The notes under the pieces: generated by a model
What the model was told of the DNA's origin: nothing
Seen by the model: the letters and a program-made list of their open reading frames with translations, nothing else
Database searches by the model: none
DNA from: Phycisphaerae bacterium
GTDB lineage: Bacteria; Planctomycetota; Phycisphaerae; WQYP01
Direction: 5' to 3'
Assembly: GCA_035548175.1 (NCBI GenBank)
Contig: DASZTO010000073.1
Coordinates: forward strand, 581-64,580
DNA length: 64,000 nucleotides
Shown here: piece after piece, positions 1 to 64,000 of the stretch
How the letters are laid out: each line of letters opens with the position of its first letter
Numbering within the stretch: position 1 is the first letter of the stretch
Position numbers and translations under genes: made by a program

Positions 1-4
1 GCAG

Positions 5-670
5 GTGTATGACGCCCGTTACAGCCCGATGGACATGAGCGGGGCCGGGGTACTTTCGCCGGTGGGCGCATGGAAGGGGCCGGTAACGCTGTTCAACGGG
101 GCGGTGGTGGTTGATCCGACGGGGCACACCACGATGGACAGCAGCGCGGCGCCGCAGATTCTGATCAATTCGCATGAGATGATCGAGCGCATGCCGGGCA
201 CGCCGACGATGCCGCTGACGAAGGCCCCGCTGATCAAGGATTTCGTGCCGCCGGCGGGACAGGTGAAGCGGATCGACGGGGCGGCGATCCAGGCGCTGGT
301 GGCGCAGCGTCGCGGGGTGTTGCTCTTTACGCTCTGGGCGGCGGGCTTCATCAGCAAGCTGGTGGGCGAGACGCTGTGGGCGACGATCACGATATTCCTG
401 ATCAGCCCGATGGTGTCGATCGGGGCGGCGGTGGGCGGGAGGCGGCTGCTGATTCCGCGGCGCGTGGCGCATCGGATCGCGGGGGCGGTGGTGGTGCCGC
501 TGATCGTTTTCGGCGGGGTCATGCAGGGTTGCGGCTATCCGCTGTCGGACGCGATCGGGCTGGAGCCGGCGCTGATCGTCTGGTTCCTGGCGGCGTCGGC
601 GATGGCGGCGTGGGCGGGGGTGTTGGCGCGGCGGATGTACATGCCGGACAAGGGGAGGGCGCGCTCGTGA
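5..670 (+). CDS. Membrane protein, C-terminal part; 5' end lies upstream of the window. Hypothetical.
   Basis: The ORF runs from the window edge. The translation has several hydrophobic helices (LLFTLWAAGFISKLV, ITIFLISPMVSIGAAV, VVVPLIVFGGV, LIVWFLAASAMAAWAGV). The stop overlaps the GTG start of kdsB by 4 nt. Confidence 0.4.
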   Translation: MYDARYSPMDMSGAGVLSPVGAWKGPVTLFNGAVVVDPTGHTTMDSSAAPQILINSHEMIERMPGTPTMPLTKAPLIKDFVPPAGQVKRIDGAAIQALVAQRRGVLLFTLWAAGFISKLVGETLWATITIFLISPMVSIGAAVGGRRLLIPRRVAHRIAGAVVVPLIVFGGVMQGCGYPLSDAIGLEPALIVWFLAASAMAAWAGVLARRMYMPDKGRARS

Positions 671-1431
671 GGGCGGTGATCGTCATTCCCGCGCGGTATG
701 GATCGACGCGTTTTCCGGGCAAACCGCTGGCGCGTCAAACGGGCAAGTATCTGATCGAACATGTGGTGGAGCAGGCGCGCAAGGCGCGCGGGGCGGCGGA
801 GGTGGTGGTGGCCACGGACGATGCCCGGATCGCGGCGGCGGCAAGCAGTTTCGGTGCGCGGGCGGTGATGACATCCGCGGCGCATCCATCGGGCACCGAC
901 CGGGTCGCGGAGGTGATGAGGCACGGGGAGTTCGCGGGGATGGACATCGCGATCAACGTGCAGGGCGACGAGCCGGAGATCGATCCGGCGATCATCGAGA
1001 ATTTGATCGGCGCGTGCGGGCGTCCGGGGGTGGAGATGGCGACCGTGAGCGCGCCGTTCGAGCATCACGGGGAGGTGGAGAATCCGAACATCGTCAAGGT
1101 GGTGACCGACCGAGCGGGGTTTGCGCTGTATTTTTCCCGTGCGGCGATTCCGTTCAATCGTGATGGGGGCGCGGCCGGGCCGTTGCCGCGCTACCACAAG
1201 CACCTGGGGATTTACGGCTATCGGCGGGAAGCGCTGCTGACGCTCGCGTCGTCTGCGGTGTGCGACCTGGAGCGGGCGGAAAAGCTGGAGCAGCTTCGGG
1301 CGCTGTACCTGGGCATGCGCCTATACGTCCACGATGCGGTCCGCGCCCCTCACGGCATCGACACGCCCGAGGATTATGCGGCTTTCGTGAAGCGATATAA
1401 TGCGACGGCGGGTGCGCCGGCGGCGGTGTGA
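667..1431 (+). CDS. kdsB: 3-deoxy-manno-octulosonate cytidylyltransferase (CMP-KDO synthetase)
   Basis: The translation VIVIPARYGSTRFPGKPL...AAEVVVATDD...HPSGTDR...NVQGDEPEIDP matches the KdsB motifs. I chose the GTG at 667, in frame within ORF 376..1431, giving about 254 aa. Synteny with pyrG downstream supports the call. Confidence 0.85.
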   Translation: MRAVIVIPARYGSTRFPGKPLARQTGKYLIEHVVEQARKARGAAEVVVATDDARIAAAASSFGARAVMTSAAHPSGTDRVAEVMRHGEFAGMDIAINVQGDEPEIDPAIIENLIGACGRPGVEMATVSAPFEHHGEVENPNIVKVVTDRAGFALYFSRAAIPFNRDGGAAGPLPRYHKHLGIYGYRREALLTLASSAVCDLERAEKLEQLRALYLGMRLYVHDAVRAPHGIDTPEDYAAFVKRYNATAGAPAAV

Positions 1432-1505
1432 AAACAAGCGGGCGTGGTGTATAAAGCGGCGGGTCGGAACGCTCCGCAGGGATGTACTAACAGAGCGAGA
1501 TCGCG

Positions 1506-3326
1506 ATGGCTGAAGACTCAAACGAACTGCTGGCCTCCATCGGTCATACCAGCGACGAAACCGAATTTTACTCGCCGATGCCCCCCGGCTACGTCAAAGG
1601 CAAAACCAAGTACGTGGTCGTCGTGGGCACGGTGATGTCGGGGCTGGGCAAGGGCATTTTCGCGTCGTCGCTGGCCAAAATCCTCAAGGACAAAGGCCTC
1701 ACCGTCGCTCCGATCAAAATGGAAGGCTACCTCAACCTGGATTCGGGCACGCTCAACCCGTTCCGCCATGGCGAAGTTTTCGTGCTTGAAGACGGCATGG
1801 AAACCGACATGGACCTGGGGACCTACGAGCGGATGCTCAACGAAAATCTCAACCGCCACAACTTCACGACCAGCGGGCAGATTTTTACCCGCGTCCTGGA
1901 TCGTGAACGCCACGGCGGTTATCTCGGCCGCGACGTGCAGATGATTCCGCACGTGACCGGCGAGGTGAAGCGCCTGCTGCGCGATCTGGCCGCCACCAGC
2001 CAGGCGGACGTGGTGTTCATCGAAGTGGGCGGCACGGTGGGCGATTACGAAAACGGCTACTTCATCGAAGCGCTGCGCGAGCTGCGCTATGAGGAAGGGG
2101 AGGAAAGCGTGTGCGTCGTCGCCCTCACGTATGTGATGGAGCCCAAGACGCTCGGGGAGCAAAAGAGCAAGGCGGCGCAACTGGGCTTGCGCCAGGTGAT
2201 GGAGGCGGGGCTGGTGCCGGATATCGTGGCGTGCCGGTGTCCCAGCCCGGTGACGGAGAAGGTGAAGCAGAAAATCTCGATGTTTTCCAACGTGTCGCTG
2301 CGGCGGGTTTTTTCGATGCACGATGTCGACAGCATTTACCTGGTGCCGGAAATGCTCCGCGAAGCCGGGATGGACCGTGAAGTGCTCACCATCCTGGGCC
2401 TGCACGACCGGGTGAACCAGCGTTCCGAAGACGTCGCCCGCCGGCGGTGGGTCCGCTTCGTCGACGACCTGCTGGCGCCCAAGGAGAAGGAAGTGGTGAT
2501 CGGGATTGCGGGCAAATACACGGCCATCCGCGACGCCTACGCCTCCATCGACAAGGCCCTCGAACATTGTTCGGCGCACGCCCATTGCCGGGTCACCATC
2601 GACTGGATCGACACGACGGAGCTCACGCCGCGCAACGCGGGCGAACGCCTGAAGCATCTGCACGGCATCATCGTGCCGGGCGGGTTTGGCAATCGCGGGG
2701 TCGAGGGAAAAATCGCGTGCGTCCAGTACGCCCGGGAGAACAAGCTGCCGTTCCTGGGGATTTGCCTGGGCTTCCAGATGGCGGTGATCGAGTTCGCGCG
2801 CAACGTGTGCCATCTGGAAGACGCCAACTCCACCGAGTTCGCCCCGCGCTGCAAGAACCCCGTGATCGATATTCTGCCCGAGCAGAAAAAGATCGAAGGC
2901 CTCGGCGGCAACATGCGGCTGGGGGCGAAGGAAATCGACATCAGGCCCGGCTCGCTGCTGTCACATCTTTACGGCGATGCCACCAGCACCACGCTGCGTT
3001 TCCGGCACCGCTACGAAGTCGATCCCCGCTACATCGAAACCCTCACCAGCCACGGGCTGATTTTCAGCGGCCAGCATCCGACGCAGCCGATCATGCAAAT
3101 GCTCGAACTCCCGCAAGCCACGCATCCTTATTTCGTCGGCACGCAGGCCCACCCGTGCCTGACCAGCCGGCCGCTGACGCCGGACGGCATGTTCCTGGGC
3201 CTGGTGAAGGCCGCGCTTGCCCGCGCCTACAACCAGGGCACGCTCATCGAGAACGTGGGCCCCGCGAAGTCCAACGGCAACGCGGCCGCCGCCTCATCGC
3301 CGGCCATGGCGATGACGGGCAAATAA
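1506..3326 (+). CDS. pyrG: CTP synthase (glutamine-hydrolysing)
   Basis: N-terminal synthase motif KYVVVVGTVMSGLGKGI; C-terminal class-I glutamine amidotransferase motifs GIIVPGGFGNRG and GICLGFQ. There is a short N-terminal extension, so the alternative start at 1578 is possible. Confidence 0.9.
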   Translation: MAEDSNELLASIGHTSDETEFYSPMPPGYVKGKTKYVVVVGTVMSGLGKGIFASSLAKILKDKGLTVAPIKMEGYLNLDSGTLNPFRHGEVFVLEDGMETDMDLGTYERMLNENLNRHNFTTSGQIFTRVLDRERHGGYLGRDVQMIPHVTGEVKRLLRDLAATSQADVVFIEVGGTVGDYENGYFIEALRELRYEEGEESVCVVALTYVMEPKTLGEQKSKAAQLGLRQVMEAGLVPDIVACRCPSPVTEKVKQKISMFSNVSLRRVFSMHDVDSIYLVPEMLREAGMDREVLTILGLHDRVNQRSEDVARRRWVRFVDDLLAPKEKEVVIGIAGKYTAIRDAYASIDKALEHCSAHAHCRVTIDWIDTTELTPRNAGERLKHLHGIIVPGGFGNRGVEGKIACVQYARENKLPFLGICLGFQMAVIEFARNVCHLEDANSTEFAPRCKNPVIDILPEQKKIEGLGGNMRLGAKEIDIRPGSLLSHLYGDATSTTLRFRHRYEVDPRYIETLTSHGLIFSGQHPTQPIMQMLELPQATHPYFVGTQAHPCLTSRPLTPDGMFLGLVKAALARAYNQGTLIENVGPAKSNGNAAAASSPAMAMTGK

Positions 3327-3339
3327 CAGCGGCGTCGTT

Positions 3340-5358
3340 TCATGCCTCGACGCCCGCCGGCGCGCCCTGGCACGCATCCGCGGGCTCGAAGATTTCACGT
3401 CCGTCGGCCACCTCCACCGACCATCCCGCGCCGCACCTGCCGCAGGCCGCCGGGAGTATTTCCCGAGTTCCGCCGCAACGCGCACAGCGCTCTCTTCCGC
3501 GGCCGGTGTAGAGGCCCAGCATCACCACCACGCCGGCGGGCCCGAGCAGCAGATTCCCGACGATCCAGCCGCTGGTCGTGCCGGCGCCCATGCGATAGCG
3601 CCGCGCGACCCAGAACGTGACGGCGGCCGCCAGAACCGCGCCGGCCGCGATGCCTGCATCGAACACCTGGGCGAATTCCATCGTGCGAATGTCGAGCACC
3701 CGATCGAGGACCCACGTCGGGCACAGCGGGCGCGCCGCGAGGGGAAAGATCAAGCCGAACATCGCGGTCTCGGTGACCTTTGGGCTGCGATAATCCGGCT
3801 GGCGCGGAAACGCCGTTTCCCGCAGCAGCTTCCCGTCCTGGTCATACTCCCAGAGCGCGGCCTGCAGTTCGGGATGCGTCGGGAGCGGCTCGGTCTCGAG
3901 CAGCAGGTGGTGATTCGCGAGGATCGCCGGGGCGATCTCATAGGCCGCGGGATCGACGGACATGGGGACGTCAAACAGCGTTTCGCCGGTCGGCCGCAGC
4001 GCGTAGAGCCTGCGGCGCGTGCTGACGACGATGGCGGGATTCTGCGGCGGCGCGAGTTGGGCCGCATAGAGGACCGGGTCATCCTGCGCCGCCGTGAACA
4101 CCCGGCGCACCCGCCGCTGATCGAGTTCGATCCAATAGACCACAGAAGGAAAGGCAATGGCCCGGCCCATGGCGAGGGACGCCAGATTCAGGGGCGTTCC
4201 GGAAAATCGCTCCGTGGGCGCCGTGCCGACCGCGGAAAATCCGGCCGGACCGACGCTCCCGAGCTTGCGATGCGATACCGGATCGATCAACTCGATGAGC
4301 CGCTGGGGGACATCGTAGAGGGACAGGAAGGGCACCCGCACTCCCGGCGGCGCCACGGAGGACAACCTCGCGACGCCCGGAGTGGGGCTGCGATAGTCGT
4401 CGGACTCGAACTTACGGGCGGCCCATGGGAGCGCGGGCGGATCGACGAGGAAGGCGTTGAAGCGGACGAAAATTCCCGCATAGGCCGGGTCATTCGGATC
4501 GACGTGCTCATATTGCGGCAAGGGCTTTCCGGCGACATCGTCGAAGGCGAACGTGCGGTCGGCGTCGGCGATTGTTTCGGTGACGCGCACGATGTTTCCG
4601 TCGCGGTCGACCTGGTAATACTGCCAATGGCCGCCGACGTTGAAGCTGGTGCTCAGTCCCAGGATGAACATGCCGAGGGCGAGCGCGCCGGGATACATCA
4701 TGGCGCCGAGTGCGCCGCGCGTGACGGCCGGTCCGTCCATTTCGCCGTTGCTGGAGAAGACTCCCCATGCGGCGGTCGCCCCGATGGCCTGGATGGCGAG
4801 CAGGACGGCCGCCGCCGCCGCGAATCCGGGGATGAGGAGGTAGGCGGCGACGGTCCCAAAAACGGCCAGGCCCAGGGGAAGGAGGCGCGTGCCGTGCCAG
4901 CGTGCCCGCCGGAGCAGGAGCACCATACCGGCAAAGTAGTAACAGCCGGCGCTGAGGACGTCGGCGGTGAGGGGCAGGGCCATCCGCCACTGGAAGGGCA
5001 GGGCCACGTGTCCGGGCCAGGCCGCCCATGCCGCAGTGAGCGCGCAGGGAAGCCCCAGCGCCCCGTACAGGAGCCCCAGCCCGGCGGCGCACTTCGCGGC
5101 GAATATCCGGCCGCGGCGCACCGGGCGATGCACCACGAAGGCCCAGTTGTCCGGCCGCACCTCGAACATGGCCTGCGCCGCGCCCATCAGGAGCCCCGCG
5201 ATCGCCGCCAGAAAAGGGGTCGTCGCCTGGGCCAGCGCATACAGCAGCATCGCCGACGCATCGCGCATGCCATGCACGCAGATCGCCAGCAGCACCACGA
5301 AAATGACCGCCGCCCACTTGAGGTTTTCGCGCAGCTCGCGCACAAACACGCCCATCAT
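3340..5358 (-). CDS. ABC-2-type transporter permease with a large extracytoplasmic domain and a C-terminal cysteine zinc-ribbon tail
   Basis: The ATG at 5358 overlaps the ATPase stop as ATGA. About six N-terminal TM helices are followed by a roughly 350-aa soluble domain, one more TM, then CARCGGTREILPAACGRCGAGW. The upstream 5'-extension of the 895-aa ORF overlaps the ATPase gene and is rejected. Confidence 0.6.
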   Translation of the reverse strand: MMGVFVRELRENLKWAAVIFVVLLAICVHGMRDASAMLLYALAQATTPFLAAIAGLLMGAAQAMFEVRPDNWAFVVHRPVRRGRIFAAKCAAGLGLLYGALGLPCALTAAWAAWPGHVALPFQWRMALPLTADVLSAGCYYFAGMVLLLRRARWHGTRLLPLGLAVFGTVAAYLLIPGFAAAAAVLLAIQAIGATAAWGVFSSNGEMDGPAVTRGALGAMMYPGALALGMFILGLSTSFNVGGHWQYYQVDRDGNIVRVTETIADADRTFAFDDVAGKPLPQYEHVDPNDPAYAGIFVRFNAFLVDPPALPWAARKFESDDYRSPTPGVARLSSVAPPGVRVPFLSLYDVPQRLIELIDPVSHRKLGSVGPAGFSAVGTAPTERFSGTPLNLASLAMGRAIAFPSVVYWIELDQRRVRRVFTAAQDDPVLYAAQLAPPQNPAIVVSTRRRLYALRPTGETLFDVPMSVDPAAYEIAPAILANHHLLLETEPLPTHPELQAALWEYDQDGKLLRETAFPRQPDYRSPKVTETAMFGLIFPLAARPLCPTWVLDRVLDIRTMEFAQVFDAGIAAGAVLAAAVTFWVARRYRMGAGTTSGWIVGNLLLGPAGVVVMLGLYTGRGRERCARCGGTREILPAACGRCGAGWSVEVADGREIFEPADACQGAPAGVEA

Positions 5359-6299
5359 GGCACGCCTCCCGGCAATTCCACGCGCTTGCTCGATTCCTCG
5401 GCACGCACGGTTTCCATGCTGCCCCCGAGATAACTCACGAACGCATCCTCGAGGCTGATCGGGGCCTCGCGCATGTCCACGGGGCCCATCCGGCGCAGTA
5501 CCGACAGCGTCTCTTGGGTCACGTTCACCAGCGTGAGGCGCAGCTCCCTTCCCCGAACGACGCATTGGATCAAGCCGCGAATCGCCGGCGGCGCCGGAGG
5601 CGGCGAGGAGAAGCTCAGCACGAAGCACTGGACGCAGCTGCGGAACGTATCGAGCGAACACTGGGCCCGGAGCACGCTGTAATCCAGGATGGCGATGTGG
5701 TCCGCCATCCGCTCGATATCCGCCAGCAGATGCGAGGAAAATACGATGGTTCGATCGGCCTTGCGCGACGCATGCACCATCGACTCGAGGAGCGACCGCC
5801 GCGCCACCGGATCGAGCCCGATCGCGGGGTCGTCCAGTATCAGGAGGTCCGGCTCCGGCGCCAGGGTCATCGCCAGGCACAGCCCGGCCCGCTCTCCGCG
5901 CGACAGGTTCCGCGCCCGCGTCCTGGGGTCCACACGGAAGAACTTCAGCACTGAATAAAACAGGTCTGAATTCCAATGGGGATAGAATTGCGACTGATAG
6001 GCGTGGGCGTCGGCCACGCGCATCCATCCGTAAACCGGATGGCCCTCGGCGAGGTATCCGATCCGCGCCCGCGTTTCAGGCGACAACCGCCCGCTCTCCT
6101 GGCCGAGCACCCAGCTCTTTCCCCAGCTGGGCGCCAGCAGCCCGAGGATCATCCGCAGGCTGGTCGTCTTCCCCGAACCGTTCCGCCCGAGCAAGCCGAA
6201 CACCGATCCGCGCGGCACGCTCAGGTTCACATCGAAGACGATGCGTTTGGTTCCGAAATACCGCGTCAGATGCTCGGTCCTGATGACGCACTCAGTCAC
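5355..6299 (-). CDS. ABC transporter ATP-binding protein
   Basis: Walker A GLLGRNGSGKTT, ABC signature LSRGERAGLCLAM, Walker B LLILDDP. Confidence 0.85.
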   Translation of the reverse strand: MTECVIRTEHLTRYFGTKRIVFDVNLSVPRGSVFGLLGRNGSGKTTSLRMILGLLAPSWGKSWVLGQESGRLSPETRARIGYLAEGHPVYGWMRVADAHAYQSQFYPHWNSDLFYSVLKFFRVDPRTRARNLSRGERAGLCLAMTLAPEPDLLILDDPAIGLDPVARRSLLESMVHASRKADRTIVFSSHLLADIERMADHIAILDYSVLRAQCSLDTFRSCVQCFVLSFSSPPPAPPAIRGLIQCVVRGRELRLTLVNVTQETLSVLRRMGPVDMREAPISLEDAFVSYLGGSMETVRAEESSKRVELPGGVP

Positions 6300-6705
6300 G
6301 GCCGACCCCCTTTCCGCTGGCCGCCTCGAGCCGCTGCAGCTTGCGATCGAGCACTTCGCGCAACTCGTCGGGGGTGAATCCCAGGTGCAATCCGTCGGAA
6401 ACGAAGGCTTCGAGCCGGCCGTCCAGGCGCCGCAGCCGCTCGGCTTTGGTGTAAATGGTTCGGCGCTGGGCGACGAACACGCCCTTGCCCTGCTGTCCGT
6501 CGAGGGCTCCTTCGCGGATCAGCTCCGCGTAGGCACGGCCGACGGTATTGGGATTGAGCACGAGCTCCTCGGCGAGCGCCCGCACGCTGGGGAGCTGCTC
6601 GCCCGCGGAAAGCTGTCCGGTGGCGATGGCCCGGCAGATCTGGTCGCAGATCTGCCGGTACATCGGGACCGTGCTCCCGGTCGCAAGTACGATATCGAGC
6701 CCCAT
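6292..6705 (-). CDS. GntR-family (YtrA-like) transcriptional regulator
   Basis: Winged helix-turn-helix motif LPSVRALAEELVLNPNTVGRAYAEL. It is 137 aa and overlaps the downstream ABC ATPase start by 8 nt, the classic ytrA-ABC arrangement. Confidence 0.8.
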   Translation of the reverse strand: MGLDIVLATGSTVPMYRQICDQICRAIATGQLSAGEQLPSVRALAEELVLNPNTVGRAYAELIREGALDGQQGKGVFVAQRRTIYTKAERLRRLDGRLEAFVSDGLHLGFTPDELREVLDRKLQRLEAASGKGVGRD

Positions 6706-6797
6706 GCCGCTCTCCTACTGTACCAAATCACTTAATACAGTAGACACAGCGACCGCCGGCCTGTCAACATAATTCCGGAAATTCCGCGCCGCCCCCG

Positions 6798-6807
6798 CCC
6801 CCCCCCC
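6798..6807. repeat. Homopolymeric C10 tract in the GntR-ABC operon upstream region
   Basis: CCCCCCCCCC at 6798-6807, preceded by C5 at 6792-6796, about 90 nt upstream of the GntR start. Confidence 0.6.
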
Positions 6808-6833
6808 GCGCCCGCCCCGGCGCCCGCGGACCC

Positions 6834-7925
6834 TCAGAAATCCAGCGTCAGCGACAGCGACACGCGGGAATCGTTCCGCTTGCGGCCCTGCGACGGCTGG
6901 TTTTCATAATCGTCGTTATAGGCCAGCTTCAGCCCCAGGCCGCGTTCCACGTCGAGCTTGTAGTTCAGGGCGGTCTCGGAGTGAATCCGCCAGACATCCT
7001 GATCCAGCAGCGAGGTGGTGTAGGTGGTTTCATGCGTGGCGCTCAGGTGGGAGTTGATGGCGTATGACATGCGGATGCCGGCCTCGCCCGAGGGCGCCAC
7101 GTCCGACTTGCCGTCGAAGGTCTTGAGGTACTCCACGCCCGGTCCGCCGCGCAGGTCCAGCTTGAAGCGATCGCCGCGAAAGAGGTAATAGCCCAACCCG
7201 CCGGAACCCTGGGCCTGGAGCGAAATGCCCTTGATCTCATCGTAGCGCACGTCGTCCGAGGCATAGGCGTACCATTTTTGGGTGAGGTCGTGGCGATAGA
7301 CCGTGTTCTGATCGACGAGCCCCGCGGTCTGCGAGCCGTTGGACGTGCCGTAGAGCGCTTCGAACTTTTCCGTCAATTCCTCGGTGTTTTTCTGATAATG
7401 CAGGGTGAGGTCGGCGTTGAAGGAGGTGGTCTCGTCATTGCCCGCCGAGTTGACGGCGCCGATGGCCAGCGTGTTTTTCCAGTTGGGCCCGAAATCGAGG
7501 TAGTGTGTGAAGCGCCTGGGCGTCTCCGGGGTCTTGACGGGAGTCACCACCGCGGGCGCGGGGGGCGTGCCCGTCGGCGGGATGTTGGGCGTCTGGGTTT
7601 CCAGCCAGCCGACCGCCGCCGCCTGCGTGGCCGCGCCGCTTGCCGGCTGCGTGCCCGGCTGGGTGGGCGCGAGGGGGGAGAGATAGCGCTCCTGCGTGTT
7701 TCCGTCCGCCCGCACCACCGCCACCGGATGATCCGATTGAAGCGTGCGCACGGCGCTGCGCTCGATCTTCAACGTGCCCGCGTAGGGCGTCGATAGCGTG
7801 ATCGCCCGCGGCGACACTTCCGTGATGTTGCCCGTGATCTTGTCCCCGTTCTTCAACGTCACGGTATCGGCGAGCGCGGAACTGGCCGCCAGCAATAAGA
7901 CCATCGCGGGGAGCATGCGCATCAT
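6834..7925 (-). CDS. DUF481-family outer-membrane beta-barrel protein
   Basis: Signal peptide MMRMLPAMVLLLAASSALA from the ATG at 7925. The protein has alternating-hydrophobic beta-strand character, ends in F, and carries the YdiY-like YxxxxxDxxxY pattern. Confidence 0.55.
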   Translation of the reverse strand: MMRMLPAMVLLLAASSALADTVTLKNGDKITGNITEVSPRAITLSTPYAGTLKIERSAVRTLQSDHPVAVVRADGNTQERYLSPLAPTQPGTQPASGAATQAAAVGWLETQTPNIPPTGTPPAPAVVTPVKTPETPRRFTHYLDFGPNWKNTLAIGAVNSAGNDETTSFNADLTLHYQKNTEELTEKFEALYGTSNGSQTAGLVDQNTVYRHDLTQKWYAYASDDVRYDEIKGISLQAQGSGGLGYYLFRGDRFKLDLRGGPGVEYLKTFDGKSDVAPSGEAGIRMSYAINSHLSATHETTYTTSLLDQDVWRIHSETALNYKLDVERGLGLKLAYNDDYENQPSQGRKRNDSRVSLSLTLDF

Positions 7926-8085
7926 CAAAATCCTTTCGTAGAGCGGCAGCGGGGGGAAAACAGACAGTACGACCGATGCCGCGGCGCGGTTCCATGTTGC
8001 GGCGATTCGCGAACAAAAAAGCGCCTGGGCGTGCTGTCCCTTTAACATGACTGATGCACAATGGACAACCCCGCCGCCCTGCTGG

Positions 8086-9162
8086 TTAGCGGGCGGGCAG
8101 CGGAATCGCCACGCCCGCGGCCTGCCGGCAGATGGAGCCGAACTGCTCCAGCGTGCGCGCCATCGAATGCCGATCGCGAATGAACTGCTGGGCCTTTCGG
8201 GCGATCGCCGCCGCCCGCGGACGGTCCTGCGTCATCTCCCGCAGCACCTCGTGCCACGCATCGGCGGTCTGCGGTCCCACCACCCGGCAGGTCTGGTTAT
8301 CCAGCAGGTAGTCCGCGGCATGATTGGGCGTGGTGATCACCGCCAGTCCGCGGCCCATCGCCTCGAGCGTGCGATACTGCACCCGCGACGCCGGCAATAT
8401 GTGAATGTACAGATCGCCATGCAGCAGCAGCGGCTCGGTGTCGTGCTGGTAGGGCACGAACGAAAAGCGATCGAGGATGTTCAATTGCTCGGCCACCCGC
8501 CAGATCGCATACTCCGCCTGGCCCGTGTCATATGCGAACAGGAGAAAATCCTGGTTCGTATCCACGAGCATCCGGCAGGCCTTGATCAACGCCTCGTAGG
8601 CCGACTTATCCTCCAGCGGGTCCAGCGACACCAGACAGGGCAGCTGTCCCTCGACGTCGTAGCAGGCGACCGTTTCTTCCGTGTATGTGCCGGGGTGAAT
8701 GACGGTCACGGGCGTCGCATAATTGGCGGGCAAGCGCGATGCGATGGGCACGGACGACGCAATGATCTGCCGGATCGCCGGCAAGCGCGCCAGCGGGGAA
8801 AACAACTCCGAAGCATCCCAGGCCCACAACACCATCGGCAGCGCCGGCACCGCATCCGCGAGCGCCCCGACGATGGCCGCGTCCGCCGAGCCCCACACGA
8901 CCAGCACGTCCGGCGGATTGTCGGCGAGCGTCCGCGACAGCCCGTTGAGCCGCAGCTTCTGGAGGACCGGCAGCCGCTCCCATCCGTTCCAGCGGTAGGT
9001 GAGGCAGCGCGATCCCAGCGTCGGCAACTGCGACAGGTCCATGTCGCTGCGCGCCAGAAACGTGACCTGCTGCCCTTCGGCCTTGAGGCCCATCACCAGA
9101 TGCCGCACAAACGCGGTCTCTTGCGCGAGCTGCACATCGTCAAGCCAGAAGGCAATGTCCAT
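8086..9162 (-). CDS. Glycosyltransferase family 4 (GT1-type fold)
   Basis: N-terminal MDIAFWLDD and C-terminal LEAMGRGLAVITT, a GT4 EX7E-like region. Confidence 0.7.
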   Translation of the reverse strand: MDIAFWLDDVQLAQETAFVRHLVMGLKAEGQQVTFLARSDMDLSQLPTLGSRCLTYRWNGWERLPVLQKLRLNGLSRTLADNPPDVLVVWGSADAAIVGALADAVPALPMVLWAWDASELFSPLARLPAIRQIIASSVPIASRLPANYATPVTVIHPGTYTEETVACYDVEGQLPCLVSLDPLEDKSAYEALIKACRMLVDTNQDFLLFAYDTGQAEYAIWRVAEQLNILDRFSFVPYQHDTEPLLLHGDLYIHILPASRVQYRTLEAMGRGLAVITTPNHAADYLLDNQTCRVVGPQTADAWHEVLREMTQDRPRAAAIARKAQQFIRDRHSMARTLEQFGSICRQAAGVAIPLPAR

Positions 9163-9460
9163 TGCGGAATCCTGTGTGGTGGACGGGGCGGTTCGCGTCA
9201 GGCGGCGATGCCAATCCGTCGAAGGGCCGGGGCGCGGCTGATTGTAATGAGCGGGCGAAAGCGCGCCTATCGGGGAGCGGCGGGGGCGATGGCGATCGGC
9301 GGGATGGAGTTTCTCGGGACTACCAGCGAGCGGGACCTGGTGAACGCGCCGGCGACGGCGGCGCTGGATTTGTCCAACGATCCCTTGCAGCGGCAGATCG
9401 AGGCGGATGCGGCGGCGCTGCGGGGTCGGGAGGAGGCGCCATGAGGGCGTGGCGGGGATG

Positions 9461-9490
9461 AAAAAGCCCCGGCGCGGGGCCGGGGCTTTG
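9461..9490 (-). terminator. Rho-independent terminator downstream of clpC
   Basis: AAAAAGCCCCGGCGCGGGGCCGGGGCTTTGG: a GC-rich 9-bp stem with a GCGG loop. The T-run lies on the minus strand as AAAAA at 9461-9465. Confidence 0.6.
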
Positions 9491-9538
9491 GTAGGTGTTG
9501 GGGTGATACCGCCTCGTTGCGGTCTGCCGGGGGACGTC

Positions 9539-12049
<2,511 letters not shown>

Positions 12050-12211
12050 TAGGGTCTCCTGTGGAGTTTCGTGGTGAATTGTACGAGTGCAGGTGCGCGG
12101 TTATCAAGTTGAGGGCGAGCGGAGCTGAGGGCGTGGCGGGAGAGTGCGACCGGGGGAGGAGTGGGTGTGATGCGAGGGGAGATGTGGGGTTTTGCTCGTA
12201 GATTTCGAAGA

Positions 12212-12276
12212 TTTTGCAAAAAACGTTGAGTTTTTGCCGTTGTGTTTTTGCAAACGTGGGGTTTTTGCCGTTGTGT
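12212..12276 (-). promoter_or_regulatory. AT-rich clpC upstream region with two direct-repeat pairs; candidate promoter or operator
   Basis: TTTTTGCCGTTGTGT at 12231-12245 and again at 12262-12276. TTTTGCAAA at 12212-12220 and again at 12246-12254. The region is locally AT-rich in a GC-rich genome and lies 160-230 nt upstream of the clpC start. Confidence 0.4.
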
Positions 12277-12433
12277 ATCGGGGTTTTGGTAAAATTCGAC
12301 ACAGCCTGATCCTCCTGGACCTCAGTACGAAGGCGCGAAGGGATGAAGGACACGAAGGGCCAGGAAGGGTTTTTTGAGTTTTTGGTCATGGCGCAATGGT
12401 CCTTTCGTCCATCAAGGGGGGTCGCGCCCACTT

Positions 12434-12443
12434 TGTGCGCACA
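12434..12443. promoter_or_regulatory. Perfect 10-bp palindrome TGTGCGCACA, candidate operator
   Basis: Exact palindrome located 385 nt upstream of clpC in the non-coding stretch. Confidence 0.25.
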
Positions 12444-12704
12444 CAGAGCGGGGTGATTTGCGGTAAGGGTTTGTGGAGGTGAGGGTTGGGATGGAAATTT
12501 TTTGGGTTGCAGGCGCGCGCTGCGTGCCAGGTTGTGCGCGCGGCTGCGGAACCGCGGGTGGGATGGCGGCGTGGGGCGGTGGATGAGGGGTGGCGGCGCG
12601 GGTCAGGGGGAGCTGAGGAGTTCGATTTGGCGGCGGATTTCGTAGCGGGTGGGGGTTCCGGGTTGGGTGAGGGCGGGGTCTTTGCAGGGGCGTTCGAGGA
12701 CGAG

Positions 12705-12802
12705 GAATTAACCACGGAGGAGACGGAGAGCACGGAGGTCCGACGGCGACGCCCCCCTTACGACGACGTAAATGGCCACGAAAGGCACGAAAAACACGAA
12801 AG
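12705..12802 (+). repeat. Interspersed intergenic repeat, copy R1 (CACGGAG heptads plus TAAATGGCCACGAAAGGCACGAAAAACACGAAAG core)
   Basis: About 85% identical to 17124-17220. The GAATTAACCACGGAGGAGACGGAG head is shared with 23955-23988. The reverse-complement core matches 63565-63610. Confidence 0.7.
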
Positions 12803-12986
12803 TTGCGATGTGAAAAATGTTGCGGCGCGAAGAAATTGGCGCAGTAGTCATAGGAAAGGCAGGAGACGGATTGGTTTTGGAATGGTAGCGCGGGAGAGGC
12901 ACTTTTGGGAATGTTAAAAAAAGTATTGGGTTCCGTATCGGGGTCCGCAGGCGGTATGGGAGAATGGATTTATGGAGGATGCGACG

Positions 12987-13190
12987 ATGGATGTGCAGCC
13001 CATCAAGACCGAACGGGACTATGAGGCGACGCTCAAGCGGATCGACGCGCTGATGGATGCGCGGGCCGACACGGCGGAGGGGGATCGGCTGGGGGTGCTG
13101 GTGACGCTGGTGGAGGCGTGGGAGGCGAAGCATCATGCGATCGAGGCGCCGGACTCGGTCGGAGGTGAGCGGGGGCACGCTGAAGCGTGA
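12987..13190 (+). CDS. HigA-family antitoxin N-terminal domain only; the helix-turn-helix (HTH) domain is missing, so a probable orphan remnant
   Basis: MDVQPIKTERDYEATLKRIDALMDARADTAEGDRLGVLVTLVEAWEAKHHAIEAPD is the diagnostic HigA N-terminal motif. GGAGG sits 8 nt upstream of the ATG at 12987. The ORF stops after PDSV, where the HTH would begin. No higB-like gene is adjacent. Confidence 0.45.
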   Translation: MDVQPIKTERDYEATLKRIDALMDARADTAEGDRLGVLVTLVEAWEAKHHAIEAPDSVGGERGHAEA

Positions 13191-13220
13191 ACTCCGGACG
13201 CGCTTGGGCGGATCGAGGGG

Positions 13221-14585
13221 TTATTCGCTGGTGCGGGCGGTGACGGATTGGGCGTGGGCGTCGAAGGATTCGGTGTGGGCGAAATCGATGATGGGTTGGG
13301 CGAGGGTGGCGAGGGTGGGCTGGTCGAATTCGATGAGTGAGGTGCGTTTGCGGAAGGAGTCGGCGGAGAGGCCGGAGAAGAAGCGTGCGGTGCCGGAGGT
13401 GGGCAGGACGTGGGAGGGTCCGGCGAGGTAGTCGCCGGCGGCGACGGGGGTGAAGGGTCCGATGAAGATGGCGCCGGCGTTCTGGATGGCGCGGGCGTCT
13501 TCGCGGGCGGTGGCGGTGGAGATCTGGAGGTGCTCGGGGGCGAAGGAATCGACGAGCTGGAGGGCGTGCTGGTGGGAATCGGTGACGATGAGAGCGCTGC
13601 CGAATTGGAGGGATCTGCGGGTGAGGTTTTCGCGGGAGAGCTGGGGGAGTTGTTGCTCGAGTTCCTGCTGGACGGCCTGGGCGAGTTTGAGGCTGGGGGT
13701 GATGAGGAGGCAGGAGCCGGGGGCGTGCTCGGCCTGGGCGAGGAGCTCGGCGGCGACGTGGCGAGGGGCGGCGGTGTCGTCGGCGAGGACGATGACTTCG
13801 GAGGGGCCGGCGAAGGAGTCGATATCGACGAGGCCGTAGAGTTCTTTTTTGGCGAGTTGGACATAGGTGTTTCCGGGTCCGACGATTTTGTCGACGGGCA
13901 TGATGGTGGCGGTGCCGAAGGCCATGGCGGCGATGGCTTGCGCGCCGCCGACGGCGAAGATTTCGGTGATGCCGAGCTTGGCGGCGGCGATGAGGACGGC
14001 GGGGGCGATGAGGCCGTCGCGCAGGGGCGTGCAGAGGCAGAGTTCTTTGACGCCGGCGACCTGTGCTGGGATGGCGGTGTGGAGGACGGAGGAGGGGTAG
14101 GCGGCGGCACCGCCGGGGACGTAGAGGCCGACGCGGCGGAGGGGGGTGAATTTCATGCCGAGCTTGCCGCCCCCACCGCTCTGGGGTTTGCCGTCTTTGG
14201 CTGGGGGGGGGGGGAGGGCGGGGATGGGTTTGGGATCGGGGGTGAGCATGGCTTGCTGGTAGCGGCGGATGTTGGCGATGGCGATATCGAGGGCGTTGAG
14301 GAAGGAGTGGGGGGCGGCGCCGAGGGCGGTGGTGATGACTTCCTGGGGGACGCGGAGGGTGTCGGGGGTGAGGGTGGCTTTGTCGAATTTTTCGGTGTAG
14401 CGGAGGAGTGCGGGGTCGCCTTCGCGCTGGATGTCGCGGAGGATTTGGCGGACGGTGGCGAATTTGGAGGTGGCGGTTTCGTCGCCCTCGTCAAGGCCTT
14501 CGAGAAGCAACGGTTTGAGGGAGAGCTTGGCGCGGAGTGCGTTGACTTGGGGGGCGTCTTTCCGTGCGTCTAAGATGGGCAACAT
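13221..14585 (-). CDS. hisD: Histidinol dehydrogenase
   Basis: Motifs GLYVPGGAAAYPSSVLHTAIPAQVAGV, AGPSEVIV and the HE...H metal site; 454 aa. Confidence 0.9.
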   Translation of the reverse strand: MLPILDARKDAPQVNALRAKLSLKPLLLEGLDEGDETATSKFATVRQILRDIQREGDPALLRYTEKFDKATLTPDTLRVPQEVITTALGAAPHSFLNALDIAIANIRRYQQAMLTPDPKPIPALPPPPAKDGKPQSGGGGKLGMKFTPLRRVGLYVPGGAAAYPSSVLHTAIPAQVAGVKELCLCTPLRDGLIAPAVLIAAAKLGITEIFAVGGAQAIAAMAFGTATIMPVDKIVGPGNTYVQLAKKELYGLVDIDSFAGPSEVIVLADDTAAPRHVAAELLAQAEHAPGSCLLITPSLKLAQAVQQELEQQLPQLSRENLTRRSLQFGSALIVTDSHQHALQLVDSFAPEHLQISTATAREDARAIQNAGAIFIGPFTPVAAGDYLAGPSHVLPTSGTARFFSGLSADSFRKRTSLIEFDQPTLATLAQPIIDFAHTESFDAHAQSVTARTSE

Positions 14586-14705
14586 TTTCCAGCTCGCTTT
14601 TCTGATGGCTCCCGGTCACCGCTGTTGCGGGCCCTTCAATGTACCCTGGCCATTGGGTAGGATAAACAGGGCAAGGGGGGATTTCCTGGGTGCGGAGTGC
14701 GTGAG

Positions 14706-15056
14706 ATGCAGATTTTTCGGCTGGCGCTGCGGGCGGTGTTGTACCAGGATGCGGGGCGGTGGCTGGCGCATTGCCTGGAGATGGATTTGATTGGGGAGGG
14801 GGTGACGCGGGAGGAAGCGCTGGATTCGCTGTCGGAAAGCATCCACATGCAGGTGGAATTCAGCGTGGAAAACAACAATGTAGCGAACATTTTTCAGCCG
14901 GCGGACGCGCGGTATTTGCAGATGTTCGCCGCGGGCCAGGATTTGCCGCATGCGCAATTCCGTGTGGAGGCGTTCAGCGATCAGAATCTACGGATTGATC
15001 GGCTGGAGGCGCGGGAATACTCGGGAAGCGACGCGTTGCTGGCGGCGGCCAATTGA
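14706..15056 (+). CDS. hicB: HicB-like antitoxin (UPF0150 / HicB_lk_antitox fold)
   Basis: MQIFRLALRAVLYQDAGRWLAHCLEMDLIGEGVTREEALDSLSESIHMQVEF fits the HicB N-terminal pattern (GGxWxAxC..L....G.T.EEAL). GGAG lies 8 nt upstream of the start. Its stop is 4 nt before the hicA ATG. Confidence 0.6.
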   Translation: MQIFRLALRAVLYQDAGRWLAHCLEMDLIGEGVTREEALDSLSESIHMQVEFSVENNNVANIFQPADARYLQMFAAGQDLPHAQFRVEAFSDQNLRIDRLEAREYSGSDALLAAAN

Positions 15057-15060
15057 AGCG

Positions 15061-15309
15061 ATGTCTGACGTTCCTCTCAAGCTTCGAGAGCTTCGACGAA
15101 TTCTGACGAGATTCGGTATTGCCGAGGATCCTTCGCGCGGGAAAGGGTCGCATACGCTGTTTCATGCCACGATTGACGGGCGAGCGGTCTCCTTTCCGTT
15201 GCCCACGTCGCGCGACGATATCAATGCCGCGTACATTCGAGCGGTTCGGAAGAAGTTTCATCTTACACCGCAGTTTGGCGTTTCGGACCGGGAGTTTTAT
15301 CACGGCTGA
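15061..15309 (+). CDS. hicA: HicA-family mRNA interferase toxin
   Basis: LKLRELRRILTRFGIAEDPSRGKGSHTLFHATIDGRAVSFPLPTSRDDINAAYIRAVRKKFHL is the YcfA/HicA dsRBD-like fold with the catalytic GSH motif; 82 aa from the ATG at 15061. Confidence 0.7.
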   Translation: MSDVPLKLRELRRILTRFGIAEDPSRGKGSHTLFHATIDGRAVSFPLPTSRDDINAAYIRAVRKKFHLTPQFGVSDREFYHG

Positions 15310-15377
15310 CAGGGAGATGCCGAGACTTCCCCCCACCGAGCAACACATCGCAGCGCCACCGTGCGTGGTCGAGTACA

Positions 15378-16199
15378 TTATGCGGCGATGGTGACGGTTT
15401 GGTGAGAGTGGAGGTAGGTGATGGCGGCTTGGAAGATGGGGAGGCCGTCGGGGTGGGCGGCGTTGCGGGAGGCGAGGGGGTGGGTGGCGGGGTCGACGAT
15501 TCGTTCGGGGTGGGGCATGAGTCCGAGGACGCGGCCGGTGGTGTCGCAGATGCCGGCGATGGCGTTGGAGGAGCCGTTGGGGAGGGCGGGGTAGGTGGTG
15601 GCGGGATTGCCGTGGTCGTCGACGTATTGGAAGGCGATCTGGTCGTTGGCTTTGAGGGCATCGAGGATTTCGGGGGTTCGGGTGACGAAGCGGCCTTCGC
15701 CGTGGGCGATGGGGAGGTCAAGGAGGGTTCCCGCGGGGGGGAGCCATTTGCAGAGGGAGGAGGTGGCTTTGACTTTGATCCAGCGGTCTTCGAATTTGCC
15801 GGAGGTGTTGTAGGTGAGGGTGGCGGGGTGCCAGTCGTCGGGCCCCCCCCCAGTGAGCTGGGGCATGGGGCCGGGGAGGAGGCCGGATTTGACGAGGACC
15901 TGGAAGCCGTTGCAGACGCCGAGGATGAGTTTGCCATCGTCGACGAACTGGCGGAGGGGTTGGCGGAGGTGGTGGATGAGCTGGTTGGCGAGGATTTTTC
16001 CGGAGGCGATGTCGTCGCCGTAGGAGAAGCCGCCGGGGAGGGCGAGGATCTGGTGGTTTGCGAATTGTGTGGGATCGGCGAGAAGGGCGTTGATGTGGAG
16101 GGGGGTGACGGTTGCGCCGACGAGTTGGAAGGCGTGGGCGAGTTCGCGGTCGCAGTTGGTGCCGGCGGTGCGGAGGATGAGGACGGAGGGAGCGGGCAT
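15378..16199 (-). CDS. purQ: Phosphoribosylformylglycinamidine synthase subunit PurQ (glutaminase)
   Basis: MPAPSVLILRTAGTNCDREL...LPGGFSYGDD...GVCNGFQVL...HGEGRF...MPHPER; 273 aa from the ATG at 16199. The rest of the 621-aa ORF is read-through over repeat sequence. Confidence 0.9.
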   Translation of the reverse strand: MPAPSVLILRTAGTNCDRELAHAFQLVGATVTPLHINALLADPTQFANHQILALPGGFSYGDDIASGKILANQLIHHLRQPLRQFVDDGKLILGVCNGFQVLVKSGLLPGPMPQLTGGGPDDWHPATLTYNTSGKFEDRWIKVKATSSLCKWLPPAGTLLDLPIAHGEGRFVTRTPEILDALKANDQIAFQYVDDHGNPATTYPALPNGSSNAIAGICDTTGRVLGLMPHPERIVDPATHPLASRNAAHPDGLPIFQAAITYLHSHQTVTIAA

Positions 16200-16294
16200 G
16201 GGGGTCTCCGGAGCGAAAGGGGCATTATAGGGAGCGGGGCGGGTGGGGGCGATGCGGTGGGGTAATTGGTAAATAGTCATTGGTAATTGGGGGG

Positions 16295-16726
16295 TTAGGG
16301 TTGGGATTGTGCGGGTTGGGGGGCGATGGTGGCGGCGGAGGCCCATTGGACGACGTCGTTTTCGACGATCATGGCGACGTAGGAAATTTGCGGAGAGGAA
16401 AGGGGTTTGATGACGGTGATGCGGATGCCGGAGAACTGGGTGGCGAGGGCGCCGGCGGGGGTGGTTTTGGGGGTCTGGGTACCGATGGCCACCTCGGCTC
16501 TTTGGCCGTTTTCGATCTGGAGGAAGGGGCGTGAGAGGACATCGTATTTGCCGTCGGCCTGGAGGCGCATCAGGACGAATTTCACGAGATAGGTGTTGCC
16601 GGATTGTTTGGCGGTGGCGTTGATGGTGTAGAGGGCAGGGGCGGGTTGCGAGGCGGGGGGCACGGGAGCGGGGGCGGCGGCGAGGAGGAGGGGGAGGAGG
16701 GCGGCGACGGTGAGGGGGCGGCGCAT
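16295..16726 (-). CDS. Small secreted protein of unknown function
   Basis: Signal peptide MRRPLTVAALLPLLLAAAPAP from the ATG at 16726; 143 aa; no recognised domain. Confidence 0.5.
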   Translation of the reverse strand: MRRPLTVAALLPLLLAAAPAPVPPASQPAPALYTINATAKQSGNTYLVKFVLMRLQADGKYDVLSRPFLQIENGQRAEVAIGTQTPKTTPAGALATQFSGIRITVIKPLSSPQISYVAMIVENDVVQWASAATIAPQPAQSQP

Positions 16727-17080
16727 GGGCGGTCCTTTCAGAAAGCGGGTTAGATGCTGAGGGAGGTGTGGGTGAGACGGATGGATTGGAGTTCGTTGGA
16801 GGTGATGAAGGTGGCGGGGCCGGCGGGGGTGGAGACGGCGGATTGGAGGGCGCGGTCGAGGGTGGAGGCGGGGAGGAAGGTGGGGGAGGCGGCGAAGCCG
16901 ATGGTTTGGCCGGTGGGGAGGGAAGCGATGATGGTGGGCGGGGTGAGTTGGGGGTAGACGTTGGGGTCGGCGATGAAGAGGGAGCAGTGGAGGGTGTCGC
17001 CGGAGGGGAGGGGGATGTAGCGGATGGGGATTTCGCGGTAACCGTGGTGGTGGGAGGGGCAAATTTCGCGATGGGGGGGG

Positions 17081-17270
17081 ACGGTAAATGGCCACGAAAA
17101 ACCGGGCGCGGCGAAGCGCAAAAGATTAAACACGGAGCACACGGAGAGCACGGAGGAACGACGACGGTCTCCCCCCCAACGACGACGTAAATGGCCACGA
17201 AAGGCACGACAAGCACGAAAGACGGCGGACGGGACTTGTCCACGAATGCACACGAATTTACACGAATGGA
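17081..17270 (+). repeat. Interspersed intergenic repeat, copy R2 (the longest copy, with a CACGAATG tail)
   Basis: GATTAAACACGGAGCACACGGAGAGCACGGAGG...ACGACGACGTAAATGGCCACGAAAGGCACGACAAGCACGAAAG...TCCACGAATGCACACGAATTTACACGAATG. It contains two TAAATGGCCACGAAA cores, and the reverse complement of 63530-63620 matches its tail. Confidence 0.7.
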
Positions 17271-17478
17271 CGTGGTGGGATTGGATGGAGCGGGAAGGGG
17301 CCACCGATGGGCGCCGACGATTGAATTGCGGCGGCATGAAAGGGGTTGGGATTCTTAAGGGGACAGGCGGTGCGGGATGCGCGGGGTATGGAGATTTTAC
17401 AGATATTTGTAAATCTTTTTCTGGGGGGTGAGCGTGTCATGGGTGTGCAGGCGGTGGGCGCGGCGGTGCAGGTGTGGG

Positions 17479-18111
17479 ATGCTGGCGATGTTGGTGGATG
17501 CAGGAAACGGAGTTGGCTGCGTGGAGGCGAGGGTGCCGGAGTCGGATGATGAGGCGCGGGCGGATCGAGCGGCGTTGGAGCGGCTGCGGGCGGGGGATCT
17601 TGGGGGGTTCGACGGGTTTGTGGATCGGTACAAGCAGCGGTTGTTCCGGTATTTGCTGGCGCGGGTGGAGTCGGTGCAGACGGCAGAGGATTTGACGCAG
17701 GACGTTTTTTTGAAGGCGATCCGGAATCCGCCAGGGGATGCGGGGGCAGGGCGGGTGTCGACGTGGCTGTTCACGGTGGCGCAGCGGTGTCTGCAGGATC
17801 ATCAACGGTGGCGGCGGCGTCGGGCGCAGCATGCGGAGGCGGTGATGGCGGCGCGGCCTGCGGGAAGGAGCGTGGATCCGGCGGCGGCGGCGAGCGCGGA
17901 GGAGGAGCGGGTGCGGCTGGCAGCATTGCTGGGGAAGCTGCCGGAGGAACAGCGGGATGTCCTGACGCTGCGGCTGCTGGGGGATTTGTCGATAGCGGAG
18001 ATTGCGGCGGTGACGGGGGCGCCGGAAGCGACGGTGAAATCGCGATTGAAATATGGATTGGAAAAGCTGGCGCGGAGCGTGCCTGGAGCGCTGAAGGAGG
18101 ACCGGCGATGA
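17479..18111 (+). CDS. RNA polymerase ECF-type sigma-70 factor
   Basis: Region 2 (RAGDLGGFDGFVDRYKQRLFRYLLARV...AEDLTQDVFLKA) and region 4 (LPEEQRDVLTLRLLGDLSIAEIAAVTGAPEATVKSRL). The start is taken as the ATG at 17479 inside the longer GTG-initiated ORF. Confidence 0.8.
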   Translation: MLAMLVDAGNGVGCVEARVPESDDEARADRAALERLRAGDLGGFDGFVDRYKQRLFRYLLARVESVQTAEDLTQDVFLKAIRNPPGDAGAGRVSTWLFTVAQRCLQDHQRWRRRRAQHAEAVMAARPAGRSVDPAAAASAEEERVRLAALLGKLPEEQRDVLTLRLLGDLSIAEIAAVTGAPEATVKSRLKYGLEKLARSVPGALKEDRR

Positions 18112-20849
18112 GCAAACCGTTGCCTGCGGACGTAGTGGAATTGGCGGAGACGGCGGAGGAGCGGGAGCTGTTGGAGCGCGCTGCGGGGGCGGCGCGGACA
18201 GATGTGGAACTGGCGGGGGGATTCAACGATCGGCTGCATGAGCGGTTGACGGCACCGGTGGGACGGGCAGGGCGTGAGCGCCGGTGGCGGCAGGTGGCGG
18301 GTCTGGCGGCGATGCTGCTGGTGGGCGCGTGGCTGGGGGCGACGTTGTTTTCACGGGGAGGAAATCCGTTGGTGGGCGGGGTGGCGTGGGCGGATGTGGT
18401 GCGGGCGGTGAATCATGTGCAGCAGTTGCACGTGCTGGCGTATCAGGAGTCGCCGCAGTCGGGGGGAAACATGCCGCCGTTGTCGCGGTTGGATTTGTAC
18501 TACCAGGCGCGGGCGGGAGCGGCGGGAATGTGGCGGGCACAGGGGCTGGGGCACGTGCAGTTTTTGACACCGGGGGAGAAGCCGGAATCGCGGACGTGGT
18601 CGGTGGCGGAGAAGCAATGGACGACCCGGGACAACGTGCGGCTGATTCCGCAGGGGATGACGGGAAAGGTGGAATCGGGAGATTTGCTGGAGGTGGTGCT
18701 GACGTGGATTTTTCATGGGGCGGCACCGGAGGCGCAACCGGTGAAGAACGACGCGCTGACGGGGGCGGGGATCGATGTGTTTGACTATGCAACGGACGCG
18801 GCGTCGCCGTGGGCGCGGATATGGGTGACGCGGGATTCGCGGTTGCCGGTGCGGATCAAGATGTACGCGCCGGCGTCGGATGGCTTTTTGCTGCTGGAGT
18901 TTGATTACGGGGAGGCTGAGCCGGCGGATTTTTTCAATCCAGAGGCGTTTGAGGCGGGGATGGGGCGGTTGGATGCGGAGGCGGCAACGCGACCGGCGCG
19001 GGCGTACGAGATGGGGGCGGCGCCGGTGGACAACCTGCGGCCGCAGACGGCGCGACAGATTCACACGGTGCAGCCGGAGGCGGTGGCGCCGAAGGTAATT
19101 TCGGCGACGCGTCTGGCGTCGGGGGACATCGTGCTGGTGACGACTTCGCCACGGAACGTGAATGCGGGGGGCAGTGCGGATGAATTCGAGTTACACGATG
19201 TGGTGGACGACCAGGGAACGCGATATGCGGCGGAGTGGTTCAGCGAAGGGGTGCATGTGAATGAGGAATCGCCGCGGACGACGTGGCTGATTCCGGTGAG
19301 CGCGCCCGTCGGGGAAGTGAAGTCGGTGAAAGCGCGGGTGTTCACGCGGGCGGCGGAGGCGCAGGAGCTGGGGGAACTGGAAGCGGCGGTGACGGAAGGA
19401 AGCGTGCCGTCTGCGCGTGGTCCGACGGCGGAGGGGCGGTTTGCGGCGTTGCGTGCGTATTGGCAGAACGGGACGGTGGCAGAGCGGCGGGCGTTTGTGG
19501 AGCGGGCGCTGGCGGAGCATCCCCATGATGCGGGGGCGGTGCGGGCGAAGATGGAGTTGCTGTTTGAGCTGGGGAAACGGGAAGAGGGATGGGCGCTGTA
19601 TGAGCAGGAGATGCTGCCGGAGGCGCTGGAGACGCTGCTGGATGATGAGGCGAACGTAACGTTGTTTGCGGGGTATGTGCTCTGGCTGGAGAACCAGGGG
19701 CGCGGGACGGAGGCGAAAGTGCTGACGGAGAAGGGGCGGAAGGTTGTGGAGGAAGCGGCGTTTGGGAAGGATGCGCGGCGGAAGGCGGCGGCGATGCAGG
19801 CATTGCGGCCGGAGGAGTGGAATCTGTTTGGGAAGGTGCTGAAACTGCCGGAATTGGAGTCGTGGGTGGTGGGATCCAACAAGCCGGTGGTGAAGCAGAT
19901 GATTGTGGGAGAGGATGGGGTGGTGGTGGTGCAGGTGGCGTTGCCGGGGAATCTGCCGGCGTCGGTCATGGGGCCGGTGCGCGGTGGCTCGATGGCGGCG
20001 GATTATGCGTTGTGGGCCGGGATGACGGCGGCGGATGTGACGGCGGAGGGACGGGCGGTGTGGCGACAAACCGGGGCGGCGTACGATCCGGCGACACACA
20101 CGCTGGCGCTGGGGTTTCGCGGGAGCGGGAAAAAGTTGACGCTGACGAAGCAGATCACGCTGCTGCAGGATGCGTATCCTTCGGCGGCGGGGGATTTGCA
20201 ATATGCGTGGAAGCTGGCGGTGGCGACACCGGCGGCGTCGACGGAGAGCGCGGCGGCGTGGTGGGCGAAAAATGTGCCGGCAGATCCGAGCAAGTGGTGG
20301 GCGGACCAGCGGCCAGTACCCTCGCCGTTTGATGCGTCGCAGATAGTGGCGGAGGAGGCGTTGCGGGCGGGCCGGAACGCGGAGGCGGCGGGGTTGTATG
20401 GGGAGTTGATCAGAACGCTGGATCGGGCGGGTCCGCCGCCGGGGGTGACGGGGGATAATGCGGTGGCCTTGCGGGATAGTTTGGAGGAGGGGCGCGTGGA
20501 GGCACTGACAGGCGCCGGGGATTTAACGGGGGCGGAGAAGGCTTTGCGGGCGTGGGAGGAAGAGCTGCCGGGGGCGCCGGATTTTCACAAGCGGTTTGTG
20601 GTGGAGCGGTATGAGAAGGTCAATGGGGCGGGGGCAAAGCTGGCGGAGGCATTGATGGATGCGGGGGAGGCGGAGGCGGCGCGGAGGGTGCTGGATGGGC
20701 TGGAGAAAGCGCGGCCGGATTTGAAGGATGAGGTGGACGTGCTGGTGCGGGAGGCGGGGAATGGCGGGGTGTGGTGGTATGTGGGAGAGAATCGGGGGGC
20801 GTGGGTGGCGGTGGATCGGGCACGGTGGCGGATGATGAAGAGCGAGTGA
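18108..20849 (+). CDS. Anti-sigma factor; 913 aa, single-pass membrane protein with a large extracytoplasmic TPR-like domain
   Basis: The ATG at 18108 overlaps the sigma-factor stop as ATGA. The N-terminus is cytoplasmic, followed by a TM helix (VAGLAAMLLVGAWLGATLF) and a roughly 800-aa extracytoplasmic region with TPR-like helical repeats at the C-terminus. Confidence 0.6.
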   Translation: MSKPLPADVVELAETAEERELLERAAGAARTDVELAGGFNDRLHERLTAPVGRAGRERRWRQVAGLAAMLLVGAWLGATLFSRGGNPLVGGVAWADVVRAVNHVQQLHVLAYQESPQSGGNMPPLSRLDLYYQARAGAAGMWRAQGLGHVQFLTPGEKPESRTWSVAEKQWTTRDNVRLIPQGMTGKVESGDLLEVVLTWIFHGAAPEAQPVKNDALTGAGIDVFDYATDAASPWARIWVTRDSRLPVRIKMYAPASDGFLLLEFDYGEAEPADFFNPEAFEAGMGRLDAEAATRPARAYEMGAAPVDNLRPQTARQIHTVQPEAVAPKVISATRLASGDIVLVTTSPRNVNAGGSADEFELHDVVDDQGTRYAAEWFSEGVHVNEESPRTTWLIPVSAPVGEVKSVKARVFTRAAEAQELGELEAAVTEGSVPSARGPTAEGRFAALRAYWQNGTVAERRAFVERALAEHPHDAGAVRAKMELLFELGKREEGWALYEQEMLPEALETLLDDEANVTLFAGYVLWLENQGRGTEAKVLTEKGRKVVEEAAFGKDARRKAAAMQALRPEEWNLFGKVLKLPELESWVVGSNKPVVKQMIVGEDGVVVVQVALPGNLPASVMGPVRGGSMAADYALWAGMTAADVTAEGRAVWRQTGAAYDPATHTLALGFRGSGKKLTLTKQITLLQDAYPSAAGDLQYAWKLAVATPAASTESAAAWWAKNVPADPSKWWADQRPVPSPFDASQIVAEEALRAGRNAEAAGLYGELIRTLDRAGPPPGVTGDNAVALRDSLEEGRVEALTGAGDLTGAEKALRAWEEELPGAPDFHKRFVVERYEKVNGAGAKLAEALMDAGEAEAARRVLDGLEKARPDLKDEVDVLVREAGNGGVWWYVGENRGAWVAVDRARWRMMKSE

Positions 20850-21159
20850 GCGCGGAAGTTTTCGTTGGTGGATGCGGGATGCGTTTTGAGGTGCGAGGCT
20901 GGGATTAGAGGGTTTGTGGATGGCGGGCGTGCGGCGCAGGATGAGGAGGAGGGCGAGGGGGATTGGGGCGGCGAAGAGGGGGGAGGGGAGCGGGGTGGAC
21001 ATGGTGAGGTTGAAGGTGGCGGTCTGTAGGAGCGGGAGGTGGGGCGCCTGACGATACGGGACAAGTGGACGAAGGGAGTTGGGTTGGGGTGGGGGTCCCG
21101 TCGGTGATCTAATTAGGGACTTGCCGGGCGGTCGGGGGGTTGTTGTGCCGGCGCTGACG

Positions 21160-22326
21160 CTACGGGTTCCCTTGGGGGAGGTCGTGGAAGGATTTGGTGG
21201 TGGGGAGGGGCAAGGGGAGGCGTTCGAGGATTTTGAGGAGGCGGGAGGCGGCGTGGCCGTCGCCGTAGAGGTTTTTGCGTTGGGCGATTTTTTTGCGGAA
21301 GGGTTTGTTGGTGAGTGCGAAGCGGATGGCGGATTGGATGGGGCGGAGGGAGGCGGGCGAGACGCCCGCGGTACGAGACCAGGGGACGTCGAGGATGTTG
21401 GGGTTGCGTTCGCGGCCTTTCTGGCGGTCGCCGAGGTTGATGACGGGGAGGGCGAAGGAGGCGGCTTCGATGATGCCGGCGGAGGAGTTGCCGATGAGGA
21501 GCGAGGCCTGGGTGAGGAGCTGCCAGAAATCGGGTTGGGAGAGGGACATGGTGAGGGGGATTTTGGCGGCGGTGTAGGCACGGAGGATGCCGGTGTGGCC
21601 GGGGTCGTTGTTGGGGCCGATGGCGGTGAAGGGGATGTTGGCGGCGCGGAGGGCGCGGAGGAGGAGGGAGGTGCGTTTTTGTTCGAGGGCGTCGTCTGGG
21701 GAGGAGGGGTGGAGAAGGAGTAGGGCGGAAGGGTTTGACAAGGTGACAGGGTGACAAGGTGACGAGGTGAGGAAGGCGGCGAGGGTGTCGAGGGCGGGGG
21801 CGCCGATGACGTGGATCGTTTTGGGATCTTCGCCCATTTGTTGGATGCGTTGGGCGGCGCGATTGGTGGCGGGGAAGTGGCGGTGGGCGAGTTTGGTGAT
21901 GGCGTGGCGGATTTGTTCGTCCCAGGTGCCGGGTGCGGTTTCGCCGCCGTGGAGGTGGGCGATGGGGATGTGGGAGACGAGTGCGGCGTTTGCGGCGGCG
22001 AGCATTTCGAGGCGGTCGCCGAGGAGGAGGAGGAGGTCGGGTTTGAGGACGGCGAGTTCTGCGCCGAGCCTGGTGACGGCGTGTCCGAGTGATGCGGCGG
22101 GAGGATCGTCGGGACGGTACATGTCGACGACGGCTTCGATGGGGATGCCGGAAGCTTCGACGTCGCGGATGGTGTAGCCGAACTGCGGTTGGAGGTGCAT
22201 GCCGGTGACGATCAATTGGGGGCGGAGATTTTTGGATTTTTGGAGGGCGTGGAGGATGGGGGTCCAGATGCCGAATTCGGCGCGGGTACCGGTGAGGATA
22301 GCGATATTGCGAAGGGAACTAGCCAC
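21160..22326 (-). CDS. neuC: UDP-N-acetylglucosamine 2-epimerase (hydrolysing), NeuC type
   Basis: IAILTGTRAEFG, LIVTGMH, LLLGDRLEMLAAANAA, IPIAHLHGGE and HPVTL all match NeuC/SiaA. GTG start at 22326. Confidence 0.85.
   Translation of the reverse strand: MASSLRNIAILTGTRAEFGIWTPILHALQKSKNLRPQLIVTGMHLQPQFGYTIRDVEASGIPIEAVVDMYRPDDPPAASLGHAVTRLGAELAVLKPDLLLLLGDRLEMLAAANAALVSHIPIAHLHGGETAPGTWDEQIRHAITKLAHRHFPATNRAAQRIQQMGEDPKTIHVIGAPALDTLAAFLTSSPCHPVTLSNPSALLLLHPSSPDDALEQKRTSLLLRALRAANIPFTAIGPNNDPGHTGILRAYTAAKIPLTMSLSQPDFWQLLTQASLLIGNSSAGIIEAASFALPVINLGDRQKGRERNPNILDVPWSRTAGVSPASLRPIQSAIRFALTNKPFRKKIAQRKNLYGDGHAASRLLKILERLPLPLPTTKSFHDLPQGNP
21734..21770. repeat. Imperfect GGTGACAA octamer tandem array inside neuC; a 30-nt segment is 29/30 identical to 26184-26213
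   Basis: TTTGACAA GGTGACAG GGTGACAA GGTGACGA GGTGA. It is in frame and encodes TSSPCHPVTLS. Confidence 0.6.
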
Positions 22327-22365
22327 GAATGCTCACAAATGGACACGAATGAATGTAAATGATTC
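22321..22365 (+). repeat. Repeat-family fragment R3 (CACGAATG / CACAAATG words) in the neuB-neuC spacer
   Basis: GCCACGAATGCTCACAAATGGACACGAATGAATGTAAATG matches the tail of R2. Confidence 0.45.
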
Positions 22366-22368
22366 CGA

Positions 22369-23415
22369 TCAGGCGATGTCGTTGGGGGTGAGGGTGGTGT
22401 TGGCGGGGAGGGGACGGGTGAGTGTTTTGCCGAGGGTTTGTTGGTAGAGGGCGGCGGGGATGCCGGTGCCGGGGCGTTTGACGGTGAGCATGTCTTTGGT
22501 GAGGAGGGCGCCCTTGGGGAGGGGTTTGGTAGTGGTGAGGGATTGGCGGGTTTGTTGGCGGATTTGGCGTTCGCGGGGTTGGGGGGATTTTTCGTAGGGG
22601 CCGCGCATGGCGTGGGCGGTGGCGGCGAGGCGGATGTAGTCGGCGAGTTGGGGGGGGTCGAGAGAGGCGGCGTGGTCTGGGCCTTTGCGGGTGCGGTCGA
22701 GGGTGAGGTGCTTTTCGAGGACAGACGCGCCGGCGGCGACGGCGAGGGCGGCGGTGAGGGTTTCCATGGTGTGGTCGGAATAGCCGATGGGAATTTGCGG
22801 GTAGCGGTTACGCATGACGGTGATGGCGGCGAGGGTGGCGTGGTTGGGGGGCGTGGGGTAGCTGCTGACGCAGTGGAGGAGGATGGTGCGGTCGAGGGCT
22901 AGCGCATCGGCGAGCCAGCCGCGGGTGCGGTCGATTTCTTCGAGGTCGGCGGCGCCGGTGGAGAGGATGAGGGGGAGGTTGGTGGCAAGGGCGGCTTCGA
23001 GGAGGGGGAGATTAACGAGGTCGGGGCTGGCGAGCTTGATGGCGTCGACGTGCATGTCGACGCAGGCGGGGACGAGCTCGGGGGAGAAGGGGGTAACGAT
23101 GGCGGCGAGGTTGAGGGCGTGGGCGCGGGCGACGAGGGGGGCCATTTTTTCGGGGGGGAGTTCGAGGGGCTTGAGGAGGTCGTCTGCGCCGGCGCCGGAT
23201 TCCACGCTGGATTTCTGGTAGTCGACGAGGGCGGCGCTTTGGGCGAGGAGGCGGTCGGCTTCGAAGAGCTGGAATTTGACGGCGTGGGCGCCGGCGCGGT
23301 GGGCGGCGTCAACGAGCTGGGCGGCGATGTCGGGTGAGCCGTCGTGGTTGACGCCGATCTCGGCGAGGATGAAGGGCGGGCCGTCGCGGGTGATGTCGGT
23401 TGTTCTGATTTGCAT
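22369..23415 (-). CDS. neuB: N-acetylneuraminate synthase with a C-terminal sialic acid synthase antifreeze-like (SAF) domain
   Basis: ILAEIGVNHDGS, AVKFQLF, ILSTGAADLEEI, GYSDHT and a C-terminal SAF domain (LLTKDMLTVKRPGTGI). Confidence 0.9.
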   Translation of the reverse strand: MQIRTTDITRDGPPFILAEIGVNHDGSPDIAAQLVDAAHRAGAHAVKFQLFEADRLLAQSAALVDYQKSSVESGAGADDLLKPLELPPEKMAPLVARAHALNLAAIVTPFSPELVPACVDMHVDAIKLASPDLVNLPLLEAALATNLPLILSTGAADLEEIDRTRGWLADALALDRTILLHCVSSYPTPPNHATLAAITVMRNRYPQIPIGYSDHTMETLTAALAVAAGASVLEKHLTLDRTRKGPDHAASLDPPQLADYIRLAATAHAMRGPYEKSPQPRERQIRQQTRQSLTTTKPLPKGALLTKDMLTVKRPGTGIPAALYQQTLGKTLTRPLPANTTLTPNDIA

Positions 23416-23444
23416 GGCTGCTTAACACAAAGGAGACGGAAAAA

Positions 23445-23530
23445 TTGTCCACAAAAGCACACGAACGGACACGAATTTATCTAATTTGGCGTCTATTTGT
23501 GTTCATTTATGAGCATTTGTGGACGCGTGG
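23445..23530 (+). repeat. Repeat-family fragment R4 spanning the neuA 3' end and the neuA-neuB spacer
   Basis: TTGTCCACAAAAGCACACGAACGGACACGAATTT...TTTGTGTTCATTTATGAGCATTTGTGG. The last 11 codons of neuA (TRPQMLINEHK) are encoded by repeat sequence. Confidence 0.45.
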
Positions 23531-24332
23531 GGTTTTGCTGGGCGCGAAGCATGGCTTCGGCGAGGTAGAGGTCTTTTTCGGTGTCGATGTCGACGGAGTC
23601 TTCGGGGGAGACGATAAGGCCGCGGCGATCGGCGCCGAGGAAGGCGTGGGGGTCTTCGGGGTGGTTTTCGGCTTGCATGAGGACGCCGGTTTTCATGACG
23701 TAGACGGCGCCGGTGGGGGAATAGAGCGGGGGGAGGTCCTGGCGGCGGAAGATGGTGTTGGGGATGTGCTTTTGGATTTGATTTGAGTTGGGGTTGAGGT
23801 CGAACATCCAGTAGGGGTGGAATTTGCCCACAGATGCGATGGTTTGGACGGAGTCGGCGCCGGTGTCGAGCAACATTTGGATGCAGCGGTCGATCATGTT
23901 GTCCGTGCGGATGGGGACGTTGCCGTAGAGCATGACGATGGCGCGCGGAAGATCAGAATTAACCACGGAGGACACGGAGGGCACGGAGATTGGATTTTTG
24001 ATTTTCTCTGCCTCCGTGTTCTCCGTGGTTTCAAAGGAATGCGGATAGAGCGAGCGGACGGCGTGGCGGAGGACGGGGTCGGTGGCGCTGGCGGCGGTCG
24101 CGAGCTCGGGGGGGCGGAGGAGGGTTTCAAAGCCTTCGGAGTGGGCGAGGGCGAGGATGTCGGGGGAATCGCTGCTGACGATGGTGCGGGTGATAAGGGT
24201 GGATTGGCGGGCGTGGTCGAGGGTGTAGGCGAGGACGGGTTTGCCCAGGAGGGGCCGGAGGGATTTGTTGGGCAGGCCGACGGAGCCGGCGCGGGCCATG
24301 ATGACGGCGAGGATGTGAGGCGCGGTGGCCAT
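23493..24332 (-). CDS. neuA: N-acylneuraminate cytidylyltransferase (CMP-Neu5Ac synthetase) carrying an in-frame palindromic-repeat insertion
   Basis: ILAVIMARAGSVGLPNKSL...GKPVLAYTL...IVSSDSPDI...AIVMLYGNVPIRT (the QPTSPLR-equivalent motif). ATG at 24332. A roughly 30-aa loop (FETTENTEAEKIKNPISVPSVSSVVNSDL) is encoded by repeat R5. Confidence 0.8.
   Translation of the reverse strand: MATAPHILAVIMARAGSVGLPNKSLRPLLGKPVLAYTLDHARQSTLITRTIVSSDSPDILALAHSEGFETLLRPPELATAASATDPVLRHAVRSLYPHSFETTENTEAEKIKNPISVPSVSSVVNSDLPRAIVMLYGNVPIRTDNMIDRCIQMLLDTGADSVQTIASVGKFHPYWMFDLNPNSNQIQKHIPNTIFRRQDLPPLYSPTGAVYVMKTGVLMQAENHPEDPHAFLGADRRGLIVSPEDSVDIDTEKDLYLAEAMLRAQQNPTRPQMLINEHK
23955..24030. repeat. Palindromic repeat-family copy R5 inserted in frame within neuA
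   Basis: Arms AACCACGGAGGACACGGAGGGCACGGAG and CTCTGCCTCCGTGTTCTCCGTGGTT flank an AT-rich 17-nt loop. The head is about 90% identical to R1 12705-12738. Confidence 0.65.
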
Positions 24333-24334
24333 GG

Positions 24335-24724
24335 TTAACGAGGTCCAGGAAATGCGACGAAGTTTTCGACAAATACCAGAAATAGAGCGAAGGCGAGAGC
24401 ACAGAGGAGATGAAAGAGGCTGATGAGGATAGCGGCGATGGGAAAGGCGAAGCCGTGCCATTGATCGGGGTGTTTGCGAATTTGGTAAATAGTGAGGACC
24501 GCGATGATCAGGCACGCCAGGGGAGCGACAATGAATCCCGTTATCGCAATGATCGTGAAGGCAGTGGAGGCGCCCTCGGGAAGCAGATACGTCGAGAGGT
24601 AAGCGAGTTCAGGAACGAAGGCGAAAATGAAACAGGGGATGGCGCGGGGATGTCGCCGGGAGCGCGTGGTTGCGTAGGGGAGGAGGGGGTCAGGGGCGAG
24701 GGGTTGTGAGGGTTGAGAAGTCAT
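24335..24724 (-). CDS. Small integral membrane protein of unknown function
   Basis: The ATG at 24724 overlaps the upstream stop as ATGA. 129 aa with three predicted TM helices. Confidence 0.5.
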   Translation of the reverse strand: MTSQPSQPLAPDPLLPYATTRSRRHPRAIPCFIFAFVPELAYLSTYLLPEGASTAFTIIAITGFIVAPLACLIIAVLTIYQIRKHPDQWHGFAFPIAAILISLFHLLCALAFALFLVFVENFVAFPGPR

Positions 24725-26400
24725 GCGCGGTGCCACTCCGTGCAGGTGGTGCAGGGGGTGGGGTAGGAGGCGTCGGCGTGCTGTTGGCGGAGGGTGGTGA
24801 GGGCGGGGCTGGTCCAGAGCTGGGCGAGGGAGTGGGAATCGATGTTGCCCAGGGGCAGGGTGTCGTGAGGGTCCTGGTCGCAGGGGACGGCGGTGCCGTT
24901 GGAGCGCAGGAGGAGGCGGTCCCAGAGGCGGCGGCAGGGGCGGCGTTTGGGGGGGGCCATGTCGATGACGGCGGTGGGCGGGAGTGTGCCGGCGCGGGTG
25001 GTGGGAGAATCGATGACGGCCCAACCGGCCTGGGAGATCCAGGTATCGAAGAAGGGTTCGAGTTCGGGGATGGTGTCGCGGACTTTGAGGAGGCGCGGGA
25101 TGACGAGGGGAAGGCCGTGGTTGGCGCGGGTGGCGGCGGCGAGTTGGAGGAGGTTGGCGGAGAATTTTTCGTGGAAGGAGGTGTTGGAGACTTTGTTGTA
25201 GGTTTGGGGCGTGTGGCCGTAGGTGGTGATGGTGAGGATGTCGAGGAAGTTTTCGGAGATGGCGGTGAGGAGGGGGTCGAGGTTGTCGGCGAGGAGGTCG
25301 GTTTGGAGGCAGATGCTGAGGGGTTTGGCGTTGCGGGCGGCGCGGAGGACGGCGAGGAGGTGGGGATAGAGGAGGGGGTCGCCGTCGCCGGCGAAGGTGA
25401 GGAGGAGGTCGTCGGGGAAGTGTTGTGAGGCGAGCCAGCGGGTCCAGTGGACGGGGTCGAGGTGGCCGCGGGCCTGGCGGATGATTTGCGGGACGGAGCC
25501 GGGGGGGTTGGTGAGGCGGTTGGGGGTGAGTTCGATTTCGAGTTCGCGCGGGGCGGTGTGGGTGCGGGAGAAGTCGGTGACGCCGGGGGCGACGGAGCGT
25601 GCGGCTTCGAGGGCGAGAGCGGCGGGGGAGATGGAAATGACTCCTGACCCCTTTTCTCGTGAAGGGGAAGTAGAAATGACTCCTGACCCCTTTTCTGGCC
25701 AGGCGCGGTCGGTGTCGAGGAGGAAGCGGTTGGGGATTTTGGAGAGGGCGGGGTCGACTTGCATGCAGGCGTCGCGGATGAGGGTGTCGAACTGGGGGTT
25801 GGCGGGGTCGTAGGCGAGGAGCTGCCAGGGCATGACTTTTTTGTCGCCCATTTCGAGGGCGATGTCGGCGCGGAGCATGAAGCCGGTGAGGCCGGGGGCG
25901 GCGGGGGTGTAGGTGATGCGCATTTCGTGGTTTTTGTGGAGGTGGTGATGGAGGAGGGCTTCGGTGAGGGGGACGTCGAGGAAGGCGGCGTGGGAGTGGA
26001 TGGCGAGGATGTGGTCGGCGTTGAAGGTGCGCGCGGCGTGGGCGATGGCGGCGGGATGGTACTCCTCGTCGAAGACGGTGAACTGGCCGGCGCCGCCGCG
26101 CCAGGAGAGGAGGTTCCAGGGACGGGCGGCGCGGATGCGGGCGGAGATGGCTTCGGGGCGGGCGATGAGCGGTGTGGTGGACACGGTGACAAGGTGACAA
26201 GGTGACGAGGTGAATTGTTGGGCGAGGGGGAGTTGGGGTTCGGGGGCGGCGAGGAGGATGTGGGTGAGGCCATGGACTTGCTGGAGGCGGTCGAGGACGT
26301 GAGTGAGGATGGGTTTTCCGGCGAGGGGGTCGCGGAGGCGGGAGCGCGTGCCGATGGCGGTTGTGTCGAAATCGCAGCAGATGACGGCGAGGATGTTCAT
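24721..26400 (-). CDS. Fusion of a NeuA/SpsF-like cytidylyltransferase domain with a degenerate radical-SAM-like core (no CxxxCxxC) and a SPASM-like Cys-rich C-terminus
   Basis: N-terminus MNILAVICCDFDTTAIGTRSRLRDPLAGKPILTHVLDRL is nucleotidyltransferase-like. The middle has ELEIELTPNRLTNPP where radical-SAM enzymes carry CxxxCxxC, plus a GGEPLL-like FAGDGDPLLYP. The C-terminus is PCRRLWDRLLLRSNGTAVPCDQDPHD...LGNID...PCTTCTEW. It contains a perfect 39-nt tandem duplication and the shared octamer segment. Confidence 0.5.
   Translation of the reverse strand: MNILAVICCDFDTTAIGTRSRLRDPLAGKPILTHVLDRLQQVHGLTHILLAAPEPQLPLAQQFTSSPCHLVTVSTTPLIARPEAISARIRAARPWNLLSWRGGAGQFTVFDEEYHPAAIAHAARTFNADHILAIHSHAAFLDVPLTEALLHHHLHKNHEMRITYTPAAPGLTGFMLRADIALEMGDKKVMPWQLLAYDPANPQFDTLIRDACMQVDPALSKIPNRFLLDTDRAWPEKGSGVISTSPSREKGSGVISISPAALALEAARSVAPGVTDFSRTHTAPRELEIELTPNRLTNPPGSVPQIIRQARGHLDPVHWTRWLASQHFPDDLLLTFAGDGDPLLYPHLLAVLRAARNAKPLSICLQTDLLADNLDPLLTAISENFLDILTITTYGHTPQTYNKVSNTSFHEKFSANLLQLAAATRANHGLPLVIPRLLKVRDTIPELEPFFDTWISQAGWAVIDSPTTRAGTLPPTAVIDMAPPKRRPCRRLWDRLLLRSNGTAVPCDQDPHDTLPLGNIDSHSLAQLWTSPALTTLRQQHADASYPTPCTTCTEWHRA
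25634..25711. repeat. Perfect 39-nt in-frame tandem duplication (24/24 identical core) of lower GC content
   Basis: GAAATGACTCCTGACCCCTTTTCT at 25634-25657 and again at 25673-25696. It encodes EKGSGVISTSPSR / EKGSGVISISPAA. Confidence 0.7.
26184..26213. repeat. GGTGACAA octamer array inside the cytidylyltransferase/rSAM-like gene; 29/30 identical to the neuC segment
   Basis: CGGTGACAAGGTGACAAGGTGACGAGGTGA. It is in frame and encodes TSSPCHLVTVS. Confidence 0.6.
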
Positions 26401-28520
26401 CGTGCGGCTCCGGCGACTTCGCGCGGCCAGGGCTTGTTTTGTTGGAGGGCGTCGCGCTGGCGGTGGAGGCGGGCGAGGGCTTCGTCGAGGACGGCGAGGA
26501 GGCGTTCGGCGCCGGTTTGCAGGTTCTGCACGTAATCGATGTCGCGCAGGAGCTGGCGTTTCTGGCGGTCGAGGGAATCGGCCTTGGCGGTTTTGACGGA
26601 GAGGTCGGCGTTGAAGCGGCGGAGCTCGCCGATGGTGTTGAGGAAGACGACCATGTCAAAGGTCTGGGGATCGGTGTTGACCTTGGCGCGCTGGCGATCA
26701 ATTTCGGCGAAGAGGCGGTGCATGGCGGCGGGGTCGGTCTGCTTTTCGATCATCTCGTGGAGCAGGGGGATGGTGCGCTCGCAGGTTTCCTTCATGTCAG
26801 CGGCTGAGAGGCGGCGGGATTCGAGGGCGGCGATGGTGGTTTCGAGGGCGCGGGGTTGGTCGGTCGTCCAGGCTTTCCAGGGAGCGTTTGCCGGTAATGG
26901 GTAACTGGTAATTGGTAATTGGCAGTATTGGTCGATGGCGTCGCGCAGGGTCATGCGGGTGACGTGCTGTTTTTTGGCGCCGCCTTCGGTGGCGTCGATG
27001 ACGGTGTGGCGGCTGGCGGCGAAGTCGCGTTCGAATTGCTGGAGGTAGACGAAGAATTGTTCTTCGGTGTACATGGGGTGGCCGTGGATGTCGGGGATTT
27101 TGCGGAGGATGGTTTTGGAGCGGGCGATGCGTTCCCACTCCTTGGTTTCGAGGGTGTTGAAGCGGGAGAGTTCGGGCGACCACGTTTCGTGGATGGCGGT
27201 GCCGGGCTTGTAGTAGAGGCCGTCGACGAAGCCGAGGTCCTGGCCGATGAGGATGATGGGGTTGCAGCCGAGGAATTCGGCGAGGTAGAAGGAGAGGTGG
27301 GCGACGGTGGCGCCGGCTTTGAGACCGGCGCGGGTGGGGAAGGCGTCGCGGAGGAGTTTGGCGGCGAAATCGTTGTGCAGCAGCGTGATCCCCCCCCCAC
27401 CGCCGGAGCCGGAAAAAGTGTCGAGGACGTTCCAGTTGGCTTTGGCTTCAGCGACGAGGTGGAGGCGGTGCAGCGGGCCGCCGGCGCTTTCTTCGAGGTT
27501 TTCGAAGAAGCGTGTGGAGACGGTGTTGTAGTCGAGGGAGGTGACGAAGTCGGGCTCGATGCCGGCGGCGAGGAGGGGTTTGAGCATCGTCTGGACGGCG
27601 ATGATGACGGCTTTCCGGCCACGGCCGTCTTGGTCGCCTTTGATTTCGTGGAGCAGGTGCATGTTTTTCTGGAGGCTGGGGCCGGCGGCGACGAGGATGG
27701 CGGGAACGTTGGGGTAGGCGTTTTGCAGGAGGTCGAGGGTGGGAGTCGTGGCGTAGCGGCCGATGTTGTTGGCGACGTTGCGGCAGGTGGCGACGTTGTT
27801 GAGCATGAGGGTGAGGAAGCCGGTGCGGGTGAAGGAGACGAACTCGGTGATGAGTTTCTGGAAGGCGGAGAAGAAGCCGGCGGCATCGGCCTGGATGCTG
27901 GCGGGGTGGGCGGCGAAGAGGGTTCCCGCGCCGGCGGTGAAGAGGACGGAGCGGGGTTCAAGGCGGTCGACGAGGTGGCCGCGATCGAGGGAGGTGAAGA
28001 TCAGGAGGCGTGCGGTGCGGAGGGGTTCGGCGAGATCGGCGACGGAGAGAGCGGCTTTGAGGAGGGGGAGGTTGGGTTCGGCGACGATGAGGAGTGCGTC
28101 GTGGGGCATGCGGTCGAGGAGGGCGCGGATGTGGTGGCCGAGGCCGAAGCCGGAGACGGCGACGACGTAGCGGTCTTCGCAGGCGACGGCGGCGGCCCAG
28201 TTTTCGGCTTCGTGAAGGGGGCGATAGCGGGAGTGGAGGTAGACCTGGCGGCCCCCCGGCCCCCCCCCACCGGTCGGGGCGGCGAGGGGCCCGGGTCCCG
28301 ATTGCGCTGGGGGAGTTGTCATGACGCGGACGGTCGGGTATCCATCCTTAGCGGTCTCGAGGACCGGCACATCTGCGGGATGCACCGCGTCGATCGCCAT
28401 GGCGAGGCGGGCATCGGTCTGAAAAAGCGCCGAAAGGTTGCGAACATAGGTGGCGTGTGCGTCCGTAAGGAAGGGCGCAGGCGTATCGGGCGCGGCGGCG
28501 AGGGCAGCGGCGTCGGTCAT
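26397..28520 (-). CDS. Motility-accessory-factor (Maf) / DUF115 (MptE-like) family protein; putative nonulosonic-acid glycosyltransferase
   Basis: DUF115 core NVPAILVAAGPSLQKNMHLLHEI...AVIIAVQTMLKPLLAAGIEPDF with a long helical C-terminus. The ATG at 28520 is preceded by AGGAGG; the stop overlaps the next gene as ATGA. Confidence 0.7.
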   Translation of the reverse strand: MTDAAALAAAPDTPAPFLTDAHATYVRNLSALFQTDARLAMAIDAVHPADVPVLETAKDGYPTVRVMTTPPAQSGPGPLAAPTGGGGPGGRQVYLHSRYRPLHEAENWAAAVACEDRYVVAVSGFGLGHHIRALLDRMPHDALLIVAEPNLPLLKAALSVADLAEPLRTARLLIFTSLDRGHLVDRLEPRSVLFTAGAGTLFAAHPASIQADAAGFFSAFQKLITEFVSFTRTGFLTLMLNNVATCRNVANNIGRYATTPTLDLLQNAYPNVPAILVAAGPSLQKNMHLLHEIKGDQDGRGRKAVIIAVQTMLKPLLAAGIEPDFVTSLDYNTVSTRFFENLEESAGGPLHRLHLVAEAKANWNVLDTFSGSGGGGGITLLHNDFAAKLLRDAFPTRAGLKAGATVAHLSFYLAEFLGCNPIILIGQDLGFVDGLYYKPGTAIHETWSPELSRFNTLETKEWERIARSKTILRKIPDIHGHPMYTEEQFFVYLQQFERDFAASRHTVIDATEGGAKKQHVTRMTLRDAIDQYCQLPITSYPLPANAPWKAWTTDQPRALETTIAALESRRLSAADMKETCERTIPLLHEMIEKQTDPAAMHRLFAEIDRQRAKVNTDPQTFDMVVFLNTIGELRRFNADLSVKTAKADSLDRQKRQLLRDIDYVQNLQTGAERLLAVLDEALARLHRQRDALQQNKPWPREVAGAAR

Positions 28521-28583
28521 GGGACCTCCTGCCGGTGCAGGCGGGGGGCGGAAAGTTGACGGCGGCATCTTTCAAGGGGCAGC

Positions 28584-29285
28584 ATGATGGAGATTATCGG
28601 TCAGGTGGCGGGTGCCGCATTCACCCTTTTCAGCCAGGGAGGGGGGCTGGGGGGGATGGTGCTGGGGTTAATCCGGGCGCCGGCGCTGCCGGAGTCAATG
28701 GAAGCGTTCCTGTTTGAGAATCATTGGCTGTATTGGGCGATCGGCCTGGCGCTGGGTCTGACGCTGGCGTATCGGGGCCGGACGCTGACGAACCAGGGGA
28801 TGCTGCGGGTGGGGGTGGCGATCGCGGCGGTGGCGGTGTTGTGGGGGGGAGCGGCGCTGCTGGTGGATACGCCGGCGGAGCGGTTGTACGCGGCGCACAA
28901 GGGGATGGCGGCGGCAGCGGCGGCGGGGGATGTCGACAAGCTGGTGGGGTATCTGGCGAACAACTTCACCTGCCCGCAACTGGACATTGAGGACGCGCGC
29001 GATTCCCGGGAGGCGCTGGAGGCGGCGCTCAAGGCGAATGGCATAAAGGGAAGCACGATCACGAGTTATCACAGTACGATCAACCACGGCGTGGCGCAGG
29101 TGTCGCTGACGCTTTTGACGGAGACGCAGGGGGGAGCGGTCAAGACAAACTGGCGGCTGACGTGGGCGGATGTTCCGGGAGAGGATTGGCGGATACAGGA
29201 GGCGGAGTTGGAGGCGGTGGACGATCAGCCGGTGAACAGCGATTTTCGCATTCCTAAACAGGGGGGCGAGCTGCCGGGGTTTTGA
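28584..29285 (+). CDS. Membrane protein of unknown function
   Basis: Three to four TM helices at the N-terminus (AIGLALGLTLAY, GVAIAAVAVLWGGAALLV) and a soluble C-terminal half; SD AAGGGG. Confidence 0.45.
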   Translation: MMEIIGQVAGAAFTLFSQGGGLGGMVLGLIRAPALPESMEAFLFENHWLYWAIGLALGLTLAYRGRTLTNQGMLRVGVAIAAVAVLWGGAALLVDTPAERLYAAHKGMAAAAAAGDVDKLVGYLANNFTCPQLDIEDARDSREALEAALKANGIKGSTITSYHSTINHGVAQVSLTLLTETQGGAVKTNWRLTWADVPGEDWRIQEAELEAVDDQPVNSDFRIPKQGGELPGF

Positions 29286-29372
29286 GCGGGCGGAGAGCGG
29301 GGAGTGCGGGGGGTTAAGGGATTGGAGTGAAGGACCGATAGAGTGGGTAACGAACTCCAGAGGAGACCCACC

Positions 29373-30260
29373 ATGTCGCAGGCCGACGTGCCAGTCGCAC
29401 CCGCCAAGGACCCGCAGGCGATCATCAACGACGCGATCAACGCGGTGTCGCACATTGCGACGCTGCCGGAGATCACGGTGAAGATCATCCAGTTGGTGGA
29501 GAATCCGAAATCCACCGCGCAGGATCTGCACAAGCTGATCTCGAACGATCCGGCGCTGGTGGCGCGGATTCTGAAGGTGGTCAACTCGGCGTTTTACGGG
29601 TTGCCGGGGCAGATCGGGTCGATCAACCGTGCGATCGTGCTACTGGGTTTGAACGCGGTGAAGAACATCGTGATCGCGGCGTCGCTGGCGAAGCTGTTCA
29701 GGGGCGGACGGGTGTCGGCGCAGTTCTCGGCGAAGGAATTGTGGTCGCACTCGGTGGGCGTGGGCGTGATGGCGAAACTGATCACCGGCAAGCTCAATGG
29801 GCAGCTTCCGGATGAAGCGTTCCTGGCGGGACTGATTCACGACATCGGCATCCTCGTGGAATTGCAGTCGATGCGGGAGTCGCTGGTGGAAGTGGCGGAG
29901 AAGGCGACGCGCGAAGAACGGCGGTATATCGACATCGAGACGCAGGTGATCGGAGTGGATCACCAGGCGCTGGGCGCGGGGCTGACGGCGAAGTGGAAAT
30001 TCCCGCGCAGCTTCCAGTATGTGACGGGGCATCATCACCACCCGATGGCGCTGGCGATGGAGTGCCGGTGGCTGGCGTGCGTGGTGCACGTGGCGGACCA
30101 CGTGTGCACGCGCGAGAACATCGGGTATTCGCTGACGTGCAAGGGGGAGGCGCTGGATCCGGCGGTGCTGGAGGAGTTGAAGCTGCCGATGGAAACGGTG
30201 AACGAGCTGGCGAAGCAGTTGCCCGAGGCGCTGAAGGAAACCGAGGCGCTGTTGTCGTGA
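29373..30260 (+). CDS. HDOD-domain (HD-related output domain) signalling protein
   Basis: LPEITVKIIQLVENPKSTAQDLHKLISNDPALVARILKVVNSAFYG...LWSHSVGVGV...LAGLIHDIG. The ATG at 29373 has AGGAG 7 nt upstream. Confidence 0.7.
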   Translation: MSQADVPVAPAKDPQAIINDAINAVSHIATLPEITVKIIQLVENPKSTAQDLHKLISNDPALVARILKVVNSAFYGLPGQIGSINRAIVLLGLNAVKNIVIAASLAKLFRGGRVSAQFSAKELWSHSVGVGVMAKLITGKLNGQLPDEAFLAGLIHDIGILVELQSMRESLVEVAEKATREERRYIDIETQVIGVDHQALGAGLTAKWKFPRSFQYVTGHHHHPMALAMECRWLACVVHVADHVCTRENIGYSLTCKGEALDPAVLEELKLPMETVNELAKQLPEALKETEALLS

Positions 30261-30263
30261 GGG

Positions 30264-30584
30264 CTATTTGGTGGGGTTTGGCGGGGCGGGGGAAGCGGGG
30301 GGCGGGGTGCCGGCGGGAGCGGTGGCGGGCGTGGCGGCGGGGGCGGAAGCCGGCGCCTGGGAGGGAGCGGGGGCGGCGGATTTGAGACCGGCGGATTGCG
30401 TATTGTAAATCTCGACCTGATTTTTCAGGATGTCGAGGTTGGGGGTGGCGGCCGGTGGCGGGGCGACGCCGTCGAGATGGGGATCGTAAGTAATGGTATC
30501 GGATTCGCTGGGGCCGCAGCCTGCCATCATGCCGGCGACCAGCACTGCCGCGGGAACCAGGACGCACGCAACCGCTCGTTTCAT
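30264..30584 (-). CDS. Small lipoprotein with a Pro/Ala-rich C-terminus
   Basis: MKRAVACVLVPAAVLVAGMMAGCG lipobox; GAGGAG SD; 106 aa. Confidence 0.5.
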   Translation of the reverse strand: MKRAVACVLVPAAVLVAGMMAGCGPSESDTITYDPHLDGVAPPPAATPNLDILKNQVEIYNTQSAGLKSAAPAPSQAPASAPAATPATAPAGTPPPASPAPPNPTK

Positions 30585-30639
30585 CCGCGAACTCCTCAAA
30601 AGTGATTCCTGCCCCCCCACCGCACCACGCATGGGAAGC

Positions 30640-32601
30640 CTACCCCTCTTTGGCGGCAGCGCCAAGATAGGCGGCGATGACGGCGGGATTTCGGCGGATC
30701 TGGTCGGGGGTTCCGGTGGCGATGGTTTTGCCGTAATCGAGGACGACGATGCGTTCGCAGACGCCCATGATGACTTTCATGTCGTGTTCGATGAGGAGGA
30801 TGGCGAGTCCGAAGCGTTGGCGGAGGGAGCGGATCATGTCCATGAGGGAGCGTTTTTCGGTGGGGTTCATGCCTGCGGCGGGCTCGTCGAGGAGGAGGAT
30901 GCGGGGTCGCGTGGCGAGGGCGCGGGCGATTTCGAGGCGTCGCTGGTCGCCGTAGGAGAGGGAGCTGGCGCAGGCGTCGGCGAGGTGTTCGAGGTGGAAG
31001 AGGGCGAGGTATTCGAGGGCGTTTTTGCGGGACTTGTCTTCTTCGCGGAAGAAGGCGGGGGTGCGGAGGATGGCGGCGGGGATGCCTTGCTTGTGGTGCA
31101 TGTGCTGGGCGATCTGGACGTTGTCGAGGACGGAGAGATTGGCGAAGAGGCGGATGTTCTGGAAGGTGCGGGCGACGCCGCGCTTGGAGATGGAGTGGGG
31201 GCGGAGGTGGCGGGCGGAGTGGTCGGCGATGGCGACACGTCCGGCGGTGGGTCGGTAGACGCCGGTGAGGACGTTGAAGACGGTGGTTTTGCCCGCGCCG
31301 TTGGGGCCGATGAGACCGACGAGTTCGCCGGGTGCGAGTGCGAGGGAGAAGTCGTCGACGGCTTTGAGGCCGCCGAATTGCATGGTGACATCGCGCGCGG
31401 AAAGAAGCGGAGTGCTGGGTGTTGCGTGTTGAGGACTGAGGGGAGAGGGCTGAGTCCTGAGTTCTGAATCCTGAGTTGTGGGGGGTCGGCGGCTATTGAG
31501 GAAGGGGGCGAAGAGGTCGGTGATTTCGTAGCGGCCGAAGATGCCGTGGCGCATGAAGAGCATGGCGAGGATGATGAGGAGGGCGTAGGCGACGGGCCGC
31601 CATCGTTCGGTGATGTCGGTGGGGACGAGGGTGTTGCGTTCGAGGATGGGGGGTATGACGGTGAGGAAGATGGCGGCGAGCGCGGAGCCGGTGATGGAGC
31701 CTTGTCCGCCGAGGATGACGTAGAGGACGATCATGGTGGAATACATGAAGCGGTAGCTGTTTGGGTTGAGGTCGCCGTACTGGCTGTAGAGTGCTCCGGC
31801 GAGTCCGGCGAGAGCGGCGCCGATGACGAAGGCGGCGATTTTGTAGCGGGTGGTGGGGATGCCGACGGCTTCGGAGGCGATGGGGTCTTCGCGGATGGCC
31901 AGGAGCGCCCGGCCGGTGGTGGAGTACTTGATGTTGCGGACGATGAGGATGGTGACCAGGACGGCCAGGAGCATCCAGAAGGAGGAGATGAAGTAGAGGG
32001 TGTTGTTGTTGTAGGCGATGACGTCGGGGCCGAAGGGGGTGTTTTTGCCGCCCTCGGCCCACCAGAGTTGTCGCATGTTGTCGATGCGGAGACCGAAGGT
32101 GCGGCCGAGGTATTCGCTGTTGCCGATGACGGTGGCGACGATTTCGCCGAAGCCGAGGGTGGCGATGGCGAGGTAATCGCCGCGGAGGCGGAGGGTGGGG
32201 AGTCCGACGAGCAGGCCGAGGAAAGCGCAGAGGAGCATGGCGGCGAGCATTCCGGCGACGGCCATGCAGGTGAAGGAGGCGGTGACGGAGAGGCCGAGGT
32301 GGGCGTGCCAGAAGGTGAGTTGTGGGAGGAAGAAGCCGGGTTTTCCGGTGATGACGGCGGCGGTGTAAGCGCCGACGGCCATGAATCCGGCGTGGCCGAG
32401 GGAGAATTGTCCGGTGAGGCCGAGGATGAGGTTGAGGCTGACGGCGAGGATGACGGCGATGCAGCAGTCGTAGAAAGTGTTGTGGGTGAGGGAGGACATG
32501 AGGAGGCGGGGATTGTCGAGGGCTGGGGAGACGGCGGCGATGAGGCCGATGAGGACGGCGATTGTCGCCAGGTGAAACCAGGAGCGCGTCGCGGGGGTCA
32601 T
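30640..32601 (-). CDS. In-frame fusion of branched-chain amino-acid ABC permease (LivM-like) and ATPase (LivG-like)
   Basis: The N-terminal 360 aa is a polytopic permease. The C-terminal 255 aa has GLIGPNGAGKTT, LSYGDQRRLEIARAL and LLLDEP. They are joined by the PTTQDSELRTQPSPLSPQHATPSTP linker, encoded by CTGAGTCCTGAGTTCTGAATCCTGAGTTGTG repeats at 31450-31480. No livF-like second ATPase follows. Confidence 0.8.
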   Translation of the reverse strand: MTPATRSWFHLATIAVLIGLIAAVSPALDNPRLLMSSLTHNTFYDCCIAVILAVSLNLILGLTGQFSLGHAGFMAVGAYTAAVITGKPGFFLPQLTFWHAHLGLSVTASFTCMAVAGMLAAMLLCAFLGLLVGLPTLRLRGDYLAIATLGFGEIVATVIGNSEYLGRTFGLRIDNMRQLWWAEGGKNTPFGPDVIAYNNNTLYFISSFWMLLAVLVTILIVRNIKYSTTGRALLAIREDPIASEAVGIPTTRYKIAAFVIGAALAGLAGALYSQYGDLNPNSYRFMYSTMIVLYVILGGQGSITGSALAAIFLTVIPPILERNTLVPTDITERWRPVAYALLIILAMLFMRHGIFGRYEITDLFAPFLNSRRPPTTQDSELRTQPSPLSPQHATPSTPLLSARDVTMQFGGLKAVDDFSLALAPGELVGLIGPNGAGKTTVFNVLTGVYRPTAGRVAIADHSARHLRPHSISKRGVARTFQNIRLFANLSVLDNVQIAQHMHHKQGIPAAILRTPAFFREEDKSRKNALEYLALFHLEHLADACASSLSYGDQRRLEIARALATRPRILLLDEPAAGMNPTEKRSLMDMIRSLRQRFGLAILLIEHDMKVIMGVCERIVVLDYGKTIATGTPDQIRRNPAVIAAYLGAAAKEG

Positions 32602-33569
32602 CAGACTTTCTCCGGGACGGCTTTGCCGAAGATGCCCTCGGGACGGACGAGGAGGACGAGGATGAGGATGAGGAAGGCGGCGGCGTCCTGGTACTCGCTC
32701 CAGCCGAAGTAGGCGACGAAGGCTTCGACGAGGCCGAGGATAATGCCGCCGACGGCCGCGCCGGGGATGTTGCCGATGCCTCCGATGACGGCGGCGATGA
32801 AGGCCTTGAGGCCGGGGATGACGCCCAGGAGCGGCGTGATGGAGCGATAGCGGAAGCCGTAGATCACCCCCCCTACCGCGGCGAGCGCGCTGCCGAGGAT
32901 GAAGGTGAAGGAGATGATGCGGTCGATGTGGATGCCCATGAGGCGTGCGGCGTCGTAGTTGACGGAAACGGCGCGCATGGCTTTGCCGGTGCGGGTGAAA
33001 CGGACGATGTAAAAGAGGAGTGCGAGGCAGAAGAGCGTGGCGCCGAAGGTGAGCAGGTCGTTGCCGGAGACGCTCAGGCCGGTGGCGTTTTTGATGGAGA
33101 GGATGGCCTGGTCAAATTCGTAACGGCCGATGGCGATTTTGGGGACGGCGGTGGGGGTGGGACCGAAGAAGCGGTTGCCGTGGAAGTGCCATTCGATCTG
33201 GAGGAGGTATTCGAGGAAGAGGGAGACGCCGATGGCGGTGATGAGGGAGGCGAGGCGGGAGGCTTTTCGCAAGGGGCGGTAGCAGAGGCGTTCGATGGCG
33301 TAACCGAGTGCGCCGCAGGCGAGCATGGCGGCGAGCATGGAGAGGGCGGCGGTGGCGACGGACTGGTCGGCGACATCGGAAAGGCCGAGGCGTTGCTGAA
33401 TGAAGCGAGTGGTGTAGCAGCCGACGAAAGCGCCGACCATGAAGACGTCGCCGTGAGCGAAGTTGATGAGTCGGAGGACGCCGTAGACCATGGTGTAGCC
33501 GAGGGCGATGAGCGCGTAGGTGGAACCGACGGCGAGGCCGTTGAGCAACTGTTGCAGCAGATCGGTCAT
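32601..33569 (-). CDS. Branched-chain amino-acid ABC transporter permease (LivH-like)
   Basis: LLNGLAVGSTYALIALGYTMVYGVLRLINFAHGD and nine TM helices. Confidence 0.85.
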   Translation of the reverse strand: MTDLLQQLLNGLAVGSTYALIALGYTMVYGVLRLINFAHGDVFMVGAFVGCYTTRFIQQRLGLSDVADQSVATAALSMLAAMLACGALGYAIERLCYRPLRKASRLASLITAIGVSLFLEYLLQIEWHFHGNRFFGPTPTAVPKIAIGRYEFDQAILSIKNATGLSVSGNDLLTFGATLFCLALLFYIVRFTRTGKAMRAVSVNYDAARLMGIHIDRIISFTFILGSALAAVGGVIYGFRYRSITPLLGVIPGLKAFIAAVIGGIGNIPGAAVGGIILGLVEAFVAYFGWSEYQDAAAFLILILVLLVRPEGIFGKAVPEKV

Positions 33570-33600
33570 GGGCCACAGGGAATCAGAGGGCGCGGGCGTG

Positions 33601-34830
33601 TCAGTGGGCGGGTGCGGAGGCGGCGGATTCGCCGACGCGCGCCACCATTTTCAGTTTACCGTTGTCGATTTCCAGGACGACGCCGGGCTTTTTGGCGTTG
33701 CGGTTGGCGTCGATGGTGATGTTGCCGGTGACGCCGGGGAAATTGGTCGTTTTCGCGAGAGCTTCGCGGATGTCACGGCCGTCGGTGGAATCGGCGCGCT
33801 GGATGGCGGCGAAAAGGATATTGGCGGCATCGTAACCGAGGACCGCCATGGCGTCGGGAGTTTCGCCATCATATTTCTGCTGGAATTTCTTGACGAAGGC
33901 CTGGACGCGGGGGTTGGGGTCGTCGGGAGCGTAGTGGTTGGTGTAGTAACAGCCGTTGACGGCGTCGCCTCCCTGCTTGAGGGTGACGTCGGAGTCCCAG
34001 CCGTCGCCGCCGATGAAGGGGACGTTGAGGCCGAGCTTTCGGGCCTGGGGGAGGATTTTGACGATGTCGGTGTAGTAGCCGGGGAGAAAAACGAGCTGGG
34101 GGTCGGCGGCGCGGATGTTGGTGAGCTGGCTTTGGAAGTCCTGGTTTCCGCCGGCGTAATTTTCGTGGATGACGATGGCGCCGCCGGCGGCGGTGAATTC
34201 CTTGTCGATGACCTTGGAAAGGCCTTCGCTGTAGGGGTTCTGGGAATCGGTGAAGATGGCGGCCCTGGTGAGGTGGAGGTTTTGGGCGGCGAAGTCCGCG
34301 ATCCATTTGCCCTGCTGGGCGTCGGTGAAGCAGGAGCGGAAGATGTAGTCGCCGAGATCGGTGATGTCGTTGCGCGTGGAGGCGGGCGAGAGCAGGGGGA
34401 TTTTGTTGCGCTGGCAGTCGGGGGCGGCGGCGGCGGTGCGCCCCGAGGCGACCTCTCCGAGGATGGCGCAGACGTGGTCCTGCTCGATGAGCTTAAGGAC
34501 GGCCTGGCGGACCTGGGAGGCCTGGGACTGGTCGTCGGCCTGGACGATGTCGATTTTTTTGCCGAGGATGCCGCCCTGGGCGTTCTGCTCCTCAGCCGCG
34601 AGAAGGATGCCCTTGTTGGAGGATTGCCCGAAGGTGCTGGTGTCGCCGGTGGTGGATTGGAGGCTGCCGATTTTGATGGTGTCGCCGGAGCCGCCCCCGC
34701 CGCCGGTCTGGGTGGTGCTTCCGCCGTCGCCGCCGCCGCAGGAGGAGAGCGATCCGAGCGAAGCGAACGTGAGGGTGGCGGCGGTTGCCGCCAACAGGCA
34801 GCGGCGGGTCATGCGCTGGGTCATGGTCAT
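33601..34830 (-). CDS. Leu/Ile/Val-binding periplasmic substrate-binding lipoprotein (LivJ/K-like)
   Basis: Signal and lipobox MTMTQRMTRRCLLAATAATLTFASLGSLSSCGG; type-I periplasmic-binding fold motifs; AAGGGAG SD. Confidence 0.8.
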   Translation of the reverse strand: MTMTQRMTRRCLLAATAATLTFASLGSLSSCGGGDGGSTTQTGGGGGSGDTIKIGSLQSTTGDTSTFGQSSNKGILLAAEEQNAQGGILGKKIDIVQADDQSQASQVRQAVLKLIEQDHVCAILGEVASGRTAAAAPDCQRNKIPLLSPASTRNDITDLGDYIFRSCFTDAQQGKWIADFAAQNLHLTRAAIFTDSQNPYSEGLSKVIDKEFTAAGGAIVIHENYAGGNQDFQSQLTNIRAADPQLVFLPGYYTDIVKILPQARKLGLNVPFIGGDGWDSDVTLKQGGDAVNGCYYTNHYAPDDPNPRVQAFVKKFQQKYDGETPDAMAVLGYDAANILFAAIQRADSTDGRDIREALAKTTNFPGVTGNITIDANRNAKKPGVVLEIDNGKLKMVARVGESAASAPAH

Positions 34831-34861
34831 CTCCCTTCGTGACGTGTTCGAACCCTGGCGA

Positions 34862-35548
34862 TCAACGGGCCGGCGAGGTGTCCGGCGGCGCAGTGGGCAG
34901 CAGGAACGGGCTGGGAAAGGTCGTCGGCTGTGAGGCGGGGGCGGGGCCGGTCGCCGGGGGCACGGGGGCGAGGGCGGTTTCGCGGGATTTGGCGAAGAAA
35001 TCCTGTTGTGCCTGATGGAGTGCGTCGGCAGCGCGGACCTGGTCGAAGAGGGCGTTGACGTTGCCGCGAATGCGCGCCCGGCCGATGTTGTCCTGGAAAT
35101 TGGAGGAGGCCTGAGTGAGGCGGAGGTCGCCATCCATGATGCGAGCGGGGAGGCGATGCTTGCCATTTTTGCCGAAGAGGCGGACAAAGCCTGCGCCTTC
35201 ATAGAGGCCGACGGAGTTGGGGGTCATGAGGGCGTAGCGGTAGGTGGCGTTGAGGGCGGTGTTGTCGAGGGAGGTTTTGCCGCCGATGGGCCGCCAGAAG
35301 ACGCGGAGGGTGAATATCTGGTCGACGGGCTGGTGGGTGGTTCGGTCGACGGTGTGGGAGCGGAGGATGTAGTAGAGGGTGTTGTCGCGGTCGGCGTAGT
35401 AATAGGCCTGGCTGAAGCGCGGGGAGATGACGTAACCGCGGGTTTTGGCGGATTCGATTTGCAGCGGGCGATAGGCGGCACACCCCGTGAGCAGGGGGGC
35501 GAGAACAAGCGCGAGCAGGAGCCACAGCGGGGCGAGTCGATGATTCAT
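34862..35548 (-). CDS. Lipoprotein of unknown function
   Basis: MNHRLAPLWLLLALVLAPLLTGCAAY lipobox; 228 aa. Confidence 0.5.
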   Translation of the reverse strand: MNHRLAPLWLLLALVLAPLLTGCAAYRPLQIESAKTRGYVISPRFSQAYYYADRDNTLYYILRSHTVDRTTHQPVDQIFTLRVFWRPIGGKTSLDNTALNATYRYALMTPNSVGLYEGAGFVRLFGKNGKHRLPARIMDGDLRLTQASSNFQDNIGRARIRGNVNALFDQVRAADALHQAQQDFFAKSRETALAPVPPATGPAPASQPTTFPSPFLLPTAPPDTSPAR

Positions 35549-35591
35549 ATGGGCGGTAGTGTAGCGGGCGAGTATGCGACCGGCCAGCGCG

Positions 35592-35918
35592 TCAGGAAGG
35601 GGGCTGTTCGTGGGCGAGGCGGTCGGCGAGTTGGCGGAGGTAGACGAAGGTGTAAATGCCGGCGGCGTGGCGGTCGGACCAGGCGATGCGGAGGGCGTAG
35701 TTGCCGACGAGTTCGGCGGAGAGGGCGGTGATGGGGCCATCGTAAGAGGTTTTGACGATCGGCAGGTGGGTGCGGCCGAGGATGTCGCGTTCGCCCTGGC
35801 AGCCGGCGCAGGGGCAGTTTTTGCGGAGGAAGCGCAGGGGGAGGGAGGTGGCGGCGCCGTCGTCCCAGGTGATGTCCAGGGATTCGGCTTTCCGGAGGTG
35901 GATGTCGGTGGGCTGCAT
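35592..35918 (-). CDS. DUF971-family protein
   Basis: The pattern ...DGAATSLPLRFLRKNCPCAGCQ...GPITALSAELVGNYALRIAWSDRHAAGIYTFVYLR is typical of the gamma-butyrobetaine hydroxylase-like N-terminal domain (DUF971). Confidence 0.55.
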   Translation of the reverse strand: MQPTDIHLRKAESLDITWDDGAATSLPLRFLRKNCPCAGCQGERDILGRTHLPIVKTSYDGPITALSAELVGNYALRIAWSDRHAAGIYTFVYLRQLADRLAHEQPPS

Positions 35919-35974
35919 ACGGTTAAATTAGGGGATTGGTGAAGCAGGTTCAATTGGAGGAGGCGGGATTGCGT

Positions 35975-36880
35975 TCAGGGACCGGTCGGATGGTTGAGCA
36001 GCGATGTGCGCGGGGCGAGGGCTTCGTGCGGCGGGAGGCGGCGGGAGAGCAGGGCGAGGAGGCGGTAGGAGAGGAGTTGGAGGAAGGAACCGTGCTTGGC
36101 GAAGTAGCGGAGGGTGCCGCGGGCGGCATATCGCTGGACCTCTGGTCGAGGGGAGCGTGCGGCGTTGGGGGAGTGATGGGTGACGGCGGCGGCGGGGAAG
36201 AACCAGGATTCGCGGCCGGCGTTGCGGAGCCGGCGGAGCAGATCGACTTCCTCCACATAGAGGAAGAAATGATCGTCGAACCCCCCTACCGCGTCGAAGG
36301 CGTCCTTGCGTAGGAGGAGGCAGGCGGCCATGGCCCAATCGATGGGCTGCGCGACGGTGGGCTGGGGATGGAGGTACTTGCGGTGTTCGCGTGTGCGGAA
36401 TTGATCGGCGATGAGATCGCGGATGGTGAAGAAGCGGCCGACGGAGGGCTGGGTGGAGCCGTCGGGGTTCATGAGGCGCGGGATGATGCAGGCGGCGCGA
36501 TCGAAGGGGGGCTCCTGGGCGGCGAGAGGATCGAGGAAGGCGGCGGCGAAATTATGGGGGAAGGTGAGGTCGGGATTGCACAGGAGGATGTGGGTGGCGT
36601 CAGGTGCGGCGGCGATGGCGTGGTTGGCGGCGGGGCCATAGCCGAGGTTGCCGAGCGGGAGGAGGCGCGCGGCGGGGGCGGCGCGTGCGGCGGCATCGTG
36701 GGTGTCGTCGGAGGAGCCGGAGTCGGCGATGATGGTGCGGCAGTGCAGGTGCCTGGCGCGCGAGGAGGCGGCGAGGGTATCGCGCCAGGTGGCGAAGAAT
36801 GCAGGCAGCCAGCGTGAGCTGTTGTGCGTGATGACCACCAGGGCGAGGGATGGGGATGGGGTCCCGGACATCGGGGGCAT
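35975..36880 (-). CDS. Glycosyltransferase family 2
   Basis: LALVVITHNSSRWLPAFFATW...IIADSGSSDDT... with DxD-like motifs and a GT-A fold. Confidence 0.7.
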   Translation of the reverse strand: MPPMSGTPSPSLALVVITHNSSRWLPAFFATWRDTLAASSRARHLHCRTIIADSGSSDDTHDAAARAAPAARLLPLGNLGYGPAANHAIAAAPDATHILLCNPDLTFPHNFAAAFLDPLAAQEPPFDRAACIIPRLMNPDGSTQPSVGRFFTIRDLIADQFRTREHRKYLHPQPTVAQPIDWAMAACLLLRKDAFDAVGGFDDHFFLYVEEVDLLRRLRNAGRESWFFPAAAVTHHSPNAARSPRPEVQRYAARGTLRYFAKHGSFLQLLSYRLLALLSRRLPPHEALAPRTSLLNHPTGP

Positions 36881-36903
36881 GATAGCGGGGCGGGCGTCGG
36901 CGG

Positions 36904-38046
36904 TCAGGTGTCGAGAAGGCGGTCGAGCAGGTCGCGAGCTTCGGAGAGCGCGGGGACGAGAGCGAGCGCATCGAGGATGTCGCGGTGCCGTTCGGCGAAG
37001 GCGAAGGGTTCGTCCTCACGAATGGCCTCGAGGCCGAGGCGGCGCAACACGGCGGCCATCAGGTCTTCGAGGTGGGCGCGCTTTTTGGCGGACACGGCGA
37101 CGGTTTCGATTCCGGCGGCGACCTGCGGCGGGGTCTGGAGCAGATCGCACTTGTTGAGGGCGATGAGCTGGGGGCGGGCGTCGCGGCCGGAGGCGAGCGC
37201 TGCGGTCCACGCAGCGGGATCGGCGGCATCGAGAACCAGGACGACGAGGTCGGCGTCGCGCGCCTGGCCGTGGGTGCGGTGAATGGATTCCTGTTCGAGC
37301 GGGTCGGCGGTTTCACGGATGCCGGCGGTATCGACGAGGATGATGGGGGCGTGGATGGTTGCGGCGGTAAAGGTGGTGGGGGCGTCGACCCAGTCGCGGG
37401 TGGTGCCGGGGAGATCGGAAGTGATGGCGATGGGGCGTCCGAGGAGGGCGTTGGCGAGGGTGGATTTACCGGCATTTGGCGGTCCGATGAGTGCGATGCG
37501 TGCGGGGATGAGGAGGCGCTGGAGTTCGCGTGCGCGTGCGAGCAGCCATTGGCACTGGGAATGGAGTTGCCAGAGATTGTGCGGAGCGGCGTTTTGGCGC
37601 CAGTGGGCGGTCCAGGCGGCGAGACCGCCGTGGGCCTGGACGGCGAGGAGGCGTGCGCCGGTCATGGTGGCGGCGCGGGGCAGGGCGAGCAGGATATCGG
37701 CGGGAATGCCGCGGGAATCTGTGGCGACGGCGGGCGCTTCGGAGGGCAGGATTTCCTTCGCCCCGGAGCGCCTTAGCGCCGCAAGGACGGCGTCGACCAC
37801 TGCGGTGCCGCCATGGAGGTGCAGTTCGAAGGATTCGTCGGCAATGCAGACCAGCAGGGCGTCGTCGAGGGATTCCTCGCCCTCCGCCAATTGGACGCGG
37901 GCCGCCTCGCCGGGACGGAGTAATTGGGCGCGGGATGCCGCTTTGCCGGAGAAGCGGGCGACGGTTTGCCGGGACGCGGAACCGGAGATGCGCAGGACGG
38001 CGATGGCCCCCATGCCCGGCGCGGTCATGCGCATCACGAGGGTCAT
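36904..38046 (-). CDS. MnmE/TrmE-like GTPase, C-terminally short (no CIGK tail)
   Basis: N-terminal TrmE_N domain (GAIAVLRISG...) and G domain (IALIGPPNAGKSTLANALLG...DLPGTTRD...DTAG...NKCD). It ends ...LLDRLLDT without the conserved C-terminal CxGK. It overlaps the MqnA stop as ATGA. Confidence 0.55.
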   Translation of the reverse strand: MTLVMRMTAPGMGAIAVLRISGSASRQTVARFSGKAASRAQLLRPGEAARVQLAEGEESLDDALLVCIADESFELHLHGGTAVVDAVLAALRRSGAKEILPSEAPAVATDSRGIPADILLALPRAATMTGARLLAVQAHGGLAAWTAHWRQNAAPHNLWQLHSQCQWLLARARELQRLLIPARIALIGPPNAGKSTLANALLGRPIAITSDLPGTTRDWVDAPTTFTAATIHAPIILVDTAGIRETADPLEQESIHRTHGQARDADLVVLVLDAADPAAWTAALASGRDARPQLIALNKCDLLQTPPQVAAGIETVAVSAKKRAHLEDLMAAVLRRLGLEAIREDEPFAFAERHRDILDALALVPALSEARDLLDRLLDT

Positions 38047-38924
38047 GCCGGGATATCCAGATAGGCCAATTCGCGGCGGCGCGGGACCAGGCCGGCGCGA
38101 TCGGCCATGTCGAAGAATCTGGCCAGGCCGGCGCGCGCACGGTCGGTGACTTCATACCGGAGGAACTCGGTGAAATAGCGGCGCGCGAGTTCGGGGGGCC
38201 AGCGTTTCTCCTGCGCATAACGGCGGACGAGGTCATCGGTCATGTCGGCCCCGCGGCGCCGCGCCGCCGCGAGGAGTGCGGCGAGTTCCGTGCTCTGCTG
38301 ATCGCGCCGCATCATCCACATGGCGAACACGAAGGGCAAGCCGGTGAGGTGTTTCCATTCTTCGCCGAGGTCGAGCTGGTGCGGGTAGAGGGCGGCATCG
38401 GGGGCGGCGTTGACGACTTTGTCGCCGATGAGCAGCATGGTTTCGGGCGCATCCTGCTGCGTGCGCCTGGCGGCGTCTGCGAAGGGGACCAGTGGCGCGC
38501 GATTGCCGTAGCGCTCTTGGAGGATCAGGCGAGCGAGCACGACGCTGGTGTGGCTGTCGGTGTCGCCGTGGATTTCGCGGATGCGTTCCGGAGCGACGCG
38601 CGAGAAGACGCGGACGGTGAGCGTCGGGCCATCGCAGCCGATCATGCCGGCAGGCACGAGCAGGAGGTCGTGGCGTGCGAGCTGAAAATCGACCACGGAA
38701 AGCAGCGCGGTGGAGACGCGGTCGGTTTCGACCCATTCGAGCAGGCGGGAAGGCACGGCGAATTCGATGCGGACATCGGGCCGGGCGAGGAGGGGATCGA
38801 TCAGGGGCTTGGAATTGAGGAAGGAGACGCAGCCGACACGATGCTTGGCCCCCCCATAATCGTGGGCGCCGGGACGCGGGGCGTGGTCACGGGCCGGGGT
38901 GTGTGGGTGCGTCACGTGATCCAT
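38043..38924 (-). CDS. MqnA/MqnD-family protein (futalosine-pathway menaquinone biosynthesis)
   Basis: VGCVSFLNSKPL is the MqnA signature, within a periplasmic-binding-protein-like fold. Confidence 0.6.
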   Translation of the reverse strand: MDHVTHPHTPARDHAPRPGAHDYGGAKHRVGCVSFLNSKPLIDPLLARPDVRIEFAVPSRLLEWVETDRVSTALLSVVDFQLARHDLLLVPAGMIGCDGPTLTVRVFSRVAPERIREIHGDTDSHTSVVLARLILQERYGNRAPLVPFADAARRTQQDAPETMLLIGDKVVNAAPDAALYPHQLDLGEEWKHLTGLPFVFAMWMMRRDQQSTELAALLAAARRRGADMTDDLVRRYAQEKRWPPELARRYFTEFLRYEVTDRARAGLARFFDMADRAGLVPRRRELAYLDIPA

Positions 38925-39022
38925 GGCAGTGTTTCAACTCTGTCATTCAAATGTTTCAAAACTCATTGAAACATTATAGGGGGGCCGGCGGGGAAAGTCA
39001 CGTGCGGGGCGGTTCATTTAGT

Positions 39023-39709
39023 TCAGGCGGAGGGCCTCAGTTCGGCGACGGTCGCGGTGTCGGTCGTCGGGCGGTCTCCGGAGAGCAGCGCGAAATCGAT
39101 GAGGCTCAGGAGGTAAAAGTAGTCCACGCGCCACTGCAGCACGGCGACGATGCCGTTGGACAGCGAAAAGCGCCGCGGCCGGCCCTCGGGAATGTCCAGC
39201 GTGTGATAGAGGGCGCGGGCGACCACGCCGCCGTGGGTGGCGACCAGGACGTCCTGATCGGCATGGAGCTCGGAAATGCGGCGCAGGCAGGGATCGATGC
39301 GAGCCCATAACTGCGCCTCGGTTTCGATGCCCGGCATGCCGGTCCAGTCGGCCAGGTCGCCGGTTTGCGGCAGGCCCAGGGCGGTGCGGGCATCGCGCAC
39401 GTCGGCGGAGGTCTTGCCTTCATAGACGCCGAAAGAGCGTTCGCGAAGGTCGGGGGTTTGCTGGACGGGAATTTTTCGCCCGGCGGCGAGGATGTCCGCG
39501 GTTTCGGCGGCGCGCGGCAGGTCGCTGGCGTAAATGGCGGCGAAGTGTTTGGAGGCCAGCGCCGCGGCGAGGGCCCGGGCCTGCGCGCGGCCGCGCTCGT
39601 TGAGGCTGGTGGGCGTGTGCCCCTGGACGCGCCCCTGGGCGTTCCAATCGGTTTGTCCATGCCGCACCAGCCAGAGCCGCGCACCGGTAAACGCCATCAT
39701 GACCTCCAT
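39023..39709 (-). CDS. Histidine phosphatase family protein (phosphoglycerate-mutase-like)
   Basis: LWLVRHGQTDWN catalytic RHG motif; SDLPRAAETA; C-terminal H (ATHGGVV). The true start may be the ATG at 39697. Confidence 0.75.
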   Translation of the reverse strand: MEVMMAFTGARLWLVRHGQTDWNAQGRVQGHTPTSLNERGRAQARALAAALASKHFAAIYASDLPRAAETADILAAGRKIPVQQTPDLRERSFGVYEGKTSADVRDARTALGLPQTGDLADWTGMPGIETEAQLWARIDPCLRRISELHADQDVLVATHGGVVARALYHTLDIPEGRPRRFSLSNGIVAVLQWRVDYFYLLSLIDFALLSGDRPTTDTATVAELRPSA

Positions 39710-39849
39710 AAGTTGCGGGGATTGTAGCGTGTTCGCCGGCGGCGTGCGTGCCGCGCGGGGTGTCGGGCGGCGGCGTTGGAGGGCGCGCGGCGACTATCGA
39801 CGCCGCGCGCGTTGGCGTATACTCCCGGTCCCTCGAACGCAGGAGTATC

Positions 39850-41001
39850 ATGACCCAAGGACGCCCCGCACCCTCGCCACGCGGTCCCTCTCCTCTCCCG
39901 GCGGACTTCATCGCCCGGCGCCTGGAGCGCGTCCGCCAGGCGCTGGAAAAAGCGAAGGCGCCGGCGCTGCTGGTGACGAGTTTCACGGATGTCTCGTGGC
40001 TGACGGGGTTCGAGGGGGACGATTCGCACGCGATCGTGACGCCGGAAAAATTGATCCTGATTTCCGACCATCGCTATGAAGAGCAGATCACCCGTGAAGC
40101 GCCCTGGGCCGCCACGGTGATGCGCAAGAAAACCATCTGGCAGGAGACTGCCAACCAGCTCAAGCGGCTGAAGGTGAAAAAGGTCGCGGTGCAGGCGGAA
40201 GCCTTGACGTTGCGCGGCCAGGCGACCCTCCACGAATTCCTCAAGAAGGCCAAAACGAAGCTGCGCATGGCGGCGGTGGCGGACATGATCGTGGAGCTTC
40301 GGCATATCAAGGACGAGCACGAAATCGGCATCATCGAGGAGGCCATTCGCATCGCCGAGGGGGCGTTCGAAGCGCTCCAGCGGCAGATTCGCCGGGGGAT
40401 GACCGAGAACGATCTCGCCGGCCGGCTTGGCTATGAAATGCGGAAGCGGGGGGCGCTCAATTCGTCGTTTGATTCCATCGTGGCGGCGGGGGCAAACGGA
40501 TCGCTGCCGCACTATCGGCCCGGCGAGGCGAGGCTGGAGGCGAACAGCCCGCTGCTGGTGGACTGGGGGGCGCGTTATCGCGGGTATTGCTCGGACCTGA
40601 CACGGGTGGTGTTCGCGGGCGAGGTGAGCGGCAAGATCCGGGAGATTTACCAGATCGTGCTCGAGGCGCAGCTGGCCGCCATTGCCGCGATTCGGCCGGG
40701 CGCCCACGGCAAGAAGGTTGACCGGGCGGCGCGCGATATCATTGAAAAGGCCGGATATGGCGAACAGTTCGGCCATGGCACGGGCCACGGCATCGGCCGG
40801 GACATCCACGAGGCCATCTCCCTTTCCAAGCTCTCGACCACGCGGTTGAAGCCCGGGATGATCGTGACGGTCGAGCCGGGAATTTACCTGCCGGGGTCAG
40901 GCGGCGTGCGTATCGAGGACGATGTCCTGGTGACGCCGGAGGGCCACCGCGTGCTGAGCAAGCTGCCCAAGGACCTGGCCTCAGCGAGTCTTTCCATTTG
41001 A
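39850..41001 (+). CDS. Xaa-Pro aminopeptidase (M24 family)
   Basis: Pita-bread fold metal ligands (D..D..H..E..E) within [14 protein letters not shown] and VRIEDDV. The ATG at 39850 has AGGAG upstream. Confidence 0.85.
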
Positions 41002-41040
41002 TAGTATTAACGGACGTCTCGATCCGGAGAATTTGGCATC

Positions 41041-41547
41041 ATGGCAAAGAAACCTACCTCAAGCCCCGCGGGCGCCGCCTTTACGGATACGCGGCGCGTC
41101 GAAGAGCTCGTGCAGCTGATGGCGGAGAACGGGTTGACGGAAATCGAGCTGGTGGAAGACAAGTCGCGCATTCTTTTGCGCCGCGGACCTGTTGGCGGCG
41201 CGGCGGCGCAGGCGGCGCCGGCGCACATGCCGGCGCACCATTCGGCGCCGCCGCACCACACCGCTCCGCCCGCCGGCGCACCCGCCGCGCCCGCTGAAGA
41301 CGCGAGCCTGACGCCGATCAAATCGCCCATGGTGGGCACCTTTTACACCGCCCCCAACCCGGATTCCGACGCGTACGTTTCCATCGGGTCCAACGTCGAT
41401 GAAAAGTCGGTCGTCTGCATCATCGAGGCGATGAAGGTGTTCAACGAAATTCACGCCGAAGTCCGCGGGACGATCACCAAGGTTCTGGTTTCCAACGGCC
41501 AGGCGGTGGAGTATGGGCAGCCGCTGTTTATGGTCAAGCCGGAATGA
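41041..41547 (+). CDS. accB: Acetyl-CoA carboxylase biotin carboxyl carrier protein
   Basis: Biotinylation motif EAMKVFNEI, Ala/Pro-rich linker, and the C-terminal lipoyl-like domain. Confidence 0.85.
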
Positions 41548-41668
41548 AGCGCACTGGTCATGGGTGATTTGCAGTTGAGCCGGTGGCTGCCGCGCAGTGG
41601 AGCTTTCCGGCGGCGCCGCGGCGACGATCGACCGCCGATCACCGACACTCCTTCCCACCGAGGTTCAC

Positions 41669-43015
41669 ATGTTTCAACGGATTTTGATCGCCAATCGCGG
41701 AGAAATCGCCCTGCGGATCATCCGCGCGTGCAAAGAACTGGGCGTCGAGACCGTCATCGTTTATTCGGAGGCCGACAGGAACGCCGCGTATCTGCAGCTT
41801 GCCGACCAGGCGATCTGCATTGGCCCGGGTCCGGCGGCGGAGTCTTATCTGAACATTCCGCGGATTATTTCGGCGGCGGAAATCGCCGACGTGCAGGCCA
41901 TCCATCCGGGCTTCGGGTTTCTCTCTGAGAACGCACATTTCGCGGAGGTGTGCCGGAGCTGCAAGATCGAGTTCATCGGTCCGAGCGTGGAATCGATGCA
42001 GATGCTGGGGTCGAAGCTGGCGTCGAAGGAGCTTGCCAAGAAGTGCCATGTGCCTTTGACGCCGGGCTCCAATGGCGCGATTTCGGAGGAGGAAGAAGCG
42101 GTTGAAGTGGCGCAGCGCATCGGCTATCCGGTGATCATCAAGGCCAGCGCCGGCGGCGGGGGACGCGGGATGCGGGTGGCGCACAACGACATTTCGCTGC
42201 GCTCGAGCATCAAGGCCGCGCAGTCCGAAGCGGAGGCGGCCTTCAAGGACGGCACCGTCTTTATTGAAAAGTATCACGAAGAGCCCCGGCATGTGGAAGT
42301 GCAGATTCTGGGGGATAAGCATGGGCACGTCGTACATTTGTGGGAGCGCGACTGCACGCTTCAACGCCGGCACCAGAAGCTCGTCGAGGAATCCCCGTGC
42401 CCGGTGATCGACCAGAAAACGCGCGAAGAACTATGCAGCGCGGCGGTGCGCCTGGCCAGGGAGGCCGGTTATTATTCCGCCTGCACGTGCGAATTCATCA
42501 TGGACAAGAATCGGAAGTTCTACTTCCTGGAAGTGAACACGCGCATCCAGGTGGAGCATCCGGTGACGGAACTGGTGACCGGGGTGGACCTGATCAAGTG
42601 GCAGCTCCGCATCGCGGCGGGCGAGAAGCTCACGCTGCAGCAGAAGGACATTCCGCAGAACGGCTGCGCCATCGAGTGCCGGATCAACGCCGAGGACCCG
42701 GAGCGCAATTTCGCGCCTTCGCCGGGAACGCTGGAGGAATTCATTCCGCCGGGCGGGCCGCACGTGCGGCTGGAGACGCACGCGTTCCAGGGCTACCGCG
42801 TGCCGCCGAACTACGATTCGATGATCGCCAAGCTGCTGGTGCACGGGGCGACGCGCGAGGAAGCGATCACGACGATGCGTAGGGCGCTGGACGAATTCCG
42901 CGTCGGGCCGATCAAAACCACGATCCCGCTGCACAAGCAGATCATGGCGAACCAGAACTTCCGCAACGCAACCGTCGACACCGGGTGGATCGAGCGGACT
43001 TACCGCAAAGGATAA
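41669..43015 (+). CDS. accC: Acetyl-CoA carboxylase biotin carboxylase subunit
   Basis: [24 protein letters not shown]-grasp motifs, GGGGRGMRV; 448 aa from the ATG at 41669. Confidence 0.9.
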
Positions 43016-43187
43016 AAGGGGGCGTTTTTCGCGGCGGCTCCGCAACCTGAGGCCGCCCATGTTTCCGCCCGCCTTGCTCGGGCGCCGCCCATCCCGTACA
43101 ATTCCCGATTCAAATTGCCAGTAGGCCCCGCGCCGGCTGCTTGTTGCGGCTGGCGGAAGCCTGTACCAATTTCGAGGTTCCCCCTCC

Positions 43188-43454
43188 ATGATCGCTGTTG
43201 AGAAGAAAAAGACCGTCATCGAATCGAATCGCACGCACGAGAAGGATACCGGTTCGCCGGAGGTGCAGATCGCGATTCTCACCGAACGGATCAACGAACT
43301 CACCGACCACCTCAAGACGCATAAGAAGGATTTCTCCAGCCGGCGCGGCCTGCTGAAGATGGTGGGCAAGCGCAACAGTCTGCTGAAATACCTGACGCAG
43401 ACCGATCGCGAGCGCTACCAGAAGATCATCACCAAGCTCGGACTGCGCAAGTGA
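43188..43454 (+). CDS. rpsO: 30S ribosomal protein S15
   Basis: ...[41 protein letters not shown]...; 88 aa. Confidence 0.95.
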
Positions 43455-43476
43455 TGCGAGAAGCAGGGGGCGAGCA

Positions 43477-43540
43477 CCAGGAAGGGCGCGACGCCGGAAC
43501 TTCCTGGTTCTGAATTCCGATTTTTCATTCTTTTTTCAGG
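43477..43540 (+). terminator. rpsO-pnp intercistronic hairpin with a T-rich tail (attenuator / RNase III-type processing site)
   Basis: CCAGGAAGGGCGCGACGCCGGAACTTCCTGG is an 8-bp perfect outer stem, followed by TTCTGAATTCCGATTTTTCATTCTTTTTT. Confidence 0.55.
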
Positions 43541-43591
43541 CGGCAAAATAACGTATCGGCAGGCAAAGATATTTAGAAAGGCAAGGTCTCT

Positions 43592-45799
43592 ATGGCAGTC
43601 GTCACCATCTCCCGCAACATCGGCGGCAAAGAACTCAAGATTGAAACCGGTCTGCTGGCCAAGCAGGCCGACGGCGCAGTCACCGTCACGTACGGCGAAA
43701 CCGTCATCCTGGCGACGGTGGTCTCTTCCGACCCGCGCCCGGGCACGGATTTTTTCCCGCTCACCGTGGATTACCGCGAAAAAACCTCCGCGGCCGGCAA
43801 GTTTCCCGGCGGCTTCATCAAGCGTGAAGGCCGTCCCACCACCAAGGAAACGCTCACCGCCCGCATGATAGACCGGCCGATCCGGCCGCTGTTTCCCTTC
43901 GGCTATTTTGACGAGGTGCTCATCCAGGTCCTCGTGCTCTCCGCCGACGGCCAGAACGACCCGGACATCCTCTCGATGATCGGCGCCTCGGCCGCCCTGT
44001 CGATTTCGTCGGTTCCGTTCGAAGGCCCGATCGGCGCGGTCCGGGTGGCGCGCGTCGATGGCCAGTTCAAGGTGATGCCGATGGTTTCGGATCTGGACAT
44101 GTCGGATCTGGACCTGCTGCTGTCGGGCACCGATGAAGCGGTGAACATGATTGAAGTGGGCGCGCGGGAGCTGCCCGAGGACGTGGTGCTCGAAGCGATC
44201 AAGACCGGCCACGGCGTGATCCGCGAGATCACGGGGATGATCCGGGAGCTGCAGCAGAAGGTCGGCAAGGAAAAGTTCGGCAAGCTGAACAAGCCGTCCG
44301 ACGATTTGGTGAACCGGATTCAGAGCAAGTATGGCCAGGAGCTGTTGGCCGCCAAGAACACCGTCAAGAAGCACGAGCGCCAGGACGCCGTGCGGGCGGT
44401 CAAGGAGAAGATCAAGGCGGAGTTTCTGCCGATCGATCCGGCGACCCAGAAACCGCTCAACGATCCGTTCCATGTCGCGCTGGCGGTTTCCGTTATTGAG
44501 GAAAAGCTGATCCGTGAAATGATTCTGACGGCCAAGCGTCCCGACGGCCGCGACACCAAGACGATTCGCCCGCTCATGAGCCAGGTCAGCCTGCTGCCCC
44601 GCACCCACGGCTCGGCGCTGTTCCAGCGCGGCGAAACCCAGGTGCTGACCACCTGCACGCTGGGCACCGGCGAGGACGAGCAGATCGTCGATGGCCTGGG
44701 CGATGAGTACGCCAAGAAGTTCATGCTCCACTATAACTTCCCGCCGTTTTCGACGGGCGAGGTGAAGCGCATCATGGGACCCGGGCGGCGCGAGATCGGG
44801 CACGGGGCGCTGGCGGAGCGGTCGCTGGAAGCGGTGCTGCCGACGCCGGACGTTTTCCCGTACGTGGTGCGGCTGGTGTGCGATGTGATGGAATCGAACG
44901 GCAGCTCGTCGATGGCGTCCGTGTGCTCGGGCACCCTGGCGCTGCTCGATGCGGGCGTTCCCATCCTTCGCCCCGTCGCCGGCATTTCGATCGGCCTGGT
45001 GAAGGAAGGCGACCGCGAGGAACTGCTGACGGACATCATCGGCGAGGAAGATCACTACGGCGACATGGACTTCAAGGTCTCGGGCACGACCGAAGGCATC
45101 ACGGGCATCCAACTCGACCTGAAGATTCGCGGGCTTTCGTTCGACATCATCGAGCGCACGTTCGCACGGGCAAAAGATGCGCGTCTGTTCATCCTTGGCG
45201 AGATGGCCAAGACCATCTCCACCCATCGGGACCAGATTTCTCCCTACGCTCCCCGACTTCTCACGATGCGCATCAATCCGGAAAAGATCGGCAAGATCAT
45301 CGGGCCCGGCGGCAAGACGATCAAGGCGATCGTCGAGCGCACGGGCGCGAAGATCGACATCGAGGACGACGGCACGGTGTTCATCGCCGCCATGGGCATG
45401 GAAGCCGCCGAGAAGGCCCGCGAGGAGATCGAGCGGCTTTCGGAAGAGGTGAAGGTCGGCAAGATTTACACCGGCAAAGTCACCAGCATCAAGGACTTCG
45501 GCGCGTTCATCGAGGTGATTCCCGGCCAGGACGGCCTGTGCCACATTTCGGAGCTTTCCGACCGCTTCCTCAAGACGGTCGGCGAAGAGGTGAAGTTGGG
45601 CCAGACGGTGCGCGTGAAGGTGATTGCGATCGACGATCAGGGCCGGATCAAGTTGTCGCGCAAGCAGGCCATGCGGGAAGAGAATCCGCAGCCGCCGCGG
45701 CCCGCGCAGCCGGGCGGCCAGGGCGGACCTCCGGCGGGCGGCCAGGGCCAATCTCCGGCCCCGCAGCCGATGCAGCCCGCTCCGGCCGGTCAGGCGTGA
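43592..45799 (+). CDS. pnp: Polyribonucleotide nucleotidyltransferase (PNPase)
   Basis: Two RNase PH domains, KH and S1 domains, and a Gly/Pro/Gln-rich C-terminal tail; 735 aa. Confidence 0.95.
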   Translation: MAVVTISRNIGGKELKIETGLLAKQADGAVTVTYGETVILATVVSSDPRPGTDFFPLTVDYREKTSAAGKFPGGFIKREGRPTTKETLTARMIDRPIRPLFPFGYFDEVLIQVLVLSADGQNDPDILSMIGASAALSISSVPFEGPIGAVRVARVDGQFKVMPMVSDLDMSDLDLLLSGTDEAVNMIEVGARELPEDVVLEAIKTGHGVIREITGMIRELQQKVGKEKFGKLNKPSDDLVNRIQSKYGQELLAAKNTVKKHERQDAVRAVKEKIKAEFLPIDPATQKPLNDPFHVALAVSVIEEKLIREMILTAKRPDGRDTKTIRPLMSQVSLLPRTHGSALFQRGETQVLTTCTLGTGEDEQIVDGLGDEYAKKFMLHYNFPPFSTGEVKRIMGPGRREIGHGALAERSLEAVLPTPDVFPYVVRLVCDVMESNGSSSMASVCSGTLALLDAGVPILRPVAGISIGLVKEGDREELLTDIIGEEDHYGDMDFKVSGTTEGITGIQLDLKIRGLSFDIIERTFARAKDARLFILGEMAKTISTHRDQISPYAPRLLTMRINPEKIGKIIGPGGKTIKAIVERTGAKIDIEDDGTVFIAAMGMEAAEKAREEIERLSEEVKVGKIYTGKVTSIKDFGAFIEVIPGQDGLCHISELSDRFLKTVGEEVKLGQTVRVKVIAIDDQGRIKLSRKQAMREENPQPPRPAQPGGQGGPPAGGQGQSPAPQPMQPAPAGQA

Positions 45800-45860
45800 A
45801 ACACCCTAAAAGGGCCGCTGAAATCCCTTGACCGTTCGGTTTATACTTGGATAAGATACC

Positions 45861-45900
45861 CCGCCGTGAAAGTCCGCTTTCGCGGCGGTTTTTTTCTTTT
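45861..45900 (+). terminator. Rho-independent terminator after pnp
   Basis: CCGCCGTGAAAGTCCGCTTTCGCGGCGG is a 12-bp stem with one mismatch, followed by TTTTTTTCTTTT. Confidence 0.75.
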
Positions 45901-46110
45901 GGAGAAGGAGGATCGCGCTTCGCGCGGTCCTCATCGCAGGCGAGATCCCTTTTGTGCTTGCCGCCGGGTTTGCAGTGCGGCGGTTTTGTTCTCTCGCTTT
46001 GCTCCCACGGACCATCGTTCTGTGTGTGTGCCAGACATGTGTGGCGGTCCGACCAACGGCTTCCGGGTAGCTCTATTGCCCGCGCGTGTGGTCCTCGCCG
46101 AGGTGTCTGT
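45901..46110 (+). promoter_or_regulatory. Long 5' leader of the cold-shock gene (candidate cspA-type thermosensing UTR)
   Basis: About 210 nt separate the pnp terminator from the csp ATG with no ORF. Cold-shock genes typically carry long structured 5' UTRs. Confidence 0.35.
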
Positions 46111-46338
46111 ATGCCGGTTGGCATCGTCAAGTGGTTCGATTGCAAAAAAGGGTTTGGCTTCATCATGGACGCCGCCGGGGCCGATGTGTTCGTCCATTTT
46201 TCGGTCATCGAAGGCGACGGATTTCGCCGCCTGCGCGACGGTGAGCAGGTCGAATATGAAATCACCAACGGGCCCAAGGGACTGCTCGCCTCACGCGTCC
46301 GCCGGCTCGAACCCGATCCCCCCGGCCCGCCGGCCTGA
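46111..46338 (+). CDS. Cold-shock protein (CspA family)
   Basis: MPVGIVKWFDCKKGFGFI...DVFVHFSVI... with RNP1/RNP2 motifs; 75 aa. Confidence 0.85.
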   Translation: MPVGIVKWFDCKKGFGFIMDAAGADVFVHFSVIEGDGFRRLRDGEQVEYEITNGPKGLLASRVRRLEPDPPGPPA

Positions 46339-46474
46339 TCGACCGGGCAATCGGGGAACCCTGGACGGGGCGCTCTGGTCGGTTTGCCCGCTTTGGGTCG
46401 GCTGACGAGTTCGAATTTGCGTATCAAGCGGGTGCCCGGCCGTAGCCGATAACGGTGGAAACGGGAGGCCCGCC

Positions 46475-46696
46475 ATGAGCGCGCAGCACACAACATCCGG
46501 CAAGATTTACGACCCGGTCTTTCTGTTCATGCTCGTGGCGGTGTTCCTGGCCTTGGCCAGCAGCTTTGCGCTGCGGGCGGTGGTCTCGGGCGTCGGACCA
46601 AAGGCGGCGCGCGCGGCATCGGTGACCGACGGCCAATCGCGCGACAGCGGCGCCGCCGACCAGCTTCAGGACAGCCCCGACGATAACCAGCCCTGA
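46475..46696 (+). CDS. Small single-TM protein of unknown function
   Basis: GGGAGG lies 6 nt upstream of the ATG. TM helix VFLFMLVAVFLALASSFAL, then an acidic tail. Confidence 0.35.
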   Translation: MSAQHTTSGKIYDPVFLFMLVAVFLALASSFALRAVVSGVGPKAARAASVTDGQSRDSGAADQLQDSPDDNQP

Positions 46697-47067
46697 GCGC
46701 GGGAGCGGCGGCTGGCGGATGGGATCAGCGCGTGGGGCGGGAAGGATGCCAAGACACCAATGCATGACAGCGCGACGTGAAAGATCGCGCCGGTGACCGT
46801 CGCCCGGGGGCTTCTTCGCGCGCGGCGCGTCTGGAAAATGAACTGGCCCTCCCCTAAACTTGTCCCGTCATCAGCCCCCCACCAACACCGGCTCGCCCCA
46901 ACCGGGTCACGAGCCTTCGGGAGTCGCACATGTCGCCCCCCCCCGCTTCGGACGGTACCGGTGATTCCATTGCCGGGTCGTTCTCCCTTCCGCAGTTTTC
47001 CGCCTCCCCACGTCCTATTCCCCCCCCCGCCTCCCCCCTCTCCCACGCTGATTCGCCATTCTCCGGC

Positions 47068-48519
47068 ATGCCCATCGAGGTGCTCTCCGATCTGACCGGC
47101 GAAAAGAAGGAAAAGTGCGGCATCTTCGGCATCGCCGGCCCGACGGACGCCGTGGAGCGCTGCTATTACGGCCTTTACGCGCTGCAGCATCGCGGCCAGG
47201 AATCGGCGGGCATCGCGGCGTCGGACGGCTCCGTGATCAATGCGCACTCCGGCCTGGGGCTCGTCGCGGATGTATTCCGGAAAGATGCGCTGCGCGAACT
47301 CGACGGATCGCTGGCCATCGGTCACGTGCGCTATTCCACCGCCGGCTCCAACCGCAAGTGCAACGCCCAGCCGATCCTCGAGGAATACATCGGCGGCCAG
47401 GTGGCGGTGGCGCACAACGGCAACCTCGTCAACGCGGCGCGCATCAAGGCCGAGTACCAGAAGTTCGGCCACATCTTCTATTCCACCTCCGATACCGAAG
47501 TCGTCCTGCACATGCTCGCCAAGCCGACGCACCAGGAGAAGTCTGATCCGCTCGCCCACGTGCTGCGGCATCTGCAGGGGGCTTTTTCGTTTTTGTTCCT
47601 TTTCAAGGACCGCATCGAGGCGTGCCGGGATCCGTGGGGATTTCGGCCGCTGGTGATCGGGCAGACGCGCGACGGATTCTATTGTTTCGCATCCGAAACC
47701 TGCGCGCTCACGAGCATCCAGGCGACCTATATCCGGGAAGTCGAGCCGGGGGAAATCGTCACGGTGGATCACACCGGCACGCAGATGACCAGCCGCTATT
47801 TCACCGAGTCATTTCCGCAGCGGCCGTCGCACTGCGCCTTCGAGCACGTCTATTTCGCCAGCCCTTCGAGCACGCTGTTCGGGGATGTGGTGATGAACGT
47901 GCGACAGCGCATGGGCCGGCAACTGGCGATCGAAGCGCCGGTGGACGCGGACATCGTGATGCCGATCCCCGATTCGGGCCGATCCGCGGCGCTGGGATAC
48001 GCCAAGCAGTCGGGCATTGCGTTTGAGGAAGGCATCGTGCCCAACCGCTACGTGGGCCGCAGTTTCATTCAGCCCAGCCAGCACATGCGCGATCTGGCGG
48101 TGCAGATGAAATTGATCGTGATCCCGGAAATCGTGCGCGGCAAGCGCATCGTGGTGGTGGAGGATTCGATCGTTCGAGGCACCACGACGCGCGGGAAGAT
48201 GCTCGCCCTGCGCCGTGCCGGCGCCAGCGAAATCCACATGCGCGTGAGCTGCCCGCCCATCCGCCATCCCTGTTTCTTCGGCATTGATTTCCCCACCCCC
48301 ACCGAGCTGATCGCCAACGGCCGAACCGTGGAGCAGATTCGCGATTTCATCGAAGTGGATTCGCTGGCCTACCTGTCGCTCGAAGGCATGCTCGCCAGCA
48401 TGGGCAAGCCGCCCGAAAATTACTGCACCGCCTGCTGGTCCGGACAGTATCCGATCCCGGTCGATCACCAGCTCAGCAAGTTCGGGCTGGAGCGGCACCA
48501 GATGAAGATGTTCGACTGA
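47068..48519 (+). CDS. purF: Amidophosphoribosyltransferase
   Basis: Ntn Cys at CGIFGIAG preceded by a 16-aa propeptide (MPIEVLSDLTGEKKEK). PRTase motif VVVEDSIVRGTT. C-terminal 4Fe-4S cysteines. ATG at 47068. Confidence 0.9.
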   Translation: MPIEVLSDLTGEKKEKCGIFGIAGPTDAVERCYYGLYALQHRGQESAGIAASDGSVINAHSGLGLVADVFRKDALRELDGSLAIGHVRYSTAGSNRKCNAQPILEEYIGGQVAVAHNGNLVNAARIKAEYQKFGHIFYSTSDTEVVLHMLAKPTHQEKSDPLAHVLRHLQGAFSFLFLFKDRIEACRDPWGFRPLVIGQTRDGFYCFASETCALTSIQATYIREVEPGEIVTVDHTGTQMTSRYFTESFPQRPSHCAFEHVYFASPSSTLFGDVVMNVRQRMGRQLAIEAPVDADIVMPIPDSGRSAALGYAKQSGIAFEEGIVPNRYVGRSFIQPSQHMRDLAVQMKLIVIPEIVRGKRIVVVEDSIVRGTTTRGKMLALRRAGASEIHMRVSCPPIRHPCFFGIDFPTPTELIANGRTVEQIRDFIEVDSLAYLSLEGMLASMGKPPENYCTACWSGQYPIPVDHQLSKFGLERHQMKMFD

Positions 48520-48712
48520 TACCCGCGAAACCCCGCCCCGACGCCGCGCAACGCCGCCTTCTCGCTGCGAGTTGCTCCCTTTTCTTCGCTCCCGCTCCCC
48601 GTCCGCGCCGCGCCCTCTTCGTTGTGCCCTCTTCGCCGCGCTCATGGCGTCGAGTATCATTTCTCCGGGGCGCTTCGGCTCCTGTTTTCGGTTTACGGGC
48701 ACCTTCCGCAGC

Positions 48713-49354
48713 ATGTATCGCCACATCCCCAACCTCATCACGATCGCCCGGCTGGTGCTGACGGTCGTCTTTTTCGCCGTGCTCAACGTCAACGAGCGCG
48801 ACACCTTCACGCGGCAGATGTGGACCGGCTTCGGGGTGTTTCTCGTGGCCGTGGGCACCGATTTTCTGGACGGCTATCTGGCGCGGGCGTGGAAAGTCGA
48901 ATCCGCCTTCGGCCGCGTCGTCGATCCGTTCGTCGACAAAATTCTTATTTGCGGGGCGTTCATTTTCTTCTCGTCCAACCACTTCATCAGCGTCGCCGCC
49001 AAAGACCTTTTTCCCGACATCGAGGCCCATGGGCGGGCCGGCGAATCGCTGGGGACCGTCACCGGGGTCCTGCCCTGGATGGCCGTCGTGCTGATCGGCC
49101 GTGAGTTTCTCATCACCTCGATCCGCGGCCTCGCCGAATCGCGCGGCATCGACTTCCGCGCGGACTGGGCCGGTAAAATCAAAATGTTCACGCAAAGCTT
49201 CGCCGTCGGAGCGGTCATGGTGGACCTGGCGCTGCTTCAGAAAGTCGCGTGGGTGCATCTGGTCAGGGACATTTTCATCTGGGTGACCATCGTGGTGACG
49301 GTGCTCTCCGCGACGACTTACATTGTGCGGGCGCGCAAGATGCTCATGGAGTAG
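48713..49354 (+). CDS. pgsA: CDP-diacylglycerol--glycerol-3-phosphate 3-phosphatidyltransferase
   Basis: CDP-alcohol phosphatidyltransferase motif DFLDGYLARAWKVESAFGRVVDPFVDKI; ATG at 48713. Confidence 0.8.
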   Translation: MYRHIPNLITIARLVLTVVFFAVLNVNERDTFTRQMWTGFGVFLVAVGTDFLDGYLARAWKVESAFGRVVDPFVDKILICGAFIFFSSNHFISVAAKDLFPDIEAHGRAGESLGTVTGVLPWMAVVLIGREFLITSIRGLAESRGIDFRADWAGKIKMFTQSFAVGAVMVDLALLQKVAWVHLVRDIFIWVTIVVTVLSATTYIVRARKMLME

Positions 49355-49394
49355 CTCGTTGGGCCACAAATCGAACCAGGAACTGGCCCAGCGG

Positions 49395-49919
49395 GTGGCG
49401 TCGCTGGAAACTCCGCCGCAACGCTGGCCGCGGTGGATCGTCTCCGGCGGAGGCCCGGGATTTCTGCGGCCGGCGCCCGGATCGTGGGGCACCGCGGCTC
49501 CCGCGGCGGTGATGTGGATCCTGATGGCCAACGGCGCCCGCCAGGCGACGTGGACCGCCGTGCTGCTGGCGATCGGCGCGGTGGCTTCCCTCCTGCTGGT
49601 CATCTACGGCAAATGGGCCGCGGCGTACTACCGTGAACCCGATCCGGGCACCGTGGTGCTGGACGAATATGCGGGCTTTGCCGTCACCGCGCTGGTCGTT
49701 CCCGTGCCCCCCTGGTGCGCCGCGCATGGCGCCCCGGGAGCGTTCGCGTATGTCGCCGGCCTGTACATCCTCTTTCGCGCGACCGACACCCTCAAGCTGC
49801 CTCCGGCCAATTGGCTCGAACGCCTTCCCTGGGGTTGGGGCGTCCTGTGCGACGATCTGGCAGCCGGGGTCCAGGCGAACCTGATTGCGCAGGCGGTGGT
49901 GCGGCTGCTGTTGCGCTAG
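49395..49919 (+). CDS. pgpA: Phosphatidylglycerophosphatase A
   Basis: IVSGGGPGFLRPAPGSWGT is the PgpA signature. The start is uncertain: either the GTG at 49395 or the upstream TTG at 49323. Confidence 0.6.
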   Translation: MASLETPPQRWPRWIVSGGGPGFLRPAPGSWGTAAPAAVMWILMANGARQATWTAVLLAIGAVASLLLVIYGKWAAAYYREPDPGTVVLDEYAGFAVTALVVPVPPWCAAHGAPGAFAYVAGLYILFRATDTLKLPPANWLERLPWGWGVLCDDLAAGVQANLIAQAVVRLLLR

Positions 49920-50047
49920 GAATCGCCGCGGGCCCGCATTCATTCAGGCTTCATCTGCAAAAAGCATGAAGCGCCGCCCGCCGGACCGATAGACCCTCTT
50001 TCCGCTTTCGAGTACCTTCCCGCGTTTCGTTTTCGGGAGTTCCCCGC

Positions 50048-50914
50048 GTGCATGCGTATCTCCTCTCGCTGATCCTGGGCGTTATTGAAGGCATCACGGA
50101 ATTCCTGCCGGTGTCATCCACCGCGCACCTGCGCATTGCCGAAGCATTCGCCCGCATTGATTTCGAATCCGGCTACTGGCAGATGTATTCGATCGTTATC
50201 CAGCTTGGCGCGATCCTCTCGGTGCCCCTGCTTTTCCGCGACCGCATCGCCAAGTTCCTTCGCACGTTTCCCAACGGCGAGGCCGGCAACAAGACCTGGT
50301 GGAACCATCCTGTGTCGCTGGTGCTCATCGGCTTTCTGGTGACCGCCGGGCCCTGCTATCTGGCCGACAAGCTCATCGCGAAAAACCTCAACAACCTCAC
50401 GGTGATGGCCTCTTCCCTCATCGTCGGCGGGGTCATTATGTGGCTCGTCGATGCGCTCTTCACGCGGCCGACGGTCCAGCGGGTGGAGGAGATGAGCGTG
50501 ATTGATGCCGTGTGGATCGGCGCGGTGCAGATCCTGTCGGCGGTGTTTCCCGGCACGTCCCGCAGCATGTCGACCATCGCCGCCGGCCAGGTCTTCGGCC
50601 TGTCGCGCTCGGCGGCGCTCGAATACTCCTTCTTCCTGGCGATTCCCACCATGCTCGCGGCGACCGGCTACAAGTTTCTTCAGGCGATCGTGCATCGGCC
50701 CAAAACGACGGAGCAGATTGCCGCCTATCACGCCCCGGCGCATCAGTGGGTGGTCCTGGGCATCGGCTTCGTCGTGTCGTTTTTCGTGGCCTGGGCTGTC
50801 AACGCCTGGTTCGTCGCGTGGGTGCGCCGCCGGGGCTTTGTGCCCTTTGCCGTCTATCGCATCCTCTTCGGCATCGGCGTGCTCATCTGGATTTTCTCCG
50901 CCCGGCCTCAGTGA
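50048..50914 (+). CDS. uppP: Undecaprenyl-diphosphatase
   Basis: LGVIEGITEFLPVSSTAHL ... PGTSRSMST. GTG start at 50048. Confidence 0.85.
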   Translation: MHAYLLSLILGVIEGITEFLPVSSTAHLRIAEAFARIDFESGYWQMYSIVIQLGAILSVPLLFRDRIAKFLRTFPNGEAGNKTWWNHPVSLVLIGFLVTAGPCYLADKLIAKNLNNLTVMASSLIVGGVIMWLVDALFTRPTVQRVEEMSVIDAVWIGAVQILSAVFPGTSRSMSTIAAGQVFGLSRSAALEYSFFLAIPTMLAATGYKFLQAIVHRPKTTEQIAAYHAPAHQWVVLGIGFVVSFFVAWAVNAWFVAWVRRRGFVPFAVYRILFGIGVLIWIFSARPQ

Positions 50915-51558
50915 GAGATGGGGGAATCCGCGGCGGAGCCCCCGGTCGCCTCCGGACGCGGGCGCCTCATGTGCAGCCAGAACCACGCGACCACCACCAC
51001 CACCAGAGACGCCGCCACCGACACGTCAATCGGCGTGCGATACTTCAGCACCGTCTCCCACTGGCTTTCAAGCTTCCATCCGATCCACAGCAGGAAGCTG
51101 TTCCACAGGGTCGCGCCCACGACCGTGTACAGCATGAACTTCACGATGTTCATGCGCGCCGTGCCCGCGGGAATCGAGATGAAGTGCCGCACCACCGGGA
51201 TGAAGCGGCTGAGGAACACCGTGCCGCCCCCCCACCGGTGGAACCAGCGTTCGGTCAGCTCGAGGTGATGCTGGTTCAAAAAGACCCACCGGCCGGCCTT
51301 GAGCACGAGCGGTTTGCCGCCGAAATAGCCGGCGTAGTAGGAAATCAGGGATCCCACCAGGCTGCCCAGCGAGGTGATGGCCATGGCCGGTCCCAGGGCG
51401 AAACGGCCCTGATGGACGAGCATGCCCACGGGCGGCATCACCAGCTCGGAGGGCACGGGCAGGATCATGCTTTCCAGGGCCATCAGCCCCGCGGCGCCGC
51501 TGTATCCAAAGTGATCGATCGTCCAGAGCGCCAGATCGCGCAGATGTTCAACAGCCAT
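50908..51558 (-). CDS. DedA-family membrane protein
   Basis: LESMILPVPSELVMPPVGML ... VFLSRFIPVVRHFISIPAG. GAGGG SD before the ATG at 51558. Convergent 7-nt overlap with uppP. Confidence 0.7.
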   Translation of the reverse strand: MAVEHLRDLALWTIDHFGYSGAAGLMALESMILPVPSELVMPPVGMLVHQGRFALGPAMAITSLGSLVGSLISYYAGYFGGKPLVLKAGRWVFLNQHHLELTERWFHRWGGGTVFLSRFIPVVRHFISIPAGTARMNIVKFMLYTVVGATLWNSFLLWIGWKLESQWETVLKYRTPIDVSVAASLVVVVVAWFWLHMRRPRPEATGGSAADSPISH

Positions 51559-51713
51559 AGTTGCCCTCGTTTTGGGAAGGGGCACTATAGCAGGCCGGGG
51601 GTGCGATTGCAGGGGAGCGCCATCGGTGGAAATGCGGAGCCGATTGCCAAGCGGGGTGCGTCCCTTACAATTTCAGCCGTTCACCCCACCGCATCATTTC
51701 CGGGAGGCCCTCG

Positions 51714-52838
51714 ATGGGCAAACGCGTGCTGATCCTGTCCGCATCCGCCGGCGCCGGACACGTGCGGGCCGCCGAAGCGCTGCTCAAAGATTTTCAGCGG
51801 CATCCGGCGGTGGATGATGTGCAACACTGGGACATCCTCAAATACACCAACGCCGTGTTTCGCACCATCTATTCGCGCGTGTATCTCGACCTCGTCAATC
51901 GCGCGCCCTGGCTCCTGGGAATGGTCTACAAGCACACCGACAAGCCCTGGAAGGAGGGCGCGGCCCAGGCCTTTGAAAAATTCAACGCGCGGCCCTTCAT
52001 CAAGGCGCTCACTCACTATCAGCCCGACCTCGTCGTCTGCACGCACTTCACGCCGCCCAATATCATTTCCTGGCTCAACGCCCGCAAAAAACTGAAGCTC
52101 GATCCGGCGATCGTCGTGACCGATCTCGACTGCCACGCCATGTGGCTCACGCGCTCCTACTCCCATTACTTCGTATCCCTCCCCGAAACCCAGATGTACC
52201 TCGAACGCATGGGCATCGACCACGACAAAATCTCCGTCAGCGGGATTCCCGTCGATCCCGTCTTCCGCGAAGTCAAGGACAAGGCGGCCGCGAGGCGGAC
52301 GCTCGGCCTGCGCGACGGCGTGTTCACCGTCCTGGTTTCGGCCGGCGGATTCGGCGTCGGACCTGTCGAAATTCTCATCCACGAGCTGCTCTCGATGAAG
52401 CTGCCGGCGCAGGTCGTCGCGATCGCCGGACGCAGCGACGAGCTCAAGGCCAAGCTCGAACGACTCGCCAAAAAATCCGATCCGCAGACGCGCGTCACGA
52501 TTCATCCGGTCGGCTTTACCAAACAGATGGACGAGTACATGGCGGCCTCCGATATCCTGATCTCCAAGCCCGGCGGTCTGACCACCAGCGAGGCGATGGC
52601 CCGCGGCCTGCCCATGTGCGTCGTCAATCCGATCCCCGGACAGGAGGAGCGCAACAGCGATCATCTGCTGGAGGCCGGCGTCGCCATCAAGTGCAACAAT
52701 CCGCCCACTCTGGCCTGGAAGCTCGAACGCCTTGCCGAGGACACCGAACGCCTCCACGACATGCGCCGGCGCGCCGCGGCTTTCGGCCGCCCGCGGGCCG
52801 GAGAGGAAATCGTCGCCCGCCTGCTCGGACACGTCTGA
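51714..52838 (+). CDS. Monoglycosyldiacylglycerol synthase-like glycosyltransferase (GT28, MGD/UgtP family)
   Basis: N-terminal domain KRVLILSASAGAGHVRAAEAL; C-terminal GT-B motif ISKPGGLTTSEAMARGLPM; GGGAGG SD. Confidence 0.7.
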   Translation: MGKRVLILSASAGAGHVRAAEALLKDFQRHPAVDDVQHWDILKYTNAVFRTIYSRVYLDLVNRAPWLLGMVYKHTDKPWKEGAAQAFEKFNARPFIKALTHYQPDLVVCTHFTPPNIISWLNARKKLKLDPAIVVTDLDCHAMWLTRSYSHYFVSLPETQMYLERMGIDHDKISVSGIPVDPVFREVKDKAAARRTLGLRDGVFTVLVSAGGFGVGPVEILIHELLSMKLPAQVVAIAGRSDELKAKLERLAKKSDPQTRVTIHPVGFTKQMDEYMAASDILISKPGGLTTSEAMARGLPMCVVNPIPGQEERNSDHLLEAGVAIKCNNPPTLAWKLERLAEDTERLHDMRRRAAAFGRPRAGEEIVARLLGHV

Positions 52839-52881
52839 CCGCCCGAACATCCCCCGCCGCGCCCCTTTCAGGAGTACCCCC

Positions 52882-53286
52882 ATGGGACAGTTCATCATGC
52901 GCCAAGTCAGCCAGACGGCTCTGGAAATGCAGGGCGGCCACCCGCAAAACCCCTGGACGGTGCGCCTCGATGTCCCCGGCGATTCCACCACCGCCAGCGG
53001 CCCAACGCCCACGCAGCTTTTCGCCTGCGCGCTCGCCGGTTGCAAGGCCGTCGCGGCCATGCGTTACGCGGCGCGCAAGCAGGCCGCGCTTCGTGGCGTG
53101 ATTGCGGAAGTTTCTTACGAAACTGCCGACAATCCGCGGCGCATTTCGACAATCAATATCCGCTTCAAAGGCGTCAAAGAGCAAGTCGACAACGAAACGC
53201 TCACGCGCGTCATCGCCGCCATGGAAGCCTGCACCATTTCCAACACGCTCAAGATTCCTCCGGTGGTAAAAATACACATGGAATAG
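52882..53286 (+). CDS. OsmC/Ohr-family peroxiredoxin
   Basis: Conserved Cys pair (FACALAGC ... MEACTISN); 134 aa; AGGAG SD. Confidence 0.8.
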   Translation: MGQFIMRQVSQTALEMQGGHPQNPWTVRLDVPGDSTTASGPTPTQLFACALAGCKAVAAMRYAARKQAALRGVIAEVSYETADNPRRISTINIRFKGVKEQVDNETLTRVIAAMEACTISNTLKIPPVVKIHME

Positions 53287-53387
53287 TGCTTTTTTGTTTG
53301 TATTACCCTGCAGCGGCGCGTTAAGTTGCGGCGATACCAGAGGGGGGGCCATGTCTTGCTCTGGTAGCGATACAACTTGGAGGCCGT

Positions 53388-53894
53388 ATGCAGCCGCGAC
53401 TGTCGCTGTGTGCTTCATGCCTGGTGCTTTTCGCCCTGCCGGCTTTTTCCGGTTGCGGAAGAAGTCTCTCCCGTTCTCCCACCATCCGATTTGGTCCCCA
53501 GCAAGACGATACCCGCCGTCGCCTCGGCCTGCCCACCGTCGATTCCCATTGGATCGCCACCACCTTCAACAACAGCGTCCTCTGGAGCGCGCCCGAAGAA
53601 GTCCGCGACGGTCCCCCCATGCACTTCAGCAAAATCGTGACCTACGACGGGACCCACCTCATCGAGGAATCCGATTTCTATTCCAACGGCAAATCCTTCG
53701 AGGTGCGCACTCCCGGCCGACCGCCCGAGCGCCGCACCGTCGATGTCGTCGTTCAGTTCAACTACGAACGGGCGGCGGCGGGCCAATCGCCGTGGAGCTG
53801 CGCCCTCTGCCAAAGCGCGACGGACGAGGAAATCAGCCTGCCGCAGGCGGAGAAGGTGCTCGCTTCCTGGGGACTTCAGCGTCTCAACTACTGA
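53388..53894 (+). CDS. Lipoprotein of unknown function
   Basis: MQPRLSLCASCLVLFALPAFSGCG lipobox; GGAGG SD. Confidence 0.5.
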   Translation: MQPRLSLCASCLVLFALPAFSGCGRSLSRSPTIRFGPQQDDTRRRLGLPTVDSHWIATTFNNSVLWSAPEEVRDGPPMHFSKIVTYDGTHLIEESDFYSNGKSFEVRTPGRPPERRTVDVVVQFNYERAAAGQSPWSCALCQSATDEEISLPQAEKVLASWGLQRLNY

Positions 53895-54163
53895 GTCGCG
53901 TGCTCCAGCCCCGACCCCACTTCCGCCCTCCGCCGCGCCTGCTCCCCCGACATCTCCTTGCAGCGGCACTGCCACGCGGCGGCCAGCACCAGATGCCGCA
54001 GCCGCTCCGTGTCGCACGCCTTCAGAAACGCCTCGGAAAAATCGAGCGGAAATCCCGGATGCAGTTCCCCCAGGCGACGCAGCAACGCCTCCCGCCCCAG
54101 CGGCGCCAATTCGACGATCAGCGATTCGTAGACCTCGGCGGTGCTCACGGCCGCGCCTCGCAA
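53888..54163 (-). CDS. Hypothetical protein (weak call; TTG or GTG start)
   Basis: 91-aa ORF downstream of and co-oriented with 54201..54506. No ATG start and no recognisable domain. Confidence 0.25.
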   Translation of the reverse strand: MRGAAVSTAEVYESLIVELAPLGREALLRRLGELHPGFPLDFSEAFLKACDTERLRHLVLAAAWQCRCKEMSGEQARRRAEVGSGLEHATQ

Positions 54164-54200
54164 CTGGCCGGCCGCCCCTTCACCCCGCGCGATGCCCGCG

Positions 54201-54506
54201 CTATCCCAGGTGATTCAAAGCGCCCGACCAGAAGGAGCTATCGGCGAATTGCGGCACGCGCTTGGCCGCGGTTTTGCCGTTGCGATTTATCGGGCGATAT
54301 GACCAGTGAAACGCCGCGGGGGCCAGCAGCACATCCCGCCGCGCCCCACCCTGTGGCCGTTCGGGCGCCTGAGGCGGCGGCCGATAGCGACCCGACCCGG
54401 GCGCATCCGACGACGCGCTGCCGCTCGTTTCCACGCTCCGCGACCGCGAAAGCACCCGCGCGAACTGCACCGCCGTCATCGCTGTGTTGACACCTTCGAT
54501 CGCCAT
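54201..54506 (-). CDS. Hypothetical basic protein, 101 aa
   Basis: GGAGG lies 8 nt upstream of the ATG at 54506. Composition is basic and Ser/Arg-rich; no known family. Confidence 0.35.
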   Translation of the reverse strand: MAIEGVNTAMTAVQFARVLSRSRSVETSGSASSDAPGSGRYRPPPQAPERPQGGARRDVLLAPAAFHWSYRPINRNGKTAAKRVPQFADSSFWSGALNHLG

Positions 54507-54630
54507 GGCGGATATTCCTCCACCAGGCCCTGTTGCAAAGCCCATGGCAGGCGAGGCGGCCGCGAAAAATAGCGCGCAACCTCCCGAAGCACTGGTATTT
54601 GCCGTCGATCCATGAACACACGGTTTGTAA

Positions 54631-54708
54631 CGGTTGTAGCGATGTCCCAGAAAACCAGACCCAACGTCATCGCAGGCCGTGGCTTGTTTTCCACAGCCGC
54701 TACAACCG
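54631..54708. promoter_or_regulatory. 11-bp perfect inverted repeat (CGGTTGTAGCG / CGCTACAACCG) enclosing a 56-nt loop in the queA divergent promoter region
   Basis: Arms at 54631-54641 and 54698-54708, 65-140 nt upstream of queA. The region has no ORF and is moderately AT-enriched. Confidence 0.35.
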
Positions 54709-54772
54709 CTTCGCTCCGCACACGCCCGACTAATCCTGCGGCCCGCGCGCACGCTCCGGCTCGAGGCCGCCC

Positions 54773-55852
54773 ATGCGCATGAGCGAACTCGATTACCACC
54801 TCCCGCCCAACCTCATCGCCGCCCACCCCGTCGAACCGCGCGATCAGAGCCGCCTGATGGTGCTCCACCGCGCCGCCGACCGCCTCGAGCATCGCCGATT
54901 CGCCGACCTTCCTGATTACCTGCTTCCCACCGACTTGCTCGTCGTCAACGACACGCGCGTTCTGCCCGCAAAGCTCGAGCTGCGAAAAACCACCGGCGCC
55001 GCCATCCCGGGACTCTTCGTCCGAGAACGCGCCGCCGGGCAATGGGAGGTCCTCCTCCGCAGCCGCGGCAAAGTCCATCCCGGCGACCAGCTCCTCCCCG
55101 CCGGCGCGGGACCATCCCCCTACCGCTTTCTCCTGGATGAGCGTCTGCCCCGCGAAAAAGGCATGTGGCTTGTGACCGTCTCGCCGCCTGATCCCGCCCG
55201 GGAGATTCTCGCGCACATCGGCCGCGTCCCACTGCCGCCCTACATCGAAAAGATGCGCCGCCACGCGCCCGAAGATGATGAAGCGCTCGACCGCCGGAGT
55301 TATCAGACCGTCTACGCCCGGCAGGGCGCCAGCCTCGCAGCCCCCACCGCAGGACTGCACTTCACGCCCGGGCTCCTCGAACGCCTCGACGCCCTCGGCG
55401 TGCGCCGCGCGGCGGTCGAACTCGATGTCGGCCTCGGAACTTTCCTGCCCGTGGAAGCCGACACCATGGAAGCTCACCGCATGCACACCGAAACCTATGC
55501 CGTGCCCGGCGAAACCGTTCACGCCCTGCGCGCGCAGCGGGCGGCGGGTGGACGCATCGTCGTCGTGGGCACCACCGCCGTGCGCACCCTTGAAACCACC
55601 GCCCCGGAAATCCTCGCCCCCGACCCGCCACCCACCGATCTCCGCGGCGCCACGGACCTCAAAATCATGCCCGGCTTCCAGTTCCGCCTCACCGACGCAC
55701 TCATCACCAATTTCCACCTCCCGCGCAGCACCCTCATGGCCCTCGTCGCCGCCCTCATCGGCCTCGACCGCCTCCACACGCTCTATCGCCTCGCCATCCG
55801 CGAAAACTACCGCTTCTACTCCTACGGCGACGCCATGCTCATCCTGCCGTAG
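54773..55852 (+). CDS. queA: S-adenosylmethionine:tRNA ribosyltransferase-isomerase
   Basis: MSELDYHLPPNLIAAHP...VVNDTRVLPA...GTTAVRTLE...ITNFHLPRSTL; 359 aa. Confidence 0.9.
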   Translation: MRMSELDYHLPPNLIAAHPVEPRDQSRLMVLHRAADRLEHRRFADLPDYLLPTDLLVVNDTRVLPAKLELRKTTGAAIPGLFVRERAAGQWEVLLRSRGKVHPGDQLLPAGAGPSPYRFLLDERLPREKGMWLVTVSPPDPAREILAHIGRVPLPPYIEKMRRHAPEDDEALDRRSYQTVYARQGASLAAPTAGLHFTPGLLERLDALGVRRAAVELDVGLGTFLPVEADTMEAHRMHTETYAVPGETVHALRAQRAAGGRIVVVGTTAVRTLETTAPEILAPDPPPTDLRGATDLKIMPGFQFRLTDALITNFHLPRSTLMALVAALIGLDRLHTLYRLAIRENYRFYSYGDAMLILP

Positions 55853-55874
55853 GTCCCCCCGCTCCGCGCCGCCC

Positions 55875-56447
55875 TCAATACTTCGGCTCCCACCGATGGG
55901 CATAAAACAGCGAGTCCGCGGCGCGCGGCCCGATCATGTGCACGCTCAGCGCCTGATCCAGCCCGTGCGCCCGGTACAACGACAGCAGATGCGCCGCCGC
56001 CGCCACCTGCGCCGCTATGTTCGCATCGATCGCCGACGACGCATGCGCCGCCAGCAGCGCCTGCCGCGCGTAACTCCACCGCGGCTCCAGACGCACCAGC
56101 AGGTTGTGCTCCGACCAGTCGATCGGATACCCCAGCACCGGCCCGCTGCGCGCGTAAGGGGCATAAAACCAGAAGCACAAATAGCGATCCTTCACCACCG
56201 CCCCGCCCGCTTCCGCCGCCTCCCGCGACATCTTCACCCCCGCAAAAAGCTCCGCATGATGCAGCTCTATCGCCGGCCGCGACAGATCGTTCCGCGCCGC
56301 ATACGCCTTCCGACGCCGCACGTCATACAGCCCGATATGCGAAAAAGCCGCCGGCAAACGCATCAGCACCCGCCCCGCATCCACCTCCGCCGTTTTCGCT
56401 CGTGCGCCCATAACGGGCCACGAGTGTACAAGCCCGCCAGCCCCCAC
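55875..56447 (-). CDS. Hypothetical protein
   Basis: 190-aa ORF with coding-like composition; no recognised motif. It is convergent with queA. Confidence 0.35.
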   Translation of the reverse strand: MGAGGLVHSWPVMGARAKTAEVDAGRVLMRLPAAFSHIGLYDVRRRKAYAARNDLSRPAIELHHAELFAGVKMSREAAEAGGAVVKDRYLCFWFYAPYARSGPVLGYPIDWSEHNLLVRLEPRWSYARQALLAAHASSAIDANIAAQVAAAAHLLSLYRAHGLDQALSVHMIGPRAADSLFYAHRWEPKY

Positions 56448-56514
56448 GCGAATGCATGCTTCGCAATCCCACGGCGTTTATCCCTCACACCTCTTTGCTC
56501 AGGAGCTTCGCCTC

Positions 56515-58374
56515 ATGAAAATGCCTTCCTCCTCAATCCTCCTCGCCGCCGCCGCCTGCCTCGCCGCCCTGCCCAGCGCCCGCGCCGCCGATCCCGTCCA
56601 GCTTCTCATGAACGGCCAGCCCGCCAAAACCGGCGATTTCAAATGCGACGACATCAAGTCCCTGGTCATCTCCAACGGCCTTGTCTCGCTGACCTTCGGC
56701 AAGGATTCCCTCGGCGATTTCAGCGCCACCTCCGTCAAAAAAGGCGATGAGGAACTCGGCCATAATCTCAACGGCGTCAACCCGCGCGATGTCGACCGCC
56801 TCCGCACCTTCTACTACGAATACGGCGCCAGCCAGGGACGCCTCTGGGCCACCCAAATCAAAATCATCAAGGCCGCCCCCGATTTCGTTCACTTCGCCGT
56901 CATCGACGACGGCGCCAGCGCCGACGCCGGCTACTCCGACAAACCCGCCAACGCCCCCGGCCTCCAGGGACGCGGCCGCGGTCGCCTCGCCCTCGAAGAG
57001 CACTTCGTCATGCTCCCCGGCGTCAGCGGCATCTATTCCTACGCCATCGTCAACACCCCCAACGCCGGCGGCGAGATGCGCACCATGTACCGCTTCGACC
57101 GCTCCATCCTCGATCACGCCTGGACCGTCGAACACGTCGGCGTCCAGCCCACTTACGCCGCCCTCGAACAAATGCCCAAGCTCCAGGATGAAACCTGGCA
57201 GCTCCCCGATGGCGCCATCTATCAGAAATACGACTACGTCGCCTACTTCAGCGAGTCACCCATGTGGGGCCACTTCGGCCACGGTTACGGCGCATGGTTC
57301 ATCCCCGTCTCCACCGAGTATTACGCCGGCGGCCCCTACCGCGAAGAACTCATCGTCCACCAGGACGCACTCATCCTCAACTACCTCGGAGGCGGACACT
57401 TCGGCGGCGGCGGCGCGGCCACGACCGGCAAACCCAAAATGTTCGGACCCTGGCTCGTCTACCTCAACAACGCCCCCACCGAAGACGCCCTCGTCGCCGA
57501 CGCCAAACGTCAGGCCTCCGACGAACAAGCCAAGTGGCCCTATCAGTGGGTCAATGAGCCCCTCTATCCCACCCAGCGCACCACCGTCACCGGCAAACTC
57601 CACCTCGCCGACCCCGGTCCGCACCAGACCGCCGCCAACGCCTGGGTCTGCCTCGCCAAACCCGGCGACGATGTCTACCGCCAGAGCGGCGACTTCATCT
57701 TCTACACCAAGGCCGACCAAAACGGGAATTTCTCCCTCCCCCACGTCCGCGCCGGCACCTACGCCCTCTACGCCTGGCCGCGCGAAGGAGCCATCACCGA
57801 CGAACTCGAACAAGACGGCATCACCGTCAAGGAGGGCCAAGGCGCCATGGACCTCGGAACCGTCGACTGGAAAACCACCAGACACAACCAGTTCCTCTGG
57901 CAGATCGGAAAATCCGACGGCCTCGCCGAGGAATTCAAATTCGGCGACCAGCCCCGCAACGTCAAATGGATCGAACAGGTCCCCGCCGATCTCACCTTCA
58001 CCATCGGCAAAAGCAAAGACGCCGACGACTGGTATTTCGCCCAGGGCAAGGTCGGTCACTGGGACATCAACTTCGACGTCAACAAACCCGTCGGGGCCAA
58101 CGCCTACCTCACCATCGCCATCGCCGGCGGCGGCGGCGGACCACGCATGCAGGCACAGGTCAATGGCCAGAACGTCGGCCAACCCATCGCCCCGCCCAAC
58201 GACTCCGCCACCTACCGCTCCTCCAACCGCTCCGGCGTCTACCACCTTCAGACCATCACCTTCCCCGGAAACCTTCTCAAACAAGGCGCTAACACCGTCC
58301 GCCTCGACATGACCGCCAACGGCGGCCGCTGGCACGGCCTCATGTACGACACCATCATCCTCGAAGCAGACTGA
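56515..58374 (+). CDS. Rhamnogalacturonan lyase-like protein (polysaccharide lyase family 4 architecture), secreted
   Basis: Signal peptide MKMPSSSILLAAAACLAALPSARA; AGGAG SD. The three-domain beta-sandwich layout and the C-terminal NTVRLDMTANGGRWHGLMYDTIILE resemble PL4 RG lyases. Confidence 0.6.
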   Translation: MKMPSSSILLAAAACLAALPSARAADPVQLLMNGQPAKTGDFKCDDIKSLVISNGLVSLTFGKDSLGDFSATSVKKGDEELGHNLNGVNPRDVDRLRTFYYEYGASQGRLWATQIKIIKAAPDFVHFAVIDDGASADAGYSDKPANAPGLQGRGRGRLALEEHFVMLPGVSGIYSYAIVNTPNAGGEMRTMYRFDRSILDHAWTVEHVGVQPTYAALEQMPKLQDETWQLPDGAIYQKYDYVAYFSESPMWGHFGHGYGAWFIPVSTEYYAGGPYREELIVHQDALILNYLGGGHFGGGGAATTGKPKMFGPWLVYLNNAPTEDALVADAKRQASDEQAKWPYQWVNEPLYPTQRTTVTGKLHLADPGPHQTAANAWVCLAKPGDDVYRQSGDFIFYTKADQNGNFSLPHVRAGTYALYAWPREGAITDELEQDGITVKEGQGAMDLGTVDWKTTRHNQFLWQIGKSDGLAEEFKFGDQPRNVKWIEQVPADLTFTIGKSKDADDWYFAQGKVGHWDINFDVNKPVGANAYLTIAIAGGGGGPRMQAQVNGQNVGQPIAPPNDSATYRSSNRSGVYHLQTITFPGNLLKQGANTVRLDMTANGGRWHGLMYDTIILEAD

Positions 58375-58377
58375 AAG

Positions 58378-58462
58378 CCATTGCCCATTGCCAAATTGCC
58401 CATTGCCAATTGACGGGACGCTCCCTTCTCAATTGGCAATCGGCAATCGGCAATCGGCAATT
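58378..58462. terminator. Composite inverted repeat built from ATTGCC / GGCAAT hexamer arrays between convergent genes; bidirectional terminator candidate
   Basis: GCCATTGCCCATTGCCAAATTGCCCATTGCCAATTG ... CAATTGGCAATCGGCAATCGGCAATCGGCAATT. It sits exactly between the stop at 58374 (+) and the stop at 58465 (-). Confidence 0.55.
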
Positions 58463-58464
58463 CC

Positions 58465-61400
58465 TCAATTCCCCCTGAACGTCCCCATCACCTGCCCCGT
58501 CAAACTCACCGTCCGGTTCACGCGCGACCGCGGATCGCTCCCGCCGTTCTCCAGCGCATGCTGCAATTCCGCCACCCGCTGCATCGCCGCTTCCTGCTTC
58601 GGATAACGCACATCCCGGTATCCCGTCACCGGCTCCGGCGATTTGAAAATCTCCAGCCACAGCGAATACTTCTGCGCATCATGCGGCGCGTGCAGGTCGC
58701 ACGCATCCACCAGCCCCGTGTACCACGCCCGGAACGCCTTCTCCTTCGCATGCCACGACGGCAAAATCGTACGCAGCCACCGGCAATGACGCAGCACCCG
58801 CACCTGCCAGTCCCGGCTCTTCCAGTGAAACTTCACGTGCTTCCCCCCCAGCACGAACTCCGGCCGGTTCAAATGCACATACGTGATCTTGTCCCCGTTC
58901 GCCGGGTTCACGTTGAACCGCCGCCGGTCCCGCTTGTACTTCTCCGGACTCGTGTACAGCATCGACACGTACACTTCATCCTTGATCATCATCACCTTCG
59001 CCAGGTTCCATATGACCGCCCGCGTGATCGAAAAATTCCGCTCCGGCGTGTCCTGCGCATACGTCTTCACGATCCGCGACGCATACTGCCGCCCATATTT
59101 CAGCGTCCCCCACTGCACCGCATCAAACAGCCGGATCACATAATCCCGCCGCGCCCCCTCCTCCAGCCCAGGCATCTGCGTCAGCGTCTCCCGGCAAATC
59201 TTCTTGTATTCCTCCGCGTTCTTCTTGCCCCATATGCTGCTCACCTTCAGGATGTTCGCCTTCCGCTCCAGCGCCTGCTCCGCCGACTCCAGCTCCTTGC
59301 GCACCCCCACCCCGAACAAATCCGGCCGCAGCACGATCTTCCGCCCGATGTTGAACGCGCGATAGTTCCGCTCGAACTCGCGCCCCACCGCATGCCGGAT
59401 CGCCAGCGTCAAACTCTTGTACGACAGCGGAATGAACCCCAGCTGATACGCCACCCCCAGCATCATGATGTTCGCATACAGCTTCGAATCCAGCAGCCGC
59501 TCGCACAAATCCCCCACGTTGAACGAGAAGAACTGCCCCGGTCGGCACTGGCTCTTGATGATCCCCGCCAGCTCCTCCGGCTCAAAATCGTCCCGCCCCA
59601 TCAGCGTCAGAATCGTCGGCGTCTTGCCCGTGTTCACCACCGCGTGCGTGAACTTCGGGCTCGCCACACGCAACACATCCTGCGGCGAACACGCCCGCGC
59701 CGCCTCCAGCGCATCCACCCCGATCAGCAAATCCGCCTTGCCCCACGGCATCACCGGCGAGCCCCCGATCGGATGCTTGCTCAACTGAATCTGCGAGAAC
59801 ACCCCCCCGTTCCGGATCGCCAGCCCCTTCTTGTCGATGAACCCGACATACAAGCCATCCTTATGCGCCGCGCGCACCAGGATGTCTCCCGCCACCCCGA
59901 TCCCCATGCCTCCCACGCCCGCCATGTAGCACCGCCACACGTCGTTCTTCGCCCACACATCGCCCAGCACCGACGGCGGCTCCGGCATCCCCTGCAAATC
60001 CACCACCTCATCCGGCAACCGCGGCGGCCGCTTGCGCGTCACGATCACCTGCTCAAAGCTCGGGCACGCATCGATCCGCGCGCACGCCCCATCGTTCACG
60101 CACGCCGTGAAGTCCGTCTGCATCTTCTTGCCGTAATCCGTGTCCACGTGCTTCAGCCCCGGACACCCCGTCTGCGTCGTGCACTCCAAACAGTATTCGC
60201 ACACCTCCTCCGACACGTTCATGTACGTCTTTTCCCGCACAAACCCCACTTCCTTCTTCTCCGCCTGCTCCGCACGCCGACGCCGCCGGTGGAACGTGAT
60301 CCCGCACTCCTTGTCCGCGATCACGATCTTCACCCCATCCTCCAGTATCACCTTCTCCAGCATCTCCTTGTAATTGTCCCGGCTCGCCGGATTCATCCGG
60401 ATCACCCGCGCCCGCGGAACTTCCTTCGTCTCCCGCGCGTTCGTCCCCAGCGGCCCCGCCGCATCCGGAATCAGGCTCCGCACGATCCGCTCGATATCGT
60501 GCGACAAAATCTTGTTCCCCATGATGTCTTCTTCCAGCGTCGGGTTCGGCTGGTGCCCCGTCATCGCCGTCGTCCGGTTCTCCAGGATGATGAACGTGAT
60601 GTCCTGCTGCTGCGTGATCGCATTCGCGATCGCCACGCTCCCCGAATGGAAAAACGTTCCATCCCCCATGAACACGATCTGCTTGTTCGTGATGAACGGA
60701 TCCGCCCCCGCCCCCGTCGCCCCGCCCAGTCCCATCCCGCTGTAATTGTGCATCAACGGCTTGTTCGGCTCGAACATCATCATCGTGTAGCAGCCCGTGT
60801 CCCCATGCGCCACCAGATCCATCGGCCCCTTCCCATACGCCGTCTGCATGTACTGCGGATCCAGCATCCGCTTGCGAATCTCCAACAACGCGCTCGACGA
60901 ATCCCGGTGCGGACACCCCGGGCAATACGCCGGCGTTCGCACCGGCACCACCGTCCCAAACCGACCCGCCTTCTCGATCGTGTCCAGCTCCTCCGACAGC
61001 CGCCCGTTCGCCAGCTCGTGCGGCATCCCCGGCGTGTCCCGCAAAAGCTCCGTCAGCTTCTGAATCAGCAGCGACGGATGCAGCCCGCGCGTGCTCGGTA
61101 TCCCCGCCCGATTCCCCGGAAATTTCTTGCCCCACAACTGCGTCTCCGCCGCACCGTTCCCCTGCCCGCCGCCCCCCCCGCTCTGCCGCAGGTTGTTCAA
61201 GTGCTCCGCGATCTGCTTCTCGATAAAACTCCGCCGCTCCTCCACCACCACCAGCCGCTCGCACATCCCCCCGATCTCATCCACCAGCCCCATATCCACC
61301 GGATACGAAAGCGCCAGCTTCAACATCGGAAATTCCCCCAGCAGCCCCATCTCGCGCAGCGCATCGCACAGCATCGCAAACGATGGCCCGCTCGACACAA

Positions 61401-62214
61401 ACCCGATCGGCGCACGCTGGCACCGCCCGCCCCGCCAGCTCCGCTCGATCGGATACAAAATCCGGTTCAATCCCAAATCCCGGCACCGCTTCAACAGCAC
61501 CTTGAACCGGTCCTCAAACGTCAATTCCTGCTTCCACGTCCGCGGCGGCAGCAGCACCGTCTGCTCCACCGGAATCTTCGTCGTGTCGATCGCCACCTGC
61601 TGCTTCGTCGATATCGCCGGCCACTGGTTCGGCCGGCATTCCACGGTCCCCCCCCCATCCGCCAGCATCACCGTCACCCCCAGCCCCACATACAGCTTCG
61701 CATGCACGCTCAGATCGAACGCGTGCCCCACCCAGTCCTTCAATTCCTGCGAATTGCTCGGCTCCAGCACCGGCACACGCATGTGCTCGAACAAAAAACG
61801 TGAATCCGCCGGCACCTGCGTCGATTCGCTCCACGGATCGTCACCGCTCACGATCACCGCCCCGCCCGACTCAAACGGCACCCCCGCCAGGTTCCCCAGC
61901 GCCAACGCATCCGACGCCACATGCAATCCCACGCTCTTGAACACCGCGATCCCCTTCACCCCCACCATCTGCGCGCCATTCAGCATGGCGACAGACAGCG
62001 CCTCGTTGTTCGCCATCTTCGCCGCCACCCCCTTCTCCGCCAGCAGCCCCGCAATGTCGTGGCACGCATCAAAAAACCCCGCCACCGGACTCCCCGGATA
62101 CCCCGTCAACAACCCCACTCCCCCCGGCGTCTCCAGGCACCCTTTGAGCAGCAGCTCCGCCCCCGTGTAAATTTCCGAGCCGCTCTCAACCAAAAATCGG
62201 GGATCAATACGCAT
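58465..62214 (-). CDS. Indolepyruvate:ferredoxin oxidoreductase family protein (fused IorA/IorB)
   Basis: MRIDPRFLVESGSEIYTGAELLLKGCLE...LTGYPGSPVAGF N-terminus, thiamine pyrophosphate (TPP)-binding GDG motif, ferredoxin-like Cys clusters (CPGCPH, CEYCLEC), and a C-terminal IorB-like region. 1249 aa from the ATG at 62214. Confidence 0.8.
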   Translation of the reverse strand: MRIDPRFLVESGSEIYTGAELLLKGCLETPGGVGLLTGYPGSPVAGFFDACHDIAGLLAEKGVAAKMANNEALSVAMLNGAQMVGVKGIAVFKSVGLHVASDALALGNLAGVPFESGGAVIVSGDDPWSESTQVPADSRFLFEHMRVPVLEPSNSQELKDWVGHAFDLSVHAKLYVGLGVTVMLADGGGTVECRPNQWPAISTKQQVAIDTTKIPVEQTVLLPPRTWKQELTFEDRFKVLLKRCRDLGLNRILYPIERSWRGGRCQRAPIGFVSSGPSFAMLCDALREMGLLGEFPMLKLALSYPVDMGLVDEIGGMCERLVVVEERRSFIEKQIAEHLNNLRQSGGGGGQGNGAAETQLWGKKFPGNRAGIPSTRGLHPSLLIQKLTELLRDTPGMPHELANGRLSEELDTIEKAGRFGTVVPVRTPAYCPGCPHRDSSSALLEIRKRMLDPQYMQTAYGKGPMDLVAHGDTGCYTMMMFEPNKPLMHNYSGMGLGGATGAGADPFITNKQIVFMGDGTFFHSGSVAIANAITQQQDITFIILENRTTAMTGHQPNPTLEEDIMGNKILSHDIERIVRSLIPDAAGPLGTNARETKEVPRARVIRMNPASRDNYKEMLEKVILEDGVKIVIADKECGITFHRRRRRAEQAEKKEVGFVREKTYMNVSEEVCEYCLECTTQTGCPGLKHVDTDYGKKMQTDFTACVNDGACARIDACPSFEQVIVTRKRPPRLPDEVVDLQGMPEPPSVLGDVWAKNDVWRCYMAGVGGMGIGVAGDILVRAAHKDGLYVGFIDKKGLAIRNGGVFSQIQLSKHPIGGSPVMPWGKADLLIGVDALEAARACSPQDVLRVASPKFTHAVVNTGKTPTILTLMGRDDFEPEELAGIIKSQCRPGQFFSFNVGDLCERLLDSKLYANIMMLGVAYQLGFIPLSYKSLTLAIRHAVGREFERNYRAFNIGRKIVLRPDLFGVGVRKELESAEQALERKANILKVSSIWGKKNAEEYKKICRETLTQMPGLEEGARRDYVIRLFDAVQWGTLKYGRQYASRIVKTYAQDTPERNFSITRAVIWNLAKVMMIKDEVYVSMLYTSPEKYKRDRRRFNVNPANGDKITYVHLNRPEFVLGGKHVKFHWKSRDWQVRVLRHCRWLRTILPSWHAKEKAFRAWYTGLVDACDLHAPHDAQKYSLWLEIFKSPEPVTGYRDVRYPKQEAAMQRVAELQHALENGGSDPRSRVNRTVSLTGQVMGTFRGN

Positions 62215-62437
62215 TCGCGTTCCGGAAAATAGATGCAAAGTTAGGTCCGCTATTTTACCAAAGGCACTCCGCGAAAACGACCAATAACTTTCAGAACTCT
62301 CGGGCTCCCTCTCCCATTTTCCCGGAAATCCCCGCGTTTTCCACCCTCCGCCCCCTCCAAGCCCTCCCCATCCATTATCCCGCCAACGCGAAAATCTCCC
62401 TTGAGCCTCACGATTCCCGCGGTATGCTTCTTTACCT

Positions 62438-63406
62438 ATGCTCAAAAAACTCCTCATCCCCGGCACCTCCCTCCGCGTCTCCGAAATCTCCCTCGGCACC
62501 GCCCCCTGGGGCAGCCGAACCCCGCAAGCCACCGTCACCCAACTCTATGACCTCTACCGCGCCGCCGGCGGCAACGTCCTCGACACCGCCCACGTCTACG
62601 CCTCCTGGCTTCCCAATGGCAACGGCGCCAGCGAACGCTCCATCGCCCAGCTCCTCGCCACGCGCAACGACCGCCGCCAGATCGTCCTCGTCTCCAAGGG
62701 CGGCCATCCCACCTTCGAAGGCTATCCCCGCCCCGACCGCTACATGGACCCCGCCCTTGTCCGCCAGGACCTCCGCGAAAGCCTCCAGCGCCTCGCCGTC
62801 GACACCATCGATCTCTACTTCCTCCACCGTGACGACCGGCGCGTCCCCGTCGGCGAAATCATCGACGCCCTCAACGACGCCGTCGCCGACGGCCAAATCC
62901 GCTACTTCGGCGCCAGCAACTGGTCCACCGCTCGCATGGAAGAAGCCAACCGCTACGCCGCCAACCTCTCCAACGCCGGCGCCGAAAAAATGGGCTTCGT
63001 CGCCTCCCAACCCGAATTCAGCCTCGCCCACCCCAACGCCCCCGAGCCCACCGCCGAACCCGCCAACCGCTTCCTTCGCCCCGCCGATCTCGCCTGGCAT
63101 ACTCAAACCGGCATGCCTGCCTTCTGCTACACCCCCGCCGCCCAGGGCTACTTCGGCTCCAACGGCCAGAAAGGCGCCAAAGCCTTCGACAACCCCACGT
63201 CCCAGGCCCGCCTCGCCCGCGCCAAGGAACTCGCCGGTAAACTCCGCGCTACCCCCGCCCAAATCGCCCTCGCCTACGTCCGCAGTCAACCTTTCCCCGC
63301 CATCCCCATCGTCGGCACCGAAAACCCCCAGCACCTCCAGGAATCCCTCGACGCCGCCAACATCACCCTCACCCCCGACCAACTCACCTGGCTCACCGAC
63401 GGCTGA
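62438..63406 (+). CDS. Aldo/keto reductase
   Basis: ISLGTAPWG...LDTAHVY...IDLYFLHRDD...IRYFGASNW... AKR fold motifs. Confidence 0.85.
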   Translation: MLKKLLIPGTSLRVSEISLGTAPWGSRTPQATVTQLYDLYRAAGGNVLDTAHVYASWLPNGNGASERSIAQLLATRNDRRQIVLVSKGGHPTFEGYPRPDRYMDPALVRQDLRESLQRLAVDTIDLYFLHRDDRRVPVGEIIDALNDAVADGQIRYFGASNWSTARMEEANRYAANLSNAGAEKMGFVASQPEFSLAHPNAPEPTAEPANRFLRPADLAWHTQTGMPAFCYTPAAQGYFGSNGQKGAKAFDNPTSQARLARAKELAGKLRATPAQIALAYVRSQPFPAIPIVGTENPQHLQESLDAANITLTPDQLTWLTDG

Positions 63407-63410
63407 CTAC

Positions 63411-63620
63411 GGAACCATCCACAAATCCACACAAATCCCCACAAATGCGCTGCGCCCAATCCACCTCCCCACCGTAAAGATCAACCCCGCCTCTCAAAAA
63501 AAACATCGCCGCATTCCCCGCCCGCCCGCATGAAAGCCCACATCATTTGTGAACATTTGTGTAAATTTGTGGATACTTCCCGTCGTCCTTTCGTGTCCTT
63601 CGTGTTCTTCGTGGCCATTT
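63411..63620 (-). repeat. Repeat-family copy R6 (reverse orientation; CACAAAT words plus the TAAATGGCCACGAAG core)
   Basis: The reverse complement of 63565-63610 is AAATGGCCACGAAGAACACGAAGGACACGAAAGGACGACGGGAAG. CCACAAATCCACACAAATCCCCACAAATG occurs at 63419-63447. Confidence 0.6.
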
Positions 63621-64000
63621 ATTCGCACCATTCCCGCCACAGTGCCCGATACGCCCCCTCAATGTCCCGCGCAAACGCCTCCACATCCGTCAACGCCGAC
63701 CCCCGCATCCGCTCCCGCAACGTCCGCCGCTCCTCCGCCAGCCCCGCCAGATCCCCCGCCAGCCCCGCCGCAATCTCCACATACTCTTCCGCCCTGCGCG
63801 CCACCCACCGCTCCCGGCCCAGCACCCGCAAAATGCTCCATCCACCCCGGCTCGTCCCCGGCATCTCCGCACCCCCCGCCAGCGTCACCACCGGCACCCC
63901 CATCCACAACCCATCGCACGTCGTCGTCCCCCCCACATACGGAAATGGATCCAACGCCACATCCATCCGCTCATGCACCGCCAGGTACCCCTCCAGATTC
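63619..64000 (-). CDS. C-terminal end of a TPR / GT41-like (O-GlcNAc-transferase-family) glycosyltransferase; the rest lies beyond the window
   Basis: The C-terminal tail FPYVGGTTTCDGLWMGVPVVTLAG...AEEYVEIAAGLAGDLAGLAEERRTLRERMRGSALTD...AYRALWREW is characteristic of bacterial SPINDLY/OGT-like proteins. Confidence 0.5.
   Translation of the reverse strand, partial: NLEGYLAVHERMDVALDPFPYVGGTTTCDGLWMGVPVVTLAGGAEMPGTSRGGWSILRVLGRERWVARRAEEYVEIAAGLAGDLAGLAEERRTLRERMRGSALTDVEAFARDIEGAYRALWREWCE

Follow-up and report, generated by a model that had tools for sequence, protein, structure and literature searches.

Gene X, which encodes a three-domain protein of 559 amino acids, lies in the stretch of Phycisphaerae DNA analysed here (64,000 nt, "the window") in an operon that opens with a gene for a Maf-type flagellin nonulosonate glycosyltransferase (Table 1). 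The open reading frame has exactly the bounds given in the initial annotation of the window and lies on the reverse strand; that annotation had placed it in a sialic acid operon, a context borne out by the CTP_transf_3, NeuB and NeuC-type epimerase genes that accompany it. X is identical to a database protein (P0001) labelled "SPASM domain-containing protein [Phycisphaerae bacterium]", and its AF2 model has a pLDDT of 89. Read from the sequence, its cysteines stand at positions 8, 9, 68, 212, 364, 489, 507, 550 and 553. A search of the PDB sequences with the single X sequence gave no significant match, and we found no paper on the X family in the literature on spiro-SPASM proteins, Maf, radical SAM enzymes and flagellin or nonulosonates; a paper on Treponema flagella mentions a glycan and no X-like gene.

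Table 1. Genes of the cluster and features of protein X, with positions in the window.
Feature	Position	Strand	Basis
Maf-type flagellin nonulosonate glycosyltransferase gene, 723 aa	26397..28568	-	Pfam MptE-like PF01973 E 2.4e-33; NCBIfam FlagModPseD E 2.8e-18
X, three-domain protein, 559 aa	24721..26400 (stop codon included)	-	ATG start
X, N-terminal domain, aa 1-232: divergent SpsF-type cytidylyltransferase fold, altered P-loop CDFDTTAIGTRSRL	25705..26400	-	
X, family-specific insertion, aa 82-115: R93, W95, W100-R101-G102-G103, D111-E112	26056..26157	-	gap in 6oew alignment
X, variable linker, aa 233-282	25555..25704	-	pLDDT <50 at aa 238-254
X, radical-SAM-like partial barrel without cluster-binding cysteines, aa 283-485	24946..25554	-	fold matches; TIGR04321 match aa 326-557
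X, degenerate cluster loop ELEIELTPNRLTNPPG, aa 285-300	25501..25548	-	alignments with motif-keeping relatives
X, GGE-motif remnant FAGDGDPLLYP, aa 336-346	25363..25395	-	family alignment
X, twitch-type C-terminal domain, aa 486-559; C489, C507, C550, C553	24724..24945	-	Pfam SPASM; BtrN register
Small hydrophobic (probably membrane) ORF, 129 aa, between X and the NeuA-like gene	24335..24724	-	no Pfam family
NeuA/PseF-like CMP-nonulosonate synthetase gene, likely start 24332	23493..24332	-	CTP_transf_3 E 2.1e-17; TIGR03584 PseF E 2.3e-28, below cut-off
NeuB-family nonulosonate synthase gene	22369..23415	-	Pfam NeuB E 1.8e-65 and SAF domain
NeuC-type UDP-GlcNAc 2-epimerase gene	21160..22326	-	Pfam Epimerase_2 E 6.7e-67

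The likeness of the N-terminus to NeuA/SpsF-type enzymes, proposed initially, was upheld by structure prediction and profile-profile comparison. The N-domain has the nucleotidyltransferase alpha/beta fold and is homologous, at the profile level, to SpsF-type and CMP-nonulosonate cytidylyltransferases (6oew; PseF, NeuA, KdsB; PF02348), with probabilities of 94% against the neighbouring CTP_transf_3 proteins and 91% against 6oew; D142, R225 and D229 align with conserved SpsF-type positions (PLID, YRLTIDT). It differs from these enzymes, however, in several respects. The Pfam scan of X yielded no significant nucleotidyltransferase match (NTP_transf_3, PF12804, E 0.24; no PF02348). In the P-loop alignment CDFDTTAIGTRSRL of X stands opposite MARAGSVGLPNK, the conserved Arg and Lys being absent and the signature having become (A/C)D(L/F)xxxxLGxxSRL, while the operon has a separate gene for a genuine CTP_transf_3 enzyme. 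X also carries a 34-aa insertion that the alignment with the N-domain of the spiro-SPASM proteins (see below) leaves as a gap as well. With 8 of the 34 positions conserved at 90% or more among 315 members, this insertion is the densest such segment of X, and the N-domain as a whole has the lowest dN/dS within the protein.

For the centre of X, the initial annotation had claimed a radical-SAM-like core without the cluster cysteines, and structure prediction together with profile comparison confirmed both halves of that claim. The partial TIM-barrel radical SAM fold was found by structure prediction and fold matching, the matches being SuiB, DesII, BlsE, SkfB, BtrN, viperin and MoaA. Where motif-keeping relatives carry ...EIEITTRCxLHCxWCP, X has the degenerate loop ELEIELTPNRLTNPPG (ELEIELTPNRLTNPP at aa 285-299, read from the sequence); the loop itself is ELTPNRLTNPPG versus TTRCxLHCxWCP, i.e., a Pro-rich loop has replaced the cluster loop in the alignment. 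No CX3CX2C occurs anywhere in the whole protein, and X does not match Pfam Radical_SAM (PF04055), a family that is matched by a sister clade (P0072 type) and by the motif-keeping members. The FAGDGDPLLYP motif is present as noted initially; its G338 and G340 are near-invariant, and position 341 is D in X and E in motif-keeping members, so that the motif of X reads GDGDP. The T-N ribose motif is T367-D368 in X, and in the target clade the canonical SAM-binding residues have drifted from E341/N368 to D341/D368. The only conserved cysteine outside the C-terminal domain is C212, in the N-domain. The SAM-cleaving [4Fe-4S] cluster cannot be held by the X barrel. It could be argued that X has remained a radical SAM enzyme, whose cluster is bound by non-canonical ligands or supplied by a partner, since the barrel fold and the G-x-G-D/E-P-L-L motif are retained and the P0072-type sister clade still matches Radical_SAM. 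However, with no three-Cys set, a Pro-rich loop in place of the cluster loop, D at both positions 341 and 368 and no PF04055 match, cryptic activity of this kind is hardly credible and we reject it.

A SPASM-like Cys-rich tail had also been proposed, and here only part of the claim stands. Pfam SPASM (PF13186) matches aa 489-554 above its cut-off (E 2.4e-11; 44.2 bits, cut-off 21.5), and TIGR04085 gives 20 bits, under its cut-off of 27. The pattern of the tail is P-C489-x17-C507, followed by LGNI (517-520), W529 and P-C550-TT-C553. Seven-cysteine SPASM domains, which hold two auxiliary clusters, have the pattern CX9-15GX4C ... CX2CX5CX3C ... C, of which X possesses only C489-X12-G502-X4-C507 and C550-X2-C553, ending six residues past the latter cysteine. 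A full two-cluster SPASM domain is ruled out by these four cysteines (CX17C...CX2C). The tail has instead the properties of a twitch domain, a truncated SPASM fold with four or three cysteines and one cluster, as in the radical SAM enzymes BtrN (4m7t/4m7s), SpeY, DesII and BlsE. The X family profile matches the twitch region of BtrN (E 2.6e-6) with the cysteines in register: C507, C550 and C553 align to C187, C232 and C235 of BtrN, and C489, 18 residues upstream of C507, stands at what we take to be the position of BtrN C169. In BtrN the auxiliary cluster is ligated by four cysteines and the radical SAM cluster by C16/C20/C23 (PMC9012708). Since the four tail cysteines match the four BtrN auxiliary-cluster ligands, the tail is twitch-like rather than a two-cluster SPASM domain, and it is predicted to be able to hold one auxiliary cluster. 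BtrN lacks an N-terminal nucleotidyltransferase-like domain, whereas X lacks the radical SAM cluster site.

The architecture of X was not recognised in the initial annotation but it is that of a named, uncharacterised spirochaete family, the "spiro-SPASM protein" (TIGR04321), which is the best NCBIfam match of X and of every family member tested. Both consist of an N-domain (~220 aa in TIGR04321), a radical SAM barrel and a four-Cys C-terminal domain; the N-domains align with 82% probability in hhalign (E 1e-5, 166 columns), and spiro-SPASM genes, like X, are found near an SpsF-type CTP_transf_3 gene. However, X scores 91 bits (cut-off 250; true members ~555) and covers model positions 276-506 only. 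The spiro-SPASM proteins keep CX3CX2C, do not have the W-R-G-G...D-E insertion of X and group apart from it in the tree (100% bootstrap); the X clade can be regarded as their sister, with scores under the TIGR04321 cut-off. Gene calling at two spirochaete-type loci gave no Maf gene, and a 325-aa gene adjoining the spiro-SPASM gene gave no match in a Pfam scan. Another family, the "pseudo-SAM/SPASM protein" TIGR04347, marked by its title as a "pseudo" homologue of radical SAM/SPASM proteins, weakly matches the motif-keeping relatives (E ~1e-11 for P0119) and does not match X. Its members presumably lack the cluster cysteines too and would then be a precedent for cluster-less relatives of radical SAM enzymes, although we take them to come from another taxon and context and to have no nucleotidyltransferase-like domain.

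The X family comprises 563 representatives of 50%-identity clusters (E<=1e-30), its taxonomic breadth beyond Phycisphaerae and Planctomycetota being read from a few source-given names. Full-length orthologues with 45-88% identity to X occur in many MAGs. CX3CX2C is absent from 311 of the 315 full-length relatives and from all 57 close homologues, while all four twitch cysteines are kept in 288 of the 315 (91%). The dN/dS of X is 0.30-0.44, near that of the neighbouring NeuA and NeuC genes. This Cys-less state, conserved and under purifying selection, settles a question that the initial annotation had left to its orthologues: X is not the product of recent pseudogenisation. The reading of X as a decaying pseudogene or an annotation artefact could only appeal to the loss of the defining catalytic motif and to repeat-derived in-frame insertions in its loops, such as the one in the linker that stems from an exact 22-nt direct repeat (25634-25655 and 25673-25694), at a site where homologues have other insertions. 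It is refuted by conservation (563 cluster representatives with full-length orthologues, an intact frame of 559 codons, the dN/dS values, a confident AF2 model and conserved translational coupling) and we regard it as practically untenable.

A few relatives (P0119, P0214, P0216, and P0146) have the same architecture and retain TxxCxxxCxxCP at the same site, which shows that X descends from a radical SAM enzyme; for P0214 the Maf-X-CTP_transf_3 context was confirmed. In P0215, which is nested within a motif-keeping clade (94-100% bootstrap), the cysteines have been cleanly replaced by S/A/S. The rare motif-keepers and this replacement imply repeated losses of the cluster in descendants of a genuine radical SAM enzyme. 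Deep nodes in the tree have 10% support, and we consequently limit the claim to loss on more than one occasion and do not place the motif-keepers at the base. Judged from the sequences, the loss of the SAM cluster in the X family is ancient, repeated and selected, and X represents a conserved lineage, derived from radical SAM enzymes of the spiro-SPASM type, that has lost the cluster. In databases the family goes by the labels "SPASM domain-containing protein" and "radical SAM protein", yet hardly any of its members is capable of radical SAM chemistry. A SPASM or radical SAM annotation in a glycosylation island may consequently be unsafe ground for inferring such chemistry.

In the window the TGA stop codon of the Maf gene overlaps the ATG of X (ATGA), and an ATGA or GTGA overlap of this kind is found at at least 12 other loci, some of them from the same genome. 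At all planctomycete-type loci examined whose upstream flank was long enough (L001-L006, L008-L019 and L020-L022), the gene immediately preceding X is Maf, and in two of these (L020 and L021) the Maf-X pair occurs without Neu genes. Natural Maf-X fusions are also known, namely P0155, P0207 and a cluster represented by P0210 (35 members from several MAGs); MCH8259570.1 and MEX2671825.1 are examples of such fusions. X is co-transcribed with the Maf gene and apparently translationally coupled to it, and, as far as gene order tells, its tightest genomic link is to Maf and not to the Neu genes. Downstream, the ATG of the 129-aa ORF overlaps the X stop codon, and an ORF at the same position is present in L008 (88% identity) and L009 (30% identity). 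X adjoins both Neu-type and Pse/Leg-type gene sets and is, therefore, not tied to one sugar. No flagellin gene was found in the window, a point that counts against the partner reading proposed below, and a Pfam scan of the divergent hypothetical genes adjoining maf gave no match. An HDOD signalling gene adjoins the cassette in most Phycisphaerae loci, and the Maf partner at L022 has a glutaredoxin-like Pfam match.

Because Maf always adjoins X in the planctomycete-type loci and is fused to it in others, X is probably an uncharacterised Maf partner. The reading that we prefer, by a modest margin over its being wrong, is that X, as a cluster-less radical SAM descendant, would work with the Maf flagellin nonulosonate transferase as a partner subunit that does no radical chemistry. 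Among the two roles offered by the initial annotation, the overlap, the fusions and the Maf-X pairs without Neu genes would favour a non-radical scaffold over an enzyme acting on CMP-nonulosonate. Operon coupling and gene fusion are, however, also known for enzymes that catalyse successive steps of one pathway. Furthermore, the invariant residues R93, R101, D111, E112, D142, D205, R225 and D229 of the N-domain and E290, D331, D387 and D452 of the barrel are more suggestive of an active site than of a docking surface. X could thus be a non-radical enzyme, with Maf as the next step in the pathway, whose N-domain or new acidic barrel site acts on a nonulosonate intermediate or CMP-sugar, modifying or activating it, for example by a second nucleotidyl transfer, hydrolysis or epimerisation. 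Besides the invariant Arg, Asp and Glu cluster and the three residues shared with SpsF-type enzymes, this would fit the CTP_transf_3 gene that adjoins X in the target clade and in the spirochaete spiro-SPASM loci, and the sugar- and nucleoside-modifying twitch enzymes (DesII, BlsE, BtrN, and SpeY) among the proteins closest to the barrel in structure. However, NeuC, NeuB, NeuA and Maf already make up a complete sialic-acid-type pathway, X stays with Maf where no Neu genes are near and is fused to Maf rather than to NeuA, its P-loop is without the Arg and Lys of CMP-sugar synthetases, and it accompanies more than one type of sugar gene set. We consequently give an enzymatic role of this kind about one chance in four.

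As a Maf partner subunit, X would no longer perform radical chemistry. Its working part would be the conserved N-domain, with the W-R-G-G...D-E insertion and D142, R225 and D229, which would most likely bind the CMP-nonulosonate donor (or CTP/CMP), or else be a docking site for Maf or flagellin. The other half, barrel and twitch domain, would be a structural relic, in which the remaining Fe-S cluster may be stabilising and, in some lineages, dispensable. The role of X may resemble, without kinship, that of GlfM, a cis-encoded Maf-2 specificity factor. GlfM is the product of a maf-adjacent gene proposed to act with the Maf-2 flagellin glycosyltransferase, and provides a precedent for tripartite Maf systems; its predicted structure, a small four-helix bundle, is unrelated to that of X (bioRxiv 10.1101/2023.12.03.569772). 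X too is encoded in cis with maf, and synteny, the stop/start overlap and the natural fusions are what point to its putative partnership.

The 91% retention of the four twitch cysteines is much constraint for a purely structural relic and argues against this part of the partner reading. Their persistence despite the loss of radical chemistry might mean that X senses oxygen or redox state through the twitch [4Fe-4S] cluster and so turns the Maf-dependent glycosylation of flagellin on or off, a role with which the glutaredoxin-like match of the Maf partner at L022 and the HDOD gene next to most Phycisphaerae cassettes would agree. However, several lineages, Maf fusions included, have no Fe-S cysteine left while the rest of X is kept, and twitch clusters with cysteine at every ligand position, as in BtrN, are buried and of low potential (PMC9012708). 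We therefore regard a sensor function as improbable. In the P0207 and P0210 fusions and several others all four twitch cysteines are gone, and in P0207 and P0210 WRGG, DE and PPGL can still be seen. We infer from this that the Fe-S half of X may be dispensable in some lineages, the N-domain being the essential part.

A more far-reaching version of the partner reading, which we put forward tentatively and hold to be more doubtful than not, is that X is an obligatory third component of the planctomycete Maf flagellin-sialylation machine, its N-domain, with the W-R-G-G...D-E insertion, capturing CMP-nonulosonate for Maf or presenting flagellin, and that its family records the repeated conversion of a radical SAM enzyme into a non-catalytic subunit, by stepwise loss of the SAM cluster, the SAM-binding residues and the auxiliary cluster, with fusion to Maf as the last step. 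Maf-type flagellin glycosyltransferases are hard to reconstitute and missing components have been suspected (bioRxiv 10.1101/2023.12.03.569772); the X family would be a concrete and widespread candidate for such a component in the Planctomycetota. It also offers an unusually complete natural series from radical enzyme to pseudoenzyme, which runs from members that keep the motif, through those that have lost only its cysteines and those that have lost the SAM-binding residues as well, to Maf-fused forms without an Fe-S site.

X, the 559-aa protein combining a cytidylyltransferase-like N-domain, a barrel and a cysteine-containing tail, is encoded by one ORF of exactly the extent proposed in the initial annotation, and direct reading of its sequence recovered all motifs quoted there, i.e., ELEIELTPNRLTNPP (aa 285-299), FAGDGDPLLYP (aa 336-346) and the tail pattern P-C489-x12-G-x4-C507 ... 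LGNI ... W529 ... P-C550-x2-C553. The whole sequence holds nine cysteines and lacks CX3CX2C. SPASM (PF13186; E 2.4e-11 over aa 489-554, with a score exceeding the gathering cut-off) is the sole Pfam match by sequence; Radical_SAM gave no match in X and NTP_transf_3 was sub-threshold (E 0.24). The top NCBIfam model is TIGR04321, 'spiro-SPASM protein' (91 bits vs. a cut-off of 250, aa 326-557). A GenBank MAG protein, 'SPASM domain-containing protein [Phycisphaerae bacterium]', is identical to X.

Features of the Maf-X-Neu region of the window
Feature	Position	Strand	Remarks
HDOD-domain gene	29343-30260	+	HD-related signalling; adjoins the cassette
Maf gene	26397-28568	-	MptE-like, E 2.4e-33
X	24721-26400	-	directly 3' of Maf; ATG start
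Loop segment of X, aa 64-78	~26167-26211	-	SSPCHLVTVSTTP
22-nt direct repeat in X	25634-25655, 25673-25694		GAAATGACTCCTGACCCCTTTT, exact
Hydrophobic ORF, 129 aa	24335-24724	-	between X and the NeuA-like gene; no Pfam family
NeuA/PseF-like CTP_transf_3 gene	23493-24515	-	340 aa with the upstream GTG as called start; Pfam match and homologues begin at ATG 24332 (279 aa)
NeuB gene	22369-23415	-	
NeuC-type epimerase gene	21160-22326	-	
ORFs without Pfam match	17300-21160	both	~4 kb downstream of the NeuC-type gene
ORF with weak TPR match, 1028 aa	17763-20849	+	possibly a spurious match, as the composition is skewed

The best PDB sequence for the family profile is BtrN (E 2.6e-6), and C507, C550 and C553 of X align to its C187, C232 and C235. 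The C489-C507 spacing of 18 residues equals that of C169-C187 in BtrN, where C169 is presumably the counterpart of C489. Because X ends six residues past C553, the CX5CX3C...C part of SPASM is missing and a full SPASM domain is ruled out. The SPASM-like Cys-rich tail of the initial annotation holds with regard to the Pfam match, but the domain is twitch-like, with a site fit for one auxiliary cluster.

AlphaFold2, run on an alignment of 55 sequences, yielded a confident model of X (mean pLDDT 89, pTM 0.89) in which disorder is confined to a linker at aa 238-254, and Foldseek agreed with this picture. Profile-profile comparison of the N-domain gave 94% with the operon's own CTP_transf_3 proteins and 91%, over the full length, with 6oew (SpsF type), which indicates homology to both. 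The conserved D142, R225 and D229 align to PLID and YRLTIDT, two motifs of 6oew, and the P-loop is altered (CDFDTTAIGTRSRL vs. MARAGSVGLPNK). Relative to the aligned cytidylyltransferases X carries an insertion at aa 82-115, absent from 6oew and from the spiro-SPASM N-domains in the alignments; since P0214, a relative that retains CX3CX2C, has it too, the insertion tracks the Maf-linked family and not Cys loss. It is also the segment of densest conservation (8 of 34 positions), taking positions kept in at least 90% of 315 members and ignoring insert-column artefacts: R93, W95, W100, R101, G102, G103, D111 and E112. The remaining positions at this threshold lie elsewhere in the N-domain (D142, P169, G170, Y197, P199, P202, D205, R225, D229), in the barrel (P284, E290, D331, G338, G340, T367, D387, Y401, P431, F450, D452, W454) and in the twitch region (P483, R486, C489, G502, C507, D510, G518, W529, C550, C553, W556).

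The Cys-less state, for which the initial annotation had weighed recent pseudogenisation, is a conserved one. None of the 57 full-length homologues of the first search has CX3CX2C; they share the conserved replacement loop ELT-x-x-RLT-x-PPG. An exhaustive profile search expanded the family to 563 representatives of 50%-identity clusters (E<=1e-30), nearly all full-length (~540 aa); the motif is lacking in 311 of the 315 full-length members collected, 288 of which keep all four twitch cysteines. X is under purifying selection, with dN/dS values of 0.44 and 0.30 against its orthologues in the Phycisphaerae loci L008 and L009, respectively, compared to 0.49 and 0.25 for NeuA and 0.52 and 0.32 for NeuC; the lowest values within X are those of the N-domain (0.31 and 0.17). 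A decaying copy is thus rejected, as the Cys-less state is conserved and dN/dS is comparable to that of NeuA and NeuC, and we give the pseudogene explanation little weight.

Four members (P0119, P0214, P0216 and P0146) retain the textbook motif at the exactly homologous site (e.g., P0214 EIEITTRCGLHCAWCP, P0146 EIEVTNRCKMQCSFCP). P0176 retains CxxC and P0093 the first Cys only. In P0215 (EIEVTTRSRLQAAWSP), nested within the motif-keeping clade with 94-100% bootstrap, the replacement is a clean C-to-S, C-to-A and C-to-S, and the outgroup, made up of spiro-SPASM proteins from spirochaetes, possesses CX3CX2C and the four twitch cysteines throughout. Together these show that the ancestor was a real radical SAM enzyme and point to loss of the cluster on more than one occasion, with deep branching that is poorly supported. 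Judged from its sequence, X cannot bind the canonical cluster; a cryptic radical enzyme is given slight weight.

Decay of the radical-SAM features is graded. The canonical E341 (GGE) and N368 (T-N) occur in all motif-keeping members and in 56 Cys-less ones, P0070 among them; P0072-type proteins still have a Pfam Radical_SAM match; in the target clade the two residues are D341 and D368, and such a match is lacking. TIGR04321 scores follow the same order as residue decay, from 555 bits (spirochaete) through 184-209 (motif-keeping), 122-131 (sister clade) and 91 (X) to 59-82 (Maf-X fusions). The family illustrates, step by step and in nature, how a radical enzyme becomes a pseudoenzyme. Cluster-less radical-SAM/SPASM homologues are an existing concept, NCBIfam having a 'pseudo-SAM/SPASM' family.

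The architecture, unfamiliar to the initial annotation, is that of TIGR04321, although X differs from this family in scoring below its cut-off, in lacking the cluster, in its insertion, its link to Maf and its phylum. The neighbourhood differs in two spirochaete-type loci (L007, 650-7256, and the P0219 locus), where the genes after spiro-SPASM encode a conserved hypothetical protein of ~320 aa without Pfam family, an SpsF-type CTP_transf_3 (nearest PDB match of the L007 copy: 6oew), a methyltransferase of ~600 aa, an amidase and an ATP-grasp ligase; L007 also has FlaA nearby, and no Maf gene was called in either. This looks like a nonulosonate-tailoring operon, its radical SAM gene being without described function.

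In the window the Maf to NeuC-type genes form a gapless run of six on one strand, the Maf TGA overlapping the X ATG (ATGA) with GGAG nine bases upstream. The order Maf-X-NeuA-NeuB-NeuC recurs in every target-clade Phycisphaerae locus with enough flank (L001, L002, L004, L008, L009, L011, L012, L014-L016; L013 is less clear towards its end), mostly with an ATGA or GTGA overlap. The same four-base overlap occurs in L020, L021 and L022, and in the sister-clade loci L020 and L021 the pair stands without nearby Neu genes. The P0214 locus reads FliD-FliS-(TP0873_N)-Maf-X-CTP_transf_3, and after these come PglD-like, dehydratase and aminotransferase genes. This assigns the Maf-X module to flagellar glycosylation without restricting it to a single sugar. 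Natural Maf-X fusions have three representatives (1209-1233 aa), including P0155 (MEX2671825.1, a Phycisphaeraceae MAG) and P0210, a cluster of 35 members from several MAGs (e.g., MCH8259570.1). None of the four twitch cysteines is left in the fusion lineages P0207 and P0210, nor in a few other members; WRGG, DE and PPGL are still present in both fusion lineages.

Co-encoding, overlap and fusion with Maf, together with an N-domain kept despite Fe-S loss, suggest that the retained function most likely resides in the N-domain and the Maf association. Radical chemistry would have been dispensable several times, in some lineages along with all Fe-S binding, the protein and its N-domain motifs being kept regardless. 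We lean, with moderate confidence, towards X as a non-radical partner of Maf; it is a candidate for the third component in Maf systems. The N-domain seems to keep part of the ligand site of cytidylyltransferases, and the simplest guess for its role there is that it binds CMP-nonulosonate, CTP or CMP; alternatively, the insertion may dock Maf or flagellin. GlfM sets a precedent for a Maf enzyme that depends on a partner encoded in cis (bioRxiv 10.1101/2023.12.03.569772), but is structurally unrelated to X. The invariant charged residues look catalytic and would suit a non-radical enzyme of the sugar pathway, which we consider rather unlikely; a role as sensor receives small weight. A literature search found no paper dealing with the X family or with radical-SAM-like proteins encoded in Maf loci.

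Several further features of these loci were observed. The small hydrophobic ORF, which looks unannotated, starts with an ATG overlapping the stop codon of X (GCATGA) and ends 3 nt short of the ATG of the NeuA-like gene; it recurs at this position in L008 (88% identity) and L009 (30%) and is absent from L011 and L014, where the X-NeuA gap is ~30 nt. The first 61 codons of the NeuA/PseF-like ORF look non-coding, and its product carries an extra segment, TENTEAEKIKNPISVPSVSSVVNS, when compared with other CTP_transf_3 proteins. The HDOD gene, possibly linked to flagellar regulation, lies on either side of the cassette in most Phycisphaerae loci (73-97% identity; L002, L004, L008, L009, L013-L016, L018). 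In L022 the Maf protein (6821-9004) has an N-terminal glutaredoxin-like match (PF05768) fused to the MptE-like domain, which may have a bearing on whether the twitch cluster acts in redox.

GC skew in the window is extreme and varies smoothly over the contig, its sign going with the DNA strand irrespective of which strand is coding; it is strongest at 13000-36000 and 54000-64000, and L008, L012, L013 and L015 are also concerned. On the + strand it is ~0 over the first 9 kb, lies between +0.4 and +0.49 from 13 to 36 kb, is back at 0 around 45 kb and reaches -0.33 to -0.42 in the stretch from 58 to 64 kb, with GC3 skew of single genes up to -0.85. Oppositely oriented neighbours (28584-30260, +; 58465-62538, -) have coding-strand skew of opposite sign, and the orthologous Maf-X-Neu cassette ranges from -0.44 in L008 to +0.5 to +0.62 in L012. 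Such skew must bias amino-acid composition; X has a high content of Pro, His, Thr and Leu. The 22-nt repeat (0 expected by chance) encodes EKGSGVISTSPSREKGSGVISISP in the disordered linker (aa ~236-258), where other Phycisphaerae orthologues have different insertions (EKGSDPFF, TLSPCHLVTVSP, AQSWHGRPAHDG, TRRQGDKV), and the segment at aa 64-78 is missing from 41 of 55 homologues. These in-frame insertions have the look of small dispersed repeats that inserted into loops able to tolerate them.
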